NCBI GenBank assembly: GCA_041550555.1
Contig: JBFEOO010000005.1
Location: 14,017 to 78,016 of the forward strand
Origin: Arenicellales bacterium
GTDB lineage: Bacteria > Pseudomonadota > Gammaproteobacteria > Arenicellales > JBFEOO01
DNA length: 64,000 nucleotides
Direction: 5' to 3'
Part shown: in pieces, positions 1 to 64,000 of the stretch
How positions within the stretch are numbered: the first letter of the stretch is position 1
Layout: each line of letters begins with the position of its first letter
Program-made: the position numbers and the translations under genes
Notes under the pieces: generated by a model
What the model was told of the DNA's origin: nothing
The model's database searches: none
Seen by the model: only the letters and a program-made list of their open reading frames with translations

Positions 1-71
1 ACGACCGCGTGCGAAACCCACTTCTCAACCGCGGCCCTCAGGGGAGATAATGGGCAGCGGGGGGGGCTTCC

Positions 72-917
72 GTGAGTGCCTACGAGAATTATCACCAAAC
101 GTCTCCGAGCTACGACCGCACGCGCGCCCCGGTCGGCATCGAGATCATCATCGGCTGCCTGGCCGTCAACCCACGTCCGCTATTGAGCCAGCGGATACTC
201 GACGCCGGCTGCGGAACAGGCAACTATGCCATCGCATTGCTCGCGCACGTCGGCGAAGTTGTGGCAATGGACCTCAACTCGGCTATGCTCGACGTCGCCA
301 CAAGCAAGCTGACCGATGCCTCGCGACGGGCACGCCTCACCTTTCACAGAGCCAGTATCTCGGCGCTTCCTTTCGAGGACGCGAGCTTCGATGGCATCAC
401 GGTCAACCAGGTGCTGCATCATCTCCCGCGAAGCGGTCGAGACGGCCTGGCCGCGTATCGGCAGGCTTTCCGGGGGTTCGCCCGTGTGCTCAGACCGGGC
501 GGCGCGCTGATCATCAATACGTGCTCGATAGAACAGCTCGGCAGCGGCTTCTGGTACTACGACCTCATCCCAGAGGCGGCCGCCGCGATGCAGGAGCGGC
601 ACCTGCCCCTCGAGGACCTCGACCGGCTGCTGGACGAGACCGGTCTGGCCGCGGACGCCCGCTTCGTGCCGCTCGACGCGGTGCTACAGGGCGCGGCGTA
701 CTTCGACTGCGACGGGCCGCTCGACAAGCATTGGCGCGACGGCGATTCCATCTGGAGCACCGTGCCCCCCGATCGGCTCGAAGCTGTCCTCGTGCGCGTG
801 CGCGCCATGGAGCGCGACGGCACGCTCGAGGCCTATGTCGCCGATCACGACGCCGGCCGCAGGCGCATCGGTCAGATGACATTCGTCTGCAGGCGACGCC
901 GGCCGGGAGATAGCTGA
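72..917 (+). CDS. class I SAM-dependent methyltransferase
   Basis: 281-aa ORF with a GTG start. It has the Rossmann SAM-binding motif I ILDAGCGTGNYAIAL, followed by VVAMDLN. Its stop abuts the next gene (TGAATG). Confidence 0.85.
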   Translation: MSAYENYHQTSPSYDRTRAPVGIEIIIGCLAVNPRPLLSQRILDAGCGTGNYAIALLAHVGEVVAMDLNSAMLDVATSKLTDASRRARLTFHRASISALPFEDASFDGITVNQVLHHLPRSGRDGLAAYRQAFRGFARVLRPGGALIINTCSIEQLGSGFWYYDLIPEAAAAMQERHLPLEDLDRLLDETGLAADARFVPLDAVLQGAAYFDCDGPLDKHWRDGDSIWSTVPPDRLEAVLVRVRAMERDGTLEAYVADHDAGRRRIGQMTFVCRRRRPGDS

Positions 918-1667
918 ATGGCAGCGGTGACGGTGGGCGACGCCCGCTTCGACGTCGAGCTGATCGTCTTCGACAAGGACGGGACGCTCATCGACTTCCA
1001 CCACATGTGGGGGCGGCGCACCGAGACGAGCGTCTCGGTGCTGCTGCAAGCCGTCGGCGGCGACCGGCGACTCGAGCAGGCTTTGTTCCGAGGTCTCGGC
1101 TACGACCATGAGCGGCGCCGCACGATGGGCAGCGGGCCGCTGGCCACCGCGACCCTGGCCAAGATTCGCACGGTGGTGGCAACGGTGCTCTATCAACACG
1201 GCTTGAGCTGGGAGGATGCCGAACATCGGGCGGAGGCGACCTTCGCACGATGCTTCAGCCGCCTCCCCGAGGCCGAGGCCATCCGGCCGCGTGGTGACGT
1301 GGCGAGCATCTGCCGCAGGCTGCTCGCGGCGGGTCTGCACCTGGCGGTGGCCACGACCGACGACCGCGAGGCCACCAAGGCCACGTTACGTCAACTGGCC
1401 GTCGACGAGCTCATCGCCCACCTGCGCTGCGGCGATGATCCCGACGGTCCGACCAAGCCCGACCCCGATGTCTTGCACCAGCTGGCCCGAGACACGAACG
1501 TCCGACCGCAACACGTCATGATGGTGGGCGACACACCGAGCGACCTGACCATGGCCCGCCGTGCCGGGGCTGTCGCCGTAGGCGTAACCGGCGGTGCGGG
1601 GCGGCCGAGCGATCTTGCTCCCCATGCCGACGCGCTCGTCGAATCCATTGCCGCGATCGAGGTCTGA
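918..1667 (+). CDS. HAD-superfamily hydrolase (phosphatase-like)
   Basis: 249 aa. HAD motif I is VFDKDGTLIDF and motif IV is MVGDTPSDLTMARRAGA. The gene is translationally coupled to the upstream methyltransferase. Confidence 0.85.
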   Translation: MAAVTVGDARFDVELIVFDKDGTLIDFHHMWGRRTETSVSVLLQAVGGDRRLEQALFRGLGYDHERRRTMGSGPLATATLAKIRTVVATVLYQHGLSWEDAEHRAEATFARCFSRLPEAEAIRPRGDVASICRRLLAAGLHLAVATTDDREATKATLRQLAVDELIAHLRCGDDPDGPTKPDPDVLHQLARDTNVRPQHVMMVGDTPSDLTMARRAGAVAVGVTGGAGRPSDLAPHADALVESIAAIEV

Positions 1668-1876
1668 CACCTGCTCGGGTAAGCTTACCCTCGCGAGACA
1701 GCGGCCACCGCGAGCGCGCATGCCGAGACCCCTGCGGGCTCGGCCACGGGCCGCTGACCAGGCGGCTCGCCCTCGGACCGGACCGTGCTGACCGACGCCG
1801 GCGCGGAGCGCCACACACCTGTCGACTCCCCGGGCCTCGGCGCGCTATCGACGACTTGCGAGCGAGGAGCACGGCT

Positions 1877-2203
1877 ATGCAGCACTGGCTGATCCTGATC
1901 GGCGCCATTCTCTTGGAGGTGGCGGGCACGACGTCCATGAAGCTCTCGGAGGGATTTACGCGGATCGTTCCCTCCCTGCTGATCTTCGTGTTCTACGCCT
2001 TGTCCTTCGTGGCACTGACGCTGGCAATCCGCAGGATTGATCTCAGCGTGGCATACGCCATATGGGCGGGTGTCGGTACCGCAGTGATCGCCGTCATCGG
2101 CTTCGCCTATTTCCACGAGCCGGTGAACGCCGTCAAGCTGGGGAGCATCGCCCTGATCATCGTGGGCGTCGTCGGCCTCAATCTGGCCGGCACTCACGGC
2201 TGA
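1877..2203 (+). CDS. SMR-family small multidrug efflux protein (EmrE/QacE-like)
   Basis: The internal ATG at 1877 is preceded by GAGGAG. The product is 108 aa with 4 TM segments. The conserved membrane Glu lies in ILLEVAGTTSMKLSEGF, which resembles the EmrE type rather than the Gdx/SugE type. Confidence 0.85.
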   Translation: MQHWLILIGAILLEVAGTTSMKLSEGFTRIVPSLLIFVFYALSFVALTLAIRRIDLSVAYAIWAGVGTAVIAVIGFAYFHEPVNAVKLGSIALIIVGVVGLNLAGTHG

Positions 2204-2220
2204 CGGCCGATCGGCCGCAC

Positions 2221-3930
2221 TCAGCGACGTCGCCAGGCCTGCGTGCGCCGTTCGAGCAGGTGGCTGCCCGCATAGTGCAGCAGGCGCACACCCGCGCTGG
2301 TGTAGAAGATCATCATGCCCATGGCAGCCGCCGGGGCGATGTCTCCTGCATCATCCATGTTGAGCACGGCGACCGAGGCCAGCGTCGTGTCCGGCCCGTA
2401 GAGGAACACCACCGCCGACACCGTGGTCATGGCGTTGACGAACAGATAAATGCTGATGTCGAGAATCGCCGGCATGCACACGGGCACGGTGACCCGTCCA
2501 AAGGTCTTGTAGAAGGGCTGCTTGAGCGACGCCGACACGGCCTCGAACTCCCGATCCATTTGTTTCAGCGCGGTGACTGCCGTCAGATGGCCAACCGTGT
2601 AGAAATGGACGATGGTGCTGATCACCAGGATCGCCATCGAGTGGTAGAGGAAATTGAGCGGATTGTCAGGATGATTGAAGAAGAAGATATAGGAGAGCCC
2701 CAGCACGAGACCGGGCACTGCCATCGGCATCATAGCCAGAAATTGAAATAGCGCGCGCCCCTGCGCAAAGCCCCTCGCCTTCTCGACCATGTAGCCGCCG
2801 GTGAACACCACAATGGTGCCGAACAGGGCGCTGTAGAGCGCCATTCGTATTGAATTGCCGTACGACTCCCAGCCGCCGCCGTCCATGAGGTCGAACTGGT
2901 AGTTCTTCAGCGACAGGCTGAGATCGTAGGGATAGAACTTGACGAGCGCCGCGTACTGGCAGGTGGCGAGCATGCCCAGAATGAAAATGCTCACGAGACA
3001 GGTGTAGGCGAGCATGATGTTGTCGAAACGGCGTTGCGGCTTCGGCTCCAGCGTCACGGCCCGCCCCGAAAGCAATGCAACCTGCCTCCTTTGCACGATT
3101 CGATCGACCACGAACGCTATCGCCGCGGGTATCAAGAGCACGACGCTGACCACCGCCCCCATCTCGAAGTTCTGCTGTCCGATCACCTGCTTGTAAATAT
3201 CAGTAGCGAGAACATTGAAATCGCCGCCGATCACCTTTGGGGCGCCGAAATCGGTGATGGTCAGGGTAAAAACGACGAAAGCGGCGCTTATCAATCCGTA
3301 ACGCACCCCCGGGAGCGTCACGGTAAGAAAGATGCGCACTTTGCCGGCGCGCAGCGCCACGGCGGCCTCGTACAGACGAGCGTCGGCAATCGACAGGGCG
3401 GTCACTATGATGATGAGCGCGTGGGGAAAGGTGAAGAACACCTCGGCGATCACGATACCTATCGGACCGTAGATCTCGTGGCCGAAGAGCAGCCAGGAGA
3501 TCATGCCCTGTCGTCCGAACAGGTAGACGAGAGCGATGCCCGGAAGCAACGACGGCACTAGAATCGGCACCATCGCCACCGTCTTGAATAACCCCTTCAG
3601 CGGCATGCAGCTGCGCGTCAACGCGTAGGCGAACACGAAAGCCAGCGAAATCGTAATCACCGTCGTGACGACGGCGATGAAGATGCTGTTGTTGATCGAA
3701 TACGACAGCGCCGGTGTGCCGAAATACTCAAGATAATTGGCGAGCCCGACGAATTCACCGTCGTGGTTTCGGAAGCTCTTCGAGAGCATCGTGTAGAGCG
3801 GCAGCGCGAGAGCGATTACCAGGTACAGTCCCACCGCTACCATGTAGGCGCGCATGATCCAGTCGTCGCGGCTGGATTTCGCTCGCACCACCGGCGCCGC
3901 CACTGCAGCCGTCACCGCATGGTCAGCCAT
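2221..3930 (-). CDS. ABC importer permease, fused two-domain (FbpB / putative 2-aminoethylphosphonate PhnU2-like)
   Basis: 569 aa and highly hydrophobic, with a duplicated MalFG-type permease architecture. Its start overlaps the stop of the upstream ATPase gene by 8 nt. Confidence 0.85.
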   Translation of the reverse strand: MADHAVTAAVAAPVVRAKSSRDDWIMRAYMVAVGLYLVIALALPLYTMLSKSFRNHDGEFVGLANYLEYFGTPALSYSINNSIFIAVVTTVITISLAFVFAYALTRSCMPLKGLFKTVAMVPILVPSLLPGIALVYLFGRQGMISWLLFGHEIYGPIGIVIAEVFFTFPHALIIIVTALSIADARLYEAAVALRAGKVRIFLTVTLPGVRYGLISAAFVVFTLTITDFGAPKVIGGDFNVLATDIYKQVIGQQNFEMGAVVSVVLLIPAAIAFVVDRIVQRRQVALLSGRAVTLEPKPQRRFDNIMLAYTCLVSIFILGMLATCQYAALVKFYPYDLSLSLKNYQFDLMDGGGWESYGNSIRMALYSALFGTIVVFTGGYMVEKARGFAQGRALFQFLAMMPMAVPGLVLGLSYIFFFNHPDNPLNFLYHSMAILVISTIVHFYTVGHLTAVTALKQMDREFEAVSASLKQPFYKTFGRVTVPVCMPAILDISIYLFVNAMTTVSAVVFLYGPDTTLASVAVLNMDDAGDIAPAAAMGMMIFYTSAGVRLLHYAGSHLLERRTQAWRRR

Positions 3931-5044
3931 TCGACGCGGCTCCTCGGAAAACGTGGATCCGCTCGCGAGGCAGGATGACCGTCAGCGAATCGTCTTCGGC
4001 CAACGTCCGACGGCGCACAAGGCCGACCGACAAATCCGCGCGCAGCGGGTGGCCCGAGCCGAGTTGCTCGCAGCCGAGCTCGGCGCGCACGAACGAGCCG
4101 AGAAACTCCATCGCCTCGATCGTGACCGTCGCCGGGGTCCCGTCGATGCCCTCCGCATCGTGAACCACGATGTCTTCGGGGCGCACGGCAACCGTCACCC
4201 GATCGCCCACCGCAACCCCCGTCGTGTCGCAGGCGACCTCGAGCTGCCCTACGCGCACCGCGCCGTCGACGCTAACCGTGCCAGTCAAGAAATTCATCGT
4301 GCCGATGAAATCCGCAACAAAAATCGTTGCGGGCTCGCTGTAGACCTGACCCGGCGAGCCGATCTGCTCGATAACGCCATTGTTCATGACCACGATGCGG
4401 TCGGCCATGCTGAGCGCCTCTTCCTGATCGTGCGTCACCATGATCGTGGTGACGCCGAGCCGCCGCTGAAGCGCCTTGATTTCGTGGCGCAGGTGCACAC
4501 GCACCTTGGCGTCGAGGGCCGAGAGGGGCTCGTCGAGCAGCAGCAGCCCCGGCGAGGTGGCGATGGCGCGGGCGACGGCGACGCGCTGCTGCTGCCCGCC
4601 CGAGAGCTGGGCCGGATACTTGTCGGCCTGCTCGGGCAGGCCGACCAGCGCCAGCAGCTCGGAGACGCGACCGGCGATCGCCGCTTTACCGGCGTTGCGA
4701 CTGCGCAGGCCATAGGCGACGTTCTTGCGCACCGTCAGATTGGGAAACAGCGCGTATGACTGGAACACGATGCCAAAATCACGCTCGCTGGGGGGCAACG
4801 CCGAGATGTCCGCGCCGGCCTGCTCGACGGTCCCCGTCGTCTGAATGTCGAGCCCGGCGATTGCCCGCAGCAGCGTCGTCTTGCCGCAGCCCGACGGCCC
4901 CACAAAGCAGACGAACTCGCCGTCGTAGACATCCAGCGAGACATCGCGAAGCGCGACGAACTCGCCAAACTTCTTGGTGAGGTTCGCAATGCGAAGATAA
5001 GGTCTGTCGGCGGCCCGCACCGCCTCGGAGACCCGCTCAGTCAT
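3923..5044 (-). CDS. ABC transporter ATP-binding protein (FbpC/PotA-like)
   Basis: Walker A GPSGCGKTT, signature LSGGQQQR, Walker B LLLLDEP and a C-terminal TOBE-like domain are all present. I placed the start at MTERVSEA (5044) because the upstream ORF extension is Arg-rich junk. Confidence 0.9.
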   Translation of the reverse strand: MTERVSEAVRAADRPYLRIANLTKKFGEFVALRDVSLDVYDGEFVCFVGPSGCGKTTLLRAIAGLDIQTTGTVEQAGADISALPPSERDFGIVFQSYALFPNLTVRKNVAYGLRSRNAGKAAIAGRVSELLALVGLPEQADKYPAQLSGGQQQRVAVARAIATSPGLLLLDEPLSALDAKVRVHLRHEIKALQRRLGVTTIMVTHDQEEALSMADRIVVMNNGVIEQIGSPGQVYSEPATIFVADFIGTMNFLTGTVSVDGAVRVGQLEVACDTTGVAVGDRVTVAVRPEDIVVHDAEGIDGTPATVTIEAMEFLGSFVRAELGCEQLGSGHPLRADLSVGLVRRRTLAEDDSLTVILPRERIHVFRGAASNG

Positions 5045-5194
5045 GACATGTGTCCTCGGGTACCGGCGCCTCGGCAACCATAGCGCGATGCAGCGGCCGA
5101 GTCGACCTGCAGCGGCACCGCGCACCCGTCGCCAATCAACCCGGGGACACGGCGCGCAGCCCGGCCACGGCGAGCGCACTCGGCCGGAGCCAGC

Positions 5195-5228
5195 AAAAAA
5201 ACGGCCGCCCCACCGACCGGGGCGGCCG
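5195..5228 (-). terminator. Rho-independent terminator after the substrate-binding protein gene
   Basis: On the minus strand a perfect 10-bp GC stem (CGGCCGCCCC / GGGGCGGCCG, + strand 5202-5211 and 5219-5228) with a 7-nt loop is followed by a run of 7 U (+ strand A-run 5195-5201). It lies about 25 nt after the stop at 5254. Confidence 0.8.
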
Positions 5229-5253
5229 CTGCGGAAGATCTAGACGCTACGCG

Positions 5254-6297
5254 TCAGCTCTTGGGCTCGGACTTGGAGTCGTACCGCTTCTGCCACTCTG
5301 ACAGGATGCGCTTGCGATTCTGGGCCGCCCACTCGAAGTTGTTGTCGATCATCGCTTCGAGAATGCCGTCGGGAAAGTGCTCGACGGGCTTCGCCAGCGC
5401 CGGGATGGCGACCACCGCGTAGCCCTCGTTGTACATCTCGTTGGCTTTCTCGGTGATCGACCAGTCGACCAGCGTCTTTGCCGCATCGAGGTTCTTGGTG
5501 CCGTTCACGATGGCCGTCGCCTCCATGTCCCAACCGATGCCCTCGGAGGGGATGATGATCTCGAGCGGCGCACCCTCTGCTTTCGACTTGGCGCCGCGAA
5601 AGGCGAAGGAAACGCCGATGGGCACTTCACCGCGCGCCGCGTCCTTGCAAGGCTTCGAGCCGGAATGGGTGTAGTAGTTGATGTTCTCGTGAAGGCCGTC
5701 CATGAACGCCCAGCCGCCATCCTCGCCCATCAGCTGCAACCAGCTCGACACGTCGAGGAAGCCGGTGCCGGACGAGTTCGGGTTGGGCATCGCGACGTGG
5801 CCCTTGTACTCGGGCTTGGTGAGATCCTTCCACGAAGAGGGTTTTGACAGATTGTGCTTCTGCGCCTCCACCGTGTTGAAGCAGATGGCGGCGACCCACG
5901 CGTCCATGCCGACCCAAGAGGGCGGGTCCGCCGCATCCCGGAACTTCGGATCCAGCTTGTCCAGGCCCTTGGGCGCGTAGGGCATCAGCATGTCCTCGCC
6001 TTTCATCAGCAACAGGCTCGTCGCGGCCAGTCCCCAGATGACGTCCGCCTGCGGATTGTCTTTCTCCGCCAGCAGCTTCGCCGTGACGATGCCCGTCGAG
6101 TCCCGCACCCATTTGATCTCGATGTCGGGGTGGTCCTCGTTGAAGCGGGCGGCGTATTTCTTCAGGTCCTCCGCCTCGACCGCCGTGTACACCGTGAGCG
6201 TCGTCTGCGCCTGCGCGACAACCGCCGTCAGCAGAACGCCAATAAAAGCGGCGATGACCGTCCTCAAGCCGCGGAGTGATGCTGAAAATGTTCTCAT
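5254..6297 (-). CDS. periplasmic substrate-binding protein (Fe3+/2-aminoethylphosphonate PhnS2-like family)
   Basis: 347 aa with a signal peptide (LLTAVVAQAQTT). The IKWVRDSTGIVTAKLLAEK and NPNSSGTG segments are typical of the FbpA/PhnS2 class of SBPs. This family assignment is from memory only. Confidence 0.85.
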   Translation of the reverse strand: MRTFSASLRGLRTVIAAFIGVLLTAVVAQAQTTLTVYTAVEAEDLKKYAARFNEDHPDIEIKWVRDSTGIVTAKLLAEKDNPQADVIWGLAATSLLLMKGEDMLMPYAPKGLDKLDPKFRDAADPPSWVGMDAWVAAICFNTVEAQKHNLSKPSSWKDLTKPEYKGHVAMPNPNSSGTGFLDVSSWLQLMGEDGGWAFMDGLHENINYYTHSGSKPCKDAARGEVPIGVSFAFRGAKSKAEGAPLEIIIPSEGIGWDMEATAIVNGTKNLDAAKTLVDWSITEKANEMYNEGYAVVAIPALAKPVEHFPDGILEAMIDNNFEWAAQNRKRILSEWQKRYDSKSEPKS

Positions 6298-6524
6298 CTC
6301 TCGTTCATCCTCATTGTGGGTGGTGGTGCGAACCGTCCGTCCTCTCTAGGGAAGGACTGCTTACAGCGCCGACACATCGCGAGACACCCGCTGCGGATGC
6401 CACCGGAAATGCCCCGACCCTCCGGATTATTACGCAGTATCGACCGAGCCGCTACTCACCCCGGCGGCGCCCCCCCACACGGGCGTCCTCCGCGCCTCGT
6501 GCCCTGCAGCGCCGCTGCCCGAGG

Positions 6525-8549
6525 TCAGGCGCCCCCCGCACGCCGACTTCCGCGGCGCCTCGACCCCGGCCGAGATACGCCGCCGGTGAGGGGCAGACTC
6601 ACGACCCGGCCGAGTCTCGGGTACCTCTCGCGCGCGTGCGGGATGGCCATCGCATCGACGAAGTGCGCTTGGAAACGGGGCTCCACCGCCGTCTCCACCT
6701 TCTCCACGGTGCGCACCGTTCGTTCGATCTCGGTGCGGGCCCTGCGATCGAGCAGTGCGATGCGTGCGCCGGTCCCCGCGGCGTTGCCCGCCGCGGTCAC
6801 GTGCTCGAGCTCGCAGTCCGGTATCATGCCGAGAATCATCGCGTACTTGACGTCGATATGGCTGCCGAAGGCCCCGGCGAGCCGAATCCGATCGACCGCT
6901 TCGACGCCGAGCCGATCCATCAGCAGCCGCACCCCCGCGTGCAGCGCCGCCTTCGCGAGCTGGATGGCGCGCACGTCGTTCTGCGTGATGCGTATGGGAA
7001 TCTCGCCGCCATGCACGTGATAGCAGAACGTGCGCCCATCGGCCGCGATCCGGGGCGTGCGCCGGGCGAGGTCGCCGTTGATGACACCGGCGCTGCTGAT
7101 GATGCCCGTGAGGTACATCTCGGCGATCGCCTCGACGATACCCGACCCGCAGATGCCGGTAACACCGCTCGCCGCGACGGCGTCTTCGAAGCCCGCCTCG
7201 TTCGACCAGAGCTCGCAGCCGATGACTTTGAAGCGCGGCTGCAGCGTTTCGGCGTCGATGCGCAGCCGTTCGATCGCCCCGGGCGCCGCCCGCTGACCGC
7301 AGCTGATCTGAGCACCTTCGAAGGCGGGCCCCGTGGGGCTCGACGCCGCCAGCAGCCGGTTACGGTTGCCGAGAACGATCTCCGCATTGGTGCCAACGTC
7401 GACGAGCAGGGTGATCTCGTCCCGCAGATAGGGCGCCTCGGAGAGCAACACGCCTGCGGTATCCGCGCCGACGTGACCGGCGATGCAGGGAAGCACGAAC
7501 ACGCGCGCGTTGGGGTGCAGGTTCAGATCGAGCGCTCTTGCCTCGAGAGACAGCGAGCGATCCGTCGCAAGCGCGAAAGGTGCGCCCCCAAGCTCCACGG
7601 GGCTGATGCCGAGCAGCAGGTGATGCATGATCGGATTACCGACGAAAGTCGCTTCCAGAATATCCGTGACGGCAATCCCCGCCTCCTCGGCCACCTCCTC
7701 GGCGAGACGCCGTACCGCCCCGCGCACCGCATCGGTCATCGCCCCCGCCCCGCCCGGATTCATCATCACATAGGACACCCGGCTCATCAGGTCCTCGCCA
7801 AAACGGATCTGCGGGTTCATGGCGCCCGCGGCGGCGACCACCTCGCCGCTCGCCAGATCGCACAGATGGGCGGCGATCGTCGTCGAGCCCACGTCCACGG
7901 CGAGCCCGTAGGCCTTATCGCGGAACCCGGGCCACACGGCGATGATCCGGCACGCGTCGTGCACCGCCACGGTGACCTGCCACTGCCCCTCGCGCAGCGC
8001 GTGCTGCAGACCGTGCAGCACCTGCAAATCGCAACCGAGCCCCGTCAACCCCCACTCGAACTCCAGCGCCTCCTCGAGCCGCTGCAAGTCACTTTGAGGC
8101 TCGTGCAGGGTCGGCAGCGGCACCTCGACGTAGTGGAGACGCACCGCCGGATCGAGCGTTATCTCGTGCACCTCGGCGCGCTTGCGCACCACCTGGCGAT
8201 GGACCTGGCTGTCAGGGGGGACGTCGATGACGACGTCGCCCGCGATACAGGCCGCGCAGGCGAGCCGCCGCCCGGGCGCCAGCGGCGCGCCCCGGGCATA
8301 CTCACGCTCTGTTTCGCCAACGGCGGAGAGATGCTCGACCCGCGAATCGACACCGTGCTTGGCAAAACGGCCGTAGCTCGGCAGCACCTGGCAGCGCCCG
8401 CACAGACCGCGACCCCCGCACACCGAATCGACGTCGACGCCCAGCGAGCGAGCCGCCTGCAGCACGGACGTTCCGATCCGCACCCGGCCGCGCCGACCCG
8501 ACGGCGTGAACACCACCAGCGCGTCGCTTTGCTCTTGCTCGCCGCTCAC
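6525..8549 (-). CDS. RACo-like reductive activator of corrinoid proteins (N-terminal 2Fe-2S ferredoxin + ASKHA/DUF4445 ATPase)
   Basis: The N-terminus reads VVFTPSGRRGRV...CGGRGLCGRCQV, a plant-type ferredoxin Cys pattern. This is followed by a long ASKHA-like body (LAVDVGSTT, DVGTNAEIV). The start is uncertain: GTG at 8549 is chosen, and the ATG at 8726 would overlap the upstream gene by 109 nt. Confidence 0.8.
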   Translation of the reverse strand: MSGEQEQSDALVVFTPSGRRGRVRIGTSVLQAARSLGVDVDSVCGGRGLCGRCQVLPSYGRFAKHGVDSRVEHLSAVGETEREYARGAPLAPGRRLACAACIAGDVVIDVPPDSQVHRQVVRKRAEVHEITLDPAVRLHYVEVPLPTLHEPQSDLQRLEEALEFEWGLTGLGCDLQVLHGLQHALREGQWQVTVAVHDACRIIAVWPGFRDKAYGLAVDVGSTTIAAHLCDLASGEVVAAAGAMNPQIRFGEDLMSRVSYVMMNPGGAGAMTDAVRGAVRRLAEEVAEEAGIAVTDILEATFVGNPIMHHLLLGISPVELGGAPFALATDRSLSLEARALDLNLHPNARVFVLPCIAGHVGADTAGVLLSEAPYLRDEITLLVDVGTNAEIVLGNRNRLLAASSPTGPAFEGAQISCGQRAAPGAIERLRIDAETLQPRFKVIGCELWSNEAGFEDAVAASGVTGICGSGIVEAIAEMYLTGIISSAGVINGDLARRTPRIAADGRTFCYHVHGGEIPIRITQNDVRAIQLAKAALHAGVRLLMDRLGVEAVDRIRLAGAFGSHIDVKYAMILGMIPDCELEHVTAAGNAAGTGARIALLDRRARTEIERTVRTVEKVETAVEPRFQAHFVDAMAIPHARERYPRLGRVVSLPLTGGVSRPGSRRRGSRRAGGA

Positions 8550-8617
8550 GGGACTGGCTGCTCGAAACAGGGTTGCCGCCGCTCGCTCGTCACGGCGCGG
8601 GCCGGCGCCAACGCGCC

Positions 8618-9418
8618 TCAGTCGGCGCTCGGCCGGCGCCGGCGTCCACGCCGCTGGCGCCGCCCCGAGTCCTGCTCGGCGCCCGCCAGCGGCGGCTCGC
8701 GGAAGCCGGCGATCCAGCGTCGACATTCCGGGTCGTTGCCGGCCATCACGTCGGCGCCCATCACCGCCTGCACCAGCTCGGCATGCAGCGGATTGGTGAT
8801 CGCCGATGTCAGTCCGGCCCCGATCGCCATCGAAAGGAACGCCGCGTTGAGACCGTTGCGGTTCGGCAGGCCGAAGCTCACGTTCGACGCGCCGCAGGTG
8901 GTGTTGACCTTGAGCTCGTCGCGCAGCCGGCGAATGAGGTGAAAAACCTGCTTGCCGGCACTGTTGATGGCGCCTATCGGCATCACCAGGGGATCGACCA
9001 CGACATCGGCCCGGGCGATACCGTGGTCCTGCGCCCGCTCCACGATGCGCCGCGCCACCTCGAAGCGCACATCGGGGTCCTCCGAGATGCCGGTCTCGTC
9101 GTTGGAGATCGCCACCACGGCGGCGCCGTGACGCTTGACCAAGGGCAGCACGGTTTCGAGCCTCTCCTCTTCGCCCGTCACCGAGTTGACCAGCGCCTTG
9201 CCCTGATACACCGCGAGCCCGGCCTCCAGGGCGGCCACGATCGACGAGTCGATCGACAGCGGCACGTCGGTGACCGACTGCACGAGCTGCACGGCTTCAG
9301 CGAGGATGCGGGGCTCATCCGCCAGGGGAATTCCGGCATTCACGTCGAGCATGTGTGCGCCGGCCGCAACCTGCGCCAGCGCGTCCGCCTCGACCCGAGC
9401 GTAGTCGCCCGCCGCCAT
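8618..9418 (-). CDS. methyl-THF:corrinoid methyltransferase (pterin-binding, MtrH/AcsE-like)
   Basis: Pterin-binding TIM-barrel motifs are present (MLDVNAG, SIDSS, ALVNSV, TTCGASNVSFGLP). The first ATG is at 9418, but the conserved N-terminal FCIIGERINPTGRK is encoded in frame upstream (see findings), so the true 5' end probably lies between 9480 and 9550. Confidence 0.8.
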   Translation of the reverse strand: MAAGDYARVEADALAQVAAGAHMLDVNAGIPLADEPRILAEAVQLVQSVTDVPLSIDSSIVAALEAGLAVYQGKALVNSVTGEEERLETVLPLVKRHGAAVVAISNDETGISEDPDVRFEVARRIVERAQDHGIARADVVVDPLVMPIGAINSAGKQVFHLIRRLRDELKVNTTCGASNVSFGLPNRNGLNAAFLSMAIGAGLTSAITNPLHAELVQAVMGADVMAGNDPECRRWIAGFREPPLAGAEQDSGRRQRRGRRRRPSAD

Positions 9419-9531
9419 CTCCGCGGCGAGAACCTTGCGCCCGGTCGGATTGATGCGCTCGCCTATGATGCAGAATGGCCGGTCGAAACCGATGACGACC
9501 TGCTTGACCGCGGAGCTGACGATCGTGTTGG

Positions 9532-10548
9532 TTATGACACTGCCCTCAATACGTCCGGCTCACCGGCGTCTTGCGGATGCCACGGAACCCGGCCCTGCAG
9601 CACACCCGACGCGTCGATGATCTCGGCGACCGTTTCCTCTTGGCGGTACGCCATGACGTGCACGCCGTGAACGCCCCCGATCTCGCGGACCTGCTGTATG
9701 AGCTCGGTGCAGAGCTTCATGCCCTCGAGCTTGGGCTTCTGCGCTCCCTCGAGCCTGCGCACCACCTCGTCGGGGATGTGAACGCCCGGCACGTTCTCGC
9801 GCATCCAGCGCGCAGCGCGGGGAGAAGCCAGCGGACCCACCCCGACCAGCACGAACACGCGTTCGTGCAGGCCCATGTCGCGAACGCGCTCCATGTAGCG
9901 CTCAAGCATCGCAATATCGAAACAGTACTGCGTCTGCACGAACTGGGCCCCGGCCTCGATCTTTTTCCTGAGCCTGAGCGGACGGTACTCCAGCGGCGGT
10001 GCGAAGGGATTCGCCGCCGCGCCAAGAAACACGCGCGGCGGCGTCGTCAGCGTTCTGCCGCTCAGAAAACGACCCTCGTCACGCATGCGTCGCACGGCGC
10101 CGAGCAGCGACATGCAGTCGAGGTCGAACACTGGCATGGCGTCGGGATGATCCCCTGTCTGCACGCCGTCTCCGGTCAGACACAGAATGTTGGCGACACC
10201 CATGGCGCTGGCGCCCAGCACGTCACCCTGCATGGCGATACGGTTGCGATCCCGGCACGACATCTGCGCGACCATCGAGTAGCCGCGCCGCGCCAGCAAC
10301 GCGCACACGCCGATGCTCGACATGTGGCAGTTAGCGCCCGAGCCGTCGGTCGCGTTCATGGCGTCGACGTAGCCGTCGAAGATGCGCGCGCGCAGGTAGA
10401 CGTCCTCGGGGTCGGCCGAGTCCGGCGGCGAGAGCTCGGTGGTCACCGCGAAATGGCCGGCGCGCAGCACGCGCTCGAGACGTCCACCCGAGCTGTGCCC
10501 GGGCAGGATCTCGAGCGGCTCGCCGCCGCTGGTGCCCTCGACCGTCAT
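9532..10548 (-). CDS. metF: methylenetetrahydrofolate reductase, MetF-type (copy 1)
   Basis: 338 aa with MTHFR family motifs FAVTTELSPP, MSCRDRNRIAMQGDVLGA and LCLTGD. It has an ATGA start/stop overlap with the upstream MetV-like gene. Confidence 0.85.
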   Translation of the reverse strand: MTVEGTSGGEPLEILPGHSSGGRLERVLRAGHFAVTTELSPPDSADPEDVYLRARIFDGYVDAMNATDGSGANCHMSSIGVCALLARRGYSMVAQMSCRDRNRIAMQGDVLGASAMGVANILCLTGDGVQTGDHPDAMPVFDLDCMSLLGAVRRMRDEGRFLSGRTLTTPPRVFLGAAANPFAPPLEYRPLRLRKKIEAGAQFVQTQYCFDIAMLERYMERVRDMGLHERVFVLVGVGPLASPRAARWMRENVPGVHIPDEVVRRLEGAQKPKLEGMKLCTELIQQVREIGGVHGVHVMAYRQEETVAEIIDASGVLQGRVPWHPQDAGEPDVLRAVS

Positions 10549-11012
10549 CGCCCCGCGTCCGCGCCGCGTGGGAGCGCCGACTTCTCGCAAACGACGCGCA
10601 GCCACGAGGAGGCGCCGAGCAAACTCGTGTCGAGCGGTCGCTGCACCGGGTCTTCAGGGGAGCGCATGCGTGCGCGACCCTCGGCCGCCGCCACCCACAC
10701 GCAGCGCATGTGTCGATCGACCTCGCAGCTGCCGTCGTCGCGCACGCCGCCGCAGGGGCCGTTGCGAATTCGCTTCGGACAATTCATCGGGCACGACATG
10801 CCGGTCGAGTTGAGCACGCACTGCCCGCACATGCGGCAGTCGAACAGAAATCCCTTGACGGTCCTTTCCACCGCGCGCACCGGCCGCTCGAGTCGCCGGT
10901 AGCCCAGAGAGCGCCACAGCGGATGCAGGGCGACCATCACCGGCTCGAGGACCCCATACAAGGCCTCGAGTCCACGCGCGTGTCGCACCGACCATTGACG
11001 CGCCGCGTACAT
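10545..11012 (-). CDS. MTHFR C-terminal-domain protein (MetV-like Cys-rich subunit)
   Basis: 155 aa with the Cys cluster CRMCGQCVLNSTGMSCPMNCPKRIRNGPCGG, characteristic of the small partner of acetogen-type MetF. Confidence 0.8.
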   Translation of the reverse strand: MYAARQWSVRHARGLEALYGVLEPVMVALHPLWRSLGYRRLERPVRAVERTVKGFLFDCRMCGQCVLNSTGMSCPMNCPKRIRNGPCGGVRDDGSCEVDRHMRCVWVAAAEGRARMRSPEDPVQRPLDTSLLGASSWLRVVCEKSALPRGADAGR

Positions 11013-11015
11013 GGG

Positions 11016-11315
11016 CTACTCGCTCCTCATGCCCTTGGCCTTGATCAGCAGCTCGAGATCGCCGTCGGAGAATGCCTCCTCGAGCTGCGCCGCACATGCC
11101 GCCGCTGCGGCTTCGAGGTCGTCACCGCACTCGCTCTGCTGCCGACGCCACTCGCTGAGATACGCTTCGCTGCTGCCCTTGCCGGCGCGCATCGCGGCGC
11201 GGTCGATTGCCTTGTGGAAGCGATCGGAGAGCGGCACCTTGGCCGACCGGCGCCCGCTCTTGGCGATGACCTGTGCCGGAATATCACGCCAGTACACGGT
11301 GATCAGCTTGGCCAT
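11016..11315 (-). CDS. small conserved protein of the so-called virulence-factor domain family
   Basis: The N-terminus MAKLITVYWRDIPAQVIAK matches my recollection of this family, which co-occurs with MetFV/corrinoid clusters. Its function is unknown. Confidence 0.6.
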   Translation of the reverse strand: MAKLITVYWRDIPAQVIAKSGRRSAKVPLSDRFHKAIDRAAMRAGKGSSEAYLSEWRRQQSECGDDLEAAAAACAAQLEEAFSDGDLELLIKAKGMRSE

Positions 11316-11946
11316 CCGTGAGACACCTCTGCGCATGCTCTAACGCGGCGTGCAGTCCACCGTAACCCGTGTGACGATGCTCGAAAGCCAGGTTCAGACG
11401 CGCCGCCGCTTGTCTGGCGCGCTCGGCGAGCATCGCGTCGACGGTCTGGGAGAGATACACGAGCTTGCGGTAGTTGCCGAAATACAGCGGCTCGAGCTCG
11501 GGATGGCGGTCGAGTCCCAGCCCCTTCACGACGAGCCGCTCGAAATGTCTGGCCAGAAAATCGGTCAGGTAGAAGGTTCCCGGCTCGGCTTCGGAAAGCT
11601 CGCGAAACAGGCGCGTCCCTGCGAAGAATTCGTAGCAATGAGCGCCCGCAATCCGCTCCACGCCCTCCTGCTCCAGAACGCGATCGAGGGCACCACCGGT
11701 CCCACAGTCTGCGTAGGCCACGAAAATGTGACGGTAGCGGGTGCGCGCCGCGCAGATGGCCGCGCGCACGGCTTGCGGTATCTCCTCGGGTCTGTTGTGC
11801 AGCATCGCCGGAAGGCACTGCACCGCCACGGACTCCCAGCCGTTGGCGCGCACCAGCGCCGTGAGCTCGTGGGCGAGCGCACCGCAGGCGATCACCACAA
11901 GCCGTGATCCCTGCCGCGCTGCGTCGGTGCCGTCGGCTGCAGCCAC
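11284..11946 (-). CDS. DUF1638-family protein
   Basis: 220 aa. It contains VVIACGALAHEL and FVAYADCGTGGALD segments typical of DUF1638 proteins found beside corrinoid methyltransferase genes. Its 3' end overlaps the next gene by 32 nt. Confidence 0.7.
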   Translation of the reverse strand: MAAADGTDAARQGSRLVVIACGALAHELTALVRANGWESVAVQCLPAMLHNRPEEIPQAVRAAICAARTRYRHIFVAYADCGTGGALDRVLEQEGVERIAGAHCYEFFAGTRLFRELSEAEPGTFYLTDFLARHFERLVVKGLGLDRHPELEPLYFGNYRKLVYLSQTVDAMLAERARQAAARLNLAFEHRHTGYGGLHAALEHAQRCLTDGQADHRVLA

Positions 11947-11952
11947 GGGGAC

Positions 11953-12669
11953 TCAGGCGTGCGCCGCCGCTCGGTGCGCCGCCACCAGCTCCTTCGCGGT
12001 CTCGACAGCGACAGCTGCATCACGACAATAGGCGTCCGCCCCGATCGCTCTGCCGAACTCTTCGTTGAGCGGCGCTCCGCCAACCAAGATCACATAGTCG
12101 CCGCGGCGGCCCTGCTCGAGCAGCGTGTCGATCACGACCTTCATGTACGGCATGGTGGTGGTGAGCAGCGCCGACATGCCCAGTATCTCGGGCTTGTGCT
12201 GGTCGAGCGCTTCGAGGTAGCTCTCCACGGGATTGTTGATGCCAAGGTCGATCACCTCGAATCCGGCACCCTCCATCATCATCGCCACCAGATTCTTGCC
12301 GATGTCGTGAATGTCTCCCTTCACCGTTCCGATCACCATCTTGCCGATCGTCGGTGCGCCGGTCTCGGCAAGCAGCGGCCGCAGGATCTCCATTCCGCCC
12401 TTCATGGCGTTCGCGGCCATCAACACCTCGGGGACGAAGAGGATACCGTCGCGAAAGTCGATACCGACAATGCGCATGCCCTCGACCAGCGCGTCATTGA
12501 GGACCCTGTCCGGCGACCAGCCGCGGTCGAGCAGTATGCGCGTCCCCTCCTCGATCTCCTCCTTGAGACCGTCGTACAGATCGTCATGCATTTGTTCGAC
12601 CAACTCGTCGTCGGCGAGGCTCGACAGGTCGAGCTCCTCGCCGCTGTCGATTGGCTCCACGTTGGCCAT
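11953..12669 (-). CDS. corrinoid (B12-binding) protein, MtbC/MtgC/MetH-cap+Rossmann type
   Basis: It has the DxHxxG motif GDIHDIGKNLV, then SALLTTT and ILVGGAPLN. The N-terminal helical cap region reads LYDGLKEEIEEG. I set the start at MANVEP (12669). Confidence 0.9.
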   Translation of the reverse strand: MANVEPIDSGEELDLSSLADDELVEQMHDDLYDGLKEEIEEGTRILLDRGWSPDRVLNDALVEGMRIVGIDFRDGILFVPEVLMAANAMKGGMEILRPLLAETGAPTIGKMVIGTVKGDIHDIGKNLVAMMMEGAGFEVIDLGINNPVESYLEALDQHKPEILGMSALLTTTMPYMKVVIDTLLEQGRRGDYVILVGGAPLNEEFGRAIGADAYCRDAAVAVETAKELVAAHRAAAHA

Positions 12670-13247
12670 CACGTTACCCCTGTCAGAACGCCACAACACC
12701 CGTGTGACTTGCCATGCAGGCGCGCTAAGAGTAGGACTCGACCCCACGGTCTGCTGACGTCGCGGCGACGTTGGATTGCCGGAAAGCGACACGACAGCAG
12801 ACCGCGGAAACAGCGTTTATGGCTTGGCGCGGGAACCGCACGGGCACCATGCGCGGCGCCCGCGCGGTTCGCCGTGAGCGTGACTGAGCTGCCAGGCCCA
12901 CAGGCGTCGGCGGTCGACGCTCTGCCGGCGACCACCGGCATGACCGGCCACCCCCCCGCGTGCAGGCCCGGGATTGCGACGTCCGCCTCGGTAGGCCGTG
13001 GCGGGCGCCGCTTCGCCCGTGCGCGAGCAGACATGTTGGCGGCGCTCTCGGAAAAGCCGACGCCCAACGCAGGCGCAATAATTCGCCCCACGTCGCAAGG
13101 GCTCCTGCCTCGAGTTCATCCGCGCGCTCGGATCACGCGTTTTCCGCGTTCGATCTCCCCGCACAGCGATGCCCCACGAGGAGCACTGGACGGCTCAGGG
13201 GTTTGCTCATCCACAGACGCAGTACGCCGGCAAAGGAAAAACGCTTC

Positions 13248-14126
13248 ATGGGCGATATCATCGACGGCAAGACCTTCGCAGCGAACCTGCGCCTGGACAT
13301 CGGGCGCCAGGTTGAACGACTCAAGGCCCGGCACGGGATCACGCCGGGTCTCGCCGTCGTGCTCGTCGGCGACAATCCCGCCAGCCAGGTCTACGTTCGC
13401 AGCAAGGGTAAGCAGACACAGGAAGCGGGCATGGCGTCGTTCGACCACCGGCTGCCCGCCACCGTCTCCGAGTCGGAGCTGCTGTCGCTGATCGCGCGTC
13501 TGAACCAGGACGCCGCCGTGAACGGCATTCTCGTGCAACTGCCGTTGCCGCCCCAGATCGGCGCGTCGGCCGTCATCGACGCCATCGATCCCGCCAAGGA
13601 CGTGGACGGGTTTCACGTCATCAACGTCGGCAAACTCAACACCGGTGGCGACGGCATGGTGCCGTGCACCCCGCTTGGCTGTCTGATGCTGCTCAAGGAT
13701 CGCCTGCCCGAACTCGCCGGCCTGAATGCTCTGGTGCTCGGACGCTCCAACATTGTCGGCAAGCCCATGGCGGCGCTGCTGCTCAAGGAGAGCTGCACGG
13801 TGACCGTGGCGCATTCGCGGACCCGGAACCTGGCCGAAGAGTGCCGTCGCGCTGATGTACTCGTCGCCGCCGTCGGGCGCGCGAACATGGTCAGGGGCGA
13901 TTGGATAAAGCCGGGTGCGATTGTGATCGACGTCGGGATCAACCGCATCGACGCCGGCAACGGCAAGACGCGCCTGGTCGGCGACGTCGACTTCGACAAC
14001 GCGCTGCCGGTGGCCGGTGCGATCACACCCGTCCCCGGCGGTGTCGGCCCCATGACGATCGCGTGCCTTCTCCACAACACGCTCAAAGCGGCCCGTCTCC
14101 AGCACGGCATCGAACCCGCCGGCTGA
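13248..14126 (+). CDS. folD: bifunctional 5,10-methylene-THF dehydrogenase / methenyl-THF cyclohydrolase
   Basis: The product starts [15 protein letters not shown] and contains [41 protein letters not shown] and [10 protein letters not shown]. Confidence 0.95.
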
Positions 14127-14249
14127 ACAAAGCGGGATGGGCCGCCCCAGCGACCACCGCCGCATCGCGGTGCCGGGCTCGACAGTCATGGTGCGTTCAC
14201 GAGCAAGGCGGGCTAGACTTCACCCACAGCGAAGCACGGGCCGCTCCCG

Positions 14250-15092
14250 GTGACAGACACTTTCCTCACCGCCTGCGTCCAGAACTGCGCAAGCGCTGAC
14301 GTCGGCGCCAGTCTCGACGACAGCATCGCGCTCGTGCGCGAGGCGGCCCGCGCCGGTGCCCGTTTGATCTGCGTGCCGGAGTTCTTCTCCTGCTACTACG
14401 TCGACGACACAGGTCTGCGGGTGGGCCGCTACGCCGAGGACGAGCACCCCGCGCTGCCGGCCTACCGCGCCCTCGCCCGCGAGCTCGCTGTCTGGATCGT
14501 CATCGGCTCGCTCGCCGTGACGGCTGATTCGGGATCGGGGAAACTACGCAACCGCTCGTTTCTCATCGGTGCCGACGGCGCCGTCAAGGCGCGCTACGAC
14601 AAGATCCACATGTTCGACATCGAAGCGGCGAGCGGCCGGGCCAGCCGCGAGTCGGATCTCTTCGAGCCGGGCAGCGAAGCCGTGCTCGCCGACACCCCAT
14701 GGGGCCTGCTCGGCATGACGGTGTGCTACGACGTTCGTTTTCCGAGCCTGTATCGCCGCTTGGCCCAGGCGGGTGCGCACTTTTTCACCGTGCCGGCAGC
14801 CTTCCTGCGCGCCACCGGCCGGGCACACTGGCACGTGCTGCTGCGCAGCCGCGCCATCGAGACCGGCTGCTACGTGTTCGCGCCTTGTCAGTACGGCGAG
14901 CACGGCAAGTCAAAGACCTTTGGCCACTCCTTGATCGTCGATCCTTGGGGCGAGGTTGTGGCCGACGCCGGCGACGCACGCGGCTTTGCCATCGCCGAGA
15001 TCGACCCCGGCCGGGTCGCCGAGGTACGTCGCCGACTGCCGGCGCTCGGCCACGATCGCCGCTACACGGTCGTCGGCGGCGCGTCGCGGTAG
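14250..15092 (+). CDS. carbon-nitrogen hydrolase (nitrilase/omega-amidase superfamily)
   Basis: 280 aa. The catalytic triad context is CVPEFF (Glu), a Lys region, and MTVCYDVRFP (Cys). Confidence 0.85.
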   Translation: MTDTFLTACVQNCASADVGASLDDSIALVREAARAGARLICVPEFFSCYYVDDTGLRVGRYAEDEHPALPAYRALARELAVWIVIGSLAVTADSGSGKLRNRSFLIGADGAVKARYDKIHMFDIEAASGRASRESDLFEPGSEAVLADTPWGLLGMTVCYDVRFPSLYRRLAQAGAHFFTVPAAFLRATGRAHWHVLLRSRAIETGCYVFAPCQYGEHGKSKTFGHSLIVDPWGEVVADAGDARGFAIAEIDPGRVAEVRRRLPALGHDRRYTVVGGASR

Positions 15093-15197
15093 TCGTTGTC
15101 TTGGCGGAGTGTGCTGGACGGTCGCCGCGGCGCGCTCCGTCTACCGGCGCTCTTGCGGCGCGGCCGCCCGGTTCGGTGACACCTTGCCGGATGGCGG

Positions 15198-15232
15198 CCG
15201 GGACGGTACAACGTCTGCTAACTCCGTCCCGG
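15198..15232. repeat. 9-bp perfect inverted repeat (stem-loop) just upstream of the OLD-like gene
   Basis: CCGGGACGG (15198-15206) and CCGTCCCGG (15224-15232) are separated by 17 nt. No U-tract follows. Confidence 0.5.
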
Positions 15233-15265
15233 GCCTCGTGGCCGGGACATCACTCGGGATCCGCA

Positions 15266-17248
15266 ATGCAGCTCACTCACGCCGAAATCTCCGATTTCCA
15301 AAGCGTCCGCGAATCCAATCCGATCGACATCGGCGATATCACCTGCCTGGTCGGCAGCAACGAGGCCGGCAAGACCGCCTTGCTGCAGGCGTTGTACCGG
15401 CTCAATCCGATCGTCGACGGCGACGCCCAGTACAGCGTCGATGACGACTACCCCCGCGCCGACGTCGACGACTACGAGCGTCTGGTGGCGCAAGCAGCAC
15501 AGCCGCCGGCGACGGTGGTGCGCGCCATGTTTGCGCTGCAGGATGACGACCTCACCGACCTGCACCGCGATTTCGGCGAGGCGGCGTTGCGCCTCCGGCA
15601 CATCGTGGTATGGAAGGGATACGACAACAAACGCAAGTTCCGCCTGCAGACCGACGAGCGGGCAGCGGTAGCACACATGCTGACCGCCCCGGATCTGGAC
15701 GCCGACGTCCGCACGGCGCTGGCCGGCAGCGAGACGTTCGCCGACATCCTGGAACGCGCGGCCACCGTGAGCACGACGCCGGCCGTCGAACGCGTCACCG
15801 CCCTTGCCCGCTCCGCGTGTGATCTCGGCTTCGACCGCCTGCTGTATCACAGCTACCTGCTGCCGCGTTTACCCCGCTTCGTGTACTTCGACGACCTCTA
15901 TCAGTTACAGGGACGGGAGAATCTCGACGCCCTCAAGCGACGTCGCGACGCACAGCAGCTGTTACCGTCCGACCACGCTATGTTGGGCTTGATAGAGCAG
16001 GCCCGCCTCGACATCGATCAGCTGTTGCATCCCGGCCGCACTCAGGCACTGGTGAGCAAGCTCGAGAACGCCGGCATGCGCCTGAGCGACGCCGTCTCCC
16101 GCTGCTGGTCGCAGAGCCGATCTCTGCGGGTGCGATTCGACGTCCGCCCCGCCCATCCCGACGACCCCGAGGGGCTGCGGGAGGGGACCAACATCTGGGC
16201 ATGGGTCTACGACACCCGTCACAAGGTCACCACCGGGCTGCACGAGCGCTCTCGCGGCTTCCTCTGGTTTTTCTCGTTCATGGCCTGGTACTGGCAACTG
16301 CGACAGTCGGAACAGCCCCTGGTGCTGCTGCTCGACGAGCCGGGACTGTCGCTGCATGCGCAGGCACAACGGGATCTGGTGCGCTATTTCGAGGACGAAC
16401 TCAAACCCAATCACCAGCTCGTCTACACCACGCATTCGCCGTTCATGGTCAACCCTCTTCATCTTGAGCGCGTGCGCATCGTCGAGGATCTGCACGACCC
16501 GCGCAACGATGACGTCGACGGCGGATCTTCGGGCACGCGGGTGCTCACCGAGTTCATGGACGCACGCCGAGAGAGCCTGGTGCCCTTGCAGGCGGCGCTC
16601 GGCCATCGCATCGTCGACTCACTGCTACCGCGCTCGGACATTCTCGTCGTCGACGACGTCTCCGACCTGATCTACCTGAAGGTGATGTCGGAGCTGATTC
16701 AGCAGGAACGGCGTATCGGCTTGAGCCTGCGCTGGTGCCTGCTGCCGGTAGGCGGCGCGCGACGCTTGCTGGAATTCGCTGCTCTGACCGGCACCAGGGA
16801 GAACGGCGTTCTGGCGGCATTGCTCGGTATTCACGCCGACGAACGCCAGCTCGTCGACGCCGTTTATGCGCGCAAGCTGCTGCAGAAGAATCACATCGTC
16901 ACCTTCGGCGATTTTCTGGGTCGCGCGGAGGCAGATATCGAGGACATGTTCGAGCCGTCATTCTATGTGCAGCTCGTCAATCTGGCCTATCGGCAGAGCC
17001 TGAGCGAGTCGGTCACGGAGACGGCGCTCGATCCGAGAGAACAATGCATGCGGGCGCGCGTTCGGCGATTCTTCGAGCAGTATCCGCTGCGCGACGGCGA
17101 GCCGTTCGACCACTATCGGCCGGCGCGGACGCTGCTCGAGAACATCAACGGGCTCAGTGCCGATATTGCTCACATCACGCGTGAGAAATTCGCCACCATG
17201 TTCCTGTGGCTAAACTCACTGCTCGCGACCGAGATCGATCGCCGTTGA
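15266..17248 (+). CDS. OLD-family / fused-PARIS-like ABC ATPase with C-terminal Toprim-like domain (putative anti-phage or nuclease protein)
   Basis: 660 aa counted from the ATG at 15266. Motifs are Walker A GSNEAGKT, SRGFLWFFSF, Walker B LVLLLDEPG and H-loop YTTHSPF. The C-terminal ILVVDDVSDLIYLK...GIHADER...IEDMFEP resembles an OLD/DUF4435 Toprim. The upstream ORF extension to 14699 overlaps the nitrilase gene and is rejected. Confidence 0.75.
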   Translation: MQLTHAEISDFQSVRESNPIDIGDITCLVGSNEAGKTALLQALYRLNPIVDGDAQYSVDDDYPRADVDDYERLVAQAAQPPATVVRAMFALQDDDLTDLHRDFGEAALRLRHIVVWKGYDNKRKFRLQTDERAAVAHMLTAPDLDADVRTALAGSETFADILERAATVSTTPAVERVTALARSACDLGFDRLLYHSYLLPRLPRFVYFDDLYQLQGRENLDALKRRRDAQQLLPSDHAMLGLIEQARLDIDQLLHPGRTQALVSKLENAGMRLSDAVSRCWSQSRSLRVRFDVRPAHPDDPEGLREGTNIWAWVYDTRHKVTTGLHERSRGFLWFFSFMAWYWQLRQSEQPLVLLLDEPGLSLHAQAQRDLVRYFEDELKPNHQLVYTTHSPFMVNPLHLERVRIVEDLHDPRNDDVDGGSSGTRVLTEFMDARRESLVPLQAALGHRIVDSLLPRSDILVVDDVSDLIYLKVMSELIQQERRIGLSLRWCLLPVGGARRLLEFAALTGTRENGVLAALLGIHADERQLVDAVYARKLLQKNHIVTFGDFLGRAEADIEDMFEPSFYVQLVNLAYRQSLSESVTETALDPREQCMRARVRRFFEQYPLRDGEPFDHYRPARTLLENINGLSADIAHITREKFATMFLWLNSLLATEIDRR

Positions 17249-17462
17249 GTCCCCGGTGCGCACCGCGCCACGCATCAGGGAAACCTGGGCGGCGAGGCGA
17301 CCCGACATAATCCGTGAGGCGCGCGGATCGCGGTCGCAGTGCGTCGTCCAATCCGGGCAATGAGGGATCGTTGGGGCGCGGCGCGGCGCCGACACCTACG
17401 CGGGTGGGATTGTGGCGAGCATCGACGCAGAGTCTGCCGCCGCACGCGTGCCGTGGTGCCGG

Positions 17463-18719
17463 CTACGTCTCGCGATTGCGAATGCGCAGGAACACACCCG
17501 ACCGCGCCTTGGGCTCGAACCAGGTGGACTTGGGCGGCATCACCTCACCGGCGTCGGCCACGGCGATCAGCTGCTCGATCGACGTCGGGAAGCATGCGAA
17601 GCCGAGACGCCAGTCGCGCTGCCGACAGCGCTCGGCGAGCCCGCGCAAACCTGTCGTGCCGGCGACGTAGTCGAGGCGAGCATCGGAACGGGCATCGCTG
17701 ATGCCGAGAATCGGGCTCAGCACGCGTTCCTCCAGGACAACCACATCGAGGGCCCGCACCGGGTCGGCGGGCACTAAGCCGGGTCGTACCTGCAATCGGT
17801 ACCAATCCCCGTCGAGCAGCATGGCCAGCTCGCCCGGCCGCGTCGGCGTTGCGTCTTCGGCGCGAGCCACTTCGAGCGGCGTCACCTCGAAACTCTCCTC
17901 GAGCGCACTCAAGAACCGCGGCACGCTATAGCCTTCTATATCCCGCACGCAGCGGTTGTAGGCGAGAATGCGCAGCTGGTTGTGGGGAAACAGCGCTACG
18001 AGCATGTAGTTGTACGCCTCGTCGCCGCGGTGCGCGGGGCTCTTGCGGCGCTCGGCCGCGAAGCGGGACGCGGCCGCGGTCCGATGATGACCATCGGTCA
18101 GATATGAAACCGGAATCGCGGCGAACAGGTCCACCAGCAGACGTATATCCGTATCGTTCTCGACACGCCAGATCGTCTGTCGCAGACGGTCGGGAACGGC
18201 GAAGTCGAGCAAAGGTTCGCTGCGCGTCAAGCGCTCGACGCACTCATCGATGCGCGCGTCCCTGGCATAGGCCAGGGAGACGGGGCTCGAGCTCGCGCCA
18301 ACGGCCTTCTGATAGCGCGTCAGCTCGTCCTCCTTGATCGGCTGCGTGTGCTCGTGCTTCCTGATGCGGCCGCCGTCATATTCCGCAATCGGCATCTCCG
18401 CGACCACACCCGTCTGCACATGCTCGTCGGTTGCCATGCGGTACAAGTAGAGGTACTTACCGTGACTCGGCTGGAAAGCCCCTTCATCGAGGAGTTGTTG
18501 CAGCTTCGCGGCGTTGAGCTCGAGCACTTCGAGCAGCGTCGGGCGCTCCTCGGGCGGAAATTCCTCCCGCGAACGCATGACGTTTAGGAAATTGTCAGGG
18601 TGGGCGGCGGCGAAGCGAAACCGTTCCTCGGGACTCAGCGAGTCGTACGATGGAGCGACCACGTCCGCGACTCGCGCGGGGGCAACGAGATATCCACCGA
18701 AGGGGCTGATGATCGGCAC
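17463..18719 (-). CDS. DUF1015-family protein
   Basis: The GTG start at 18719 gives (M)PIISPFGGYLVAP...VVAPSYDSLSPEE, the typical DUF1015 N-terminus. The longer ATG ORF (18809) would overlap serC. Confidence 0.8.
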   Translation of the reverse strand: MPIISPFGGYLVAPARVADVVAPSYDSLSPEERFRFAAAHPDNFLNVMRSREEFPPEERPTLLEVLELNAAKLQQLLDEGAFQPSHGKYLYLYRMATDEHVQTGVVAEMPIAEYDGGRIRKHEHTQPIKEDELTRYQKAVGASSSPVSLAYARDARIDECVERLTRSEPLLDFAVPDRLRQTIWRVENDTDIRLLVDLFAAIPVSYLTDGHHRTAAASRFAAERRKSPAHRGDEAYNYMLVALFPHNQLRILAYNRCVRDIEGYSVPRFLSALEESFEVTPLEVARAEDATPTRPGELAMLLDGDWYRLQVRPGLVPADPVRALDVVVLEERVLSPILGISDARSDARLDYVAGTTGLRGLAERCRQRDWRLGFACFPTSIEQLIAVADAGEVMPPKSTWFEPKARSGVFLRIRNRET

Positions 18720-18753
18720 GGAGAACAGTCCGAGTCGCAGGAGCGGCGTGTGG

Positions 18754-19842
18754 CTACGCGGCGTTGGCGCGGCGGAATTTCTCCATGAACTCGGCCAGCG
18801 CCGCCACACCCTCGGTGGGCATGGCGTTGTAGAGGCTGGCCCGACAGCCGCCGACGCTGCGGTGGCCCTTGAGATTCAGGAGCTCCGCGTTCGACGCCTG
18901 TGCCAAAAACCGTGCTTCCAGCTCTTCGCTGGGCAGACGAAAGACGACATTCATTACCGAGCGGCTGCCGCGATCCACGGGGCAGCGGTAGTAATCGCCG
19001 CTCTCGTCGATGCAACGGTAGAGAATCGCCGCTTTGGCTTCGGCCTCTCTCTCTATCGCCGCCAGCCCGCCTTTCTGCCTCATCCACCCGAGCACCTTCC
19101 CGAGCATGTAAACGGCGAACACCGGCGGCGTATTGAACATCGACTCATTGTCCCGATGAACGTCGTAGCGGAGATAGCGCGCAATGTTGCGATTGGTGTC
19201 GGCGAGGATCGCGTCGCGCACGAACACCACTGCCAGTCCCGCCGGCCCCAGATTCTTCTGCACTCCCCCATAAACCAGATCGAACCGCTCCCAGGGAATC
19301 GGTCGCGCCATGTACTCCGACGACAGGTCTGCGACAAGGGGGACGCTCACACTGGGCCATTCCGCATAACGAATGCCGCCGATGGTCTCGTTTGAAGTCA
19401 GGTGCAGATAGCGGGTGTTTTCCTGGAGGACAATCTCGGCGGATTCCGGCATCCGCGTGTAGCCGCACTCGGCACCGTCCCAGGCCAGATAGACCTCCCC
19501 GTACTGCCGAGCGTCGTCAATGGCTCCTTTGGCCCATGATCCGGAGTGAACGTAGGCCGCGCGTTGGCCGGCCTTGAGCAGGTTCATCGGAACCATGCCG
19601 AACTGCAGGGTCGCGCCGCCCTGAATGAAAAGCACGGAGAACCCCTCCGGCACGTCGAACACCTCGAGCGCGAGCCGCATGGCCTCGTGGTGAACCTCGT
19701 CATAGTGCTTGCCTCGATGGCTCATCTCGATCAGCGACATTCCGGAGCCTTGATAGTCCACGAACTCCGCCTGCGCCTCCTGCAGTATTTCCAAGGGCAG
19801 CGTGCACGGTCCCGCGCAGAAGTTGAAAACGCGCCTCGTCAT
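18754..19842 (-). CDS. serC: 3-phosphoserine aminotransferase
   Basis: 362 aa with FNFCAGPCTLP, MSHRGK, GGATLQF and the C-terminal CRASLYNAMP motifs. Confidence 0.95.
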   Translation of the reverse strand: MTRRVFNFCAGPCTLPLEILQEAQAEFVDYQGSGMSLIEMSHRGKHYDEVHHEAMRLALEVFDVPEGFSVLFIQGGATLQFGMVPMNLLKAGQRAAYVHSGSWAKGAIDDARQYGEVYLAWDGAECGYTRMPESAEIVLQENTRYLHLTSNETIGGIRYAEWPSVSVPLVADLSSEYMARPIPWERFDLVYGGVQKNLGPAGLAVVFVRDAILADTNRNIARYLRYDVHRDNESMFNTPPVFAVYMLGKVLGWMRQKGGLAAIEREAEAKAAILYRCIDESGDYYRCPVDRGSRSVMNVVFRLPSEELEARFLAQASNAELLNLKGHRSVGGCRASLYNAMPTEGVAALAEFMEKFRRANAA

Positions 19843-19889
19843 AGCGAACTCCGATACTCCCGGTCAGTTGAGAAGCAGCCGTTTTACGG

Positions 19890-20852
19890 CTACATGTTCA
19901 CGCAGTTGAGGACGTCGCCACGACCGAAGGCGTCGACGATTTCGAGGACGCGACGGGCGACGGCTGCTTGGGCCTGGGACGTCGAGGCACCGATGTGGTG
20001 GGTGCCGTAGACGTTCGGGTGTCGGGCCAGGGCGGACTCGAACGTCGCCTGGGCACCGCCCGGCTCGTTCGCGTACACGTCCAGACCGGCGCGGATCCCC
20101 TTCTCGTCCATTGCCTTGATGAGCGCGTCCTCGTCGACGATATCGCCGCGCGACGTATTGAGGATCACGGCGCCGGGCTTGAGCCGCGCCAGCAAAGCGG
20201 CATCGACCATCTGCCTCGTGGTCGCCGTTGCAGGCACATGAAAGCTGAGAATATCGCAGCATTCGGCTAACCGTCCGATATCGTCGACGTACACCGTCCC
20301 CAGCGAATCCAATCTTGCCCGCGTGACGTCGGGACGGTCCGCCTTGCGCAGCGCATGTATCCGCAGACCAAAAGCGACGGCGCGCTCAGCCACTGCCATG
20401 CCGACCGCGCCCAGACCCACTATACCGATATTCCTGCCAAAAAGTCCGAGAGCCTCGGAGTAGCGTTTCTTGTCCCAGCGGCCGCGCCGCAGATCGAACA
20501 CGTTGTCGGCTATGTTGCGATCGATGCACAGCAGCAGCCCCATGGTCAGCTCGGCGACCGCTATGGCGTTCTGTCCCGGCACATTGCAGACACGGACGTT
20601 GCGGTCGGCAGCGGCTTGGGTGTCGATGGTATTGGTTCCGGCGCCGGCGCGGATGACCAGAGCCAGCCGGTCACTCGAGGCGATCGTCGCGGCAGTGACC
20701 CGCGTGCTGCGCACGATCAAGCAATCGTGCCCCGCTATGGCGTCCACCAACTCATCGGCCGCGAGCTCTGGGCGGTACGTGCAGCGGTGCCCACTGTCCT
20801 CGAGCTCATGCAGGCAACTCTGTGGAAGCTTGTCGGCAACCAGAATATCCAT
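19890..20852 (-). CDS. serA: D-3-phosphoglycerate dehydrogenase-like 2-hydroxyacid dehydrogenase (short form)
   Basis: NAD-binding GIVGLGAVG is present, along with the catalytic region NTSRGDIVDE...THHIGAST. It sits immediately upstream of serC. The start is taken at MDILVADK. Confidence 0.8.
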   Translation of the reverse strand: MDILVADKLPQSCLHELEDSGHRCTYRPELAADELVDAIAGHDCLIVRSTRVTAATIASSDRLALVIRAGAGTNTIDTQAAADRNVRVCNVPGQNAIAVAELTMGLLLCIDRNIADNVFDLRRGRWDKKRYSEALGLFGRNIGIVGLGAVGMAVAERAVAFGLRIHALRKADRPDVTRARLDSLGTVYVDDIGRLAECCDILSFHVPATATTRQMVDAALLARLKPGAVILNTSRGDIVDEDALIKAMDEKGIRAGLDVYANEPGGAQATFESALARHPNVYGTHHIGASTSQAQAAVARRVLEIVDAFGRGDVLNCVNM

Positions 20853-21363
20853 GAGGTCCCCCGTGCGGTGAAGCACTCGGCGATGCAAACCGAAAAAGCT
20901 ACGCCGACCGCTGGCTCCGGAGCAAGGGCGCCGGTCAAGCGCACGCTGTGGGCGGGCGAGCGCCGACCGTGCTCTACCCCTTGTCCGAGATTAAAAAGCG
21001 CTCATAGTGCATCAAGGTCGCGGTGGGCAATTGCTTGAGAACGGCGTCGAGGTGCGCAGCTGCGTCGCGACCGCGCCGACTCACGCACCGTCGGCTTCCA
21101 CCGCGGGGCGCGCTTGCCCACCGCCGTCGCCCGGCGTCGGCCGAGCGGCGGGCTCGGGCGATGAACGCGGGGCGGCTCGCTCGCCCGATGGACGCCCCTG
21201 TAGAATCGCTCGACCACCGTGACGCGTCCGCGGCGGACCGTCCACTCCCGACAGCGGGCGGTCGCGCGGACGCGCCGGCCTCCCGTCATGGCTAGTGGGT
21301 CGACTCGATCGCGGCAGGCGGCACCGTGGAACGAACCGAAGACCCGATCCAGGAGGCGTTGAC

Positions 21364-21759
21364 ATGACGGCACCGCTTTTCCACAACCTCGCTCAGGCGC
21401 CGGCCCCGGTGGCGCCGTTCAGCCACGCCGTCGAGGCCGATGGCTGGGTGCTGCTCACCGGTCAGATGCCCACCGACCCCACTGACGACACGCGGCCGCT
21501 GCCCGAGGGCATCGACGCCCAGACGCGCCGCGTGATCGACAATTTGCGTATCGTGCTCAACGGCCTCGCACTCGATCTCGAGCACGTCGTTCAGGTGCGT
21601 GCCTACCTGACCCACTTCGACGATCACTACGCTGCGTTCAATCGTGTCTACGCCTCGTATTTTCCCCACAACCGGCTCCCGGCGCGCACCTGCATCGGCG
21701 TGACCGCGCTCGCGCGCGGCGCACTGGTGGAGATCGACATGGTTGCGCGGCGACCCTAA
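21364..21759 (+). CDS. RidA/YjgF-family reactive-intermediate deaminase
   Basis: 131 aa with PFSHAVEADGWVLLTGQ, VRAYL and PARTCIGVTALARGALVEID. GGAGG lies 8 nt upstream of the ATG. Confidence 0.9.
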   Translation: MTAPLFHNLAQAPAPVAPFSHAVEADGWVLLTGQMPTDPTDDTRPLPEGIDAQTRRVIDNLRIVLNGLALDLEHVVQVRAYLTHFDDHYAAFNRVYASYFPHNRLPARTCIGVTALARGALVEIDMVARRP

Positions 21760-21880
21760 ACGGCCGACATCGCCAAGCCACCCGCCGTCCCCATCGTTTG
21801 TCAGCTTACCCGGCACAGGCTATAGTGGCGCCGCCGCGGTCCGGCGGCGTCGCCGCTCGCCATGGAAGGAGAACAGGCCC

Positions 21881-22762
21881 TTGAGCAGGTTCCGGGATCT
21901 ACTGCAGTCCGACACGTTCGTCGTCACCTGCGAGCTGACACCCCCGAAGGGCACCAATCTGGCGCCGCTGCTCGCCAACGCCGAGGCCCTGAAGTCCGTC
22001 GCCGACGCCGTCAACGTAACCGACTCGCATGCCGCGCGCATGGCCATGGATCCCACTGCGGTCGCCCATCTGCTTCTCGACCGCGGCTTAGAGCCGATCG
22101 TGCAGATGACCGGTCGCGATCGAAATCGCATCGCGATCCAGGCGGGCCTGCTGGGCGCGGCCGCGCTGGGTATCACCAACGTCGTGTTCATGGGCGGCGA
22201 TTCCCCCTCGACCGGAGACCACCCCGACGCCAAGCCGGTATTCGATCTCTATGCGGCCGATCTCATTCGCGCAGCGCGCTTGCTGGAGAGCGGCCACGAT
22301 CTGGGCGGCCACGCACTCAACGGCACGCCGAAATTCTGTGTCGGCGCGGTAGTCAATCCCGGCGCATCGGATCTGCGAGCGGAGCTCGACGCCATGCGCC
22401 GCAAGATCGATGCGGGCGCCGAGTTCTTCCAGACCCAGGCCGTCTACGATACCGCGCGTTTCGAGGAATTCATGGCGCAGGCCGGCGGTCTCGGTGCAGC
22501 AATTCTCGCCGGCGTCATTCCCATCAAGTCGCTGCGGATGGCCAACTACCTGAACAAGAACGTGCCCGGCATCTGCGTGCCCGAACCGGTGCTGCGGGAG
22601 CTCGCCGAGGCAGAGCAGCGCGGCGCCGACATCGAACGCTGCGCCATCGACATCGCGGCCCGCACACTGCACGCCCTGCGACCGCTTTGCCACGGCGCGC
22701 ACATCATGGCGATCGGCTGGGAAGACCGGATTCCCGCGATCATCGCTGCCGCCCGGGGCTGA
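21881..22762 (+). CDS. methylenetetrahydrofolate reductase, MetF-type (copy 2)
   Basis: The TTG start at 21881 is preceded by AAGGAG about 9 nt upstream. The protein has FVVTCELTPPKG, MTGRDRNRIAIQAGLLGA and VFMGGD. It is paralogous to 9532-10548 but has no MetV-like partner. Confidence 0.8.
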   Translation: MSRFRDLLQSDTFVVTCELTPPKGTNLAPLLANAEALKSVADAVNVTDSHAARMAMDPTAVAHLLLDRGLEPIVQMTGRDRNRIAIQAGLLGAAALGITNVVFMGGDSPSTGDHPDAKPVFDLYAADLIRAARLLESGHDLGGHALNGTPKFCVGAVVNPGASDLRAELDAMRRKIDAGAEFFQTQAVYDTARFEEFMAQAGGLGAAILAGVIPIKSLRMANYLNKNVPGICVPEPVLRELAEAEQRGADIERCAIDIAARTLHALRPLCHGAHIMAIGWEDRIPAIIAAARG

Positions 22763-22872
22763 TCGGCGCCGGCGGCAACCGTCGCGGCGCCACCGCGCTT
22801 CGGGGTAAGATGCGCGAGACGGCGGCCTTGCGTCCACGGCGCATCGCTTGACCTGCATCAAGCGCGTGCCCA

Positions 22873-22904
22873 GGACGAGACGTACCATGGTACCGGACGA
22901 GACG
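22873..22904. promoter_or_regulatory. candidate operator: 12-nt perfect palindrome flanked by 10-nt direct repeats
   Basis: The layout is GGACGAGACG (22873-22882), then GTACCATGGTAC (22882-22893), then GGACGAGACG (22895-22904). It lies about 90-120 nt upstream of the hpf-like ATG. Confidence 0.3.
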
Positions 22905-22991
22905 CACCGCAAAACGCGGCTGCGGCGCACAACGCCCCGTCAGGCACAGCGCCGATCCACATTGGATATCGGGTAACAGGAAAAGCACAAC

Positions 22992-23357
22992 ATGACGAAA
23001 CCGCTTCAGATCACGTGGCAGCGAATCGCTCAATCCGACGCAATCGAGGCAGCCATCCGCAAGCGCGCGGACAAGCTCAAGACCTACTACGAGCACGTCA
23101 TGGGGTGTCACGTTGTCATCGACGCGCCCCACGCCCACCAGCACAAGGGTAAGCGCTACCAGGTTCGCATAGACCTCACCGTGCCGGGGTCCGAGATCGT
23201 CGTCAACCGCGATCACGACAAGGGCGGGACCCACGAGGATATCTATGTGGCCATCCGCGACGCCTTCGACGCCGCGAAAAGACAGCTCCAGGAGTACGCC
23301 CGGCGCCAGCGCGGCGACGTCAAGACCCACGAGGAGAATGCTCCGCCCGAGTCCTGA
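22992..23357 (+). CDS. HPF/RaiA-family ribosome-associated (hibernation) protein
   Basis: 121 aa. MTKPLQITWQRIAQSDAIEAAIRKRADKL...YQVRIDLTVPGSEIVV fits the short HPF/RaiA fold pattern. Confidence 0.75.
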   Translation: MTKPLQITWQRIAQSDAIEAAIRKRADKLKTYYEHVMGCHVVIDAPHAHQHKGKRYQVRIDLTVPGSEIVVNRDHDKGGTHEDIYVAIRDAFDAAKRQLQEYARRQRGDVKTHEENAPPES

Positions 23358-23814
23358 TTCGCGACCGCATTCGGCGCCGACGCCCGCCTGCGCCCTGCGT
23401 ATCGCGCCCGATGTGTGGATCGCCGAGGACGAACTCAGCTTTCGGGCGATTCGCGCATCGGGTCCCGGCGGTCAGCGCGTCAACAAAGTCGCCACCGCGG
23501 TGCAGCTTCGCTTCGACACACGGCGTAGCCGCGGTCTGCCGGAGAGCGTGCGTGCACGGCTATGCGACCTCGCCGGGCACAGGCTCACCACCGCCGGGGT
23601 CATCGTCATCACCGCCCGGCGCTACCGCGACCAGGAGCAGAATCGGCGCGACGCGCGCGAGCGCCTGCGCTCGCTGGTCCAGCGCGCATGCGCCGCACCC
23701 AAGCCCAGAAAGAAGACCCGACCGAGCCGCGCCGCCCGCGAAAGGCGCCTCGACGCCAAGAGAGCGCGCGCCGAGATCAAGCGCTTGCGGCGCAGCGTCG
23801 CGCCCGGGGACTGA
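23338..23814 (+). CDS. arfB: alternative ribosome-rescue factor ArfB (peptidyl-tRNA hydrolase, GGQ)
   Basis: It contains AIRASGPGGQRVNKVATAVQLRF and a basic C-terminal tail (KKTRPSRAARERRLDAKRARAEIKRLRR). The ATG at 23338 is preceded by GAGGAG and overlaps the hpf 3' end by 20 nt. The start is not certain. Confidence 0.85.
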   Translation: MLRPSPDSRPHSAPTPACALRIAPDVWIAEDELSFRAIRASGPGGQRVNKVATAVQLRFDTRRSRGLPESVRARLCDLAGHRLTTAGVIVITARRYRDQEQNRRDARERLRSLVQRACAAPKPRKKTRPSRAARERRLDAKRARAEIKRLRRSVAPGD

Positions 23815-23837
23815 CTCGGCGCGCCGGCGTCTGCCGC

Positions 23838-24446
23838 TCAGTCGGGGGTCTTGACGCGGTAGCCGAACTCCGTCGACGCATCGACCACCCAGCGCCAGAG
23901 ATAATCAGCGAAACTGCGCCTGACAACGATATCAAAAACGCCTTGCGCTCGATGCACCAGCAAAAGACTTGCACGAGCGAGCACCGTCTGGGCGCAGTCG
24001 CCAACGGCGAATCGGCGATCGTGCAGATCCAGCGGGCAACCTTTCGCGAGCACATCGCGCGCACGGGCCCCTTCGAGCGTGATAACACCGAGGCCGCCGC
24101 TCACGTCGGTGATCGCCACGAATGAACCGGCAATCGCCCGGTCCAGCGCATCGATGCGTTCCGTGTCCCTTTCGTACGGCGTCGTGACCAGCCACTCGTC
24201 GGGTCCAAGCCAGCACACGGTGACACCGGGGCCGCTCACCACCGTATTCGCCTGCGTCGGCAGCTCGATGCCTAGAGAGTCCCTGACCGCGCGCCGCAGC
24301 GCGGTGTCGCGGGCATCACCGCGCAGATTGTAGTGACCGAGGAAACGGCGCTCGCCGATGACGACGCCGGCCTCGCCCGCGCCGCCGGCCGCCGGCGTGC
24401 CGGCAAGATGGGCGAGCGCGCTCTCGCGGCGAATGCCGTCAGACAC
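23838..24446 (-). CDS. soxG: sarcosine oxidase subunit gamma
   Basis: 202 aa from the GTG at 24446, which overlaps the soxA stop. Its position and size match the classical soxBDAG order. Confidence 0.85.
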   Translation of the reverse strand: MSDGIRRESALAHLAGTPAAGGAGEAGVVIGERRFLGHYNLRGDARDTALRRAVRDSLGIELPTQANTVVSGPGVTVCWLGPDEWLVTTPYERDTERIDALDRAIAGSFVAITDVSGGLGVITLEGARARDVLAKGCPLDLHDRRFAVGDCAQTVLARASLLLVHRAQGVFDIVVRRSFADYLWRWVVDASTEFGYRVKTPD

Positions 24447-27444
24447 GTTGGCGCTCCCCCTGAGGGTCGTAGAACACCGGCGAGGTGATCGTCGCACGCA
24501 GCGTACGGCCGTCCATGAGCGGCGCAAAGACGGCGCCTCCCACGCGACCGCGACCGCCCTTGACAAGGGCCAGCGCGATGGAGCGCCCGAGACATGCGCT
24601 CCAGTAGCTCGAGGTGACGTGGCCGACCATGGGCACGGGCCGCTCGTCCGTCGGCTCGTTGACGAGCTGTGCGCCTTCAGGCAGCACGTCCGCCGGATTC
24701 TCGGTCAGCAATCCGACCAGCTGCTTGCGGTTCTCACGCACACAGTCGCTTCGAGACAGCGACCGCTTGCCGATGAAATCCTTGCGCTGGGACAGGATCC
24801 AGTCCATACCGAGATCGACCGGAGTAGCCGAGCCATCGGTGTCCTGACCGACTATGACGTAGCCCTTCTCCGCCCGCAGCACGTGCATGGACTCAGTGCC
24901 GTACGCCGTGATCCCGTGCGGTGCGCCGGCCTCCATCAACGCGTCCCACAGAAAACGGCCGTAGTCGGCGCAGACATTGATCTCGTAGCCAAGCTCGCCG
25001 CTGAAGCTGATGCGGAACACCCGCGCCGGCACGCCGGCCACCGTCCCTTCGCGTACCGCCATGAAGGGAAAGGCATCGCCGGAGAAATCGATGTCGTCAC
25101 ACAGTGCGGCGATCAGCTGCCGACTCTTCGGCCCTGCGATCGAGGCGACCGCCCAGTGGTCGGTCACCGACGTGAGGTACAGGCGAAGCTCCGGCCACTC
25201 CGTTTGCAGCCAGCGCTCCATCCACGCAAACACGCGGGCGGCACCGCCCGTCGTCGTCGTCATGAAGAAGTGATCCGGCCCGAGGCGGGACGTCACCCCG
25301 TCGTCCATGACCATACCGTCTTCGCCGAGCATGACGCCGTAGCGGCAGCGCCCGATCTCCAGCCGCGACCAGCTGTTGGTGTAGATGCGGTCGAGAAACG
25401 TGGCCGCGTCGGGCCCGCGAATGTCGATCTTGCCCAGCGTGGAGGCGTCCAGTATGCCGACGCCCGCGCGCGTCGCCCTGCACTCCCGGTTGACGGCGTC
25501 CTGCATGGTCTCGCCCGAGCGTGGGTAAAACCAGGGGCGTTTCCACTGTCCGACGTTCTCGAACTCGGCGCCGTGCGCTATGTGCCATGCGTGCATGGGC
25601 GTCTGCCGCACCGGATCGAAGCGCTCGGCGCCGAGATCGCGCCCGGCGAGCGCAGCGAACGGCACCGGCGTGTAGGGTGGGCGAAAGGTAGTCGTGCCGA
25701 TCTCGGCCAGGTCCCGGCCCAGTGTCCGCGCCAGGATCGCCATGCCGTTGATGTTTCCGAGCTTGCCCTGGTCGGTACCGAACCCGAGCGCCGTGTAGCG
25801 CTTGACGTGCTCGATCGAACGGTAGCCCTCGCGTGCCGCGAGACGGATGTCGGCCGCAGTGGTGTCGTTCTGCAGGTCGACGAACTGTTTGGGTCGGCCG
25901 GCGCCAGCGCCCGTCGGCACCCACCACAGCGGCTGCAGAGGCTGCTCGTCGTGCTCCGCAACCTCCGGCGGCGCAGCAGCAGGGTCGTTGAAACCGGCCG
26001 CCTGCGCAGCGTCGATACCCGCGCGGTGACCCTCGCGCAGGCAAGCGCCCAGCGCAAAAGTGCCGTTGCACGCCCCGGCCGAGCGCTCCGCCTGCACGGG
26101 CGCGCCGGGGACGAAGCATACCCTGTCCGCGTCGAACCGCGGCCGACCCCCGGACTGCGCGTGAAGATGCACTGCCGGACTCCACCCACCTGCTACCGCC
26201 AGCAGGTCGCACGCGAGCGACCCCGCCGCACCCAGGCAGTGCGACAGATCCGGCGCCACGCGCTCGACGGCGACGCTCGACAGCGAACGCCGGCCGATCG
26301 CCCTGGTGACGACGCTGCCGGTGATGATGTCGACGCCCCGCGCGCGCACGCGCTCGGGCAGTGCGCCGGTCAGCTCGGGCCGCGGGTCCACGACGGCCGA
26401 GACGGCCAGCCCGGCGTCGAGCAGGTCGATCGCCGTTCGGTAGGCGGCGTCGTTGTTGGTGAAGAGCACGGCGCGGCGCCCCGGCGCGACGCCATAGCGC
26501 TTCAGGTAGGTCGACACGGCGGAGGCCAGCATGACGCCCGGCGTGTCGTTGTCGGTAAACACGAGCGGCCGCTCGATAGCGCCGGTAGCGAGGACCACCT
26601 CGTGCGCCCGCACATGCCACAGGCGGTGGCGCGGCAACGCGGCGGGAGCGTGTGCCAAATGGTCCGTCACCCGCTCGAGCACCGCGAGCAGGTTGTGATC
26701 GTAGTAGCCAAACAACGTGCTGCGGCGCAGCAGACGCACCTCGCCCATGCCGCCGAGCTCGTCGACGACCTCGGCGACCCAATCCATGGCGGGTCGGCCG
26801 CCGATCGGGTCGTCGCTCCGCAGCAGGCTGCCGCCGAACTCGGACTGCTCGTCCACCACCATCACGCGCGCACCCGCTTGGGCAGCCGCGCGGGCGGCCG
26901 CCAGCCCGGCCGCACCGGCGCCCACCACGAGCACGTCACAGTGGGCGTAAACCCGCTCGTAGCGATCGACATCGCCCGCAGTGGGGGCTCTGCCCAACCC
27001 AGCGGCCTTACGGATCAGCCGCTCGTAGTGCATCCAGAATCCCGGCGGCCACATGAAGGTCTTGTAGTAGAAACCCGCCGGCAGCACAGCCGAGAGCAAC
27101 CCGCTGGCGGCGAAGACGTCGCGCTCGACGCTCGGCCACCCGCCGACACTGCGCACCTGCAGTCCCTCGTAGAGCTCGATCTGGGTCGCCAGCGCGTTGG
27201 GCACCGTCGCCGCGCCGTCGCCGAGCTGCATCACGGCGTTGGGCTCGTCGGCGCCACTGCCGATGATGCCCCGCGGGCGGTGGTACTTGATGCTGCGGGC
27301 CACGGTGCGCACACCGTTGGCGAGCAGCGCGGCGGCGACGGTGTCGCCGGCGTAGCCCTGCAGGCGCCGACCGTTGAAGCTGAAAACGAGCGGTGTGTCG
27401 CGGTCGATGCGACCGCCGATTGGCAGTCTATTGTGCTGCGTCAC
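24439..27444 (-). CDS. soxA: sarcosine oxidase subunit alpha
   Basis: 1001 aa from the GTG at 27444 (GTGA overlap with the soxD stop). The N-terminal NAD/FAD fold motif is DVLVVGAGAAGLAAA, and the C-terminal half is GcvT-like and folate-binding. Confidence 0.95.
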   Translation of the reverse strand: MTQHNRLPIGGRIDRDTPLVFSFNGRRLQGYAGDTVAAALLANGVRTVARSIKYHRPRGIIGSGADEPNAVMQLGDGAATVPNALATQIELYEGLQVRSVGGWPSVERDVFAASGLLSAVLPAGFYYKTFMWPPGFWMHYERLIRKAAGLGRAPTAGDVDRYERVYAHCDVLVVGAGAAGLAAARAAAQAGARVMVVDEQSEFGGSLLRSDDPIGGRPAMDWVAEVVDELGGMGEVRLLRRSTLFGYYDHNLLAVLERVTDHLAHAPAALPRHRLWHVRAHEVVLATGAIERPLVFTDNDTPGVMLASAVSTYLKRYGVAPGRRAVLFTNNDAAYRTAIDLLDAGLAVSAVVDPRPELTGALPERVRARGVDIITGSVVTRAIGRRSLSSVAVERVAPDLSHCLGAAGSLACDLLAVAGGWSPAVHLHAQSGGRPRFDADRVCFVPGAPVQAERSAGACNGTFALGACLREGHRAGIDAAQAAGFNDPAAAPPEVAEHDEQPLQPLWWVPTGAGAGRPKQFVDLQNDTTAADIRLAAREGYRSIEHVKRYTALGFGTDQGKLGNINGMAILARTLGRDLAEIGTTTFRPPYTPVPFAALAGRDLGAERFDPVRQTPMHAWHIAHGAEFENVGQWKRPWFYPRSGETMQDAVNRECRATRAGVGILDASTLGKIDIRGPDAATFLDRIYTNSWSRLEIGRCRYGVMLGEDGMVMDDGVTSRLGPDHFFMTTTTGGAARVFAWMERWLQTEWPELRLYLTSVTDHWAVASIAGPKSRQLIAALCDDIDFSGDAFPFMAVREGTVAGVPARVFRISFSGELGYEINVCADYGRFLWDALMEAGAPHGITAYGTESMHVLRAEKGYVIVGQDTDGSATPVDLGMDWILSQRKDFIGKRSLSRSDCVRENRKQLVGLLTENPADVLPEGAQLVNEPTDERPVPMVGHVTSSYWSACLGRSIALALVKGGRGRVGGAVFAPLMDGRTLRATITSPVFYDPQGERQRV

Positions 27445-27722
27445 TCGCCGCTCTCCGGGGCGGGCTCGCCCATTTCGTAGACGGCGCTGACGCGATAGCT
27501 CACGGTATCGCGCACGGCGTTGAACCAGCGGCGACAGCCATGGGTGTGACACCACTGCTCGAGATGCCTGCCCTTGGGATTGCTGCGCATGAACAGGTAG
27601 TCCGCCCACTCGGCATCGGAGAGCCTGCCCGGATCCTCAGGCCGTACGATGTGTGCCTCACCCCCGTAGCTGAACTCGCTCTGATCCCGATACCCGCACC
27701 AGGGACACTCGATGAGCAACAT
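27441..27722 (-). CDS. soxD: sarcosine oxidase subunit delta
   Basis: 93 aa, starting MLLIECPWCGYRDQSEFSYGGEAHIVRP with a zinc-binding Cys/His pattern. Confidence 0.95.
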   Translation of the reverse strand: MLLIECPWCGYRDQSEFSYGGEAHIVRPEDPGRLSDAEWADYLFMRSNPKGRHLEQWCHTHGCRRWFNAVRDTVSYRVSAVYEMGEPAPESGE

Positions 27723-27732
27723 GCCGCACCTC

Positions 27733-28983
27733 CTAATGCGCCACGCCTGCCGCGCCGTGTTCGTCGATCAGAGCGCCGCTGGTGAAACGCTCGAGGCTGA
27801 ACGGCGCATTGAGCGGATGCGGGGACTCGCGGGCGATCGTATGTGCAAACACCCATCCGGAACCGGGCGTGGCCTTGAAGCCGCCCGTGCCCCATCCGCA
27901 GTTGAAATACAGGCCCTTCACCGGTGTGCTACCGATGATGGGACAGGCATCGGGACACACATCGACGATGCCGCCCCACTGGCGCAGCATGCGCACCCGG
28001 CTGAAGATGGGAAACAGCTCGATTATCGCCGCCGCATTGCCTTCGATGATGGACAGGCTGCCGCGCTGCCCATAGCCGGTGTACGCGTCTATGCCTGCCC
28101 CGATCACCAGCTCACCCTTGTCGGATTGGCTGATGTAGCCGTGAACCGCGTTCGACATCAAGACGGTGTGCAGCACGGGCCGCAGCGGCTCGGAGACGAA
28201 CGCCTGCAGCGGATGGCTCTCGATCGGCAGACGCAATCCGGCCATGGCCGCGATCACGCTGCTGTGACCCGCGGCCACCACGCCCACCTTGGCGGCTTCG
28301 ATGAACCCGCGCGTCGTCTCGACGCCCGCCACGGCGCCGTTGTGACGGCGTATTCCGGTCACCTCGCAATTCTGGATGATGTCCACACCCCGGGCATCGG
28401 CGCCGCGCGCGAAGCCCCAGGCCACGGCGTCGTGTCGGGCGACGCCGCCGCGGGGCTGGTACGACGCCCCCAGGATCGGATAGCGTGCCGTCGACGAGAT
28501 GTCGATGATCGGAATCTTCTCTTTGACCTGCTGAGCCGAGAGCACCTCGCTGTCGATGCCGTTGAGCCGGTTGGCGCTCGAACGACGATAGATGTCACGC
28601 ATGTCCTGAAGCGTGTGACCGAGGTTCAACACGCCGCGCTGGCTGAACATGACGTTGTAGTTGAGATCCTGGCTCAAACCCTCCCAAAGCTTGAGCGATT
28701 TTTCGTACAGATGTGCAGCCTCGTCCCACAGGTAATTGGAGCGGACGATGGTAGTGTTGCGGCCGGTGTTGCCCCCGCCGAGCCAGCCTTTCTCGAGCAC
28801 CGCCACATCCGTGATGCCGTGCTCCTTTGCGAGATAGTACGCCGTGGCCAGGCCGTGACCACCGCCGCCTACGATGATCACCTGGTAGCGGGGCTTCGGC
28901 TCGGGGCTGCGCCACGCCTGCGGCCAGTTCTCGTGATGGCTCAACGCGTTGCGCAGCAGGCTGAAGATCGAGTACGCCTTCAT
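27733..28983 (-). CDS. soxB: sarcosine oxidase subunit beta
   Basis: 416 aa. The FAD motif is [18 protein letters not shown], and the C-terminal region is [11 protein letters not shown]. Confidence 0.95.
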
Positions 28984-29043
28984 CGCGTCGACCCCCTGCG
29001 CTGCGCCGATGACGCACGAGCCGTCACGGCACGCGGCCGGCGC

Positions 29044-30336
29044 TCAAGCGGTGTGCGCCACAGCCGGTGCCTCGCCACCGATCGAGCGATAGACCGGGAA
29101 CCGGGCGCACAGGGCCAGCACCTTTTGCCTGACCTCCTCGATCACGGCGTCGTTGTCGAGATCGTCGAGCACGTCGCACATCCAGTGCGTCAGCTCGCGC
29201 ATCTCGGCTTCAGCAAATCCGCGCGTGGTGGCGGCCGGTGAGCCGATGCGCAGCCCGCTGGTCACAAAGGGCGATCGCGGGTCGTTGGGGACGCTGTTTT
29301 TGTTGACCGTGATGTTGGCGCGGCCGAGCGCGGCGTCGGCGTCCTTGCCGGTAATGCCCTTGTCGATCAGATCGAGCAGAAACAGGTGGTTGTCGGTGCC
29401 GCCGGACACGACTTTGTAGCCGCGCGCCTGAAACACCTCGGCCATGGCGCGCGCGTTGGCAACGACCTGCTCCTGATAGCGCTTGAAGGCAGGCGCCAGC
29501 GCCTCCTTGAAGGCGACCGCCTTCGCGGCGATCACGTGCATGAGCGGGCCGCCCTGCGTCCCCGGAAACACAAGCGAGTTGAGCTTCTTGGTGATCTCGT
29601 CGTTGGTGCGCGCCAGGATGAGCCCGCCCCGCGGTCCACGCAGCGTCTTGTGGGTCGTCGTGGTGACGACGTCGGCCACGGGCACGGGATTGGGATAGAC
29701 GCCGGTGGCGACCAAACCGGCCACGTGGGCCATGTCGACGAAAAGGTAGGCGCCGACCGCATCGGCGACGCTGCGAAAGCGCTGCCAGTCCATGACACGC
29801 GAGTAGGCGGAGAAGCCCGCCACGATCATGCGCGGGCGATGGGCTTCGGCAAGCCGCTCGACCTCGGCGTAATCCACTTCGCCGCTCGCCTCGTCGAGGC
29901 CATACTGCACGGCATGATAGAGCTTGCCGGAGAAGTTCACCTTGGCACCGTGGGTGAGGTGTCCGCCGTCGGCGAGGCTCATGCCGAGAATGGTCTCGCC
30001 GGGCTCCACCAGCGCCATGTAGACCGCCGCATTGGCCTGAGAACCCGAGTGCGGCTGGACGTTCGCGTAGTCGGCGCCAAACAGCTGCTTGGCGCGGTCG
30101 ATCGCCAGCTGCTCAGCGATGTCGACGTACTCGCAGCCCCCGTAGTAGCGCTTCCCGGGATAGCCCTCGGCGTATTTGTTGGTCAGCACCGAGCCCTGTG
30201 CCTCGAGCACCCGGGGGCTCGTGTAGTTCTCCGACGCAATCAGCTCGATGTGCTCCTCCTGGCGGCGTTCCTCGGCCTGGATTGCAGCCCAGAGCTCGGG
30301 ATCGAATTCGGCGATGGTCTCGGACGTGTCAAACAT
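29044..30336 (-). CDS. glyA: serine hydroxymethyltransferase
   Basis: 430 aa with [24 protein letters not shown] and the PLP-lysine region [14 protein letters not shown]. Confidence 0.97.
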
Positions 30337-30628
30337 CAGCTGGCAACCTCCACGATAACGGCCCTTTGATAGCGGGTTCGCTCAACGATACCCGTGCGGA
30401 TTCCCCGCCCCGACCCTGACCACCTGCACGAAGCGCGCCCGTCCAGGCGCCCCAACTGCAGGCCGGCGCCGACCGCGCGCGCAGCGCGGTGCCGGGTCCT
30501 GGCCGCGAACGCCGCGAGCTTAGCGGTGATCGCGATGCACGACATGCCGGCCGACGACGCCGATTTGCCCGACCACGACGGTCCCGAGCCGGCGACAGCC
30601 CGCCTGTGCTCGGCTTGCGGACAGGACG

Positions 30629-31477
30629 CTAGGCCCTGATCCCGCGCAACCGCTCCGATCGACGGCGCAAAAGCTCTACCGCCGTGAGCAGCATGATCGA
30701 GACGACCACCAGCAGCGTCGCCACGGCGAGGATGGTCGGGCTAATCTGCTCGCGAATACCGGAGAACATCTGCCAGGGGATGGTGCGCTGCTCGAAGCTG
30801 CCGACGAACAGCACGACGACCACCTCGTCGAAGGAGGTGATGAATGCGAACAGCGCCCCCGAAATGACGCCCGGCAGGATCAGCGGCACGATCACCTTGA
30901 AGAACGTTCGCACCGGTGACGCGCCGAGCATCGCCGCCGCTCTGATGAGGCTCTGGTCAAAACCGGTGAGCGTGGCCGTGACGGTTATCACCACGAACGG
31001 CGTGCCGAGCGCGGCGTGGGCCAGGATGACGCCCAGATGCGTCGAGGCCAGGCCGATCTTGGTGTAGAAGAAATACATACCGGCCGCGGAGATGATCAGC
31101 GGCACGATCATCGGGGAGATGAGCACCCCCATGACCAGCGCCTTTTTCGGCATCTCCGCCCGGCTCAGACCAAGGGCGGCGACGGTGCCCAGGGTGGTCG
31201 CAATGATCGTGGCGAACACGGCGATAAAAAAGCTGTTCCTGACGGCGCCCTGCCAGTTGAGGTTCGTGAAGAAGTCTTCGTACCACTTGAGCGAGTAGCC
31301 GGCGGGATCGAACGACAACATCTCCGGCGTAAACGTGAAGAAGGGCACCGCATTGAACGAGAGCGGAATGATGACGACGATGGGCGCGATGAGAAAGATG
31401 AAGATCAGACCGCAAATGATGCGAAAGGTGTAATACCAGACGCGTTCGAGAGGCGAGGCGTACAGCGGCGGCGCCAT
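30629..31477 (-). CDS. ABC importer permease (PotC-like)
   Basis: 282 aa with 6 TM segments. The EAA-loop region reads LIRAAAMLGASPVRTFFKVIVPL. Confidence 0.9.
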   Translation of the reverse strand: MAPPLYASPLERVWYYTFRIICGLIFIFLIAPIVVIIPLSFNAVPFFTFTPEMLSFDPAGYSLKWYEDFFTNLNWQGAVRNSFFIAVFATIIATTLGTVAALGLSRAEMPKKALVMGVLISPMIVPLIISAAGMYFFYTKIGLASTHLGVILAHAALGTPFVVITVTATLTGFDQSLIRAAAMLGASPVRTFFKVIVPLILPGVISGALFAFITSFDEVVVVLFVGSFEQRTIPWQMFSGIREQISPTILAVATLLVVVSIMLLTAVELLRRRSERLRGIRA

Positions 31478-31480
31478 GTC

Positions 31481-32752
31481 TCAGCCCAACTTCATGTTGT
31501 CGACGCCGACAATCTTGTCGTAGAGCAGATACAGCGCCAGCACGAGTCCGAGCAGGATGGTGCCCAGCGCGGCGGCAAGGCCCCAGTTGAGCGACGTCGA
31601 CATGTGGTAGGCGATGAAGTTGCTGATCAGCGTGCCGGTCGTGCCGCCGACCAGGGCCGGCGTGATGTAGTAACCGATAGCAAGAATGAAAACGAGGATG
31701 CTGCCGGCGCCGATGCCGGGAACCGTGTTCGGCAAATAGACGCGGACGAACGCTACCAGCGGGTTGGCGCCGAGCGAGCGGGCCGCGCGCAGGTAGCTCG
31801 GTGGGATCGTCTTCATTACGCTGAACAACGGCAACACCATGAACGGCAGCAGAATGTGCGTCATGGCAATGATGGTTCCGGTGCGGTTGTGGATCATGGC
31901 GAGCCGATTGTCGTCACCGATCAGGCCGACCCCGACCAAGAGATCGTTGATCACGCCCTCCTGCTGCAACAGCGCAATCCACGCCGTCGTGCGCACCAGC
32001 AGCGACGTCCAGAACGGCAGCAGCACGAGGATCAAGAGCAGGTTGCTTTTGCTGGTCGGCAGCGTCGACAGCAGATAGGAGATCGGGTAGGCCAGGATGA
32101 GGCAGACGACGGTTATCAGTGCGCTCATCCACAGTGTTCGCCAGAACAGCTTGAGGTAGATTCGCTTGTCGCTGGACAACAGCATCGGCGACCCTTCGGC
32201 GTCGTAGCCGACGTCGACGGCCGACAGGTAGTACGAGGCGGTGTACGCTCCGATCTCGCGCTTGAGCACACGCCAGTACTCGAGCGAACCCCAGTCCTTG
32301 TCCGCCTTGATGAATGCCTCCTTGTAGGGCGGCTTCATGCGCCCCGCTTTGCGACCCGTGGCGCGAAACAGCCCGGAGAAACCGCTCTTCTCGTAATTCA
32401 GCCGCAGCCCCACCTTGCCGATGGTCTTGTCTTTGTATCCCGCGACGAAATCCTCGTGCAGGGCGACGAACACCTCTTCGCTCGGCAGCTCACCGGCGCT
32501 GTCGTCCCACGCAGCGATGAGCGGCGCAGATTTCTGCAGCACTTCCCCGACCAATTGGTTCTCCACGCTGCGGAACAGCATGTCGAAGATGGGGATGAAG
32601 AACGTGACCAGGATGAACGCGAACAGCGGCGCGACGAGCATGATCGCACGCCAGCGCGCGCGCCGATTGGCGCGCGCCAGGCTGATTTTCAGCGGTGTAC
32701 CGTCCGCCGTCGTCATGGCAACGGGGACGGCCTCGCTCACTGCCTGCGCCAT
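31481..32752 (-). CDS. ABC importer permease (PotB-like, long periplasmic/N-terminal insert)
   Basis: 423 aa. The EAA loop reads YLRAARSLGANPLVAFVRVYLP. It lies 3 nt upstream of the PotC-like gene. Confidence 0.9.
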   Translation of the reverse strand: MAQAVSEAVPVAMTTADGTPLKISLARANRRARWRAIMLVAPLFAFILVTFFIPIFDMLFRSVENQLVGEVLQKSAPLIAAWDDSAGELPSEEVFVALHEDFVAGYKDKTIGKVGLRLNYEKSGFSGLFRATGRKAGRMKPPYKEAFIKADKDWGSLEYWRVLKREIGAYTASYYLSAVDVGYDAEGSPMLLSSDKRIYLKLFWRTLWMSALITVVCLILAYPISYLLSTLPTSKSNLLLILVLLPFWTSLLVRTTAWIALLQQEGVINDLLVGVGLIGDDNRLAMIHNRTGTIIAMTHILLPFMVLPLFSVMKTIPPSYLRAARSLGANPLVAFVRVYLPNTVPGIGAGSILVFILAIGYYITPALVGGTTGTLISNFIAYHMSTSLNWGLAAALGTILLGLVLALYLLYDKIVGVDNMKLG

Positions 32753-32858
32753 GGGAAGTCCGTCTGCGGAATCATCCGCGATGTGCTCCGCGCTCGCCGC
32801 TTCCGCGGCATGCTCAGCGGGGCGGCCGCCCCGGCCGCCCCGCCCTCCGAGACAGCCG

Positions 32859-33956
32859 CTACTGGGCCAGCCAGGCCTGGAACCGCTCGTTCATGTCGTC
32901 GAGGTTATCCGCCCACCACTCGAAGTTGTACAGCAGCGTGTGCTTGGCGTTGTTCGGATCCGTCGGCATGTGCGGCGCCATGTCGATGCCGAGCTCGGCG
33001 TGCTTGCCCACCATCGGCGCCGATGACTTGCGCGCCGGGCCGTAGGAGATGTACTTGGCCTGGTCCGCCAGCCGCTGGGTGTCGCTCGAGAACGTGAGAA
33101 GCTTCATGGCCTCCTCGCGATGCGGCCCCCCGGTCGGGAGAATCCAGCCGTCGAGGTCGAACACCTGCCAGTCCCACATCATGCCGATGGGCTGCTTCTC
33201 CTCCTCGATGACGGAGAACAACCGGCCGTTGTAGGTCGAGCCCATGACCACCTCGCCGTCGGCCAAGAGCTGCGGGGTCTGCGCACCCTTCTCCCACCAC
33301 ACCACCTGATCCTTGATGGTGTCAAGCTTGGCGAACGCGCGCGCGACGCCCTCCTCGGTGTCGAGCACGTCGTAGATCTCTTCGGCGGGCACGCCGTCGG
33401 CCAGCAGCGCCCACTCCATGTTGTTGATGGGGCGCCGTTCGAGCGAGCGCTTGCCGGGGATCTTCTCGAGGTCGAAGACGTCGGCAATCGACGTCGGCGG
33501 CGTTTTGACCAGATCCGTCCGGTAGCCAAAGGTCGTCGAGTACACGATCAGCGGAACGAAGCACTCCGAGACGACAAGGTCGCCGAAATCCTCCGAGGCC
33601 GACGTGCCGTCGGGGGCCGAAGGAAGCATCGCATCGTGATCGATCGGCTCGGCGAGCCCCTCGTCGCAGAGGCGGATCGCGTCGGCGGCGACCACGTCGA
33701 CCAGCGCCCAAGTCACGTTACCGGCCTCGTTCATGGCCCTGAGCTTGGCGACCGCCTCGTTCGAGGAGTCGTCGTTGATGATCTTCACGTCGGGGTGTGC
33801 CTGCATGTACGGATCGTGGTAGGCCTTCTGCTGGCTCGCCGAGTAAGCGCCGCCCCAGGACACCACCACCAAGTCGACCGCGTTGGCGACACCCGCGCCG
33901 CCTATCCCGACGGCCACCGCTGCTGCTAAGGCCGTTTTTCTAGCTGATATGCTCAT
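32859..33956 (-). CDS. periplasmic substrate-binding protein (PotD/PotF family)
   Basis: The signal peptide is MSISARKTALAAAVAVGIGGAGVANA, and the family-1 SBP fold pattern includes VVSWGGAY. Confidence 0.85.
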   Translation of the reverse strand: MSISARKTALAAAVAVGIGGAGVANAVDLVVVSWGGAYSASQQKAYHDPYMQAHPDVKIINDDSSNEAVAKLRAMNEAGNVTWALVDVVAADAIRLCDEGLAEPIDHDAMLPSAPDGTSASEDFGDLVVSECFVPLIVYSTTFGYRTDLVKTPPTSIADVFDLEKIPGKRSLERRPINNMEWALLADGVPAEEIYDVLDTEEGVARAFAKLDTIKDQVVWWEKGAQTPQLLADGEVVMGSTYNGRLFSVIEEEKQPIGMMWDWQVFDLDGWILPTGGPHREEAMKLLTFSSDTQRLADQAKYISYGPARKSSAPMVGKHAELGIDMAPHMPTDPNNAKHTLLYNFEWWADNLDDMNERFQAWLAQ

Positions 33957-34060
33957 GTCGAGAACGTCTCCTCCTGTTAAGAGCTGTAAAGAGTGTTGCA
34001 AGCCGGCCGGGCCGGCCTATATCGGCTCCGGGTCCGGTGCCGCCGCGCGTCCCATGCAGG

Positions 34061-35170
34061 CTACTGCCGCGCGGTGGAAGGCGCATCCAGGGCCCGACAG
34101 TCCTCCGCCTGCCAAGCGACGCAGATAGCTTCGCGCGGCCGCAGCCGGCCGTGCCCCGACGAGTTCGGCACCTTGACAATGAAATTCGTATCGCCCAGCA
34201 CATTGAGCCGCGTGCGGATATGGTCGCCAAGATAGATGACCTCTTCGACCATGGCCTCGAACTCGTTCGGGAAAGCTCCGGGCTCGGGGTCGATGGCGAC
34301 CCGCTCGGGGCGCAGCGACAGGGTCGTGGGCCCGCCGACCGCGCCGATATTGACCGGAAAGGCCTTCACCGTTTGCCCATTGACGTCGACGACGCACTGT
34401 GCGCCGTTGCGCTCCCGGATCTCACCGAGCAGGGTGTTGTTCTCGCCGATGAACTGGGCCACGAAGGCGTTCTGCGGCTGCTCGTAGAGAACATCGGGGG
34501 ACGCCAGCTGCTGAATGACGCCGTCGTTGAACACCGCAACGCGGTTGGACATCGTCAGCGCCTCGCTCTGGTCATGGGTCACGTAGACGACCGTCACCTC
34601 GAGATTCTCGTGGATATGCTTGATCTCGTACTGCATCTGCTCACGGAGCTGCTTGTCGAGCGCGCCCAGCGGCTCATCCATGAGCACCAGCTTGGGCTCG
34701 AAGACGAGCGCCCTGGCGACGGCCACGCGCTGCTGCTGCCCGCCGGAGAGCTGCGCCGGCCGCCGCGCACCGAAATCCGCCAGCTGGACCATCTCGAGCG
34801 CCTTGCGCACTCGCTCGGCGACCTCGCTCTGTGGCTGCTTGCGCACCTCGAGCGGAAAGGCAAGGTTCTCCGCGACCGTCATATGCGGAAACAGCGCGTA
34901 GTTCTGGAACACCATGCCGATGTCACGGCGATGCGGCGGCACGTTGTTGATGGGGCGGCCGTCAAGATAGATCTCGCCGTGGGTAGCCGGCTCGAATCCC
35001 GCGAGCATCATCAAACACGTGGTCTTGCCCGACCCGGACGGACCCAGCATGGTCAGGAACTCGCCGCGCTTGATATCGAGATTCAGCCCCTCGACAACCA
35101 GCGTCTCGCCGTCGTAGCTCTTCTGGACGTCGACGAATTGAACGTAGTGCTCTGTGCCAGTGTCTGCCAT
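34061..35170 (-). CDS. ABC transporter ATP-binding protein (PotA-like)
   Basis: Walker A GPSGSGKTT, signature LSGGQQQR and Walker B LVLMDEP are present. The start is taken at MADTGTEHYV (35170). Confidence 0.9.
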   Translation of the reverse strand: MADTGTEHYVQFVDVQKSYDGETLVVEGLNLDIKRGEFLTMLGPSGSGKTTCLMMLAGFEPATHGEIYLDGRPINNVPPHRRDIGMVFQNYALFPHMTVAENLAFPLEVRKQPQSEVAERVRKALEMVQLADFGARRPAQLSGGQQQRVAVARALVFEPKLVLMDEPLGALDKQLREQMQYEIKHIHENLEVTVVYVTHDQSEALTMSNRVAVFNDGVIQQLASPDVLYEQPQNAFVAQFIGENNTLLGEIRERNGAQCVVDVNGQTVKAFPVNIGAVGGPTTLSLRPERVAIDPEPGAFPNEFEAMVEEVIYLGDHIRTRLNVLGDTNFIVKVPNSSGHGRLRPREAICVAWQAEDCRALDAPSTARQ

Positions 35171-35988
35171 GGAAATCTGATCCGTATGCGCGACCGCAGA
35201 GGGAAACGCTCTGCTTCCCGCTCCGCCAACGCCGCGCACCCCCACCGGGTCGCAGCTTAGATTTTATTGCTCGTCAGACCAGTACTCTATCGGAATTCGC
35301 GTAGATGTTTCAAACGATAAGACACTCCTCGCGGCACGCGCCGCGCTTTGCCTCCGCGTCCAACAGCGCGCCATTTGGCGAGATCGGCCTGATCCGCGAC
35401 GCTGCCGCGAGCGGCGCCGAAGCGGGCCGAACCGACCGCGTTCGGGTCGTCACAGCCCGTGTTCCTGCAGCGCTCCATCGCCGAGCGTTGGCGATCCCGG
35501 CGACCACCGCGAGGCCCACCGAGCTACCGCGCCCACTGCCGGGCCCCGACAGAGCACCTGCAGTGCGTCTCGGCACGGGGCGCAGGCGCCGCGGAGGACG
35601 TGCAATTCGGCGTGAGTGTGCAATACTTCTAGTGATGTCCAGAAGAAGCGAGCAATCGCCGAATAAGAACATGTATGACGACGTGTCTGAGTCATCGCAG
35701 AGGTTTGAGCGGGGCGGCGCATAGCTCCTGATGAGGAGGAGCGCGTCAGGCGCTTCGTTTACTCATCGATACCGGCACCGGCATTTCCGGGTCCCGCGCG
35801 CCGCCGGCGGCGACCGGCTCATTCAGCGTCACAGCACGAGCACAAAATAACAACGGCGCAGCCGACGAAGGACATCAAAGCGCTTTACGGGACAACAGCA
35901 ACGACAATTACCGCAGCAGTTACCGCAGCGGAGAGGATGGGCCGACCCACTAACAGCGGTCGGCGGCAGTCGAGGGGATGACCGAACG

Positions 35989-38583
35989 GTGGACGGGTGC
36001 CGCGAGTTCGAGCCGCTACGCGATCACGCGCTGAAGATCGCGGCAGCTTGCGCGACCATCGGCCTGCTCTGGGTACTGGCGACGGACTTCATCTCCGCCG
36101 CGCTGCGACAGGGCGGACCCTGGTCGCAGGCCTTGATCGACTCAATGAGCACTATCTATCTGCTGACGACGACGCTCGTCGTCTACGGAATGGTCTGGTC
36201 CTATCTGCACCATCTCGGGAAGATCGGCGGTCGAGACCGTAAGACAGCCGGCTCCGACGACGATTCAACGAACTCGTCTGCGCAGACGGCGCTACGGCGT
36301 CATGCGCTGGGCATCGCCGTTGCGTACACCGTTCTCGGCTATGCGTGGATTCTGCTCCCCGATGCCGTGATCACGGCAACCGGCCTCAGCGACTGGATCG
36401 ACGTCACGGGTCGCTCTCGTCTGGCGATGTTCATACTGCTTGCCACGTGCGTCATATACCTGTGGGCACGCGCCCACGCAGCACGGGTCGGCCAGGCACA
36501 GCGGACGCTGGCCGGCCGCTTGGGCGGCCTCGGGCACATCGTCGACCTGCTGCCCCAGCAGATCTTCGTCAGGGACGCCGATGGACGCTATCTGCTCCGC
36601 AACGAGGCCTTCTTGCGCGGTCGTGGGACGGGCGTCGAGCAATCAGACGACGACCAGCCCCAGGCAGTGGCGCCGAGCCCCGCTGACGGCACTCCGCTTC
36701 TCCTCGAGGAGCGACTGCTCCTGGCAGCACCGTCGGGAGCCCTGACGACGGACGAGGTGACCGTCGATGGCCGGGGCCGTCGCCGCGTCTTGCAGACCAC
36801 ACGCGTAGCGATCACCGGTTCCGGGGTCGGCTCGCCCGTTATCCTGGGTCTCTCCATCGATGTTACCGACAGCAGGCGGACGGAGGAGGCGCTACGCCAC
36901 GAGAAAGAACGCGCCGAGGTCACGCTGCACTCGATATCCGATGCCGTCATCACCACCGGAGAGAGCGGCACCATCGACTATATCAATCCGACCGCAGAGA
37001 AGCTCACCCGATGGCCTCTCGACGAAGCCCGTGGCCGAGCGCTGCCTGATGTCCTCAACGTCATAGACGGGCAAACCCGCCGGACGGTGCCGGATTTGTT
37101 CCTCGACGCCGTCGAGGAGCGTCTCGCACATCGCCATCGCGACCGCCTTGTTCTCGTCGACCGTCGCGGTCAGGAGCACGCCATCGAGATGTCGGCCTCC
37201 GCGATTCGCGAAGCTGACGATACTGTCGGCGGCGCCGTTATCGTATTCCGAGACGTCACCGATTCGCGGCGCATGGCGCGACGCATGAGCTACCTTGCTA
37301 GCCACGATCCGCTCACCGGGTTGCTGAACCGCCGCGAGCTCGAGCGGCGCCTCAAGCGTGCCGTGCTCGACGCGCAGCACAACGATACCCGACACGTGCT
37401 GTGCTACATCGACCTCGATCAGTTCAAGCTCGTCAACGACGCTGCGGGGCACATCGCGGGAGACGCGTTGCTCAGAGAGCTCGCCACGCGACTCGGCCGC
37501 ACGCTGCCTTCACATCATGCGTTCGCGCGTCTCGGCGGCGACGAGTTCAGCCTGCTGCTGGAGAATTGCGCGCTGGAGCACGCCATCGACATCGCGCAGG
37601 GGCTGGTCGAGAGCGTGGCGGACTACCGCTTCGTGTGGGAGGGACGCAGCTTCGCGGTCAGCGCCAGCGTAGGCCTCGTTCCCATTACCGGAGCGACGCC
37701 GAACTTCGTCCAAATCCTCAGCCATGGCGACATCGCGTGCTACACCGCTAAGAACCGCGGCCGCAACCGCATCCACGTTTATCGGCCGGACGATCGGCGG
37801 CACCCGAAGCGGTTGGCGCCCAGCGCACGTTTCACCGACGCATTCAACGAGAAGCGCTTCTCGCTCCATGGGCAACCGATCTTCCGCCTTGCCGCCGGCC
37901 CGGCGACCCCCTGCATGATCGAGATACTGCTGCGGATGGTCGACGACCGCGGTGAGCTGGTCCCCGCGGGCGAGTTCCTGCCCGCCGCGGAGCGCTACGG
38001 GCTTACGCACACCATCGACAGATGGGTCATACGCACTGCGCTGCGCCGGTTCTTTCGCCATGCAGCCGAATTCAGCGGCGTCGACATATCCATCAATGTC
38101 TCGGCCGACTCCTTGAACAACGACCATCTCGCACACTTCGTCCGGAGCGAGCTGGCGCGCGGCGACATACCTGCCGAGCGCATCTGTTTCGAGATACCGG
38201 AGAAGGCGGCAGCCAACATAGATCGCGCGATCCGTTTCGCCGACATGATCAAGAACCTCGGCGCTCGCCTGGCCCTCGACGGCACGGGCAGCGCCTTGTC
38301 GTCGCTGGATCTTCTCAGGCAACTCCCTTGCGACTATCTGAAGATCGACGCGAACGTCGTCGGCGCGCTGGCGTCGGACCGGATCGACCAAGCCATCGTC
38401 GAAGCCGTCAACCACGTTGGCCACCTCATGGGCGTCGAGCTCATTGCCGAGGGCGTCGACGACGCCAGCGTCGTCGAGCGGTTGCGCGGCATCGGCTTCG
38501 ACATGGCGCAGGGAGCCTATCTCGGTGCAGTCGAGCCGCTCGAGGAGGTCGCCGCGCGTCTCGACGCTCAGCGCCCGAGCTAG
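35989..38583 (+). CDS. membrane-anchored PAS-GGDEF-EAL cyclic-di-GMP signalling protein
   Basis: 864 aa. The order is an N-terminal 4-TM region, a PAS domain (SGTIDYINPTAEKLT), GGDEF (RLGGDEFSLLL), then an EAL domain (EILLRM, DYLKID, AEGVD, QG). Confidence 0.9.
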   Translation: MDGCREFEPLRDHALKIAAACATIGLLWVLATDFISAALRQGGPWSQALIDSMSTIYLLTTTLVVYGMVWSYLHHLGKIGGRDRKTAGSDDDSTNSSAQTALRRHALGIAVAYTVLGYAWILLPDAVITATGLSDWIDVTGRSRLAMFILLATCVIYLWARAHAARVGQAQRTLAGRLGGLGHIVDLLPQQIFVRDADGRYLLRNEAFLRGRGTGVEQSDDDQPQAVAPSPADGTPLLLEERLLLAAPSGALTTDEVTVDGRGRRRVLQTTRVAITGSGVGSPVILGLSIDVTDSRRTEEALRHEKERAEVTLHSISDAVITTGESGTIDYINPTAEKLTRWPLDEARGRALPDVLNVIDGQTRRTVPDLFLDAVEERLAHRHRDRLVLVDRRGQEHAIEMSASAIREADDTVGGAVIVFRDVTDSRRMARRMSYLASHDPLTGLLNRRELERRLKRAVLDAQHNDTRHVLCYIDLDQFKLVNDAAGHIAGDALLRELATRLGRTLPSHHAFARLGGDEFSLLLENCALEHAIDIAQGLVESVADYRFVWEGRSFAVSASVGLVPITGATPNFVQILSHGDIACYTAKNRGRNRIHVYRPDDRRHPKRLAPSARFTDAFNEKRFSLHGQPIFRLAAGPATPCMIEILLRMVDDRGELVPAGEFLPAAERYGLTHTIDRWVIRTALRRFFRHAAEFSGVDISINVSADSLNNDHLAHFVRSELARGDIPAERICFEIPEKAAANIDRAIRFADMIKNLGARLALDGTGSALSSLDLLRQLPCDYLKIDANVVGALASDRIDQAIVEAVNHVGHLMGVELIAEGVDDASVVERLRGIGFDMAQGAYLGAVEPLEEVAARLDAQRPS

Positions 38584-38845
38584 GGGGGACGTCGCTCACC
38601 CGCAGAGGGCGGCTCGGCGGGCACTTGCGCCGGCACAAGCCTGGCGGCGCGTTGGCGAGCGCGGAGCGGTCGCTCTGTCCACCGCACGGCGGCCCGCTCG
38701 TGCTGCTCGCGCGCGATGGTTCGGGCGGACGGCCCGGTGCGAAGCCCCACCGTGCTCCCGGAGCCATCGCCACACGCCGTGCGACCCAAGCGGCGTGGCC
38801 GCGCAGCAACGATTCGGCGCCGCCAAGCCCGTCCGGCGACCAAAG

Positions 38846-39556
38846 TCAGGCCTGCTCGAGCGAGGCCAGCGAGCGGCGCGCGTGATAGGCAATCTGCTCG
38901 GGGGAATAGCGGTGCTCGGCGCCCACCGGGCACGCCAGGCGTGCTGCGCAGCTCGCCGCGCACGGCGACGCCGGAGCCAGCCGCTGGCGGGTGCATGCCG
39001 CGAGCCGAAATGCGCCGCCGGCGACGAGCGCCCGGCCGGGGCACGCCGCAATGCACGGCTTCTCCGCGCAGCGCTCACAGGGGGACGGTTGCCGGCGCGT
39101 CGCCGAGACCGGCAGCGCTGCGGCAACCAGAATGACCGCTCGGTAAGCGAACCACGTGCCGAACCGCGCGTGGATACCCAGCCCGAGCGGCGAGGGGTGG
39201 CTCCAACCCGCGAGCGACCCGAGCTGCTGCAACGGCAGAGGCAGCGCGGAGGGATAGAGCAGGCGAGCGGGCGGGTCGCCGAGATAGCGTCGCAGCAACG
39301 TCTCCGCGATGGCCGTGCTGAAGGTGTCGACGGGGTCGGGCCCGGCCGTCTGCGACGCCCGCAGCGCCTGCCAGAAGCGGCCGCCGCCATGCGCCATCAG
39401 CACGAGCCGCGAAAAGCGCCCCGCCTCCGGCACGCAGCGGACCAACGCCGCGGCAACGGCCCCCGGCAGAGCCGCGGTGTCGAACACGTGCGTGAGCGCA
39501 ATGCCTTGACGCTCCAGGTACCTGATCCCCGCGTGGTAGGACTGCTCCATGCTCAT
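38846..39556 (-). CDS. QueG/reductive-dehalogenase-like iron-sulfur protein (function unknown)
   Basis: 236 aa. The C-terminal Cys clusters are CERCAEKPCIAACPG and C..PC..SC....CPVG. The preceding GLGIHARFGTWFAYRAVIL resembles the QueG/RdhA core. This assignment is tentative. Confidence 0.5.
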   Translation of the reverse strand: MSMEQSYHAGIRYLERQGIALTHVFDTAALPGAVAAALVRCVPEAGRFSRLVLMAHGGGRFWQALRASQTAGPDPVDTFSTAIAETLLRRYLGDPPARLLYPSALPLPLQQLGSLAGWSHPSPLGLGIHARFGTWFAYRAVILVAAALPVSATRRQPSPCERCAEKPCIAACPGRALVAGGAFRLAACTRQRLAPASPCAASCAARLACPVGAEHRYSPEQIAYHARRSLASLEQA

Positions 39557-39724
39557 CGGCGCGTTCTCTTGCCGCACCCGGGTCGGGCACGCATCGCTCG
39601 AGGACTCGAGACGACAGGTTACCATCGGCCGGCGTCCGATGCGCGGCGCCACGGCTAACCTGGAGAGGCTTTGCGTGCGCACCGGCCGGCGCTATAGTCG
39701 CCGCCTTTGCGCACCCTTCCCGAC

Positions 39725-40654
39725 GTGGCATCGACACTCATTCAGGGCCACCGGGGCGCCCGCGGCCTGGCGCCCGAGAATTCACTGCCGGCGTTCGCCC
39801 GCGCGTTCTCGATAGGCGTGGACGCCGTCGAGCTCGACGTCGGCGTCTCGGCCGACGGCGTCGTCGTCGTCGCACACGACCGCGAGCTGAATCCGGACAT
39901 CGCCCGCCGCGCCGACGGCGCCCTGCTGACCGAGCCCACCCCGACCGTGCACGGTCTGACCCTGGAGCAGATCAAGTCGTTCACCATCGGCCGTCTGCGC
40001 CCGGGCTCGGTGTACGCACGTCGCTTCGCCGAGCAGGACCAGCTCGACGGTGTGACGATACCGACCCTCGAGGAAGTGGTCGCCCTCGCCCAGGCCGCCG
40101 CCGACGAACGCGTCCACTTCAACATCGAGATCAAGACGTCCCCTGAGCAGCCGCAGCAGACCTTGCCGCCGGAACGTTTTGCCGAGGTCGTCGTCGACGA
40201 GGTCCGCCGCTTGCGCATCGCGCGGCGCACATGGATTCAGGCATTCGATTGGGGGGTGCTGCAACACGTTCAGCGGATCGCCGCGGAGATTCCCACCGGC
40301 TACCTGAGCGCCGCGCAGAGCTGGTTCGACACCGTCCGCGCCGCCGATCCCGAGCCCTCGCCGTGGACGGCGGGTTTCAGCGTTCGCGAGTTCGGCACGC
40401 TGCCGCGAATGGTCAAGGCGGCCGGCGGCGCAATGTGGTGCCCCTACTACGAGGACGTCGAACCGGCCCGCATTGCCGAGGCCCACGCCCTCGGCCTGCG
40501 TGTCTTCGTCTGGACGGTCAACGGACCGGCCGACATGCGGCGTCTCATCGATTGGTCCATCGACGGCGTCATCTCCGACTATCCCGACCGCTTACGGCGG
40601 GTCGCCATCGAGATGGGGCGCCCGGTGCCGCCGCCCGCTCGTAACAGAAGGTGA
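39725..40654 (+). CDS. glycerophosphodiester phosphodiesterase
   Basis: GDPD motifs are IQGHRGARGLAPENSLPAF, ELDV and NIEIK. The start is uncertain: GTG at 39725 is chosen, and the longest ORF begins with TTG at 39707. Confidence 0.85.
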   Translation: MASTLIQGHRGARGLAPENSLPAFARAFSIGVDAVELDVGVSADGVVVVAHDRELNPDIARRADGALLTEPTPTVHGLTLEQIKSFTIGRLRPGSVYARRFAEQDQLDGVTIPTLEEVVALAQAAADERVHFNIEIKTSPEQPQQTLPPERFAEVVVDEVRRLRIARRTWIQAFDWGVLQHVQRIAAEIPTGYLSAAQSWFDTVRAADPEPSPWTAGFSVREFGTLPRMVKAAGGAMWCPYYEDVEPARIAEAHALGLRVFVWTVNGPADMRRLIDWSIDGVISDYPDRLRRVAIEMGRPVPPPARNRR

Positions 40655-40822
40655 ATCGGCGCAACGCCAAGGTCGGCGTGCCGCTTGCGGGCACAGCGGG
40701 GCGCCGGCGCCTGGGGCGCGAAAGGAAATTCTTGTGGGGTGCCGTTTTGCGTTACACTCGCGAGCGGTCGACCCGCCAGCGGACGACCGTGGCGGCGTCA
40801 CTATAATAATCCGAGCACTCCG

Positions 40823-42709
40823 ATGGATACCCTGCTGAGCATACGGGACCTCGAAGTCCAATTTCACATCCACGGCGGCGTGGTGGAAGCGGTCCGCGGC
40901 GTGTCGTTCGACATTCGTCAGGGTGCCACGGTGGCCCTCGTCGGCGAGTCCGGCTCGGGAAAGACCGTGACGGCGCAGGCGATCCAGGGCATCCTCCCCG
41001 AGGTGGCGCGCATCGGAGCCGGGCAGATTCTGCTGCACAATCCGAGCAAGCCCGACAGACCGATCGACATCGCCAAGCTCGAGCGCAACTCGGCGACCAT
41101 GCGCGCCATTCGCGGCGGGCGTATCTCCATGATCTTTCAGGAGCCCATGGTGTCGTTGTCGCCACTGCACACCATCGGTGACCAAATCAGCGAGGCGCTC
41201 TTCCTGCACCGCGAAGTCGGCAAACGCGAGGGCATGGCGCTGACCGTCGAGATGCTGGGCATGGTCGGCTTCCCTCACCCGGATCGGGCGCTGCGGACCT
41301 ATCCCTTCGAGCTCTCGGGCGGGCTCCGTCAGCGCGCCATGATCGCCATGGCCCTCATCTGCCATCCGGCGCTGCTCATCGCCGACGAGCCGACGACGGC
41401 GCTGGACGTGACCATCCAGGCGCAAATACTCAAGCTCATCCTCGATCTGCAGGCGGAGCTCGGGATGGCGGTGCTCATCATTACCCATGACCTCGGGGTC
41501 GTGGCGAACATCGCCGAAGAAGTCGTCGTGCTGTATCACGGCGAAGTGATGGAGAGCGGCACGGCGCAGGACATATTCGCCAACCCGGGACACCCCTACC
41601 TGCAGGCCCTGCTGCGCGCCGTGCCGCACTTCGACATGAAGGACGGTGAGCGGCTGGTGCCCGTGCGCGAGGTGCATAGCGAGGTGGGTGCGTTTCTGTC
41701 CCGGCGCGAGCCCTGGCCGGCGTCGGCCACCGATGACGGCCCGCACCTGGCGGTTCGCCACGTGAACCGCACCTTCGAGATCCGCAAGCGGGGCAGTGGC
41801 GGCGGCGGCGACGCGCGGATCAAGGCAGTCGACGACGTGGAGTTCACGATCCAGCCGGGCGAGTGTTTCGGGCTCGTCGGCGAGAGCGGCTGCGGCAAGA
41901 CGACGCTGGCCAAGATACTGATGCGGGCCATCCGTCCCGACAGCGGCGAGGTGCTCTACAACGATCGTGGCACGATCGTCGACGTGCTGGCCCTCGAGGG
42001 CGATGCCCTCTTGGAGTTCCGAAAGAGGATGCAGTTCATCTTCCAGGACCCGTTCGGCTCGCTCTCCCCCCGCATGACCGTATTCGACATTCTGCGCGAG
42101 CCGCTCATCATCCACGAGATCGGGGACGCGGCATCGCAGGCGCAGACCGCCCAGGACCTCATGCGCGTCGTGGGACTCGACCCCCGCTTCCTCAGCCGCT
42201 ACCCGCACAGCTTCTCGGGCGGACAGCGCCAGCGCATAGGTATTGCCCGCTCGCTTGCGCTTCAGCCCGACCTGCTGATCTGCGACGAGCCGGTTTCGGC
42301 GCTCGACGTCTCCATTCAGGCCCAGATTCTGAACCTGCTCAAGGATCTTCAGGAGCGGCTCGGGCTGACCTACCTCTTCATCTCTCACAACCTCGCGGTG
42401 GTGGATTACGTCGCCGACCGTATCGGGGTGATGTGCCGCGGCCGTCTTGTCGAGACGGCGCCGCGGGAGGTATTGTTTCGTAACCCCGTGCATCCGTACA
42501 CGAGGGCATTGCTGGCAGCGGTGCCATTTCCGGATCTGGACAGGCGCCTCGATTTCGAGTTAGTGATGGAGACGCGCTCCTCGGATCCCGCCGCATGGCC
42601 TGAGCCGTTCACCGTTGTCGACGAGGTTGCGACCGGCATGGTCGACCTCGGTGACGGGCACTCCGTACGCGCCGTCGCCGGGGCACAGCAAGGAGATATT
42701 CCACAATGA
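40823..42709 (+). CDS. ABC transporter ATPase with duplicated NBDs (YejF/GsiA-like, peptide/opine family)
   Basis: It has two Walker A motifs (GESGSGKT and GESGCGKT), two signatures (LSGGLRQR and FSGGQRQR) and two Walker B motifs. The start is taken at [10 protein letters not shown]. Confidence 0.9.
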
Positions 42710-44640
42710 AGCTGAAGGATTATTGCCTGACTGCGGCGGCCGCGCTCGGTCTCGCCGCCGTATCGCTCGTCGGCGCTCCTGCTCTCGCGGTCGCCGACGA
42801 GATCCCCTCGCTCGTCGAGCGGGTCAAGGCGGGCGAGCTGCCCCCGCTCAGCGAGCGCCTCCCCGAGACGCCCCACGTGACCACGCTCGACGGTTCGGAT
42901 CTGAAACCAGGCGAGTACGGCGGCGAGCTGCGCCTTCTGATGGGCAAATCGCGCGACATTCGCATGATGTCCGTGTACGGCTATGCACGTCTGGTGAGGT
43001 ACAACAAAGAGCTCGAGATCGAGCCCGACATCCTCGAGCGTATCGATGTCGAGGACGACCGCGTGTTCACGATGCACCTGCGCAAGGGACACAAGTGGTC
43101 CGACGGACATCCCTTCACCGCCGAAGACTTTCGTTACTACTGGGAGGACGTTGCCAATAACGAAACGCTGTCGCCGTTCGGTCCGGAGCGGGAGCTGTTC
43201 GTCGACGACGAGCCGCCGAAGGTGGAGTTCCTCGACGAACACACCCTGCGCTACTCCTGGTCCAAGCCCAACCCCTATTTTCTGGTGACGCTGGCCGGCG
43301 CCCTGCCCCTTTACATTTACAGGCCGGCTCACTACCTGAAACAGTTTCACGCCAAGTACACCGACGAGGCCAAGCTGGCCGAGCTCGTCGACGAGTCGGG
43401 CTCGCGCAACTGGGCGGGGCTTCACCACCGCTACGACAAGCTCTATCGCTTCGACAATCCCGATCTGCCGGTTTTGCAGCCGTGGCTGAACACCACGGCG
43501 ATGCCCTCGGAGCGCTTCGTGTTCGTGCGCAACCCGTTCTTCCATCGCGTCGATCAGCTGGGGCGCCAGCTACCCTACATAGACACCGTGGTTCTCAACA
43601 TCGCCAGCTCGTCGCTGGTGCCAGCCAAGACCGGCTCTGGAGAATCCGATCTGCAGGCACGCTACCTGAGACTCGACAACTTTCCCTTTCTCAAGGACGG
43701 CGCGGAGCGCAACGACTACGAGGTCCGCCTGTGGCGGCACGTCTCGGGATCGCAGACGGCTCTGTACCCCAACCTCAACAGCGCCGATCCGGTGTGGCGC
43801 GCGCTGGCCCGCGACCCCCGCTTGCGACGCGCGCTCTCCCTTGCCGTAGACCGCAAGGAGATCAATCAGGTGATTTATTTCGGCTCGGTGATCGAGAGCA
43901 ACAACACGGTGCTTCCCGAAAGCCCCCTGTTCAAGCCGAAGTACCAGAAGAACTTCGCGGAGTTCGACCTGGCCAAGGCCAATGCCCTGCTCGACGAGAT
44001 CGGCCTGACGGAGCGCGACGATCGCGGTGTGCGGCTGATGTCCGATGGCCGGCCGCTGGAGATCGTCGTGCAGACCGCCGGCGAGAGCACAGAGGAGAGC
44101 GACATTCTCGAACTGGTGCACGACAGCTGGCTCAAGGCCGGCATCAAGCTCTACACCAAGCCGTCGCAACGCGAGGTGTTCCGCAATCGCGTCTATGCCG
44201 GAGAGGCGATGATGTCGGTATGGAAAGGCGTCGAAAACGGCATTCCGAACGCCAACATGAGCCCGCGGGAGTTCGCCCCCACATCTCAGGAGCAGCTGCA
44301 GTGGCCGAAGTGGGGGCAGTTCTTCGAGACCAAAGGACAGACCGGCGAAGCCCCCGATATTCCGGAGGGTCAGCGTCTCGCCGAGCTGAACGCCGCCTGG
44401 CGGGAGGCCTCCACCCGCGAGCAGAAGGAGACGATCTGGCACGAAATCCTCGATCTGCACGCGGAGCAGATCTTCAGCATCGGCATCGTGTCCGGGGCCC
44501 GGCAACCGGTCGTGGTCAACAAAAATCTGAACAACGTACCCAAGGAAGGCATCTACAACTGGGAGCCTGGGGCGTATTTCGGCATCTATCGCCCGGACAC
44601 GTTCTGGTTCAGCGAACCCCGTCGGTCGTCGAGCGGCTGA
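42706..44640 (+). CDS. periplasmic substrate-binding protein, family 5 (YejA/peptide-type)
   Basis: 644 aa with a signal peptide (AAAALGLAAVSLVGAPALAVA). It has an ATGA overlap with the ATPase gene. Confidence 0.9.
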   Translation: MKLKDYCLTAAAALGLAAVSLVGAPALAVADEIPSLVERVKAGELPPLSERLPETPHVTTLDGSDLKPGEYGGELRLLMGKSRDIRMMSVYGYARLVRYNKELEIEPDILERIDVEDDRVFTMHLRKGHKWSDGHPFTAEDFRYYWEDVANNETLSPFGPERELFVDDEPPKVEFLDEHTLRYSWSKPNPYFLVTLAGALPLYIYRPAHYLKQFHAKYTDEAKLAELVDESGSRNWAGLHHRYDKLYRFDNPDLPVLQPWLNTTAMPSERFVFVRNPFFHRVDQLGRQLPYIDTVVLNIASSSLVPAKTGSGESDLQARYLRLDNFPFLKDGAERNDYEVRLWRHVSGSQTALYPNLNSADPVWRALARDPRLRRALSLAVDRKEINQVIYFGSVIESNNTVLPESPLFKPKYQKNFAEFDLAKANALLDEIGLTERDDRGVRLMSDGRPLEIVVQTAGESTEESDILELVHDSWLKAGIKLYTKPSQREVFRNRVYAGEAMMSVWKGVENGIPNANMSPREFAPTSQEQLQWPKWGQFFETKGQTGEAPDIPEGQRLAELNAAWREASTREQKETIWHEILDLHAEQIFSIGIVSGARQPVVVNKNLNNVPKEGIYNWEPGAYFGIYRPDTFWFSEPRRSSSG

Positions 44641-44673
44641 GCCGCAGGGCACACGGCGAGGGAGTCCGGCACG

Positions 44674-45678
44674 ATGGACATGTTCAGCTACGTCATTCGG
44701 CGTGTGCTGATGATGATACCGACGCTGCTGGCCATCAGCATCATCGTCTTCGTCATCATTCAATTGCCGCCCGGCGACTACCTCGAGAGCCATATCGCCG
44801 AACTGCAGAGCCAGGGTGAATCCGTCGACGAGGCGAAGATTCGATTCCTTCGGCAGCATTACGGTCTCGACAAACCGCTCTATCAGCAGTACCTGTACTG
44901 GCTGTGGGGCATGCTCCACTGGGACTTCGGCTTTTCGTTCGAGTATGACCTGCCGGTGATGGACGTCGTGGGGGACCGCATGTTCCTCACCGTCATCGTC
45001 TCCTTCGTGACCATCATCTTCACGTGGATCGTCGCCTTCCCGATCGGCGTCTACTCCGCGACGCATCAGTACAGCTGGGGCGATTACGGACTCACCTTTC
45101 TGGGCTTCATCGGTCTTGCCACACCGAACTTTCTACTCGCCCTGGTGATGCTCTACCTCGCCAACGTCTACTTCGGCACCTCCATCGGCGGTCTCATGGA
45201 TCCGTCGTACATCGACCAGCCGTGGAGCTGGGACAAGTTCTTGTCGGTCCTCGAGCACCTGTGGATTCCGGTGGTGGTCATCGGCACCTCCGGCACTGCG
45301 GGCATGATCCGTCGGCTCCGCGCCAACCTGCTCGATGAGCTGCAGAAGCAATACGTGATCACGGGGTTGGCCAAGGGGCTGCCGCGCATGAAGCTCCTGG
45401 TCAAGTACCCGCTGCGCATGGCGCTCAATTTCTTCATTGCTGACATCGGCACGATTCTGCCGAGCATCATCTCCGGCGCCGAGATCGTGGCGGTCGTGCT
45501 GTCATTGCCGACCACGGGTCCCATGCTGCTCAGCGCCTTGCAGAGCCAGGACATGTATCTGGCAGGGTCGTTCCTGATGTTCTTGGCATTCCTCACGGTC
45601 GTCGGCGTGCTGGTGTCCGATCTGCTGCTCGCCGCCCTCGATCCCCGCATTCGGCTCCAGGGAGGCGTGACACGTTGA
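44674..45678 (+). CDS. ABC permease (DppB/YejB-like)
   Basis: 334 aa. The N-terminus MFSYVIRRVLMMIPTLLAISIIVFVIIQLPPGD is typical of this family. Confidence 0.9.
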   Translation: MDMFSYVIRRVLMMIPTLLAISIIVFVIIQLPPGDYLESHIAELQSQGESVDEAKIRFLRQHYGLDKPLYQQYLYWLWGMLHWDFGFSFEYDLPVMDVVGDRMFLTVIVSFVTIIFTWIVAFPIGVYSATHQYSWGDYGLTFLGFIGLATPNFLLALVMLYLANVYFGTSIGGLMDPSYIDQPWSWDKFLSVLEHLWIPVVVIGTSGTAGMIRRLRANLLDELQKQYVITGLAKGLPRMKLLVKYPLRMALNFFIADIGTILPSIISGAEIVAVVLSLPTTGPMLLSALQSQDMYLAGSFLMFLAFLTVVGVLVSDLLLAALDPRIRLQGGVTR

Positions 45679-46844
45679 GCACTACGACACCCAAGGCGCC
45701 CCTCGAGCATTTCGTCTCGACGAAGCCCTTCGATCCGCACTCGATCGAGGCGCTGACCCGGGAGCAGGAGCGCTACTACTTCGCGTCGCAGTGGCAGCTG
45801 ATGTGGTGGAAGCTCAAGCACCATCGGCTGGCCGTGGTGTCCGGCCTGGTGCTGCTGGTGATGTACGGCGCCGCCATGCTGAGCGAAGTCGTAGCGCCTT
45901 ACGAGCTGCAGTCCCGCTTCACCGACTACATTTACGCACCGCCTCAACGTCTGCATCTGTTCCACGAGGGACAGTTCATCGGACCGTTCGTGTACGGCTT
46001 CGAGTCGACCTTCGACTTCGAGACCATGAAACGCAAGTACGCCGCGAACACCGCGGACGTGCAGCCGCTGCGGTTCTTCTGCCAAGGAGATCCCTACAAG
46101 TTCTGGGGAGCGTGGCCGGCGCGCTTTCATCTCGTTTGCCCGGCCGAGGACGGCACCTTCTTCCTGCTCGGCACCGATCGCCTCGGCCGCGACATGTTCT
46201 CACGCATCATTCACGGCTCGCGCATCTCGCTCACCATCGGCCTGGTCGGCATCGTCATCAGTTTTGCCCTGGGCGTCGTCATCGGGGGTATCGCCGGCTA
46301 CTACGGTGGGCTGGTCGACACCGTGGTTCAGCGAGTGATCGAGATTCTGCGCTCGTTCCCGGAGCTGCCGCTGTGGATGGCGCTCTCGGCCGTGCTCCCC
46401 GTCAATTGGAGCCCGCTTCTGGTTTTCTTCGGGATTACCGTGATTCTCGCGCTGCTCGACTGGACGGGGCTCGCGCGCGCGGTGCGCTCCAAGCTGCTCG
46501 CGCTCAGGGAAGAGGACTACTGCACGGCGGCGCAGCTGATGGGAGCGCGCCCCCGGCGAATCATCGGCCGCCACCTGCTGCCGGGGTTCATGAGCCACAT
46601 GATCGCCTCGGCCACGCTGTCGATTCCGGCGATGATTCTCGGCGAGACGGCACTGAGCTTTCTTGGGCTCGGCCTGCGACCTCCGATCACCAGCTGGGGT
46701 GTGCTGCTCAACGAGGCTCAGAACATCAACGTCGTTGCGGTCTACCCGTGGCTGATGCTCCCGGTGGTTCCGGTGATTATCGCCATCCTGGCGTTCAACT
46801 TCTTCGGCGACGGGCTGCGCGACGCCGCCGACCCCTACAAGTAA
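45675..46844 (+). CDS. ABC permease (DppC/YejE-like)
   Basis: 389 aa. It has a TTG start overlapping the upstream stop, and contains LLGTDRLGRDMFSRIIHGSRISL. Confidence 0.9.
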   Translation: MSTTTPKAPLEHFVSTKPFDPHSIEALTREQERYYFASQWQLMWWKLKHHRLAVVSGLVLLVMYGAAMLSEVVAPYELQSRFTDYIYAPPQRLHLFHEGQFIGPFVYGFESTFDFETMKRKYAANTADVQPLRFFCQGDPYKFWGAWPARFHLVCPAEDGTFFLLGTDRLGRDMFSRIIHGSRISLTIGLVGIVISFALGVVIGGIAGYYGGLVDTVVQRVIEILRSFPELPLWMALSAVLPVNWSPLLVFFGITVILALLDWTGLARAVRSKLLALREEDYCTAAQLMGARPRRIIGRHLLPGFMSHMIASATLSIPAMILGETALSFLGLGLRPPITSWGVLLNEAQNINVVAVYPWLMLPVVPVIIAILAFNFFGDGLRDAADPYK

Positions 46845-46851
46845 CGCCCCA

Positions 46852-49527
46852 CTACTCCACTTCCAGCAAGCGCTCGAAGCTCGAGCCCGCCCGCGTGACG
46901 TCCTCGCGCGGTCCATGCTCCGCAACCTGGCCCTTTTCGACGACCATAATCGTGTCGAAGCGATTGGCCAGCTCCGGCCTGCCCAGCACCCACAGCAGTC
47001 CCCGCCCCTGCATGTAGCCGATGAGCTGGTCGACCATCCTGTTCTCGGCCGATGGATCGAGACCACCCGTCGCATCGTTGATGATGAGCATATCGGGATC
47101 CTTGATCAGGCAGCGGCCGATGGCGATCTTCTGGCGCTGCGCCAGCGACAGCCGGGCGCCGGCAATGCCGACCTCGTAATCGAGTCCGGCGCGGATGATG
47201 TCCTCGCGCAGATCGAGGGTGTCCACCGTCTCGCGAATGAGCTCGCCTACCCGCGCCTGCGCCTGACCCTGACCGTAGGCCAGCCTGCCAAACAGGATGT
47301 TGTCCTGAATCGAGATCGTCGAGTTGAACCCCTCCGGATCGAAGAAGCGAACCGAGTCGTTGTCCTTCCCGAGCGCTGCGCCCAACGCCTCGCGGGCCTT
47401 GAGCAGCCGCGCCTGGAAGGCATCGTCGATGAGGCCCAGTCGGTGTCGTGCCGGGATGAGCTTGAAGGGCAGCGACAACAACATGTCGCGATCCTCACTG
47501 CTGAGCGCCTCGATGTCATCGGCGCTGGTACGCTTGAGCAGGCTGTGAAACGCCGGCAGGTCGTCCGAGCTGATGAAGCTGAACTGCTCGAAAAGCTCGC
47601 TGTCGGCCGGAACGTCCGCGAACAGATCGAGCATGATCTCGGCCAGCCGCCGGCCCAACTTGATGAAATCGGTGTACAGGTCCGTATCCTTGAGCACCTG
47701 CACCACCTGCGCGTTGGTGGCCAATCGCTCGACATGGAACGAGGGATCGATCGGCGTACCAAAGAGGATGTTCTCGGCAACGGTCATGTTCGTGTTGTAC
47801 TTGTCGCTGTCGAACAGCTCGACCAGCGATGCCATCTTCGGGTCCCGCACCCGGTCGCGCAGCGCCGCGCGCGCCTCCAGTATCCGTGCCGCGAGCTCCG
47901 GCCGGGCGTCGGGATCGACCGTCCCGTACAGCCCCAGGTTGTAGACGTCCTCTTCCATGCCGACCACCTTGAGGATCTTCAGGGACTTGGCGACGAGGCC
48001 CTCGAGATCGTCGACGCCCGCCGACGCGAAATCGATCCAGTTGGCGTTGACGTCGGCATCGGAGTTGGCGGAAGCCCGCGCCTCCTTGACGTAGTGGTCG
48101 CGCTGTTTGGACGCCGCGCCTTCGTAAGCGGGCGAATCCATAGCCCGATGCTTGAGGCCGTAGAAGAGGTTGTCACCCACCGAGCCCGAGAACATGTGCG
48201 CATTCTGGCCAACATAGGCGATGCGTCGACCCGTGATCGCCTCGGGCAGATCCGAGAGGTTCTTCTCGTCGACGGTGATGCGGCCGGCCGTGGGTATCAT
48301 CAGACGCCCGGCCAGCATGGCCAGCTCGCCCTTGCCGCTGCCGGCCAGCCCGACGATGCCGGTGCTGCTGCGCACGTCGCAGCGGAAATTCATGCCGTCG
48401 ATGCTCTTGACGATGTCGTCCTCGCTGTAGACGAGATTGGAGGCGACGAGAGTCCCCGACAGCGGCTCGACGCTTTCCGGGGTCTCATCGAGCAGACGCG
48501 ACGCGAACATGTTCTCCGGCTGGAACTGCTCGATGACCTGCTGGTATTTCACGCGCACGTCTTCGGAGATCTGGTAGAACTTGAGCAACTCCTTCCACGG
48601 ATCGGAGATATCCTTGTACGCCGCCAGCACCGCCACCAGCGCACCGAGAGAGAGACGGCCGTTGATGACAAAATAGCCGCCGATCGAAAAGAAGAAAAAC
48701 GGCGTGACCTGGGCCAGGAAGTTGTTGATAAACTTGATGAAGAATTTTCTCTTGTAGACCTCGTAGCGAATCTCGAAGATCGTGCCGAGCCGGCTGGCGA
48801 CGTCTGCGCGCTCGTACTGGCTCGTGTCCTGCGCATGGATCTCCGTGATACCCGATATGGATTCGCCGATGCGGTCGGCCACCTTGCGCGCCGTTCGCAC
48901 GCGCTCCTTATTGAGCGCGTTCACCCGCATCTGCAGCTTGGGAATGAGCCACATCTGCGGGGGATACAGCGCAACCGCCGCCAGCCCGAGCCAGAAGCTC
49001 TGTGAGAAGATGAAGAACATGTAGGTGATCAGCAGCCCTCCCTGAAAGGCCGGCAGCGAGTACGATTCGCCGATGAAGCCCCCGAGCGGCTCGGTTTCCG
49101 CCATGATCATGGGGATGATTTCGCCCTGGGAGGTGCGCTTGAAGTGCGGCAGCGGGAAGCGCAGGATGCGCGCGTAGAGGTCGTAACGCAGCCGGCGTAG
49201 CATGCGCTCACCGAGCACGCCGCGGTAGACGTTGAGGTAGTACTTGAAGCCGCCGTTGAGGGTGATCAGCCCGAGAAACAAAAAGCTCAGTACCAGCAGG
49301 TAGTCGATCTGGTCGACTTCAAAGCCGAGGATCGCCTCGGGGATGTCCACCCCGCCGATGGCCTTGTTGATGATCGTCTTGGGAATGTCGAGCGAGATAT
49401 AGACGAAAGGCATCGATATCACGGTCAACAACAGAAGAAATAGCTGATCCTTCAGGGTGTACTTCAGGATATAGCGATATATGTTTGGTTCGAGCTTTTC
49501 GTCTTTCATCGTTCCCTGGCCCGCCAC
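46852..49527 (-). CDS. ABC-exporter-like protein: 6-TM domain fused to an expanded, motif-degenerate nucleotide-binding domain
   Basis: 891 aa. The TMD spans about aa 20-330. The NBD motifs are Walker A GLAGSGKG, Q-loop VGQN, signature LSLAQ, Walker B MLIINDA and D-loop GGLD. About 350 aa separate the Q-loop from the signature. Confidence 0.85.
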   Translation of the reverse strand: MAGQGTMKDEKLEPNIYRYILKYTLKDQLFLLLLTVISMPFVYISLDIPKTIINKAIGGVDIPEAILGFEVDQIDYLLVLSFLFLGLITLNGGFKYYLNVYRGVLGERMLRRLRYDLYARILRFPLPHFKRTSQGEIIPMIMAETEPLGGFIGESYSLPAFQGGLLITYMFFIFSQSFWLGLAAVALYPPQMWLIPKLQMRVNALNKERVRTARKVADRIGESISGITEIHAQDTSQYERADVASRLGTIFEIRYEVYKRKFFIKFINNFLAQVTPFFFFSIGGYFVINGRLSLGALVAVLAAYKDISDPWKELLKFYQISEDVRVKYQQVIEQFQPENMFASRLLDETPESVEPLSGTLVASNLVYSEDDIVKSIDGMNFRCDVRSSTGIVGLAGSGKGELAMLAGRLMIPTAGRITVDEKNLSDLPEAITGRRIAYVGQNAHMFSGSVGDNLFYGLKHRAMDSPAYEGAASKQRDHYVKEARASANSDADVNANWIDFASAGVDDLEGLVAKSLKILKVVGMEEDVYNLGLYGTVDPDARPELAARILEARAALRDRVRDPKMASLVELFDSDKYNTNMTVAENILFGTPIDPSFHVERLATNAQVVQVLKDTDLYTDFIKLGRRLAEIMLDLFADVPADSELFEQFSFISSDDLPAFHSLLKRTSADDIEALSSEDRDMLLSLPFKLIPARHRLGLIDDAFQARLLKAREALGAALGKDNDSVRFFDPEGFNSTISIQDNILFGRLAYGQGQAQARVGELIRETVDTLDLREDIIRAGLDYEVGIAGARLSLAQRQKIAIGRCLIKDPDMLIINDATGGLDPSAENRMVDQLIGYMQGRGLLWVLGRPELANRFDTIMVVEKGQVAEHGPREDVTRAGSSFERLLEVE

Positions 49528-49681
49528 CGCATCCGCCGTGTCAGCTCCACTCGCGAGCGACCTCCGCCAGCGAGTATACTGCCTACCCGAAGCGGCGTCT
49601 CGCGTCTGATGAAACTCGCCGTCTCACGAGCGGAGGCAGACGCGGCCGCCAACCCGCCCGAGCCCGGTTCCGGGCGCGCCT

Positions 49682-50917
49682 ATGTCAAGACATCTGGCCA
49701 TCGTTGTCAAAGGGTATCCGCGACTGTCGGAAACCTTCATCGCCCAGGAGATACAGGCCCTCGAGGAACGCGGTCTCACGGCGACGATCATCTCGCTTCG
49801 GCATCCGAGCGATCGCGACGTGCACCCGGTGCATCGCGCCGTCCGTGCGCCGGTCCGCTACTTGCCGGAATACCTCCACGACGAGCCGCGGCGCGTGCTC
49901 GAGGGGTGGCGTCGGGCCCGCCGTCTTCCCGGCTACCGGCGCGCGCGAGCAGTCTGGCTCAAGGACCTGCGCCGCGACCCGACGCGCAACCGGATTCGGC
50001 GCTTCGGTCAGGCGCTCGTGCTGGCGGCCGAGCTGCAGCCGACGGTGCAGGGGCTGCATGCGCATTTTCTCCACACGCCGGCATCGGTGGCCCGTTACGC
50101 GGCGATGCTCACGGGGCTGCCTTGGTCATGCTCGGCCCACGCCAAGGACATCTGGACGACGCCGGAGTGGGAGAAGCGCGAGAAGCTGGCCGACTGTGCC
50201 TTCCTGGTCACGTGTGCGCGTGCCAATGCCGATCATCTGGGCGCACTGTCCACGCGACCGCAAACCATCGGCCTAGTCTACCACGGCGTAGACTTCCATC
50301 GGTTCCCGGCGCCCGACGACGGCCGCTCCGACGCCGATGGCAGGGACCCTGACCACCCCGTGCGGCTGCTCTCCGTCGGGCGCGCGGTGCCCAAGAAGGG
50401 CTACGGCGATCTGCTGGATGCCCTGGCGGCGCTGCCCCCAACGGTCTCCTGGCGGCTCGATCACTTCGGCGGCGGAGCGTTGCTCGACGAGCTGCGGCGT
50501 CGGGCGCAGCGGCTGGGCCTGGCCGAGCGCATCACCTGGCACGGACCGGCCACCCAGCAACGGCTGCTCGATGCCTACCGGTGCGCCGATCTGTTCGTGC
50601 TGGCATCACGCATCGCCGCCGACGGCGACCGCGATGGCTTACCCAACGTCCTGATGGAGGCGCAGAGCCAGAAATTGGTCTGCGTCGCAACCAACGTCTC
50701 GGGCGTGCCGGAGCTGGTGCACGACGGCGTGACCGGCGTGCTCGTGCCCCCGGCGGACAGCCGGGCGTTGGCCCGCGCCCTCGCGGCGCTCATCCGCGAC
50801 CCCGGGCGGCGCGCCGCGCTGGGCCACGCAGGGTTCCGCCGCGTGCGCGCTGAATTCTCGATGGCCGATGGCATCGACGCCCTGGCCGTCCGTCTCGGGC
50901 TGACGCCGCCGACGTGA
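49682..50917 (+). CDS. glycosyltransferase family 4 (GT-B, WcaL-like)
   Basis: 411 aa. It starts HLAIVVKGYPRLSETFIAQEI, and the C-terminal EX7E-type region reads PNVLMEAQSQKLVCVATNVSGVPELV. Confidence 0.85.
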   Translation: MSRHLAIVVKGYPRLSETFIAQEIQALEERGLTATIISLRHPSDRDVHPVHRAVRAPVRYLPEYLHDEPRRVLEGWRRARRLPGYRRARAVWLKDLRRDPTRNRIRRFGQALVLAAELQPTVQGLHAHFLHTPASVARYAAMLTGLPWSCSAHAKDIWTTPEWEKREKLADCAFLVTCARANADHLGALSTRPQTIGLVYHGVDFHRFPAPDDGRSDADGRDPDHPVRLLSVGRAVPKKGYGDLLDALAALPPTVSWRLDHFGGGALLDELRRRAQRLGLAERITWHGPATQQRLLDAYRCADLFVLASRIAADGDRDGLPNVLMEAQSQKLVCVATNVSGVPELVHDGVTGVLVPPADSRALARALAALIRDPGRRAALGHAGFRRVRAEFSMADGIDALAVRLGLTPPT

Positions 50918-52071
50918 ACATCGCCTTCTACGCACCACTCAAGCCGCCGCTGCATCCGAACCCCTCGGGCGACCGGCTGATGGCGCGACTGCTGATGGGC
51001 GCGCTGGCGTCGGCCGGCCACCGCGTCACGCTGGCCGCCCGCCTGCGCACCTGGGACGGCGCCGGGGACACCGTCCGGCAGCGACGCCTGCAACAGCTTG
51101 GCGCGCGCATCGCCGAGCGACTGATCAAGCGCTTTCGCTCGGCCGCCGCCGAGGCGCGGCCGGATATCTGGTTCACCTACCACCTGTACCACAAGGCCCC
51201 GGACTGGATAGGGCCGCTCGTCGCCGATGCGCTCGCCATCCCCTATGTCATCGCGGAGGCCTCCTTCGCCCCCAAGCAGGACGGCGGACGCTGGGCGTCG
51301 GGCCACCGCCAGGCGCGCGCCGCAATTGCGCGCGCCGATGCCGTTGTCGGCCTGAACCGCGCCGACAGCGACTGCCTGCTGCCCCTGCTCGCGGAGCCCG
51401 AGCGGCTCGCTCTGCTGCCCCCGTTTCTCGACACCGCAGCATGCGACCGCCTCGGCGGGGCGCTGACGCGCCGGCAGGCAGCAGCGCGTCTGGGGCTCTC
51501 CCCGGACGTGCCCTGGCTGATTGCCACGGCGCGCATGCGCGCCGGCGACAAGCTGCGCTCGTTCGTCGAGCTCGCCGACGCCCTGCGAGAGATCGTCGAC
51601 AGCGACTGGCGGCTCGTCGTGGTCGGCGATGGCGCGGCCCGGCCGCAGGTGGCGGCGGCCTTCGCCGCGCTTCCGGCCGGTCGCGTCTGCTTCGCCGGCC
51701 AACTCTCGCACGCCGACCTGTTTCCGCTGCTTCGGCAGTGCGATCTCTACGTGTGGCCGGCGGTCAACGAGGCCTACGGCATGGCGCTCATGGAAGCCCA
51801 GGCGTGCGGCTTGCCGGTCGTCGCCGGGTGCACCGGCGGCGTACCGGACGTCGTGGAGCATGACACGTCGGGGCTGCTGGTACCGGTCCACGATACCAGC
51901 CGTTTCGCCGGGGCGGTGCGCGCACTGCTCGACGATCCGCGGCGCCGCGCGCGGCTGGGCCGCCAGGCGCGCGCGCGGATCCGCGGCCGCCACGACATAC
52001 ACGCCGCCGCGGCGCGCCTCGATACCATCCTGAGCGATGCCCGGCGCGTTCACGCCGCGAGGTGCCCGTGA
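50914..52071 (+). CDS. glycosyltransferase family 4 (GT-B)
   Basis: 385 aa with a GTG start overlapping the upstream stop (GTGA). It contains GMALMEAQACGLPVVAGCTGGVPDVV. Confidence 0.85.
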   Translation: MNIAFYAPLKPPLHPNPSGDRLMARLLMGALASAGHRVTLAARLRTWDGAGDTVRQRRLQQLGARIAERLIKRFRSAAAEARPDIWFTYHLYHKAPDWIGPLVADALAIPYVIAEASFAPKQDGGRWASGHRQARAAIARADAVVGLNRADSDCLLPLLAEPERLALLPPFLDTAACDRLGGALTRRQAAARLGLSPDVPWLIATARMRAGDKLRSFVELADALREIVDSDWRLVVVGDGAARPQVAAAFAALPAGRVCFAGQLSHADLFPLLRQCDLYVWPAVNEAYGMALMEAQACGLPVVAGCTGGVPDVVEHDTSGLLVPVHDTSRFAGAVRALLDDPRRRARLGRQARARIRGRHDIHAAAARLDTILSDARRVHAARCP

Positions 52072-52114
52072 CGACGGCTGCGCTGCGCCACTCCCCGGCC
52101 GCCACGGACTGGCG

Positions 52115-52741
52115 GTGAGCTGGATCGCATTCATCCGCCACGGCCCGACGGCCTGGAACGCCGAGGGGCGCATCCAGGGCCGTACCGACGTTCCGTTGAG
52201 CCCCGAGGGACGCGACGAGGTAGCGCGTTGGCGGCTGCCGGACGAGCTCAGCGCGGCGCGCTGCCGGACGAGTCCGCTCGGCCGAGCGCGCGAGACAGCA
52301 GCGCTGCTCGGCTTACACGAGCCCCGGCCCGACGCCGCGTTGATCGAGATGGACTGGGGCACGTGGGAAGGTGCCGTGCTCGGTGAGCTCCGCGTCGCAC
52401 TCGGCGAAGCGATGGCGGCTAACGAGCAGCGCGGCCTCGACTTTCAACCGCCCGGCGGCGAGAGCCCGCGCGCCGTGCGGCGGCGCCTGCGGCGATTCGT
52501 CGCCGCGCGCGCGGCGTCGGACCAGCCGCTGGTGGCCGTTACCCACAAGGGGGTGATTCGGGCGGCATTGAGCCTGGCGACGGCATGGGACATGCGCGCA
52601 AAGCCGCCGTTCAAGCTGCGCTGGGATTGCGCGCACGTCTTCGACATGCAGAACGACGGCACGTTGCTGCTGCGGCGTTTGAACGTGTCGCTGGTGGCTG
52701 GCGGCCGGCGACGCGCGCCGCGCGGGCGCTCGCGGAGCTGA
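52115..52741 (+). CDS. histidine phosphatase family protein (PGM/CobC-like)
   Basis: The catalytic RHG motif is in IAFIRHGPTAWNAEGRIQGRTDVPLS, with a later VTHKGVIRA. The start is uncertain: GTG at 52115 is chosen, and the longest ORF begins at 52037. Confidence 0.8.
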   Translation: MSWIAFIRHGPTAWNAEGRIQGRTDVPLSPEGRDEVARWRLPDELSAARCRTSPLGRARETAALLGLHEPRPDAALIEMDWGTWEGAVLGELRVALGEAMAANEQRGLDFQPPGGESPRAVRRRLRRFVAARAASDQPLVAVTHKGVIRAALSLATAWDMRAKPPFKLRWDCAHVFDMQNDGTLLLRRLNVSLVAGGRRRAPRGRSRS

Positions 52742-52783
52742 CTCTTTCGCTCCACTTTCGGAGACGGCGTTGAAACGCGGCGG

Positions 52784-53950
52784 TCAGCGGCAGGCGAGCC
52801 GGCGAATCAGCTGGGCGCTCCTGGCGGCACCGCCGAGATCGAGGGTCATCGCGGGCCGGGGACGCGCGAGAGCGCGCTCCACCGCTCTCGCGAGGGCGTC
52901 TGCGGACAGCGTGCCCTCGTCGGCGCGCTCGGCCAGCCCCAGGGCCTCGAGACGCTGCGCGCGCAGCAGCTGCTCGGTCTCACCGGGACCCACGAAGGGA
53001 ATCAGCACGGCGCGGGTATCCGCCGCCAGCAGATCCATGACGGTGTTGTAGCCCGCCTGGGATATCGACACGGCGCAGGCCGCGAGCAGCTGTCGAAACT
53101 CGCCGCGCGAGCGGTTGCGCTCGACGATCACCCCGGCGGGCGCCGACTCGCCGAGCGACTGAAACTCCTCCCGGGCGACGTTCGGTCCGACGAGCAAGCG
53201 CCAGCGGGCCTGCCGCAGCGCGCAGCGCGGCCGAGCCGCCAGCGCGCACCGGTACAGGGCACCGCTGGCCGCACCGCCACCGGCGGAGACGATCACCTCA
53301 TCGGCGCCAAGCGCCGGCGTCACCACCGGCTGCGGGGTCGGCTCGACGACGAATCCCGTGTAGACGAGCTTGTCCGCGATCTGTACCGCCTCCGGAAACG
53401 TTTCCTCGAGGCGCGCGAAAGCCGGATCACCGTGTACCAGCACGCGGTCGAAACGCGACGCAACCAGAGCGACGATCTCCGCCCGCCGCGCCGGGTCACG
53501 CTTGATCTGCAGAATGTCGCGAACGGAGCAGGCGACGAGCGGCCGGGGTGTCATCTGCCAGACCGCGTCGAGCAATGGCAGCAGCTCGAAGCGCATCTGG
53601 CGCCGGCCGAACGGGAACATCTCGATGATCAGCACGTCCGGCCGACCGTCGCGCACCACCTCGAGCAGCCGCGCGCGGCGCGACGCGGCGTAGGCGTCGT
53701 CGACGACCTCCCCAGCGCCGGTCAGCAGGCGCGAGAAGTCCGCGCCGTCGCTGCGGATCGGCGGCAGCTGCGTTACCGCTGCGCCCCCGAAGTCGATGTC
53801 GGGCACGGCGACGCCGCCGCAGAGGACTTCGACCTTGTGGCAGGCCGCCGCGAGCGCGCGCGCCAGCACGGCGGCGCGCTGCAGATGACCGACACCGAGC
53901 AGGTGCTGCACATAGAGCATCACCCGCGTCCGCGGAGTGCGGTCGATCAC
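52784..53950 (-). CDS. predicted GT-B glycosyltransferase (GT28/COG4671-like), paralog A
   Basis: 388 aa with an N-terminal LYVQHLLGVGHLQRAAVLARAL and a C-terminal SISQAGYNTVMDLL. It is paralogous to 54146-55411. Confidence 0.7.
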   Translation of the reverse strand: MIDRTPRTRVMLYVQHLLGVGHLQRAAVLARALAAACHKVEVLCGGVAVPDIDFGGAAVTQLPPIRSDGADFSRLLTGAGEVVDDAYAASRRARLLEVVRDGRPDVLIIEMFPFGRRQMRFELLPLLDAVWQMTPRPLVACSVRDILQIKRDPARRAEIVALVASRFDRVLVHGDPAFARLEETFPEAVQIADKLVYTGFVVEPTPQPVVTPALGADEVIVSAGGGAASGALYRCALAARPRCALRQARWRLLVGPNVAREEFQSLGESAPAGVIVERNRSRGEFRQLLAACAVSISQAGYNTVMDLLAADTRAVLIPFVGPGETEQLLRAQRLEALGLAERADEGTLSADALARAVERALARPRPAMTLDLGGAARSAQLIRRLACR

Positions 53951-54145
53951 GAGCGCAGGAGCCCGCCCAGCCCCACTGCGGGGAACAAGGCGCTAGCGCG
54001 CACGGCTCAGCGAGCCATGGGCGAGATGGGCGCGGCGTGCTCGCCGGGTCGGCGTCGTCGCCGGGAGCCGCGCCGCGCAACCGCTGCCCGCCGCACCGCC
54101 GGCGCCGCAAGTGTGGCGAGGATCACACCCCGCGCTCATTGCCCG

Positions 54146-55411
54146 TCACGACAACGCGGTGGCCGAGCTCGGCAGAGATGTCTGTCCGCTGACGCGCGAG
54201 TAGACACGATGATCAATCGCCGGCAGGCCGTCGAGCAGACCGCCGACACGCGCTGCGGAAGGACGCGACTGCGACGGCAGGCTGCGCAGCGCGCGCGCCA
54301 TGACGCCGGCGTCGCGGCCACCGTCGGCGCGCAGCATGCGCACCAGCCCGAGCGCCTCGCCGCGCCGGGCGCGCAGCAGCTGCTCCTGGCGAGGCGTCTC
54401 GCGGGGCACGAGAATGGCCGGCTTGTCGAACGAGATGATCTCGCAGAAGGTGTTGTAGCCACCCATGGCGACCACCCCCGCGGCGTTCGCCACCAGGCTC
54501 TCCATATGGCTGTCGAAGGTGATGGCCTGCACGGCGGGCAGCGCCGCGACGCGGGCGCGGAACTCCTCCTGCAGACCGGCGGCGAGGAAGGGCCCGAAGA
54601 CCACGAGCGCGGGGTACGGAATGTCATCGTGCTGCTCGTAGGCGCGCAGCACCCAGTCGATCACCAGCTCACCGTCGCCACCGCCTCCGGGCGTCACCAG
54701 GAGATACGGCTCCGCGATGCTCACCTCCGGATGCGGCAGCGCTTCGCGTGGGGCGTCGCGCCGCAGATAGCCCGTAAAATGGGTCTTGGCCAGCACCGCA
54801 GCGGGCGCGTCCACGTCGCGCAGCGGGTCGCCCATCTGCGCGATACCGTACACCCAGATCTCGTCGTACAGATCCCGCAGCGCGGGCATGACCTCCTTGT
54901 CCCGCCACTCGCGGCGCAACAGCCGCGGCTCGTCCATGACGTCGCGCAGCCCGAGCACGTTGGTCGTGCCGCGCGACTTGAGCAGCGCGAGCGTTTCGGC
55001 AACCTCTCCCCGCAGGCCCAGCGGCTCCTTGTCGACCAAAAACAGGTGAGGCGCGAATGTCTCGGCCGTGTGCCGAATGATGGAGGTGCGCATGGCCAGC
55101 GTCTGATCCAGGTCGATGTGCAATGCGAGTGACGTGTACTCGCCGTTGTGCAGCTTGATCACGCCGGGAACGCGCACGAAGTCCACGCGCGCCTTGAAAT
55201 CGAAACTGCCTATGATCGGGGAACCGGAGAGAATGAGAACGCTCAATCCTTTGTAGACGTCGACGAGATGGTGAGCAATGGTCCGGCACCGGCGCAGATG
55301 GCCTAGACCAAAGCTGTCATGGCTGTAGACCAGCACCCGCGTGCCGTCCAGGCGATCGATCGCTCCCACCTTAGCCCGCCTCGCGTCCTCGTCAGCGCTC
55401 AGGGTACACAC
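54146..55411 (-). CDS. predicted GT-B glycosyltransferase (GT28/COG4671-like), paralog B
   Basis: 421 aa with VYSHDSFGLGHLRRCRTIAHHL and VVAMGGYNTFCEII. Confidence 0.7.
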   Translation of the reverse strand: MCTLSADEDARRAKVGAIDRLDGTRVLVYSHDSFGLGHLRRCRTIAHHLVDVYKGLSVLILSGSPIIGSFDFKARVDFVRVPGVIKLHNGEYTSLALHIDLDQTLAMRTSIIRHTAETFAPHLFLVDKEPLGLRGEVAETLALLKSRGTTNVLGLRDVMDEPRLLRREWRDKEVMPALRDLYDEIWVYGIAQMGDPLRDVDAPAAVLAKTHFTGYLRRDAPREALPHPEVSIAEPYLLVTPGGGGDGELVIDWVLRAYEQHDDIPYPALVVFGPFLAAGLQEEFRARVAALPAVQAITFDSHMESLVANAAGVVAMGGYNTFCEIISFDKPAILVPRETPRQEQLLRARRGEALGLVRMLRADGGRDAGVMARALRSLPSQSRPSAARVGGLLDGLPAIDHRVYSRVSGQTSLPSSATALS

Positions 55412-55620
55412 TACGCCGGCGGCGGGGCAACCGCCGCTTTGCCCGTGCGTCGCGGGTCACCTCTGGCTCCATTTGTGGGTTACATTGCGGGTCGCCCTGG
55501 CGACAGCGGACCGGCACGTCCCGTCGGGGGCGCGGCGGCCCCGCGGGGAACGTGAAACGTCGGCAACCGGCCGCGCACGGGCCGGCCGGCGGCCGCTCAA
55601 CCGCGAGGAGGCGCAACATC

Positions 55621-57015
55621 GTGCGTTTGGCAGATCTCGTCCGCAGCCGAAAGCGCCGGGTCGGCGGCCAGCCCGATTACCAACGGCTGCCCGCGCGTGT
55701 GCGCGAGCGCATTACCCGTCAGCAGCAGGACAGCGAGATCCTGATCGGCTGGATCCAGCTCGGCGTGCTGCTCACGTTCACCGCGCTCTATGCCGTCTCA
55801 CCGAAGACGTTTCCCGAGCAGGCCCGCTTCGAGCCGGTGCCGTGGGCGCTGGGCGCCTATTTCACCTTCACCATCGTACGGCTGGTGCTCGCCTATCGGC
55901 GCGCCCTGCCGTACTGGATGCTCGTTGTGTCGGTCATCGCCGACATGACCCTCTTGCTGGGCCTGATATGGAGCTTTCACTTGCAGTACGAGCAGCCGCC
56001 GGCGTTCTACCTCAAGGCTCCGACGTTGCTCTACGTGTTCATCTTCATCGCCCTTCGCGCGCTGCGCTTCGAGGTCGGCTTCGTCGTCCTGGCCGACATC
56101 GCCGCCTCGTTGGGATGGATGTTTCTCGCCCTGTATGCCATCGACTTCAGCGTCGAAGACATGCCGGTCACGCGCGACTACATCGAGTACATGACGTCGA
56201 GCAAGGTGCTGATCGGTGCAGAGTTCGACAAGATCATCTCCGTGCTGATGGTGACGGCCATCCTGGCCGTGGCCATCGCCCGCGCCCATCGCCTGCTGGT
56301 GCGGTCCGTGGTGGAGGCCTCCGCCGCGCACGACCTCTCCCGCTTCGTCCCCGATGAGATCGTCGAGCGAATTACCCGCGCCGACCAACCGGCGCAGGCC
56401 GGGCAGGGCGAGACCGGGGAAGCCACCATTCTGTTCGTCGATCTCGAGGGGTTCACCGCCATCGGCGAATCACTGACGCCGGAAGCGCTGGTCACCACCC
56501 TCAACGACTACTTCGCCGCCGTGGCCGAGCCCATCCGCCGCCACCACGGCGTCATCTGCCAGTTCCAGGGCGACGCCATACTCGCCAGCTTCAACATGCC
56601 GAAGCTGCAGCCCGATCACGCCGCTCACGCCATCGACACCGCCGTCGAGATACAGCGGCTGCTGGCGCGGCGTACGTTCGGTGAAGGCATTCGGCTCAAA
56701 GCGCGCGTCGGGATTGCCACGGGCGAGGTAGTGGGCGGTCTGGTCGGCACACCGGAGAGGCTGGGCTACACCGTGCACGGCGACGACGTCAACCTCGCGG
56801 CACGGCTCGAGAAGGCGAACAAAGAGCACGGCACCCGCGTGCTGATCTCGGAGCGCACTCAGGCGTTGGCCGCCTCGGAGCGCTTCTCGTTCCGCCCGAT
56901 CGGCACTCTCACGGTGCGCGGTCGCAGGGGACCCGTGGGCATCTACACGCTCGCTGCGGGGGACGAGAACGGGCCCGCGGGAGCAGCATCGCTCAACAAC
57001 GGCTCAGCCCGCTGA
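55621..57015 (+). CDS. membrane-bound class III adenylate/guanylate cyclase
   Basis: About 6 TM helices are followed by a catalytic domain (ATILFVDLEGFTAIGESL, FQGDAILASFN, GIATGEVVGGLVG, TVHGDDVNLAARLE). The GTG at 55621 is preceded by GAGGAGG, and the longest ORF begins at 55552. Confidence 0.85.
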   Translation: MRLADLVRSRKRRVGGQPDYQRLPARVRERITRQQQDSEILIGWIQLGVLLTFTALYAVSPKTFPEQARFEPVPWALGAYFTFTIVRLVLAYRRALPYWMLVVSVIADMTLLLGLIWSFHLQYEQPPAFYLKAPTLLYVFIFIALRALRFEVGFVVLADIAASLGWMFLALYAIDFSVEDMPVTRDYIEYMTSSKVLIGAEFDKIISVLMVTAILAVAIARAHRLLVRSVVEASAAHDLSRFVPDEIVERITRADQPAQAGQGETGEATILFVDLEGFTAIGESLTPEALVTTLNDYFAAVAEPIRRHHGVICQFQGDAILASFNMPKLQPDHAAHAIDTAVEIQRLLARRTFGEGIRLKARVGIATGEVVGGLVGTPERLGYTVHGDDVNLAARLEKANKEHGTRVLISERTQALAASERFSFRPIGTLTVRGRRGPVGIYTLAAGDENGPAGAASLNNGSAR

Positions 57016-57046
57016 CGCCATTCGTCTCCCCCGCCGGCGGGCTCCC

Positions 57047-57688
57047 TCAGACCACGTCTCGCAGACCTCGTAACGACGCCAGCAGTCGCGCGATGTTCTC
57101 TCGCGCCTGGGTTTCGTAGCGCCGATAGAAGACCTCCGTGGCGTAGATGCGGCTGCGCTCGAGCAGCGACTGCAGAAAGCGGCAGTGGTTCGACGCGAAC
57201 GCGCCGTCGGACAGATGCGGGTACTCCGCGCGCACCTTTTCGCTGTCGCGCTGGAAATCTGGCCAAGCGAGCCCAAAGCTCGCTAGATCCACGTCCGCGA
57301 CGTACCGCTCGTCATCGCTACGCGGTCGGCGGTTGCCGTGATCGGTGATCATGATGAGTCGCTGGACGTCGGCCACGAACTGCGGCGCCAGGTCGTCGTC
57401 GGCGTGGTCGCTGAACAGCTCGGCGCTGCGGTGCTCGTTGTCGCTCGCCTTGGGATCGTAGACGGCGTCGTGGTACCAGAGCGCCATCTCCGCGGCGTCG
57501 TCGTTGGGCACCGCGCCGCGCACGCGATCGAGCTCGGTCAGGCAATGCTCGATGTGCAGCGCGGTGTGGTAGCGACGATGGCCCTCGCCGTAGCGCTCGA
57601 CCAGCTCGCGAAACAGCGCCTGCGGTTCGCCACCGCCCTCGCCACGTCGGTGGCGTGTCCACAGCTCGACGAATCGCTCCCGAATCAT
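57047..57688 (-). CDS. HD-superfamily metal-dependent phosphohydrolase (COG4339-like)
   Basis: It contains YHTALHIEHCL and ALWYHDAVYDP (His/Asp metal ligands). The start is taken at MIRERF, and an upstream ATG at 57790 is possible. Confidence 0.65.
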   Translation of the reverse strand: MIRERFVELWTRHRRGEGGGEPQALFRELVERYGEGHRRYHTALHIEHCLTELDRVRGAVPNDDAAEMALWYHDAVYDPKASDNEHRSAELFSDHADDDLAPQFVADVQRLIMITDHGNRRPRSDDERYVADVDLASFGLAWPDFQRDSEKVRAEYPHLSDGAFASNHCRFLQSLLERSRIYATEVFYRRYETQARENIARLLASLRGLRDVV

Positions 57689-58106
57689 GCGCACGGCGGC
57701 CTCGGGAGCAGTGCCGCTCTGCCGCTCGTGGCGGGCATCCGCGCGGCCGTCTCCGTCACCCGCGACCGCTGCACGCTGCTGTTTCCGCACGAGCAGGCGC
57801 CCGCGGCGTGGCGCTGCGACACACCAGGCAGCGGGGCGTTCGTGCAGAGCGGGTCAGCGGCAAAGCGGGCACGAACGAGTCGTCAAGAAAACGAAGTCAG
57901 CACCGAACTCGAGCCGGAAATCGGTTGTGACCCCGTTTTGCCCAGCCTGCCGGTGCGGCGCGGCCGAGCGTTGTCGGCGGTGTCGAGTTCGACGCGGCAG
58001 TGTCCCCAGCCGAGAGATGACGTGCGCCGCGGCCGCACCGCAATGCGGGGCGCAATGGCCGGTGCCCACCCGTGAGTCCGGGATCCGGCCTCCCTTGCCG
58101 GGAAGA

Positions 58107-58577
58107 TCACTCGCCCTCGTAATGCTGCAGGCGGGACTGGAGCGCCTCGACCTGGGCGTGGGAGCGGGCAAGCTTGTCGCTCAGCTGGCGCATGACGTCG
58201 AGGGCGATATCGCCGTTCTCGGAGACCAGCTTGAGAAAGGCGTCATTCGAGATGCGCAGTGTCGTCACCTCACCTTTCGCCCGCAGCGTTGCCGATCGCG
58301 GTGCGTTGCTCAACACCGCCATCTCGCCGATCAGCTCATTGCGACCTCGCGTCACCACCGGCACCAGCTCACCGCCCTCGGCCTCGGCGAGAATCTCGAC
58401 CTCGCCGTCCATGATCACGTAGGCCGAATCGGAGGGATCGTTGACGTGGAACAGCACTTCGCCGTCCTGGAAGGTGACCGATTCGCTTGTAAAGGCAAGC
58501 AGCTTCAGCTTCGAAGCATCGAGCTTCGCGAACATCGGCACCTGTTTAAGCTGCTCAGCCTCTTGGAAGACGTCCAA
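58107..58577 (-). CDS. stand-alone cyclic-nucleotide-binding domain protein
   Basis: 156 aa. The CNB beta-barrel has the phosphate-binding cassette IGEMAVLSNAPRSATLRA, followed by a C-terminal helical tail. Confidence 0.85.
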   Translation of the reverse strand: MDVFQEAEQLKQVPMFAKLDASKLKLLAFTSESVTFQDGEVLFHVNDPSDSAYVIMDGEVEILAEAEGGELVPVVTRGRNELIGEMAVLSNAPRSATLRAKGEVTTLRISNDAFLKLVSENGDIALDVMRQLSDKLARSHAQVEALQSRLQHYEGE

Positions 58578-58770
58578 GCTTGACTACCTCCGCGTACCCC
58601 AACCGCGCCTGGGATATGCCGTCCAGCACATGGCGCATCGACTGCGGGCACCTCGATCGCCGCGCATCTCTCGAACCGGCGCGTCACGATAGACTCCCGC
58701 TACGCAAAAGAGTCGCACGCCGACGCCCCCAAATCAAGACCAGCCGCCGGGCGGCGTGCAGGCGCTGAAG

Positions 58771-59310
58771 CTAGGCGTCCCCCGGCTCGCCCGGTCGGGC
58801 CGGCAGGAAGCGCGCGCAGACGAAATCGGCAATTGCCGCGACGTCGTTGAGGTCGAGCTGGGGTACGCCGATTGCCTCCGCAAGCGGCCGGTCCGTGGCG
58901 ACGGCGATAATCGTGTCATCGTCCTCACAGAGCAGCGGCACGCCCGTGCGCGGCCGGTGCAGCTCGATCTTGGGTAGATCCGCGTCCTTGAAGCCCTCCA
59001 CCAGAATGAGATCGAGCGCGCCGTCGTCGAGCAGCGGAATCAGCTCGTCCACCCGAGGCTCATCACGCTCGGGCGTTTCCGCGATGTACGCCCAGCGCCG
59101 GCGCGACGCCACCACGATCCTGTCGGCGCCCGCCTTGCGGAGCTCAAAGCTGTCCTTGCCCGGGGTATCGATCTCGAACGTGTGATGGGCGTGCTTGATG
59201 AGACCCACCTGCAGCCCGCGTCCCTTGAGCAGCGGTATCAGCTTGCGCAGCAACGTGGTCTTGCCGGTGCCGCTGTAGGCGGCGAAGCCGACGACGGGGG
59301 TACGTGTCAC
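58771..59310 (-). CDS. mobB: molybdopterin-guanine dinucleotide biosynthesis adaptor protein
   Basis: It has the P-loop GFAAYSGTGKTTLL and LIKHAHH. The GTG start at 59310 overlaps the mobA stop (GTGA). Confidence 0.85.
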   Translation of the reverse strand: MTRTPVVGFAAYSGTGKTTLLRKLIPLLKGRGLQVGLIKHAHHTFEIDTPGKDSFELRKAGADRIVVASRRRWAYIAETPERDEPRVDELIPLLDDGALDLILVEGFKDADLPKIELHRPRTGVPLLCEDDDTIIAVATDRPLAEAIGVPQLDLNDVAAIADFVCARFLPARPGEPGDA

Positions 59311-59933
59311 CGGTCTGCCTCCGCCAGCCTCGACTCGACGGCCGCGCGATCCTCGGGGGTATTGACGTTGACAAAGGTCTCCGGATGGTCGGAGAAATCC
59401 ACCAGGCTGTGCGGGTGCCGCGCATACCAGCGATCGATCTTGCGCTCGCCGGACGCGAGCCACGCCCGCAGGTCCTCGAGCAGCTCCGTACGCAGCAGGC
59501 TGAACACCGGCTGCATCCGCTCGCCATCGTGGGCCACGGCGATCACGGCGTCGCGCCCCAGACCGGCGCACAGTCGCGCAACGAGGTCCCCGGGCAGCAG
59601 CGGCGAGTCGCACGGCACGGTCACCACCAGCGGCGTCCGCGCCGCCTGCAGGGCGCTGGCCATGCCCGCGAGCGGGCCATGATAGCCGGCCACGACGTCA
59701 CTCACCACCGGGTAACCGAGCGCAGCGTAGCGGGGAAGGTTGCGGTTCGCGTTGATCAGCACGGCGCTCACCTGGGGCGCGAGCCGCTCCGCCACCCGAC
59801 GCACCATGGGCGCCCCGCCGACCTCGATCAGCCCCTTGTCGCGTCCACCCATGCGCCGCGCGCGTCCCCCGGCGAGTATCACGCCGGTCACGCGCGTGGC
59901 GCAGCGCGGCAGCGTTGGCTGGTCAGTGTCCAC
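59307..59933 (-). CDS. mobA: molybdenum cofactor guanylyltransferase
   Basis: 208 aa with GVILAGGRARRMGGRDKGL and PCDSPLLP. Confidence 0.9.
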   Translation of the reverse strand: MDTDQPTLPRCATRVTGVILAGGRARRMGGRDKGLIEVGGAPMVRRVAERLAPQVSAVLINANRNLPRYAALGYPVVSDVVAGYHGPLAGMASALQAARTPLVVTVPCDSPLLPGDLVARLCAGLGRDAVIAVAHDGERMQPVFSLLRTELLEDLRAWLASGERKIDRWYARHPHSLVDFSDHPETFVNVNTPEDRAAVESRLAEADR

Positions 59934-59960
59934 GGAGCCCGCCTCGAGCCGTCCCGGTCG

Positions 59961-60341
59961 TCAGTCGCCGCTGCACTCCGCGACCGCGGTCAGCTGCAGG
60001 CCGCCGCGAACATTCTGCGTCAGTGTCACCCTGCAGTGATGCGGGGACAGCGCCTTGAACACATCGCGGGCGATAGTGTCGGCGAGCTGCTCGGCGAACA
60101 TGCGCTGCTCCCGAAAGGTCCACAGGTACAGCTTGAGACTCTTGCCCTCCAGACACAGCGTGCGCGGCCGGTACTCGATGAGCACGGTGGCGAAATCCGG
60201 CTGCCCCGTCACCGGACACAGGCTGGTCAGCTCGGCGCTCTGGAAGCTGACCGAGGTGACGTGGGGCGGCCGGGCGAAGGTGTCCAGCTCCGCACTCGGG
60301 CCCTGGGCCGGCCGCCCTAGATGTCTGAATTCGCTATCCAT
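59961..60341 (-). CDS. queF: NADPH-dependent 7-cyano-7-deazaguanine reductase (unimodular type)
   Basis: 126 aa from the ATG at 60341. The catalytic Cys lies in SLCPVTGQPDF, and the QueF motif is EGKSLKLYLWTFR. Confidence 0.9.
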   Translation of the reverse strand: MDSEFRHLGRPAQGPSAELDTFARPPHVTSVSFQSAELTSLCPVTGQPDFATVLIEYRPRTLCLEGKSLKLYLWTFREQRMFAEQLADTIARDVFKALSPHHCRVTLTQNVRGGLQLTAVAECSGD

Positions 60342-60703
60342 CGCGCTGCTCTCAATGGAAGATCGGGAGCGGGTGTACGCGAGCGTCGGCTGCGCTGCGC
60401 CCCGCGCTGGGGCGCATTCGATACATCCGCCGCCGGCGCTGCACCCCCCGGCAATGTTACCACTGCGGGCCCGGCACCGGGTCGCGGCGACACCGCTACC
60501 CCCCGGCGGAGGAGCGGATTTTGTATAATCCCCGCCCGTGCCCGGCGCGGCCCAGGGCCGCATGGATTCGAGGGAACGCGTAACGAGGGTGTGGAATTGA
60601 CCGCAGATCCGCAGTGCGCCGACCGTCGAGCCGGGTCGTCAGCTTGCACGCGACCGAACCGTGCTTTGCCACACGCGTCCACCGCCCCAGAGGTTCGACG
60701 AAC

Positions 60704-61840
60704 ATGAAACGCAGTATCCGAGTTCGGTGCTCCACGCGCTACGGGCCGGCGCTCGCCGCGTGGGCACTGGCGCTTGGCCTCGTCGGCTGTAACACCAACG
60801 CGCCCTCCTACAAGGGGGCCAGCGTCAGCCGCCCGCTCGAAGTGCCACCCGACCTGACCGGCGTACGTTCGAGCGAGAGCATGAGCATTCCCGGCAGCGA
60901 GCCCACACCAAGCAGCTCGAAGGAGCTCGAAGAGTTCGAAAAGTTCCGCAAGTTCGAGGAATGGGCGGAGTTCGAGGAGTTCCTCGCCTGGCGGCAGCAG
61001 CGCGGCGGTAGCGACGCCGGTGACTTCGAGGCATTCCGCGCCGCCAAGTACGGAACCACGTCGTCGCTGGCCGGTCGCGTGATGATGGAGCCCAGCGGCA
61101 CGGGCTACCAGCGGCTGCGCGTGTACGGTGATCTCGAGCCGACGTGGAACAACGTCGGGGAGTCGTTCGCGCGCATGGAGGTGCGCGTCAAGAAGACCAA
61201 GAAAGACGACGGCTACTATCTCATCGAGGATACCCGACCGGAGCAGGCACGCCGAAGCGGCTTGGCGTTCTGGAAAAAATCGGGCGAGCAGTACCGGGTC
61301 GCGCTCGCCGACGAGGGCAGCAGCGTCGTCGTCACGGTGCGCGACAGGAAGGGCGGCGTCATCGCCAACGAGGCTGCCAACGGCATCCTCAACCAGCTCT
61401 ATGGCGAGCTCGAATCGTATGCGCGCCTCGCCGGGCCACTCGAGCCCGTGCCGGGGCCTGCGGCCGCGCGTCAGGACGCGCGCCTCGAGCAGACCGGCGA
61501 CGGCCACATGGTGATGATGCTGTCCGACGACTTCCCGCGGGCGTGGCGGCGGGTGGGTGTGACCTTGGCCCGCGTCGGTTTCACCGTCGAGGACCGCGAC
61601 CGCAACGACGGTGTCTACGTCGTGCGCTACGTCGAGGACGTCGAGCGCAAGAAGCAGGGCCTCGGCAAGCTTGCTTTCTGGAAGCAGGGCAAGATCGATA
61701 TGGGCGACACCCTCTACCACGTCAAGGTCGCCACGGAAACGGACGAGACGGCGGTGCGGGTCCAGGACGCGGCGGGCCAGGCGAGCGACACCGGCGACCG
61801 CATACTGGCGCTGCTCTACGAGGTGATCGCGCCGCAGTAG
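60704..61840 (+). CDS. bamC: outer-membrane protein assembly factor BamC (lipoprotein)
   Basis: The lipobox is LGLVGC. The conserved LEVPPDLT follows shortly after the lipid-modified Cys, and two helix-grip-like C-terminal domains are present. The start is taken at MKRSIR. Confidence 0.8.
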   Translation: MKRSIRVRCSTRYGPALAAWALALGLVGCNTNAPSYKGASVSRPLEVPPDLTGVRSSESMSIPGSEPTPSSSKELEEFEKFRKFEEWAEFEEFLAWRQQRGGSDAGDFEAFRAAKYGTTSSLAGRVMMEPSGTGYQRLRVYGDLEPTWNNVGESFARMEVRVKKTKKDDGYYLIEDTRPEQARRSGLAFWKKSGEQYRVALADEGSSVVVTVRDRKGGVIANEAANGILNQLYGELESYARLAGPLEPVPGPAAARQDARLEQTGDGHMVMMLSDDFPRAWRRVGVTLARVGFTVEDRDRNDGVYVVRYVEDVERKKQGLGKLAFWKQGKIDMGDTLYHVKVATETDETAVRVQDAAGQASDTGDRILALLYEVIAPQ

Positions 61841-61991
61841 CAGCCGCCCCAGCGAGACACCACAGCGGCGGCGCGTCGCAGCACGAGCGGCGCCGCCGCA
61901 GCAGATCCACGAGCATCGCGCCCGAAGGCAGCGTGAAGCGCGGGCACCGACGCCCGCAACGCTTTCGCCGTGATCGTCCGTGCCGGACGGG

Positions 61992-62348
61992 CTACTCGGG
62001 AGCGGTGGTCGGCGCGTTGCCGGCGGCTGCGCCGCTCGCCCCCTGCTCGCGCTTCCACTCCTGGTAGTCGCGGAAGTCCTGCCAGGCCTTCCAGTCGAGA
62101 TACTCCTGGTACTCGGGATCGTCGACGGTGGTGGCGCGCTCGGGGACGTCCTCGCGGGGCGAGCGTCCGAAGAAGGGACCGAGCTGGAAGCCAGGTGGAT
62201 CGGCAGTCTTCTCGTAGTCCGCCCACCACTCTTCGTTCGTCTCGGGAACGGCATCGGGCTTGAACAACCCGCAGCCCGACAGCCCGAGCGCAGCCACCGC
62301 CGGCACCAGCATAGCGCGCCGAAAGCGATCCAATCGGGCAAGCATCAT
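61992..62348 (-). CDS. small acidic/aromatic-rich lipoprotein, unknown function
   Basis: 118 aa with signal peptide and lipobox AALGLSGC. I recognise no family for it. It is convergent with bamC. Confidence 0.6.
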   Translation of the reverse strand: MMLARLDRFRRAMLVPAVAALGLSGCGLFKPDAVPETNEEWWADYEKTADPPGFQLGPFFGRSPREDVPERATTVDDPEYQEYLDWKAWQDFRDYQEWKREQGASGAAAGNAPTTAPE

Positions 62349-62740
62349 GTCATGTAGGTTCCCGCGCAGGGACGTCTGGAGTCGGCCGTGCTATATACCA
62401 CGACCCGCGCGGGTCCTCAACGCAGCCGCCCCCGGCCACCCCCAGCAGCGAAAGCAGCGGTCGTGGCTGCGGCTGCGCGTTCTTCGCCGGCACCTGTCGG
62501 CTTCGGCGCGCGCTGCGCCCGGCCCCGCGGGACACTCCGGCGGGGGGCGGCCGCACGCGGCGACGTCGGCGCCTGGCCTTTTGTTGCATATTTACAACAC
62601 TCGTCAGTCTCAAACGTGATATGTCCGCCAATGTTGTGGTTTTTGTGACAAACGGGTGTTGCATTTTCGCCAACGAACGGTCAGACTACGCGACGCTCGT
62701 ATACGTGTGAAGTCATGACTCTCTCAAGGAGAACACTGCA

Positions 62741-63712
62741 ATGAACAAGAAATTGCTCGCGGTGGCCGTGGCCGGCACGCTGGTGCCCATCGGCTCCCAA
62801 TCGATCGTGTCCGCGCAGGAAGAGGCCGTGCCGAACGTGAGTGTCTACGGCTTGGTGCGCTTCAGCCTCAACTTCAATGACGACGGCGTCGACAACCGGA
62901 CCAATCTATCGGATGAGGGCACGCGTTTCGGTTTTAAAGCGGACGTCGACGTCGGCAACGGCCGCTCGGTGTTCGGCCGCTGGGAGCTCGGCATCGACAC
63001 GGATCAGGGGGCCAACCAAGCCACGCGTTTGGCGTACGTCGGTATCGCCGGGCCGTTCGGCTCGATTTCCGGGGGCTCGCAGTCGGATGCCTTCGACAAC
63101 AACGTCGGCGCCCACTTCCTGCCCTGGAACGCGTCGACGTCCAACGCTTACGCGGCTGCCAACGACGGCGGCACCAGCCGTTTCGCGCGCATGATCAAGT
63201 ACGCCAACGACTGGGGCGGCTTGCATGTCGAGCTCGATGCGCAGTTCGACGGGAGTGTAGACGCCTCGGAGAGCGGCGCCGATCACTGGGCCGCCGCCGC
63301 CACCTACAATGCCGAGAACTGGCTGATCGGCGGCGGCTTCAAGCAGCGCAAGGAAGGCGGCGTGACACCGTCGGACGACCGCGACACGTGGGGTGCGGCA
63401 TTCCAGTTCCGTCCCGCGGACTGGCGGTTGGCCATCGGCTACAACCAGGAAGACGACGGCAGCTCCGACGACATCCAGGCGGTCACTCTGCTGGCCGGAA
63501 CGCGCAAGGGGCCGCACCAGTTCGATGTCGGTTGGGACTACAGCAAGGACGACGACGACCCCGCCGTCGACAAGCGCAACACCTACAACGTCGAGTACGA
63601 CTACCACTTCAACCGCAACGCGCGTCTTTACTTCGCGGCGGTGTACGCGGATCCGGACTCGGGCGATGCGACCTGGAACATCTGGGCGCCCGGTTTGCGT
63701 ATCGACTTCTGA
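62741..63712 (+). CDS. outer-membrane porin (general Gram-negative porin family)
   Basis: It has a signal peptide ending SAQ and alternating beta-strand patterns. The first strand is VSVYGLVRFSL. The C-terminus ends in Phe (LRIDF). AAGGAG precedes the ATG. Confidence 0.85.
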   Translation: MNKKLLAVAVAGTLVPIGSQSIVSAQEEAVPNVSVYGLVRFSLNFNDDGVDNRTNLSDEGTRFGFKADVDVGNGRSVFGRWELGIDTDQGANQATRLAYVGIAGPFGSISGGSQSDAFDNNVGAHFLPWNASTSNAYAAANDGGTSRFARMIKYANDWGGLHVELDAQFDGSVDASESGADHWAAAATYNAENWLIGGGFKQRKEGGVTPSDDRDTWGAAFQFRPADWRLAIGYNQEDDGSSDDIQAVTLLAGTRKGPHQFDVGWDYSKDDDDPAVDKRNTYNVEYDYHFNRNARLYFAAVYADPDSGDATWNIWAPGLRIDF

Positions 63713-63736
63713 GGCGGTTCCAGCAAGGCACTTCCC

Positions 63737-63766
63737 GAAGGGCGCCCACGGGCGCCCTTCGTTTTT
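63737..63766 (+). terminator. Rho-independent terminator after the porin gene
   Basis: GAAGGGCGCC (63737-63746) pairs with GGCGCCCTTC (63751-63760) across the loop CACG. This is followed by GTTTTT. Confidence 0.85.
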
Positions 63767-63770
63767 GCGC

Positions 63771-64000
63771 TCACGGCGCGCCCAGCGCCTCCCGCAGCGG
63801 CTGCAGGTGGCGCTCGTAGTGCCGCCACCGCGCCAGCGCGCGTCGATACACGGGCTCCCGCACCTGCCACATGCTGGCCGTGCGCACCACGCGGCGGCTG
63901 CGCTCGAACGCGAGGCAGGCGTCGTCCCAGGGCAGCTCCAGGTAATCGATCAGCGCGCGCGCCTGGCGCTCGGTGTCCGCCACCACGTCTTCGTAAACCA
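63771..64000 (-). CDS. sulfotransferase-family protein, C-terminal fragment (gene continues beyond the window)
   Basis: The C-terminal sequence RVVRTASMWQVREPVYRRALARWRHYERHL resembles the conserved tail of bacterial sulfotransferase-family proteins. The reading frame stays open to the window edge. Confidence 0.55.
   Translation of the reverse strand, partial: VYEDVVADTERQARALIDYLELPWDDACLAFERSRRVVRTASMWQVREPVYRRALARWRHYERHLQPLREALGAP

What the first reader, a model, noticed from the sequence alone, without database searches (positions are those of the whole stretch)
6525..12669. Corrinoid methyl-transfer plus MetFV module with no recognisable substrate:corrinoid methyltransferase
Seven co-directional, mostly overlapping or abutting genes lie on the minus strand. 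They encode a B12-binding corrinoid protein (DxHxxG), DUF1638, a small 'virulence-factor domain' protein, a MetV-like Cys-rich protein, MetF-type MTHFR, an MtrH/AcsE-like methyl-THF:corrinoid methyltransferase and a RACo-like ATP-dependent reductive activator. folD is divergent from this set. That is a complete downstream half of a methyl-X to corrinoid to CH3-THF to CH2-THF to CHO-THF pathway. The component that defines the substrate is absent from the cluster and from the whole 64-kb window: there is no MttB-superfamily, MtaB-, MtvB- or CmuA-type MT1. Either MT1 is encoded elsewhere, or one of the unknowns here (DUF1638 or the ~100-aa protein) supplies that activity. An acetogen-style MetFV pair in an organism that also encodes O2-dependent sarcosine oxidase is itself unusual.
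Basis: partly seen in the sequence, partly recalled or inferred. Interest (0 to 1): 0.65.

Follow-up and report, generated by a model that had tools for sequence, protein, structure and literature searches.

The report
Shared core of B12 methyl-transfer system
This seven-gene operon is the substrate-independent core of a vitamin-B12 methyl-transfer system already described in aerobic bacteria, which removes methyl groups from glycine betaine and also makes methionine; the missing substrate-specific enzyme is normally encoded elsewhere, so the gap is ordinary.

Summary
Seven co-directional minus-strand genes (6525-12669) encode a corrinoid protein, DUF1638, a PF13769 'virulence factor' protein, MetV-like, MTHFR, a pterin-binding methyltransferase and a RACo-like activase. 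folD is divergent. No MT1 gene lies in the window or in about 16 kb of same-species flanks.

It is not a new pathway. The set matches the MtgC/MtgD/RamA-like/DUF1638/MetF2 core described in Phaeobacter inhibens (2018) and Ruegeria pomeroyi (2025). That core serves trans-encoded MttB-family MT1 enzymes (MtgB) for glycine betaine demethylation and a homocysteine-binding subunit (MtgE) for methionine synthesis.

- The window proteins are 53-81% identical to the Sinorhizobium meliloti locus cited in the 2025 paper.
- The same gene order occurs in 42 of 44 well-flanked related loci. An MttB gene is directly upstream in 21, elsewhere within 10 kb in 13, and absent in 10.
- In Azoarcus sp. KH32C the MttB gene lies 19 kb from the cassette.
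- DUF1638 and PF13769 co-occur with MttB, so they do not replace it.
- Neighbouring genes (choline transporter, betA, soxBDAG, glyA) point to choline and glycine betaine.

Verdict: new member of a known kind, low interest. The roles of DUF1638, PF13769 and MetV in aerobes remain open. The MT1 of this organism was not found.

The parts
11953..12669 (-). mtgC-type stand-alone corrinoid (cobalamin-binding) protein, 238 aa
   Evidence: Pfam B12-binding_2 plus B12-binding. DxHxxG is D119/H121/G124, at least 95% conserved in 76 homologues. Best NCBIfam match is the MtgC_2 model, below its cut-off. 81% identical to the S. meliloti cobalamin-binding protein of the MtgBCDE locus.
11284..11946 (-). DUF1638 protein (220 aa; alternative GTG start at 11898 gives 204 aa). 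Accessory factor of the corrinoid core, probably metal-binding or redox-active.
   Evidence: PF07796. [quoted passage not shown] C21/C81/C104 are invariant and H50/H103 at least 90% conserved in diverse members. AF2 model has pLDDT 88, with no PDB fold match.
11016..11336 (-). PF13769 'virulence factor' family protein (99-106 aa), a conserved uncharacterised cassette member
   Evidence: Pfam. Present in nearly all related cassettes, and retained where metV/metF are absent. No conserved Cys or His. Also present in the S. meliloti and Azoarcus loci.
10545..11012 (-). metV-like Cys-rich subunit (155 aa)
   Evidence: PF12225. Eight Cys at least 95% conserved in 73 homologues. metV lies upstream of and overlaps metF, as in acetogen MetFV (PMC8515935).
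9532..10548 (-). metF (MetF2-type MTHFR, 338 aa by the gene calls; the ORF extends to 10605)
   Evidence: PF02219. Gene calls in same-species contigs. 71% identical to the S. meliloti cassette MTHFR. In R. pomeroyi MetF2 is adjacent to mtgD.
8618..9535 (-). mtgD-type methyltetrahydrofolate:corrinoid methyltransferase (305 aa), with a probable ATA start overlapping the metF stop
   Evidence: PF00809, and NF005719 above its cut-off. Junction alignment shows ATGA in 9 relatives and ATAA here and in 4 same-species assemblies.
6525..8549 (-). RACo/RamA-like ATP-dependent reductive activase with an N-terminal [2Fe-2S] ferredoxin domain (about 674 aa; the ORF extends to 8726)
   Evidence: Fer2, RACo_linker, Raco_middle and RACo_C_ter domains. 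Best NCBIfam match is AcsV. The equivalent protein is PGA1_c15200 in P. inhibens.
13248..14126 (+). folD, divergent from the cassette. Oxidises CH2-THF onward.
   Evidence: Pfam and NCBIfam FolD models above cut-off. The same divergent arrangement occurs in L011, L012, L015, L039 and L069.
23838..30381 (-). Context: glyA-soxB-soxD-soxA-soxG (sarcosine oxidase plus SHMT), the last demethylation step of the betaine pathway
   Evidence: Pfam. soxG ORF. soxA lies within 10 kb of the cassette in 11 related loci.

Best explanation
The seven genes form one operon. It encodes the substrate-independent core of a modular, cobalamin-dependent methyl-transfer system of the MtgBCD(E) / split-MetH type.

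Proposed mechanism:
1. A trans-encoded MttB-superfamily MT1 (MtgB type) methylates the Co(I) corrinoid protein MtgC. Glycine betaine is the most likely substrate, given the flanking choline and betaine genes.
2. MtgD passes the methyl group to tetrahydrofolate.
3. MetF, with its Fe-S partner MetV, oxidises CH3-THF to CH2-THF.
4. The divergent FolD carries the C1 unit further.
5. The RACo-like ATPase reduces accidentally oxidised Co(II) back to Co(I), with DUF1638 probably assisting.

The same MtgC/MtgD pair can probably run in reverse and feed a homocysteine-binding MtgE for methionine synthesis.

Shown here: gene content, gene order, homology, conservation and genomic context. Inferred: the direction of flux, the substrate, and the roles of DUF1638, PF13769 and MetV.
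For: - Domain content matches the published systems one for one (against PMC5764234 and PMC12478193). These are a stand-alone corrinoid protein, a PF00809 protein, a Fer2+DUF4445/RACo activase, DUF1638, and a metF paralogue beside mtgD.
- Window proteins are 53-81% identical to the S. meliloti locus, which has the same genes plus bmt and an MttB gene. The 2025 paper cites that locus as colocalised MtgBCDE with reactivation modules.
- In 44 related loci with at least 9 kb on both sides, 42 carry all seven genes in the same order. MttB is directly upstream in 21, elsewhere within 10 kb in 13, and absent in 10.
- Core proteins stay 74-86% (MtgC) identical, while the linked MttB genes fall into classes only 30-78% identical to one reference. 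This fits one core serving varied MT1s.
- Azoarcus sp. KH32C has the same MttB-less cassette island, with its MttB gene 19 kb away.
- In the plasmid database MttB occurs on 190-194 records and DUF1638 on only 10. MT1 genes are therefore commonly unlinked from the core.
- The context points to betaine. A choline ABC transporter and betA lie just left of the window. soxBDAG-glyA, folD and serA/serC lie inside it. Related MttB-less loci are flanked by proVW/OpuAC, GbdR-like, purU, betB and betA genes.
Against: - No MttB or PF02574 gene was found for this organism, from about 14 kb left of the window to about 2 kb right of it. Its full genome could not be searched.
- Orthology to the genetically tested R. 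pomeroyi and P. inhibens proteins could be checked only indirectly, through the S. meliloti locus.
- The corrinoid protein scores below the cut-offs of both NCBIfam MtgC models.
- mtgD has an ATA instead of an ATG start, so expression may be weak.
- No dimethylglycine-demethylating gene is in the window.
- The substrate assignment rests on neighbourhood alone.
Confidence: 0.75

Rival explanations
1. The cassette is only an anabolic split methionine synthase with its own MTHFR. MetFV reduces CH2-THF to CH3-THF, MtgD loads MtgC, and a trans-encoded MtgE methylates homocysteine. No catabolic MT1 is involved in this organism.
For: [quoted passage not shown] No MT1 gene was found in about 80 kb around the cassette. 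PF02574 genes lie near the cassette in 7 related loci and in S. meliloti. serA/serC/glyA/folD would also supply C1 units for anabolism.
Against: MttB is linked far more often than PF02574: 34 loci against 7. The cassette sits in choline, betaine and sarcosine catabolic islands across Alpha-, Beta- and Gammaproteobacteria. A second MTHFR paralogue without MetV (21704-22762) could serve anabolism. MetF2 was the protein most induced on N-osmolytes in R. pomeroyi.
Confidence: 0.13
2. One of the unknowns in the cassette, DUF1638 or the PF13769 protein, is itself the substrate:corrinoid methyltransferase.
For: Ten of 44 related loci, and all betaproteobacterial ones seen, have complete betaine islands with no MttB within 10 kb. 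DUF1638 has an invariant Cys3/His2 constellation and no known fold match. No published function exists for either protein.
Against: Both proteins are retained in the complete cassettes whether or not an MttB gene is nearby, and 34 of the 44 loci have MttB within 10 kb, so they do not substitute for it. [quoted passage not shown] PF13769 is about 100 aa with no conserved catalytic Cys or His. The one MttB-less island that could be checked further (Azoarcus) does have MttB 19 kb away.
Confidence: 0.03
3. The core serves a different, possibly new substrate. An example is a methylated aminophosphonate imported by the adjacent PhnS2T2U2-type transporter, or chloromethane, through an MT1 that is not of the MttB family.
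For: A PhnS2/T2/U2 'putative 2-aminoethylphosphonate' ABC transporter lies 228 bp downstream on the same strand, scoring above the NCBIfam cut-offs. The 2025 paper notes multiple pfam06253 paralogues and proposes that other methylated substrates use the same core.
Against: The transporter is next to the cassette in none of 82 related loci, so the adjacency looks incidental. No phosphonate catabolic genes and no CmuA-type domain are in the window. The conserved context across taxa is choline and betaine.
Confidence: 0.06
4. The cassette is decaying or silent in this organism, because mtgD has lost its ATG start codon.
For: ATG became ATA at the conserved start, and this is fixed in at least four independent assemblies.
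Against: The reading frame is intact, with GC3 of 0.86 and a conserved N-terminus. The Shine-Dalgarno GAGGG is retained, and overlap with the metF stop allows translational coupling. All other cassette genes are intact.
Confidence: 0.03

Closest known systems
MtgBCDE of Ruegeria pomeroyi DSS-3 (Mausz et al. 2025, PMC12478193)
   Same: Stand-alone corrinoid protein MtgC, pterin-binding MtgD, RamA-like activase, DUF1638, and MetF2 beside mtgD. MT1 (MtgB, pfam06253) and MtgE are encoded away from the core. Aerobic host with sarcosine and dimethylglycine demethylation genes.
   Different: In R. pomeroyi the parts are scattered (SPO2160, SPO1863, SPO2041, SPO2162, SPO1862). Here they form one seven-gene operon that also holds MetV-like and PF13769 genes, which that paper does not mention. 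This host is a gammaproteobacterium. No MtgB or MtgE has been located for it, and sequence identity to the Ruegeria proteins could not be measured.
Three-part split methionine synthase of Phaeobacter inhibens (Price et al. 2018, PMC5764234)
   Same: PF02310/PF02607 corrinoid protein plus PF00809 protein, with Fer2+DUF4445 and DUF1638 reactivation factors. DUF1638 is encoded next to the corrinoid gene.
   Different: That system was defined by methionine auxotrophy and includes a PF02574 subunit in the same operon. No PF02574 gene is in this window, and the context here is catabolic (choline, sarcosine, folD).
Sinorhizobium meliloti chromosomal locus (CP090106.1, LZK74_26765-26860)
   Same: Holds the same corrinoid, DUF1638, virulence factor, MTHFR_C, MTHFR, MeTHF:cobalamin methyltransferase and ASKHA activase genes. 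Identity to the window proteins is 53-81%.
   Different: The S. meliloti locus also has an adjacent MttB-family gene and bmt (BHMT/MtgE), and unrelated genes interrupt it. The window cassette is compact and lacks both.
MtgB/MtgC/MtgA glycine betaine system of Desulfitobacterium hafniense and the MttB-superfamily systems of Eubacterium limosum (as summarised in PMC12478193)
   Same: The same three-component logic: MT1 to corrinoid protein to THF methyltransferase, with a RamA-type activase.
   Different: Those are anaerobes. Their corrinoid protein belongs to a different clade according to the 2025 paper, and DUF1638, PF13769 and MetFV are not described as part of those clusters.
Chloromethane utilisation (cmuA, cmuB, metF2, folD, purU) of Methylobacterium extorquens CM4 (PMC3621897)
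   Same: An aerobic corrinoid- and THF-dependent methyl oxidation route with a dedicated metF paralogue, folD and purU.
   Different: CmuA fuses the MT1 and corrinoid domains. Here the corrinoid protein stands alone, and no MtaA/URO-D-type domain exists in the window.
MetFV methylenetetrahydrofolate reductase of acetogens (Clostridium ljungdahlii, PMC8515935)
   Same: metV lies upstream of and overlaps metF. MetV-like protein has eight conserved Cys, enough for two [4Fe-4S] clusters.
   Different: The acetogen enzyme reduces CH2-THF using ferredoxin in strict anaerobes. Here the pair is embedded in a demethylation cassette of aerobes and presumably oxidises CH3-THF. The electron acceptor is unknown.

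Membership tests
MtgBCD(E)/split-MetH modular cobalamin methyltransferase core | Stand-alone corrinoid protein with B12-binding cap and B12-binding domains and a DxHxxG motif | tested here: met
   (PF02607 plus PF02310). (D119/H121/G124 conserved).
MtgBCD(E)/split-MetH modular cobalamin methyltransferase core | Separate PF00809 pterin-binding methyl-THF:corrinoid methyltransferase (MtgD) | tested here: met
   NF005719 at 363 bits against a cut-off of 259.
MtgBCD(E)/split-MetH modular cobalamin methyltransferase core | Ferredoxin plus DUF4445/ASKHA (RamA/RACo-like) reductive activase | tested here: met
   (Fer2, RACo_linker, Raco_middle, RACo_C_ter)..
MtgBCD(E)/split-MetH modular cobalamin methyltransferase core | DUF1638 protein co-occurring with the corrinoid protein and the activase | tested here: met
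   present in all 42 complete cassettes.
MtgBCD(E)/split-MetH modular cobalamin methyltransferase core | Dedicated metF paralogue (MetF2) adjacent to mtgD | tested here: met
   A second, unlinked MTHFR lies at 21704-22762.
MtgBCD(E)/split-MetH modular cobalamin methyltransferase core | Sequence orthology to a locus named in the defining papers | tested here: met
   53-81% identity to every component of the S. meliloti locus.
MtgBCD(E)/split-MetH modular cobalamin methyltransferase core | MttB-superfamily (pfam06253) MT1 encoded in the same genome | tested here: inconclusive
   Absent from the window and from about 14 kb left and 2 kb right of it.
MtgBCD(E)/split-MetH modular cobalamin methyltransferase core | PF02574 homocysteine-binding subunit (MtgE) in the same genome | not testable with these tools
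   None in the window. A genome-wide search was not possible.
MtgBCD(E)/split-MetH modular cobalamin methyltransferase core | Genetic requirement for growth on glycine betaine and/or for methionine prototrophy | not testable with these tools
   Needs mutants. The organism is known only from metagenome assemblies.
NCBIfam glycine betaine-specific corrinoid protein MtgC (NF047996 / NF047995) | Score at or above the curated cut-off | tested here: not met
   203 bits against a cut-off of 370, and 167 against 310. These are the best-scoring models but are narrow 'exception' models.
Chloromethane cmu pathway | CmuA-type fusion of an MtaA-like MT1 domain with a corrinoid domain | tested here: not met
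   The corrinoid protein has only B12 domains. No URO-D/MtaA-type domain is in any window ORF.
Acetogen-type MetFV MTHFR | metV (PF12225, Cys-rich) immediately upstream of and overlapping metF | tested here: met
   Compared with PMC8515935.
Acetogen-type MetFV MTHFR | FMN plus two [4Fe-4S] clusters, with ferredoxin-dependent activity | not testable with these tools
   Only the eight conserved Cys can be shown.
Wood-Ljungdahl AcsE/CFeSP/RACo module | CFeSP subunits (AcsC/AcsD) and CODH/ACS encoded alongside | tested here: not met
   No such domains in the window. The only trace is a sub-threshold CdhD hit inside the pterin-binding protein.
Classical MetH | Single polypeptide with Hcy, pterin, B12 and AdoMet-reactivation domains | tested here: not met
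   The domains are on separate proteins. MetH equivalog scores are 143-153 bits against a cut-off of 1011.

The most novel reading that the evidence does not exclude
DUF1638 (invariant Cys3/His2 site, no known fold relative), the PF13769 protein and the MetV-MetF pair may be obligatory but still uncharacterised subunits. They would adapt corrinoid methyl transfer and CH3-THF oxidation to aerobic life. For example, DUF1638 could be a new metal or Fe-S electron-entry module for the RACo-type activase, and MetFV a new CH3-THF-oxidising MTHFR type with an unknown acceptor. A bolder version is that, in lineages whose betaine islands never carry MttB, one of these proteins replaces the MT1.
Probability: 0.12. 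Interest if true: 0.6.

Novelty: new member of a known kind. Interest (0 to 1): 0.25.

Why it matters
This does not reveal a new pathway. It files a very common operon under a system published in 2018 and 2025: more than 8000 DUF1638 protein clusters and at least 534 loci in species-representative genomes.

- **For annotation.** A corrinoid, MeTHF-methyltransferase and RACo cluster without an MT1 gene in an aerobe should be read as the shared MtgC/MtgD core, not as an incomplete or orphan pathway. Its MttB and MtgE partners should be sought genome-wide.
- **Extension of the published picture.** Soil and sediment Gamma- and Betaproteobacteria carry the core as one compact operon. That operon always includes MetV-like and PF13769 genes, which the papers do not discuss. 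These genes, together with DUF1638, are the remaining unknowns worth experiments.

Tried and rejected
- **Solved structures.** No sequence relatives in the PDB for DUF1638, PF13769 or MetV.
- **Regulatory signals.** Rfam found no riboswitch in the window, and only chance hits in the 580-bp folD-mtgC intergenic region. Promoter, terminator and repeat scans were at background.
- **The source contig.** The window proteins are recorded on a contig of 97,142 nt, but no look-up returned it.
- **Walking left.** After seeing the Azoarcus arrangement (MttB convergent with the choline SBP gene), I searched for the MT1 to the left of the window. That gave choXWV, SBP_bac_3, NUDIX, GATase, an aminotransferase, Tsp and opp genes, and no MttB.
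- **Walking right.** This gave only a TPR/sulfotransferase gene.
- **A last protein search for MttB.** I considered it and rejected it. The family is so large and so evenly conserved that the top 120 hits would be unlikely to include this organism.
- **PhnS2T2U2 as a substrate clue.** Rejected as weak, because the adjacency is unique to this species.

Full report
**1. The observation**

ORF listing and a GC3-based filter show seven co-directional minus-strand genes between 6525 and 12669. All score above the Pfam gathering thresholds:
- a corrinoid protein (B12-binding_2 plus B12-binding)
- DUF1638
- PF13769 'Virulence_fact'
- PF12225 (MetV-type MTHFR_C)
- MTHFR
- Pterin_bind
- a RACo-type activase (Fer2, linker, middle and ASKHA C-terminal domains)

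NCBIfam agrees. The pterin-binding protein exceeds the cut-off of NF005719, methyltetrahydrofolate:corrinoid methyltransferase. The corrinoid protein is closest to the MtgC_2 model, at 203 bits against a cut-off of 370. The activase is closest to AcsV.

The genes abut or overlap, judged from gene calls on same-species contigs. folD is divergent.

The window has no MT1:
- Pfam scans of all large coding-like ORFs found no PF06253, MtaB, URO-D/CmuA-type or PF02574 domain.
- An HMM built from 59 cassette-linked MttB proteins gave a best E-value of 1.2 on the six-frame translation. A positive control gave 1.8e-277.

**2. What the literature says**

A full-text search for DUF1638 returned two decisive papers.

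Price et al. 2018 (PMC5764234) studied Phaeobacter inhibens.
- It makes methionine with a three-part MetH: a PF02574 protein, a PF00809 protein and a corrinoid protein annotated MtbC.
- Two further proteins are needed: one with ferredoxin and DUF4445 domains (RamA-like), and a DUF1638 protein encoded next to the corrinoid gene.

Mausz et al. 2025 (PMC12478193) studied Ruegeria pomeroyi.
- The corrinoid protein MtgC and the pterin-binding MtgD are essential both for methionine synthesis and for glycine betaine demethylation.
- The betaine-specific MT1 is a pfam06253 protein (MtgB), and the homocysteine-binding subunit is MtgE. Both are encoded elsewhere.
- A metF paralogue beside mtgD (MetF2) was the protein most induced on N-osmolytes.
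- RamA and DUF1638 were co-induced.
- Homologues occur in marine Gamma- and Deltaproteobacteria. Genes for the later demethylation steps are often nearby, but mtgE is not.

This is the same component list as the finding. The paper mentions neither MetV nor the 'virulence factor' protein.

**3. A direct link by sequence**

The plasmid collection does hold a chromosome-sized S. meliloti record. Its annotated region carries these genes:
- bmt
- a trimethylamine methyltransferase family (MttB) gene
- a cobalamin-binding protein
- DUF1638
- virulence factor
- an MTHFR C-terminal domain protein
- MTHFR
- methyltetrahydrofolate cobalamin methyltransferase
- an ASKHA protein

Mausz et al. describe this locus as colocalised MtgBCDE plus reactivation modules. 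Identity of the window proteins to it is as follows:

| Protein | Identity |
|---|---|
| MtgC | 81% |
| MetF | 71% |
| MtgD | 63% |
| MetV | 58% |
| RACo | 56% |
| DUF1638 | 54% |
| PF13769 | 53% |

I take this as orthology.

**4. How common is a cassette without MT1?**

DUF1638 homologues number more than 8000 clusters at 90% identity and 1679 clusters at 50% identity. A scan of species-representative genomes confirmed 534 relatives, and the best 80 loci were kept. They come from Gamma-, Beta- and Alphaproteobacteria and include Pseudomonas borbori DSM 17834.

I annotated them by tblastn. Among the 44 loci with at least 9 kb on both sides:
- 42 carry all seven genes in the same order.
- 21 have an MttB gene directly upstream on the same strand.
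- 13 have an MttB gene elsewhere within 10 kb.
- 10 have no MttB gene within 10 kb.

The folD-divergent, MttB-less layout of the window recurs in L011, L012, L015, L039 and L069. One relative (L013) shows the full picture: an OpuAC transporter, a GbdR-like regulator, MTTB, then the same seven genes.

The core proteins stay highly similar, with MtgC at 74-86% identity. The linked MttB genes fall into classes only 30-78% identical to one reference. This fits a common core serving varied MT1 modules.

In the plasmid collection MttB genes occur on 190-194 records and DUF1638 on only 10. MT1 genes are therefore routinely unlinked from the core.

The most telling case is Azoarcus sp. KH32C pAZKH. 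It has the same seven-gene cassette inside a betaine island (proVW, GlxA/GbdR-like, purU, DMGDH-like plus ETF, betaine SBP) with no MttB within 12 kb. An MttB gene 80% identical to the cassette-linked one of P. borbori lies 19 kb away. It sits beside a second folD, a choline SBP, an SMR gene and betA/betB.

**5. Are DUF1638 or the small protein the MT1?**

The evidence argues against this.
- Both proteins are present whether or not MttB is adjacent.
- DUF1638 is needed when the methyl donor is CH3-THF.
- PF13769 has no conserved Cys or His. It stays between DUF1638 and mtgD in loci that lack metV/metF (L054, L076, L077, L088). It therefore belongs with the corrinoid module.

DUF1638 has invariant C21, C81 and C104 and nearly invariant H50 and H103 across members only 41-54% identical. 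The AF2 model is confident (pLDDT 88) and shows two alpha/beta domains, with no PDB fold or sequence relative.

I infer a metal- or cluster-binding accessory of the reactivation step. This agrees with Price et al. but is unproven.

**6. Context and likely substrate**

Same-species contigs extend the window to the left. They carry betA (TIGR01810, above cut-off) and a choline ABC transporter, choXWV.

Inside the window are:
- folD
- DUF1015-serC-serA
- a second MTHFR without MetV
- glyA-soxBDAG

.

Related MttB-less loci in Betaproteobacteria are flanked by proVW, OpuAC, GbdR-like, purU, betB and betA genes. soxA lies within 10 kb of the cassette in 11 related loci.

Choline and glycine betaine catabolism is therefore the most likely setting. 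The MT1 of this organism was not found from about 14 kb left of the window to about 2 kb right of it. Its genome could not be searched.

**7. MetFV in an aerobe**

The literature states that MetFV-type MTHFR occurs mainly in anaerobes and that metV lies upstream of metF (PMC8515935). The arrangement here is the same, and eight Cys are conserved.

Within this cassette the pair is the rule: 42 of 44 loci have it, including those of Pseudomonas isolates and S. meliloti. It is under-described rather than unusual. Its electron acceptor in aerobes is unknown.

Dedicated metF paralogues for CH3-THF oxidation in aerobes also have a precedent in the chloromethane pathway (PMC3621897).

**8. Verdict**

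The finding is a correct reading of the genes, but it rediscovers a published system. I rate it a new member of a known kind, with interest 0.25.

The best explanation is a shared MtgC/MtgD core with RACo/DUF1638 reactivation and MetFV/FolD oxidation, served by a trans-encoded MttB-type MT1 and possibly MtgE. I hold this at about 0.75.

Rivals:

| Rival | Confidence |
|---|---|
| Methionine-synthase-only role | 0.13 |
| Another substrate or a non-MttB MT1 | 0.06 |
| DUF1638 or PF13769 as MT1 | 0.03 |
| A silent cassette | 0.03 |

The residual novelty lies in the uncharacterised conserved members: DUF1638, PF13769, and MetV in aerobes.

Noticed in passing
window 9533-9535 (minus strand), metF/mtgD junction: mtgD has ATA where nine relatives have ATG overlapping the metF stop (ATGA became ATAA). 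The same base is present in four independent same-species assemblies, and the upstream GAGGG Shine-Dalgarno is kept. Automatic gene calls therefore truncate the protein to 266 aa, starting at the ATG at 9418.
   Followed up: yes
window 2221-6297 (minus strand): A PhnS2/PhnT2/PhnU2-type 'putative 2-aminoethylphosphonate' ABC transporter (NCBIfam equivalogs above cut-off) lies 228 bp downstream of the activase gene on the same strand. None of 82 related cassette loci has it there. No phosphonate catabolic gene was seen in the window.
   Followed up: partly
window 15266-17248 (+): A 660-aa ABC-type ATPase with partial matches to the defence ATPases AriA, Old, PtuA and GajA (PADLOC). It is inserted between a CN-hydrolase gene and the DUF1015-serC-serA genes. 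No partner nuclease gene was noticed.
   Followed up: partly
window 21223-22762 (+): A RidA-family gene is followed by a second MTHFR paralogue without MetV. This MTHFR is only 33-36% identical to the cassette MetF homologues of S. meliloti and Azoarcus. It may be the anabolic MetF, mirroring metF versus metF2 in R. pomeroyi.
   Followed up: partly
L017:5362-7428 and 22 other related loci; L106 15627-17681 (Azoarcus pAZKH): A hydantoinase/oxoprolinase-family protein of about 689 aa (Hydant_A_N plus Hydantoinase_A) is encoded just upstream of the cassette-linked MttB gene in 23 related loci. In Azoarcus it lies next to the TetR-family regulator gene beside betB. Its function in this context is unknown.
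   Followed up: no
L054, L076, L077, L088 (related loci): Cassettes that lack metV and metF still keep the PF13769 gene between DUF1638 and mtgD. This suggests the small protein works with the corrinoid or activation module rather than with MetFV.
   Followed up: partly
window 11284-11946 (DUF1638): Cys21, Cys81 and Cys104 are invariant, and His50 and His103 are at least 90% conserved, in family members only 41-54% identical. The AF2 model is confident but has no PDB fold neighbour. This may be an undescribed metal or Fe-S site.
   Followed up: partly
window 51-1667 (+): A SAM-dependent methyltransferase is followed by a HAD phosphatase, between betA and the phosphonate-type transporter. The methyltransferase's best NCBIfam hit is the corrinoid protein-associated methyltransferase CpaM, but at 67 bits it is far below the 180-bit cut-off. 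Function unknown.
   Followed up: no
L104 (CP090106.1): The S. meliloti strain Ak57 record labelled 'plasmid pSymB' is 3.72 Mb long and carries chromosomal-type genes. It appears to be a mislabelled chromosome in the plasmid database.
   Followed up: no

Follow-up and report, generated by a model that had tools for sequence, protein, structure and literature searches.

Much present work on phage defence centres on OLD proteins, and those that stand alone are understood least. The locus described here, found in a window of 64 kb (the whole stretch of DNA that was analysed), holds the gene of such a protein, which lies alone among housekeeping genes and combines an intact ATPase with an altered nuclease site. 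We found that the window gene is an interesting variant within the known OLD ATPase-nuclease family and not a new type of system.

A complete gene without a partner

The features of the locus and their coordinates are collected in Table 1. The original prediction had described a forward-strand ORF coding for a 660-aa protein, and both the ORF (660 codons plus the stop) and all the motifs named within it were recovered at the same residues. The mechanical ORF reaches further 5′, to position 14699, and the ATG at 15266 is, judging from the homologues, the true start because all of them open with M-[KQ]-L at this point. The full-length homologues are 43–49% identical to the 660-aa protein. An identical copy of the protein is encoded on five other contigs, and at least six contigs, coming from different samples, carry the ORF in intact form. 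The G+C content of the gene does not deviate from that of its flanks. A perfect 9-bp inverted repeat was found within the 173-bp spacer, 33 nt 5′ of the start codon; it is missing from the output of the terminator scan because it lacks a T run. The promoter and terminator scan of the gene flanks gave nothing exceeding chance. Over the 64-kb window the tRNA scan was empty, providing no clue to an integration site, and the Rfam scan produced zero matches and no clue to a non-coding RNA.

The neighbours are those initially described, a nitrilase-superfamily gene (CN_hydrolase) upstream on the same strand and a convergent DUF1015 gene downstream, beyond which come serC (Aminotran_5) and then serA (2-Hacid_dh). 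Among named genomes, the DUF1015 neighbour has its closest relatives in Gammaproteobacteria MAGs. We searched for a helicase, AriB-like, HNH or RT gene adjoining the OLD gene and found none, nor were there any defence or mobile-element genes near the window copy. The same holds at a wider scale, in agreement with the claim that the gene has no partner: among 88 loci of the family there is no conserved neighbour, no neighbour cluster is common to more than 6 of the 88, and only in the clade of the window copy is the nitrilase found beside the family gene.

Table 1. Features of the OLD gene, the protein that it encodes and its flanks (positions in the window).
Feature	Positions	Strand	Basis
Nitrilase-superfamily (CN_hydrolase) gene, upstream neighbour	14250..15092	+	neighbour annotation
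Inverted repeat, perfect 9-bp, CCGGGACGG-N17-CCGTCCCGG	15198..15232		direct sequence reading
Complete gene, 660-aa OLD-family ATPase-Toprim protein	15266..17248, stop codon included	+	ORF and translation
Walker A GSNEAGKT, aa 30-37, K36	15353..15376	+	family alignment
Insertion of ~260 aa, mainly helical, splitting the ABC head, aa 61-320	15446..16225	+	AF2 model
Signature-like motif SRGFLWFFSF, aa 329-338	16250..16279	+	within AAA_15/AAA_21 match
Walker B LVLLLDEPG (aa 352-360; D357, E358) and D-loop His H364	16319..16357	+	family alignment
H-loop YTTHSPF, aa 387-393, H390	16424..16444	+	family alignment
ATPase-Toprim linker, aa 411-455	16496..16630	+	model, family alignment
Toprim domain, aa 456-565	16631..16960	+	secondary structure, Foldseek
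First Toprim strand and helix ILVVDDVSDLIYLK, aa 459-472	16640..16681	+	family column counts
Strand 3 end, GIHADER, aa 521-527	16826..16846	+	family alignment, strand position
EADIEDMF, aa 555-562 (IEDMFEP 558-564)	16928..16951	+	family alignment
C-terminal helical domain, aa 566-660	16961..17245	+	helices 564-651 in model
DUF1015 gene, downstream neighbour, convergent	17463..18719	-	neighbour annotation

An intact OLD-type ATPase head

Residues 1–410 form an OLD/SMC-type ABC ATPase in which the catalytic residues are all intact. This assignment had been made from the motifs and is borne out by Pfam, since both AAA_15 (E 1.2e-18, 68.4 bits vs. a curated cut-off of 32.1) and AAA_21 (E 2.8e-17, 64.2 bits vs. 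27) exceed their curated cut-offs. The Walker A, Walker B, D-loop and H-loop elements by which an OLD-family ATPase is recognized are thus all found in the window protein. In Walker A, residues G30, N32, E33, G35 and K36 are unvarying across 52 members of the family, K36 is present in all 136 aligned representatives, and the window copy reads GSNE and not GKNE. Seven positions of the signature region (R328, G331, F332, W334, F335, S337 and F338) do not vary within the family, and the same is true of D357, E358 and H364. The last of these follows the Asp of Walker B at +7, a spacing that also separates H306 of P2 Old from its Walker B Asp D299 (PMC7049728). At the H-loop, H390, S391, P392 and F393 do not vary in the 52 members, and H390 is kept in 137 of 138 representatives. 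The long helical insertion, modelled by AF2 with a pLDDT mostly of 84–97, is where the family is conserved least. The corresponding region of Thermus scotoductus (Ts) OLD mediates dimerisation (PMC7049728), and by analogy the insertion may play the same role here.

A Toprim region with one remodelled metal site

The C-terminal 240 aa are predicted to fold like the Toprim-plus-helical region of the solved OLD nucleases. The full-length AF2 model (pLDDT 84.7) had Ts OLD as its best PDB match (6p74, E 6e-12), followed by GajA, which occupied ranks 2–4. When only the C-terminal region was modelled (pLDDT 80), the top four matches were OLD C-terminal regions (6njw, 6njx and 6nk8), with probabilities of 0.92–0.99, TM scores of 0.43–0.54 and modest Foldseek E values of about 1e-2, and after them came T7 primase and small Toprim protein(s). 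The alignment to the Class 2 OLD C-terminal regions, where a helical domain of this kind is present, extended over 223–233 columns. The proposal of a C-terminus of Toprim fold fused to the ATPase is therefore upheld, OLD structures being the best matches to both models. This relationship is visible only through the fold, through Pfam or PADLOC at the level of the family, or through hhalign. The Pfam model OLD-like_TOPRIM (PF20469) matches 19 of 22 family members and not the window copy, DUF4435 gave no match to the C-terminal region at E <= 10, and a profile search with the C-terminal alignment against PDB sequences returned TIM10 matches only, which were discarded as spurious.

Four strands are predicted in the Toprim domain (residues 458–462, 490–494, 516–520 and 544–546). 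In the linker that precedes it, where model confidence is low at residues 447–453, the family motif DSLFPLQGALGYEI reads ESLVPLQAALGHRI in the window copy, and this is the stretch most diverged from the family (identity of 0.37 vs. 0.70 among canonical members). Toprim DxD motifs lie directly after the strand that corresponds to 516–520. The residue roles at the site were taken from PMC7049728, and the mapping of metal A was based on strand positions and on hhalign against P2 Old, in which the family sequence LVVEGvSD is placed on LLVEGKTE of P2 Old (E398/E402).

By this mapping the metal-A ligands, i.e., the Glu that ends strand 1 and the DxD after strand 3, are missing from the window copy. 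D463 takes the place of the metal-A Glu and D464 that of the following Gly, so the copy reads VVDD vs. the family consensus VVEG..D. Of the 52 members, 50 have E at position 463 and 49 have G at position 464, and a D-D pair is found only in the window copy and its 68% relative. The replacement of the catalytic Glu by Asp had been correctly pointed out. However, the more damaging change, D521G, had been missed: G521 stands in place of the first Asp of the DxD, with H523 at the second position. At site 521, 49 of the 52 members have D, and so do 108 of 138 representatives.

The metal-B set, an acidic residue at +4 from the Glu plus [S/T/D]-x-E, is present in the window copy as D467, D557 and E559. 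Position 467 is D in 51 of the 52 members; D557, E559 and D560 are invariant in all of them, and E559 and D560 are found in 135 of 135 aligned representatives. By analogy with D541 and E543 of P2 Old, where E402, D541 and E543 are the metal-B residues (PMC7049728) and serve as analogues of D467, D557 and E559, we take D557 and E559 to be the presumed ligands. The C-terminal helical domain carries R618 in an FxHYRPAR motif, invariant in the 52 close members and R or K in 75 of 138 representatives. In known OLDs the basic residues that reach the scissile phosphate are Bp K562, Ts R487 and P2 K550, and R618 is a candidate equivalent of K562, the basic active-site residue of Bp OLD (PMC6755086). 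Judging from hhalign and secondary-structure position, both position 521 (D in the family) and R618 would map onto the solved active sites.

A large and mobile family

The window protein belongs to a large, horizontally mobile family that has no name and whose members are annotated merely as "AAA family ATPase". The family comprises 630 clusters at 50% identity, with members of 650–660 aa, and its spread is patchy over many phyla and also includes plasmids, where 56 full-length copies were found. Phage genomes contain essentially no members, and on this ground we rejected the idea of a typical prophage cargo. Members often sit in defence islands; the loci of relatives include an island with toxin-antitoxin and IS66 genes, an integrase/resolvase element and a TIR/ScoMcrA-HNH island. 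Islands, plasmid copies and patchy distribution are a mobile or defence context, and, together with what is known of the distant relatives, they point to a role of the family that is most probably one of protection from phages or from other mobile DNA.

The Toprim consensus of the family is canonical, with the metal-A pattern E...D-x-Q. The PADLOC Old model aligns to canonical members from Walker B into the Toprim domain (E 2e-18 to 2e-24), hhalign of the family against P2 Old gave a probability of 85.5% (E 5.6e-6), and P2 Old is the nearest described relative by HMM. Thus, a motif variant that the original prediction could not place in a described subtype is a derived member of a family that matches PADLOC Old and OLD-like_TOPRIM at the family level. 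The best match to the window protein in a scan of a genome collection was 45% identical. The family accessions and organism names that we tried were absent from the supplements describing clades U1–U11 of Yang et al.

The alteration of the nuclease site, already recognized in the window copy by the original prediction, turned out to be recurrent when the family was compared. Over 138 representatives, metal-A residues have been lost about 20 times independently, and despite these losses the ATPase residues are invariant in 136–138 of the 138. E559, D560 and D467 are also invariant, or nearly so, in the lineages lacking metal A. At position 463 many other lineages have K, R, Q, G, A, N or P. D464 defines a clade of six sequences (the window copy, P0001, P0002, P0003, P0008 and P0248), all of which carry it, although their identity to the window copy is 97% for P0001 and 45–68% for the remainder; position 521 is G or N in this clade. 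D521 is missing from all eight sequences that bear D464. There is covariation between positions 464 and 521 (99 representatives G/D, 24 non-G/non-D and 15 mixed; Fisher 3e-14, a value that ignores phylogeny).

An old acquisition under purifying selection

An orthologue 68.5% identical to the window protein is located at the same nitrilase/DUF1015 junction in a second lineage, where the gap between the nitrilase and OLD genes is 47 bp. Between the two copies, at a synonymous divergence of about 1, dN/dS was 0.21 over the whole gene and 0.17 over the Toprim domain, and the neighbouring genes in the same comparison were 64–80% identical with dN/dS values of 0.13–0.32. Since the junction is shared and the divergence is in step with that of the neighbours, the gene was acquired long ago and has passed down vertically from then on, under purifying selection. 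A recent insertion was rejected on the basis of this co-divergence and of the lack of a G+C anomaly, and decay into a pseudogene on the basis of the dN/dS of 0.21 and the intact ORFs. The next-closest relatives having serA-serC-DUF1015 lack the OLD gene, so the gene is confined to two lineages and, as anticipated, is not a family-wide core gene at the locus. The notion of a single-gene insertion therefore stands as regards this absence, but the insertion is not a fresh one.

In an NJ tree the window clade grouped with P0003 and P0008 in 200 of 200 bootstraps. The accession prefixes of the contigs that bear the 97% and 68% copies appear in a paper devoted to metagenomes of deep marine sediment. 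The Toprim domain of the window copy has an identity to canonical members of 0.42, vs. 0.70 among the canonical members themselves, and the corresponding values for the C-terminal half of the ATPase are 0.67 and 0.76, an acceleration specific to the domain.

What the protein may do

The explanation that we favour, with a confidence slightly better than even, is that of a defence-derived OLD protein that now acts as an ATP-controlled nickase or as an effector with attenuated nuclease activity. The gene would have entered an ancestor shared by two related lineages of bacteria from marine sediment, both of which would have retained it at the nitrilase/DUF1015 junction under purifying selection. 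On the branch leading to the window clade, the linker and the Toprim domain would have changed fast and metal A would have been remodelled (E463D, G464D and D521G), with the ATPase set (K36, D357/E358, H364 and H390), the metal-B residues (D467, D557 and E559) and R618 kept throughout. The ATPase head would dimerise, and ATP binding or hydrolysis may gate the C-terminal region, which with one complete metal site would probably nick nucleic acid and not degrade it processively, or may have lost the greater part of its catalytic activity. Nicking is suggested because single-metal-site mutants of Bp and Ts OLD lose processive degradation and retain nicking (PMC6755086, PMC7049728). The change of a single metal-A residue to alanine is enough to abolish the phenotype of P2 Old in vivo (PMC7049728), so the metal-A changes of the window copy could also mean a total loss of nuclease activity.

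A stably inherited copy amid housekeeping genes is unusual for a defence gene, and this counts against our favoured explanation. It speaks for a domesticated cellular role, in which defence was lost and the protein was recruited for the handling of host DNA or chromosomes like Cran1, the Toprim change reflecting a new substrate or a function in binding only. Co-divergence with the housekeeping neighbours under purifying selection, surroundings free of defence or mobile genes and a fully ameliorated G+C would all agree with such a role, for which Cran1 (PMC12796447) and YbjD (PMC13261556) are precedents. Nevertheless, we consider it unlikely: a gene present in only two lineages and missing from their next-closest relatives does not have a conserved core function, the remaining family behaves as mobile defence cargo, and nothing evident connects the gene functionally with the nitrilase or with the serine genes. 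A fully active nuclease with a relocated ligand, in which D464, H523 and E526 replace D521 and so restore the two-metal site, perhaps with another metal preference, seems to us quite doubtful. The conservation of D464 throughout a clade of such divergent sequences, the absence of D521 from every sequence bearing it, the covariation of the two positions and the purifying selection on the Toprim domain fit this idea, but the covariation is equally explained if G464 is needed only alongside D521 and its metal, and the residues found at 463 elsewhere (K, R, Q, G, A, N, P) cannot bind metal, i.e., the family tolerates the loss of the site.

If metal A can be lost in some 20 independent lineages over an ATPase that is practically invariant, the protein might also be nuclease-dead and work through the ATPase only, as a sensor, a DNA clamp or a toxic ATPase, with the Toprim domain as a structural or binding module; YbjD, whose anti-phage phenotype persists when the Toprim domain is removed (PMC13261556), would be the model. 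This we regard as improbable, since the near invariance of E559, D560 and D467 in lineages without metal A indicates that an acidic site is still used, and YbjD is so remote that hhalign covers the Walker A region only. Hardly credible, and largely refuted, is a decaying defence remnant or a PARIS-, Gabija- or Septu-type ATPase that has lost its partner. A non-canonical Toprim without a Pfam match, the absence of a partner gene and AriA as the top PADLOC name could suggest it, but the ORF is intact in different samples, dN/dS is low over the whole gene and lower in the Toprim domain at a synonymous divergence near 1, the entire family is partner-less and the AriA match is to a generic ATPase head.

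Implications

The family may have been overlooked, as surveys of Class 1 OLDs with a length filter of 500–600 aa would exclude proteins of ~650 aa. It provides a natural experiment, with lineages that have or lack the canonical metal-A residues over an unchanged ATPase, and makes directly testable a question posed by the recent work on YbjD, namely whether the Toprim nuclease can be dispensed with entirely. The window copy, stable beside genes of serine and one-carbon metabolism, is a candidate for domestication. If the D-D variant is merely a weaker nuclease, it would add only modestly to the known diversity of OLD proteins. A bolder view, to which we attach a small probability, is that the ~650-aa family is a distinct OLD class that joins the gene context of Class 1 to the C-terminal architecture of Class 2, with the ATPase as its core and metal A expendable, and that the window clade was captured for a host function. 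If true, this would imply a mechanism without the need for two-metal cleavage.

Comparison with known systems

PARIS, Septu and retron systems need a second component: AriB, PtuB (HNH), and RT plus ncRNA, respectively. The ATPases of PARIS (AriA/AriB), Septu (PtuA/PtuB) and the retron Class 3 OLDs share with the window protein the AAA_15/AAA_21 head, and match it over the ATPase only. The resemblance to PARIS first suggested for the gene was not sustained, as the top PADLOC name is AriA but the AriA and AriAB models cover the generic ATPase region only, and there is neither a separate nor a fused AriB nuclease of the DUF4435 type. A Class 3 OLD has an adjacent RT and an msr/msd ncRNA, and here there is no RT and no Rfam match; the NCBIfam retron effector models reached 29–30 bits vs. 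cut-offs of 250–500. In Gabija a UvrD-like GajB follows GajA, whereas no UvrD/PcrA/Rep-like helicase was found here or in the 88 family loci, the place immediately downstream being occupied by the convergent DUF1015 gene. Membership in PARIS, Gabija, Septu or retrons was rejected on this lack of a partner gene. The Class 2 OLD/GajA proteins themselves (Bp OLD 6nk8, Xcc OLD 6njw and Bacillus cereus GajA 8sm3) are similar in length to the window protein and have the same C-terminal layout, in which a helical domain accompanies the Toprim and contributes a basic residue to the active site. Unlike in them, the metal-A residues are not conserved in the window copy.

The Class 1 OLDs (P2 Old, Ts OLD 6p74 and Vibrio cholerae OLD) are, as here, single isolated genes without a dedicated partner, and share with the window protein the Walker A, Walker B, D-loop His, H-loop His and C-terminal Toprim. 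The alignments of family members to the PADLOC Old model and, by hhalign, to P2 Old extend through the first Toprim motifs. The differences are that Class 1 is bounded at about 500–600 aa (PMC12392090), vs. 650–660 aa here, that a C-terminal helical domain of ~95 aa is predicted here and Ts OLD has none, and that the family has D-x-Q and not D-x-D, with D463 and G521 in addition in the window copy. The identity to Class 1 OLDs in structural alignments is only 11–14%.

For the setting of the gene the closest parallels are YbjD (OldB) of Escherichia coli, a Class 1 OLD encoded on the chromosome amid housekeeping genes, which keeps its anti-phage phenotype without the Toprim domain (PMC13261556), and the archaeal Cran1, an OLD protein that is vertically inherited and essential in a non-defence role (PMC12796447). 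Both are only remotely related to the window gene, which is confined to two lineages, and a YbjD-type protein was rejected since hhalign aligns the Walker A region only. Both also keep the canonical acidic Toprim residues (in YbjD by its authors' alignment), unlike the window copy. They are stable among chromosomal housekeeping genes, as the window gene is.

The protein and its family

The window protein, a 660-aa OLD-type ATPase-Toprim (see the table below), has a complete ABC ATPase in which residues K36, D357, E358, H364 and H390 are all retained, and each motif quoted in the original prediction was found at its residue in the translation and the family alignment. The two Pfam matches, AAA_15 (E 1.2e-18) and AAA_21 (E 2.8e-17), exceed their cut-offs and are each divided between the N- and C-terminal halves of the ABC head; no further Pfam family was detected. 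The PADLOC models AriA, Old, HEC-01A, PtuA and GajA matched as well, every one over the ATPase region only, and no NCBIfam model reached its cut-off. The mechanical ORF extends upstream to 14699; the ATG at 15266 was taken as the start because all homologues begin M-[KQ]-L there. The G+C of the gene is that of its flanks. An inverted repeat precedes it and, having no T run, went uncalled by the terminator scan.

A search of 5.8 billion proteins retrieved full-length relatives (650–660 aa) at 43–49% identity; two others were closer, at 97% and 68%. An exhaustive search of 50%-identity representatives gave 630 clusters at E <= 1e-30, the best 150 of which were mostly full-length (ca. 650 aa, 30–49% identity); the protein is a member of a large family without a name. 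Among species-representative genomes the hosts include Latescibacterota, Planctomycetota, Acidobacteriota, Chloroflexota, many Actinomycetes, Alpha-, Beta- and Gammaproteobacteria, a Staphylococcus and one Pacearchaeota MAG. Full-length copies were found on 56 plasmids, and every annotated one carried the label “AAA family ATPase”; the family was essentially absent from the phage genomes searched.

The full-length AF2 model (pLDDT 84.7) had Ts OLD as its best match (6p74, E 6e-12), followed by GajA, retron/Septu PtuA and SMC heads. Modeled separately, residues 421–660 (pLDDT 80) form four alternating strand-helix units and then a helical bundle; here T7 primase and small Toprim proteins rank after OLD C-terminal regions. 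The modeled C-terminal region is that of an OLD-type Toprim, as originally proposed, plus a helical domain. By sequence, the Toprim relationship is detectable only at the family level: Pfam OLD-like_TOPRIM matched 19 of 22 family members (best E 4.4e-4), the window copy not among them, and the PADLOC Old model runs from Walker B through the third Toprim strand in canonical members, i.e., those with a VVEG..D strand (E 2e-18 to 2e-24), and covers only residues 347–406 of the window copy. Aligned by hhalign with P2 Old (probability 85.5%, E 5.6e-6), the family has its LVVEGvSD placed on P2 LLVEGKTE. The linker motif partly overlaps residues 447–453, the sole stretch with model pLDDT < 50, and may be a hinge joining ATPase to Toprim; no other region has diverged as far in the clade of the window copy.

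Features of the window and of related loci
Feature	Position	Strand	Remarks
OLD-family ATPase-Toprim gene, 660 aa	15266-17248	+	ORF and translation
Perfect 9-bp inverted repeat	15198-15232		CCGGGACGG-N17-CCGTCCCGG; nit-OLD spacer, 33 nt 5' of OLD start codon
Linker motif	16571-16612 (aa 436-449)		most conserved linker motif of family, DSLFPLQGALGYEI; window copy, ESLVPLQAALGHRI
CN_hydrolase (nit)	upstream of OLD gene	same strand	173-bp spacer
DUF1015, serC, serA	downstream of OLD gene	convergent	
Corrinoid-dependent methyl-transfer cluster	~7000-14200	-	annotated in L001:1-6861 (97%-identical locus)
RidA-like ORF	21295-21759		beyond serA
Second MTHFR-like ORF	21743-22762		beyond serA
Ribosome-hibernation-factor-like ORF	22992-23357		beyond serA
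Gln-synt_C (glutamine-synthetase-like) gene	L004:5493-6800		68% lineage, between folD and nitrilase
Island with family member P0054	L090:1959-13328		
Small genes (150-200 aa)	L089:8981-9571, L091:8997-9518, L090:9116-9574	same as OLD-like gene	24-135 nt past OLD-like stop

Loss of metal-A residues

In OLD nucleases (residues given for Bp OLD, Ts OLD and P2 Old) metal A involves a Glu at the end of strand 1 (E400, E377, E398) and a DxD after strand 3 (D455/D457, D431/D433, D453/D455), and metal B an acidic residue at +4 (E404, D381, E402) and an [S/T/D]-x-E (T506/E508, S478/E480, D541/E543), together with a basic residue (K562, R487, K550) (PMC7049728, PMC6755086). The family consensus agrees with this set: E463, D467, D521 (as D-x-Q) and D557/E559, with the invariant R618 of the helical domain as candidate counterpart to the basic residue. 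The window protein carries D463, D464 and G521, and the family alignment confirmed the replacement of the catalytic Glu by Asp. Besides, R499 and E526 each replace D, and the GPN and TIT motifs are altered; D467, D557, E559, D560 and R618 are retained. The metal-A site is damaged and the metal-B site preserved; judged by these residues, the metal-A site has one carboxylate gone and another shortened, and the metal-B site is complete.

The same site is the variable one over 138 diverse family representatives, whose alignment is locally unambiguous near the metal-site motifs. K36, D357, E358 and H390 of the ATPase are conserved in 136–138 of the 138, E559 and D560 of the metal-B region in all 135 aligned, and D467 (metal B) in 136 as D or E; metal-A residues E463 and D521 are found as such in 113 and 108. 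Position 463 is replaced by D, K, Q, G, A, R, N or P, and positions 464 and 521 covary (99 G/D, 24 non-G/non-D, 15 mixed; Fisher 3e-14, kinship ignored). Non-canonical states are dispersed on the neighbor-joining tree and require at least 20 parsimony changes from a canonical root, indicating that loss of the metal-A triad is recurrent and the window copy one instance.

The window protein and its 97 and 68% relatives, the D463-D464 proteins, form one neighbor-joining clade (200/200 bootstraps), to which the proteins P0003 and P0008 are sister (200/200). These two already have D464 and G521 and retain E463, an intermediate state that suggests stepwise change. The clade has diverged disproportionately from canonical members in the linker (identity 0.37, against 0.70 among canonical members) and Toprim (0.42 against 0.70), the ATPase halves being at 0.60–0.67 against 0.69–0.76. 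The Toprim is nevertheless under purifying selection between the window copy and the 68% orthologue (dN/dS 0.17; whole gene 0.21; dS ~1), which rules out a decaying gene. Together, divergence of the clade and low Toprim dN/dS indicate an episode of rapid change and then renewed constraint. The Asp-Asp variant is derived, clade-specific and selected.

Genomic context

The 68% orthologue occupies the identical nit/DUF1015 junction, and the identities of neighboring proteins between both lineages (nit 64%, DUF1015 64%, serA 68%, serC 76%, folD 80%) bracket the 68.5% of the OLD protein, indicating that the gene has been inherited alongside its neighbors since the lineages split. In the next-closest DUF1015 relatives (59 and 54%), serA-serC-DUF1015 persists with different genes alongside, and neither the OLD gene nor the nitrilase was found there. 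The gene is thus no core gene of the whole family, and a single-gene insertion, as originally predicted, fits this absence, but not a recent one, given the co-inheritance. In a metagenome scan the Asp-Asp clade comprised two lineages only. A paper on metagenomes of deep marine sediments from the Gulfs of Kathiawar cites the accession prefixes of their contigs, and the DUF1015 neighbor has its named relatives among Gammaproteobacteria. The nit-OLD spacer is only 47 bp in the 68% lineage, making co-transcription with the nitrilase plausible there.

After the methyl-transfer cluster (RACo activator, pterin-binding methyltransferase, MTHFR, DUF5981, PF13769, DUF1638 and B12-binding protein) comes a plus-strand folD, an arrangement that suggests a methyl-group to tetrahydrofolate pathway adjoining the serine genes. 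The three ORFs beyond serA have the same order in L001. Neither tRNA genes nor Rfam families scoring above the gathering threshold were found anywhere in the 64-kb window.

The protein is stand-alone. An all-against-all ORF comparison across 88 family loci found no neighbor family shared by more than six, the six-locus clusters being nitrilase and DUF1015 from the window's own clade, and at many loci a co-oriented adjacent ORF is missing altogether, bearing out the predicted lack of a partner. Small genes follow the OLD-like gene at three unrelated family loci (L089, L090 and L091); they had no Pfam matches and were not grouped together by BLASTP clustering, and the majority of family loci lack such a gene. 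They are possibly a very divergent accessory protein.

A Leptospira relative lies in an island of HepT/MNT, RelB/YafQ and BrnT toxin-antitoxin pairs with IS66, and another in an element with integrase, resolvase and excisionase-type HTH. P0054 is in a dense island with a PAPS-reductase-like gene, a ScoMcrA-type DNA-SBD/HNH protein, transposases (including an IS transposase), a TIR-domain protein, an FRG/TPR protein and a second, shorter AAA_15/AAA_21 ATPase paired with a small downstream gene; a Fic protein is near a sister-clade locus. These contexts are a circumstantial signature of mobile defense cargo and would favor a defense role for the family.

Function and classification

Bp and Ts OLD mutants without one metal site lose processive degradation and retain nicking, only double-site mutants being dead (PMC7049728, PMC6755086). 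By analogy, the likeliest reading of the window protein is a nickase regulated by ATP or a nuclease that is strongly attenuated. D464, conserved across the whole of its clade, may instead take the place of D521 and so maintain two-metal chemistry. Alternatively, the ATPase may carry the function and the nuclease be dispensable, as reported for E. coli YbjD (PMC13261556). Domestication of the window copy for a host role is also possible, given its stable chromosomal inheritance and the precedent of Cran1 (PMC12796447). The recurrent loss of the metal-A site, sparing the ATPase, and the long vertical retention of the window copy deserve specialist attention.

The gene itself is explainable. ATPase, fold and family-level HMM evidence place the protein in OLD, upholding that half of the original “OLD/PARIS-like” label; PARIS was rejected, the AriA match being confined to the ATPase, and so were Septu and retron effectors (PtuA matched by the ATPase only, no NCBIfam model at cut-off). 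The family may be one of the uncharacterized OLD clades U1–U11 of Yang et al. (PMC12796447). The window protein is Class 1 OLD in gene context, although its 660 aa fall outside the 500–600 aa length filter of Class 1 surveys (PMC12392090), and resembles Class 2 OLD in length and C-terminal helical domain, differing from the latter in being without GajB.

What the first reader, a model, noticed from the sequence alone, without database searches (positions are those of the whole stretch)
46852..49527. ABC-exporter-like protein with every catalytic NBD motif degenerate and a ~290-aa insertion containing repeated xNxLFG units
After a normal-looking 6-helix TMD, the NBD departs from consensus at each motif. 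Walker A is GLAGSGKG, so the Ser/Thr that binds Mg2+ is Gly. The signature is LSLAQ instead of LSGGQ. Walker B is MLIINDA, so the catalytic Glu is Ala. The D-loop is GGLD, and no His is present at the H-loop position (LLWVLGRPEL). The Q-loop (aa ~441) and the signature (aa 793) are ~350 aa apart, compared with the ~60-70 aa that is usual. The intervening sequence contains three copies of the post-Q-loop motif (GDNLFYG aa 451, ENILFG aa 585, DNILFG aa 742). This suggests an internal triplication of part of the helical subdomain. If the protein acts as a homodimer, both nucleotide sites would be non-canonical. It may therefore be a nucleotide-sensing or scaffold protein rather than a hydrolysing pump. 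It is divergently paired with the glycosyltransferase operon.
Basis: seen in the sequence. Interest (0 to 1): 0.6.

Follow-up and report, generated by a model that had tools for sequence, protein, structure and literature searches.

The report
ABC-like protein paired with cNMP sensor
This gene encodes a membrane protein shaped like an ATP-driven exporter whose ATP engine is degenerate and carries three copies of its membrane-coupling module; it belongs to a large uncharacterised bacterial family, present in model rhizobia, that is encoded next to or fused with a cyclic-nucleotide sensor and sugar-transferase genes.

Summary
ORF 46852-49527(-) encodes a type IV ABC-exporter TMD plus an NBD split by about 296 residues. 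Two corrections apply. Walker B MLIINDA aligns to ILLLDEA, so Asp becomes Asn and Glu becomes Asp, not Ala. The Q-loop Gln is intact.

The insertion is a genuine triplication of the Q-loop-to-helical-subdomain unit. Unit 2 against unit 3 gives hhalign probability 98.6%, E 7e-16.

This is a large family: at least 582 species genomes, 1142 cluster representatives and 262 rhizobial plasmid or chromid records. None of 63 diverse members has canonical motifs, and rhizobial members lack even the Walker A lysine. All keep the three xNxL(F/Y)G units, and the TMD is the best-conserved part.

It is present in 69/81 loci, immediately downstream in 50, and fused in many. Here it lies at 58107-58577. Four glycosyltransferases, a phosphatase, an Opp/Yej-type importer and often a cyclase are co-conserved.

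My best reading (inference) is a cNMP-controlled, hydrolysis-independent translocator or gate for the cluster's glycoconjugate. No experiment or paper on it was found.

The parts
46852..49527 (-). ABC-exporter-like protein ('ABCx'), 891 aa from GTG 49527; probable true start is ATG 49509
48508..49527 (-). Residues 1-340: six-helix type IV exporter TMD. This is the most conserved part of the protein (39% of columns >=90% conserved)
48256..48507 (-). Residues 341-424: NBD N-terminal core with degenerate Walker A GLAGSGKG (393-400)
47902..48255 (-). Residues 425-542: repeat unit 1. Contains the Q-loop strand (Q441), GDNLFYG (451-457), helices and 'NLGL' (530-533)
47419..47901 (-). Residues 543-703: repeat unit 2. 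Contains ARILEAR..LVELFD..ENILFG (585-590) and helices. Inserted copy plus about 80 extra helical residues
47158..47418 (-). Residues 704-790: repeat unit 3. Contains ARLLKAR..VRFFD..DNILFG (742-747). It runs directly into the signature motif with canonical spacing
46855..47157 (-). Residues 791-891: NBD C-terminal part. Signature LSLAQ (793), Walker B MLIIN817-D818, D-loop GGLD (821-824), H-loop position G849
49682..50917 (+). GT4 glycosyltransferase 'GT4a', divergent from ABCx. Homologue of R. etli RedB (55% id). Present in 75/81 loci
50914..52071 (+). Second GT4 glycosyltransferase 'GT4b'. Present in 63/81 loci, absent in Rhizobiaceae
52037..52741 (+). Histidine-phosphatase superfamily protein (His_Phos_1). 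Present in 55/81 loci
52784..53950 (-). Glyco_tran_28_C-like glycosyltransferase 'GT28a'. Present in 53/81 loci and in rhizobia
54146..55411 (-). Glyco_tran_28_C-like glycosyltransferase 'GT28b'. Homologue of R. etli RedA (53% id). Present in 64/81 loci
55552..57015 (+). Membrane-bound class III adenylate/guanylate cyclase, with about 5-6 hydrophobic N-terminal segments and a catalytic domain at 287-467
57047..57790 (-). orf247, no family match. Co-occurs with the cyclase and CNB gene in about 10 gamma/beta loci. An H..HD-like motif is visible by eye only
58107..58577 (-). Stand-alone cNMP-binding protein (156 aa) with the canonical phosphate-binding cassette GEMAVLSNAPRSA. It is the conserved partner of ABCx, adjacent or fused to it in other genomes
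40685..46844 (+). Opp/Yej-type ABC importer, convergent with ABCx. Fused double-NBD ATPase (40685-42709), SBP_bac_5 (42706-44640) and two permeases (44674-45678, 45675-46844). Linked to ABCx in different gene orders in alpha, beta and gamma lineages

Best explanation
ABCx is a member of a large, unnamed family of type IV ABC-exporter-fold proteins. In this family the nucleotide-binding domain no longer works as a canonical ATPase.

**Shown**
- The Q-loop-to-helical-subdomain unit is triplicated. From my own knowledge of CFTR NBD1 (TIKENIIFG), this unit carries the motif that contains F508 and docks the TMD coupling helix.
- Across the family the catalytic positions are non-canonical or drifting, while the TMD, the intracellular loops and the three xNxL(F/Y)G units are conserved.
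- The protein is encoded with, and in many genomes fused at its C-terminus to, a cNMP-binding domain with an intact phosphate-binding cassette.
- The pair is co-conserved with three or four glycosyltransferases, often a histidine phosphatase, an Opp/Yej-type importer and, in several lineages, a class III cyclase.

**Inferred mechanism**
- A homodimer of ABCx forms an ATP-hydrolysis-independent conduit or flippase for the glycoconjugate built by the neighbouring GTs.
- The remodelled NBD, with its three coupling-type units, serves as the docking and regulatory platform.
- The CNB protein binds cAMP or cGMP made by the cyclase and switches ABCx between states through that platform.
- The importer retrieves or exchanges the periplasmic product.
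For: **Fold**
- ABC_membrane plus split ABC_tran. AF2 mean pLDDT is 84.4, mostly >90 across residues 360-890. Foldseek matches P-gp, TM287/288, TmrAB and MsbA.

**Triplication**
- unit 2 vs unit 3 scores 91 (probability 98.6%, E 6.9e-16, 77 columns).
- Unit 1 vs unit 3 scores 28.9, and unit 1 vs unit 2 scores 26.6. Shuffled-column maxima are 18-19.4.
- Units 1 and 3 both align to the same canonical post-Q-loop region in different NCBIfam models.

**Degeneracy**
- 0/63 diverse representatives are canonical.
- K399 is K in 182/263, Q441 is Q in 83/263, H849 is H in 62/263.
- R. etli has GSGAE and S. meliloti has GGGGE with no Lys, FIFNR / VFNQ at Walker B, and no Q or H. All three repeat motifs are kept.

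**Conservation profile**
- TMD has 39% of columns >=0.9, against 11-19% in the NBD parts.

**CNB link**
- a CNB gene is present in 69/81 loci, immediately downstream in 50 with a median gap of 32 bp.
- The PBC is conserved: G 68/69, E 68/69, R 69/69, A 68/69.
- Fusions. All 9 long representatives tested carry a C-terminal cNMP_binding domain. 22 of 62 full-length representatives are >=1000 aa.

**Cluster**
- GT4a 75, GT28b 64, GT4b 63, His_Phos 55, GT28a 53 and importer ATPase 50 of 81 loci.
- The same core forms a co-directional array in R. etli pA and S. meliloti pSymB.

**Cyclases**
- Different, non-orthologous cyclases are attached in gamma/beta and rhizobial clusters.

**No partner**
- No second half-transporter gene nearby in 0/81 loci.
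Against: - No experiment of any kind supports transport, the substrate, cNMP binding or an ABCx-CNB contact. All of these are inferred from sequence, synteny and fusions.
- The modal family state (GK[D/E] with hhhhN-E; covariation odds ratio 5.5) looks like an ordered alternative Mg-nucleotide site rather than decay. Many members, though probably not this one, may still bind or even hydrolyse ATP.
- In this window the CNB gene is 8.6 kb from ABCx, and 11/81 loci show no CNB gene within the flank.
- The GT product is unknown, and no priming transferase, Wzx/Wzy or outer-membrane export gene was seen.
- I had no model coordinates, so I could not check where the extra units sit or whether NBD dimerisation remains possible.
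Confidence: 0.45

Rival explanations
1. ABCx is still an ATP-driven exporter. The family uses a charge-swapped Mg2+ site (Walker A Ser/Thr -> Asp/Glu, Walker B Asp -> Asn) and exports the GT product by ordinary alternating access. The insertion and CNB only modulate this cycle.
For: -: the modal pattern K-[D/E]...N-E occurs in 84/263.
- [D/E]400 goes with N817 (138 vs 20), while [S/T]400 splits 20 vs 16 (Fisher p 5e-5).
- The P-loop glycines are invariant among close homologues.
- D-loop Asp is present in 230/263 and the signature Q in 199/263.
Against: - The window protein has neither ligand (G400, N817), and also has D818 and G849.
- Rhizobial members lack the Walker A Lys, the Q-loop Gln, the catalytic Glu and the H-loop His.
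- Q-loop and H-loop positions are highly variable.
- The NBD is less conserved than the TMD.
- The covariation is not corrected for phylogeny.
Confidence: 0.2
2. ABCx does not transport anything. It is a membrane-anchored sensor or scaffold. The TMD anchors or senses, and the enlarged pseudo-NBD organises the peripheral GTs and the CNB protein into a cNMP-controlled biosynthetic complex.
For: - The GTs have no predicted TM segments, yet RedA is annotated 'membrane-anchored'.
- The catalytic motifs are degenerate.
- There are three copies of a unit that normally docks a partner helix.
- Fusions to CNB, and to CNB-GGDEF signalling domains, occur.
Against: - The full six-helix exporter TMD, the ICL1 region and TM6 are the most conserved parts. 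That fits a conserved translocation pathway and TMD-NBD coupling better than a mere anchor.
- An importer is co-conserved, which suggests a periplasmic product.
Confidence: 0.2
3. ABCx is the degenerate half of a heterodimeric exporter whose canonical partner is encoded elsewhere in the genome.
For: Heterodimeric exporters with one degenerate site are well known, for example TM287/288 and TmrAB, which are among the structural matches. Only 64 kb of this genome could be inspected.
Against: - No second type IV TMD gene within +-10 kb in any of 81 loci, and none in the window. Known heterodimer pairs are normally adjacent.
- Walker A/B, H-loop and the signature are all degenerate in one chain, so both composite sites would be impaired even with a canonical partner.
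Confidence: 0.07
4. The cyclase, the CNB protein and the membrane protein form a Pycsar-like anti-phage module in which ABCx is a cNMP-activated membrane-disrupting effector.
For: The CNB protein matches the CNB domains of Pycsar effectors in PADLOC. A cyclase is in the cluster.
Against: - The PADLOC matches are generic CNB-domain matches. ABCx has only a weak generic ATPase hit.
- The family is inherited with housekeeping-like GT and importer genes across Alpha-, Beta- and Gammaproteobacteria. It is fixed on rhizobial chromids at 99-100% identity across most of the listed S. meliloti strains, unlike patchy defence islands.
- The cyclases are non-orthologous and often absent from the locus.
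Confidence: 0.03

Closest known systems
MsbA / ABCB-type homodimeric half-transporters (type IV ABC exporters)
   Same: Same TMD-NBD order, six-helix ABC_membrane domain and overall fold. MsbA is the best NCBIfam match (TIGR02203, E 8.5e-52). Foldseek matches MsbA, TmrAB, TM287/288 and P-gp.
   Different: - Scores are far below every equivalog cut-off (176 vs 602 bits).
- Catalytic motifs are non-canonical family-wide.
- About 296 extra residues, made of two additional Q-loop/helical-subdomain units.
- The TMD is more conserved than the NBD.
- An obligate CNB partner.
CFTR (ABCC7)
   Same: An ABC-exporter fold used as a gated conduit rather than a pump, with degenerate nucleotide-site elements and control by cyclic nucleotide signalling. 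The repeated motif here (ENILFG / DNILFG) is the counterpart of CFTR ENIIFG, which contains F508. This correspondence comes from my own knowledge of the CFTR sequence and was not tested with a tool.
   Different: - CFTR keeps one competent ATP site and is controlled indirectly, by PKA phosphorylation of the R domain.
- Here all motifs in a single chain are altered, control would be by direct cNMP binding to a CNB domain, and the helical-subdomain unit is triplicated.
- No evidence of channel activity here.
HetC of Nostoc PCC 7120 (CNB-domain-containing PCAT ABC exporter; PMC10986499)
   Same: An ABC exporter physically joined to a cNMP-binding-type domain that is required for function.
   Different: - HetC's CNB domain is N-terminal, binds ppGpp in vitro, and is accompanied by a C39 peptidase.
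- Its ATPase catalytic residue is essential.
- Here the CNB is C-terminal or separate with a canonical cNMP cassette, and the ATPase is degenerate.
SbmA/BacA (ABC-exporter-fold TMD without NBD)
   Same: A precedent, recalled from my own knowledge, that a type IV exporter-fold TMD can work without ATP hydrolysis.
   Different: SbmA lacks an NBD altogether, whereas ABCx keeps and enlarges it. No SbmA_BacA Pfam match was found.
Rad50/SMC and UvrA (ABC ATPases with large insertions between Walker A/Q-loop and the signature)
   Same: The insertion sits at the same topological position of the ABC fold, after the Q-loop and before the signature (own knowledge).
   Different: - Those insertions are coiled coils or DNA/UvrB-binding domains in soluble, catalytically active ATPases.
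- Here the insertion is made of duplicated helical-subdomain units in a membrane exporter-fold protein.
- The insertion-only model has no significant structural match in the PDB.

Membership tests
Type IV ABC exporter (ABCB/MsbA-like half-transporter) | N-terminal six-helix ABC_membrane TMD followed by an ABC NBD | tested here: met
   Pfam ABC_membrane E 2.6e-21 and ABC_tran E 8.2e-15. The AF2 model matches P-gp, TM287/288, TmrAB and MsbA.
Type IV ABC exporter (ABCB/MsbA-like half-transporter) | Canonical catalytic motifs: GxxGxGK[ST], Q-loop Q, LSGGQ, hhhhDE, H-loop H | tested here: not met
   The window protein has GLAGSGKG, LSLAQ, MLIIND and G849. 0/63 diverse members are fully canonical. 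Rhizobial members lack the Walker A Lys.
Type IV ABC exporter (ABCB/MsbA-like half-transporter) | About 60-70 residues between Q-loop and signature (a single helical subdomain) | tested here: not met
   Q441 to L793 is 352 residues, a net insertion of about 296 relative to ABCB4. There are three repeat units.
Type IV ABC exporter (ABCB/MsbA-like half-transporter) | ATP hydrolysis drives transport | not testable with these tools
   Needs ATPase and transport assays.
MsbA (NCBIfam TIGR02203 equivalog) or any other named exporter equivalog | Score above the curated cut-off | tested here: not met
   Best score is 176.4 bits against a cut-off of 602. All 25 listed models are far below their cut-offs.
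Heterodimeric ABC exporters with one degenerate site (TM287/288, TmrAB, BmrCD type) | Adjacent gene for a second half-transporter supplying a consensus site | tested here: not met
   No second type IV TMD gene in the window or within +-10 kb in 0/81 loci.
Heterodimeric ABC exporters with one degenerate site (TM287/288, TmrAB, BmrCD type) | Degeneracy confined to Walker B/H-loop of one chain and the signature of the other | tested here: not met
   Walker A, Walker B, H-loop and signature are all altered in the same chain.
CNB-domain ABC exporters of the HetC / NHLP type | N-terminal CNB-like domain (with or without a C39 peptidase) on a catalytically active exporter | tested here: not met
   The CNB is C-terminal in the fusions or a separate gene. 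There is no peptidase domain and the NBD is degenerate. HetC features are from PMC10986499.
cNMP_binding (PF00027) domain proteins (for the partner at 58107-58577) | Pfam match above threshold and an intact phosphate-binding cassette G-E-x-A...R-[ST]-A | tested here: met
   PF00027 E 7.1e-20. PBC GEMAVLSNAPRSA, with G 68/69, E 68/69, R 69/69, T/S 58/69 and A 68/69.
cNMP_binding (PF00027) domain proteins (for the partner at 58107-58577) | Binds cAMP or cGMP | not testable with these tools
   Needs ITC or another binding assay.
Pycsar-type defence system | Dedicated pyrimidine cyclase plus CNB-effector pair with a patchy, island-like distribution | tested here: not met
   Only generic CNB matches in PADLOC. 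The family shows conserved synteny with GT and importer genes across classes and is fixed on rhizobial chromids. The cyclases are non-orthologous.

The most novel reading that the evidence does not exclude
The family is a new functional class of ABC-fold membrane proteins: cyclic-nucleotide-gated, ATP-hydrolysis-independent translocators or channels. The NBD would have been converted, by triplication of the F508-type coupling unit, into a receiver that transmits cAMP/cGMP binding by a CNB domain to the transmembrane gate. This would be a bacterial, directly ligand-gated counterpart of the logic seen in CFTR. It would control the release or flipping of a so far unidentified glycoconjugate in rhizobia, Azospirillum and many environmental Proteobacteria.
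Probability: 0.25. Interest if true: 0.85.

Novelty: new variant of a known kind. Interest (0 to 1): 0.7.

Why it matters
- ABC exporters are defined by their conserved ATPase. This family is large and vertically conserved: at least 582 species genomes and 1142 clusters at 50% identity. It keeps the exporter TMD under strong constraint while letting the catalytic motifs go, multiplying the coupling unit threefold and tying itself to a cNMP sensor. That is an unusual natural experiment on what the NBD is for.
- It would add a direct cNMP effector other than transcription factors and channels to bacterial cAMP/cGMP signalling. That question is open in rhizobia, which encode many cyclases but have few known cNMP receptors.
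- The family sits on S. meliloti pSymB and on R. etli and R. leguminosarum plasmids, next to genes named redA/redB. The hypothesis is therefore directly testable in genetically tractable organisms, and it may reveal an unknown surface or periplasmic glycoconjugate relevant to plant association.

Tried and rejected
**Searches and analyses that gave nothing**
- Exact look-up of the window protein in public assemblies: not on record.
- BLASTP self-comparison found no internal repeat. The repeat became visible only with family profiles.
- Foldseek of the insertion-only model against the PDB: nothing below E = 1.
- hmmsearch of the insertion profile against PDB sequences: nothing meaningful. The insertion fold therefore has no recognisable solved relative, apart from its internal similarity to the helical-subdomain unit.
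- orf247 (57047-57790) gave no hit in Pfam, NCBIfam or PDB sequences. The HD-like motif is my reading only.
- Rfam, tRNA, and promoter/terminator scans found nothing relevant.
- Cluster look-up gave no organism names.

**Literature**
- Searches on CNB-ABC, degenerate/pseudo-ATPase exporters, redA/redB, and S. meliloti cyclases and Clr found no paper on this family or cluster.
- Family 16 of Kannan et al. 2007 is a different CNB-ATPase group with a variable PBC Arg.
- PLSDB carries no annotation for S. meliloti 1021 or 2011 pSymB. I could not obtain SMb locus tags or decide whether the cluster's cyclase is one of the named cya genes.

**Ideas rejected**
- Pseudogene or assembly artefact: the ORF is intact, conserved over its full length and present in more than 1000 clusters.
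- GDPD at 39707 as part of the system: it is not conserved in the 81 loci.


Full report
**1. Observation.**

The ORF lies exactly at 46852..49527 on the minus strand and encodes 891 aa from a GTG. An ATG at 49509, preceded by AGGGAA, is where homologues begin and is the likelier start.

Pfam finds ABC_membrane at 71-301. ABC_tran matches in two stretches, the best at 377-485. NCBIfam models and PDB sequences align the C-terminal part at about 739-889.

Residue-level alignment to ABCB4 and ABCB19 confirms:
- Walker A GLAGSGKG, with Ser/Thr replaced by Gly400.
- Signature LSLAQ.
- D-loop GGLD.
- Gly849 at the H-loop His position.

MLIINDA aligns to ILLLDEA, so Asp becomes Asn817 and Glu becomes Asp818. 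The Q-loop Gln441 is present.

Query residues 465-782 span only residues 501-522 of ABCB4, which gives a net insertion of about 296 residues. GDNLFYG (451), ENILFG (585) and DNILFG (742) are all there.

**2. It is a family, not an oddity.**

- A word-indexed search returned at least 120 full-length homologues of about 880 aa at 52-73% identity.
- A scan of one genome per species found at least 582 genomes with a relative. These include Azospirillum, Thalassobaculum, Nisaea and many alpha-, beta- and gammaproteobacterial MAGs.
- A profile of the insertion alone found 1142 cluster representatives in 1.84 billion proteins. The match always falls at about residues 455-735 of ABC-like proteins.
- tblastn found 262 plasmid or chromid records, mostly Rhizobium and Sinorhizobium.
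- No Pfam or NCBIfam model is specific for the family, and the best equivalog scores are far below cut-off.

**3. The insertion is a triplicated coupling unit.**

Family profiles show that residues 546-626 are homologous to 705-782. The hhalign probability is 98.6%, E 6.9e-16, score 91, over 77 columns (first seen).

Unit 1 (418-542) aligns more weakly to unit 3 (score 28.9, 68 columns) and to unit 2 (score 26.6). Column-shuffled controls never exceeded 19.4.

Units 1 and 3 each align to the same canonical post-Q-loop segment in different NCBIfam exporter models.

Each unit reads as: helix (ARxLxAR) - strand (LVExFD) - xNxLFG - helices - D(I/V/F)xxLG. Unit 3 runs into the signature motif with canonical spacing.

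The motif is the counterpart of CFTR's ENIIFG, which contains F508, the residue that docks the TMD coupling helix. This comes from my knowledge of the CFTR sequence and is not a tool result.

E585, N586, F589, G590, N743, L745, F746 and G747 are invariant in 90 homologues.

AF2 predicts the whole NBD plus insertion with pLDDT mostly above 90, and the insertion is mostly helical. The full model matches type IV exporters. The insertion alone (pLDDT 80) has no significant PDB match, and its profile finds nothing in PDB sequences.

**4. The nucleotide site.**

Frequencies in 263 family sequences:

| Position | Residue counts |
|---|---|
| Walker A Lys (399) | K 182, R 50, other 31 |
| Walker A Ser/Thr (400) | D 123, E 60, S/T 37 |
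| Walker B Asp (817) | N 185, D 44 |
| Catalytic Glu (818) | E 153, D 50 |
| Q-loop (441) | Q 83 |
| H-loop (849) | H 62 |

None of 63 diverse representatives is fully canonical.

R. etli and S. meliloti proteins have GSGAE and GGGGE (no lysine) and FIFNR / VFNQ at Walker B, with no Q-loop Gln or H-loop His. All three repeat motifs are intact in both.

The TMD is the best-conserved region. It has 39% of columns at >=90% conservation, against 11-19% for the NBD parts. This is the opposite of ordinary ABC exporters.

One caveat applies. [D/E]400 covaries with N817 (138:20, against 20:16 for S/T; odds ratio 5.5, p 5e-5, not phylogeny-corrected). That pattern reads like a swap of the two Mg2+ ligands, so part of the family may keep a non-canonical nucleotide site. 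The window protein (G400, N817, D818, G849) lacks both ligands.

**5. Context: a conserved cluster with a cNMP sensor.**

Counts across 81 related loci:

| Neighbour | Loci (of 81) |
|---|---|
| GT4a | 75 |
| GT28b | 64 |
| GT4b | 63 |
| His_Phos_1 | 55 |
| GT28a | 53 |
| Opp/Yej-type importer ATPase | 50 |

An unbiased tally revealed a 156-aa ORF (window 58107-58577, minus strand) with homologues in 69/81 loci. It is a stand-alone cNMP_binding protein (PF00027, E 7e-20).

- It lies immediately downstream of ABCx on the same strand in 50 loci, with a median gap of 32 bp.
- It is elsewhere in the locus in gamma/beta layouts like this window.
- It is fused to the C-terminus of ABCx in L054, L061 and L079.
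- All nine long representatives tested carry the C-terminal CNB domain, and two also carry GGDEF.
- 22 of 62 full-length representatives are >=1000 aa.

Its phosphate-binding cassette is canonical and nearly invariant: G 68/69, E 68/69, R 69/69, T/S 58/69, A 68/69.

In the window, a membrane-bound class III cyclase (55552-57015) and an unassigned orf247 lie between the GT genes and the CNB gene.

**6. Model organisms.**

R. etli CIAT 652 plasmid pA carries a co-directional array:
- cyaAa (adenylate cyclase)
- four importer genes
- redA ('membrane-anchored protein', the GT28b homologue)
- redB (the GT4a homologue)
- a GT (the GT28a homologue)
- ABCx ('putative multidrug ABC transporter')
- a 155-aa 'transcriptional regulator' (the CNB homologue, 40% identity)

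S. meliloti pSymB has the same array. The gene is 99-100% identical in most of the S. meliloti pSymB records listed.

The cyclases of the window and of R. etli share only the catalytic domain, at 29% identity. Different cyclases were therefore recruited independently.

I found no paper on the cluster, on redA/redB in Rhizobium, or on the ABC family.

**7. Most likely mechanism.**

Shown:
- Exporter fold.
- Non-canonical ATP site.
- Triplicated coupling unit.
- Strong TMD constraint.
- Genomic and physical (fusion) coupling to a CNB domain with an intact cNMP cassette.
- Co-inheritance with GTs and an importer.

Inferred:
- ABCx homodimers provide a hydrolysis-independent pathway for the GT product. 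No partner gene was found in 0/81 loci.
- The enlarged pseudo-NBD is the platform through which the cNMP-loaded CNB domain controls the TMD.
- The cyclase supplies the signal.
- The importer recovers or exchanges the periplasmic product.

I put this at about 0.45.

Rivals:
- A still-active pump with a charge-swapped site: 0.2.
- A non-transporting scaffold or sensor: 0.2.
- A distant heterodimer partner: 0.07.
- A Pycsar-like effector: 0.03.

**8. Comparison with what is known.**

By fold and ancestry the protein is a type IV ABC exporter relative. It fails three defining features: canonical catalytic motifs, a single helical subdomain, and any named equivalog threshold.

- It resembles CFTR in logic (an exporter fold used as a regulated conduit under cyclic-nucleotide control), but the means differ.
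- It resembles HetC in having a CNB domain, but the position, the ligand and the ATPase status differ.
- It resembles SbmA/BacA in possibly working without ATP.
- It resembles Rad50/SMC and UvrA only in where the ABC fold is interrupted.

I rate it a new variant of a known kind.

**9. Limits.**

- Everything functional is inference.
- I had no model coordinates and no multimer prediction.
- The product of the GTs is unknown.
- The covariation test ignores phylogeny.

Noticed in passing
window 14699-17248 (+): An 849-aa ORF with an AAA_15/AAA_21 C-terminal match. It gives weak partial PADLOC hits to AriA, Old, GajA and PtuA, so it may be an OLD-family-like defence ATPase. Neighbouring ORFs gave no PADLOC hit.
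   Followed up: partly
window 35989-38583 (+): An 864-aa PAS-GGDEF-EAL protein (c-di-GMP turnover), a few kb from the importer operon.
   Followed up: no
window 39707-40654 (+): A glycerophosphodiester phosphodiesterase (GDPD) lies directly upstream of the importer ATPase. It is not conserved next to the cluster in the 81 related loci.
   Followed up: partly
window 49509 vs 49527 (-): The maximal ORF starts at GTG 49527. An ATG at 49509 (M7) has AGGGAA just upstream and coincides with where homologues start, so the protein is probably 885 aa.
   Followed up: yes
L084 (S. meliloti 1021 pSymB NC_003078.1 841720-844405) vs L085 (strain 2011) and L083 (R14): The 1021 reference sequence has a 1-nt indel inside the ABCx homologue relative to 2011 and R14. 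This is either a frameshift in the lab strain or an error in the 2001 sequence. It matters for choosing a strain for genetics.
   Followed up: partly
L079 9971-13636; protein P0202: Triple fusions ABCx-CNB-GGDEF (1221 and 1206 aa) link the family to c-di-GMP-type domains as well.
   Followed up: partly
L008 3109-4409 and 13205-13768; L007; L033: Alphaproteobacterial clusters carry further conserved genes absent from the window. One is about 258 aa with no family match (41 loci). One is about 170 aa with one TM segment (38 loci). One is a Methyltransf_17 protein after the CNB gene (34 loci).
   Followed up: partly
family alignment positions 400 and 817 (window residues G400, N817): Walker A Ser/Thr -> Asp/Glu covaries with Walker B Asp -> Asn across 263 sequences (odds ratio 5.5). 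This is a possible swap of the Mg2+ ligands, for which I know no precedent in ABC NBDs.
   Followed up: partly
window 55552-57015 (+) vs L082 2650-3993: The cluster-associated cyclases of the window (about 5-6 TM N-terminus) and of R. etli (cyaAa) share only the catalytic domain (29% id). This implies independent recruitment of cyclases to the cluster.
   Followed up: yes
window 46915-49005 (+): A 696-aa antisense ORF inside ABCx appears 'conserved' in 31 loci. It has no independent support and is most simply the shadow of the ABCx frame in high-GC DNA.
   Followed up: yes
window 58771-59613 (-): A MobB (molybdopterin-guanine dinucleotide biosynthesis) homologue lies just beyond the CNB gene.
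   Followed up: no
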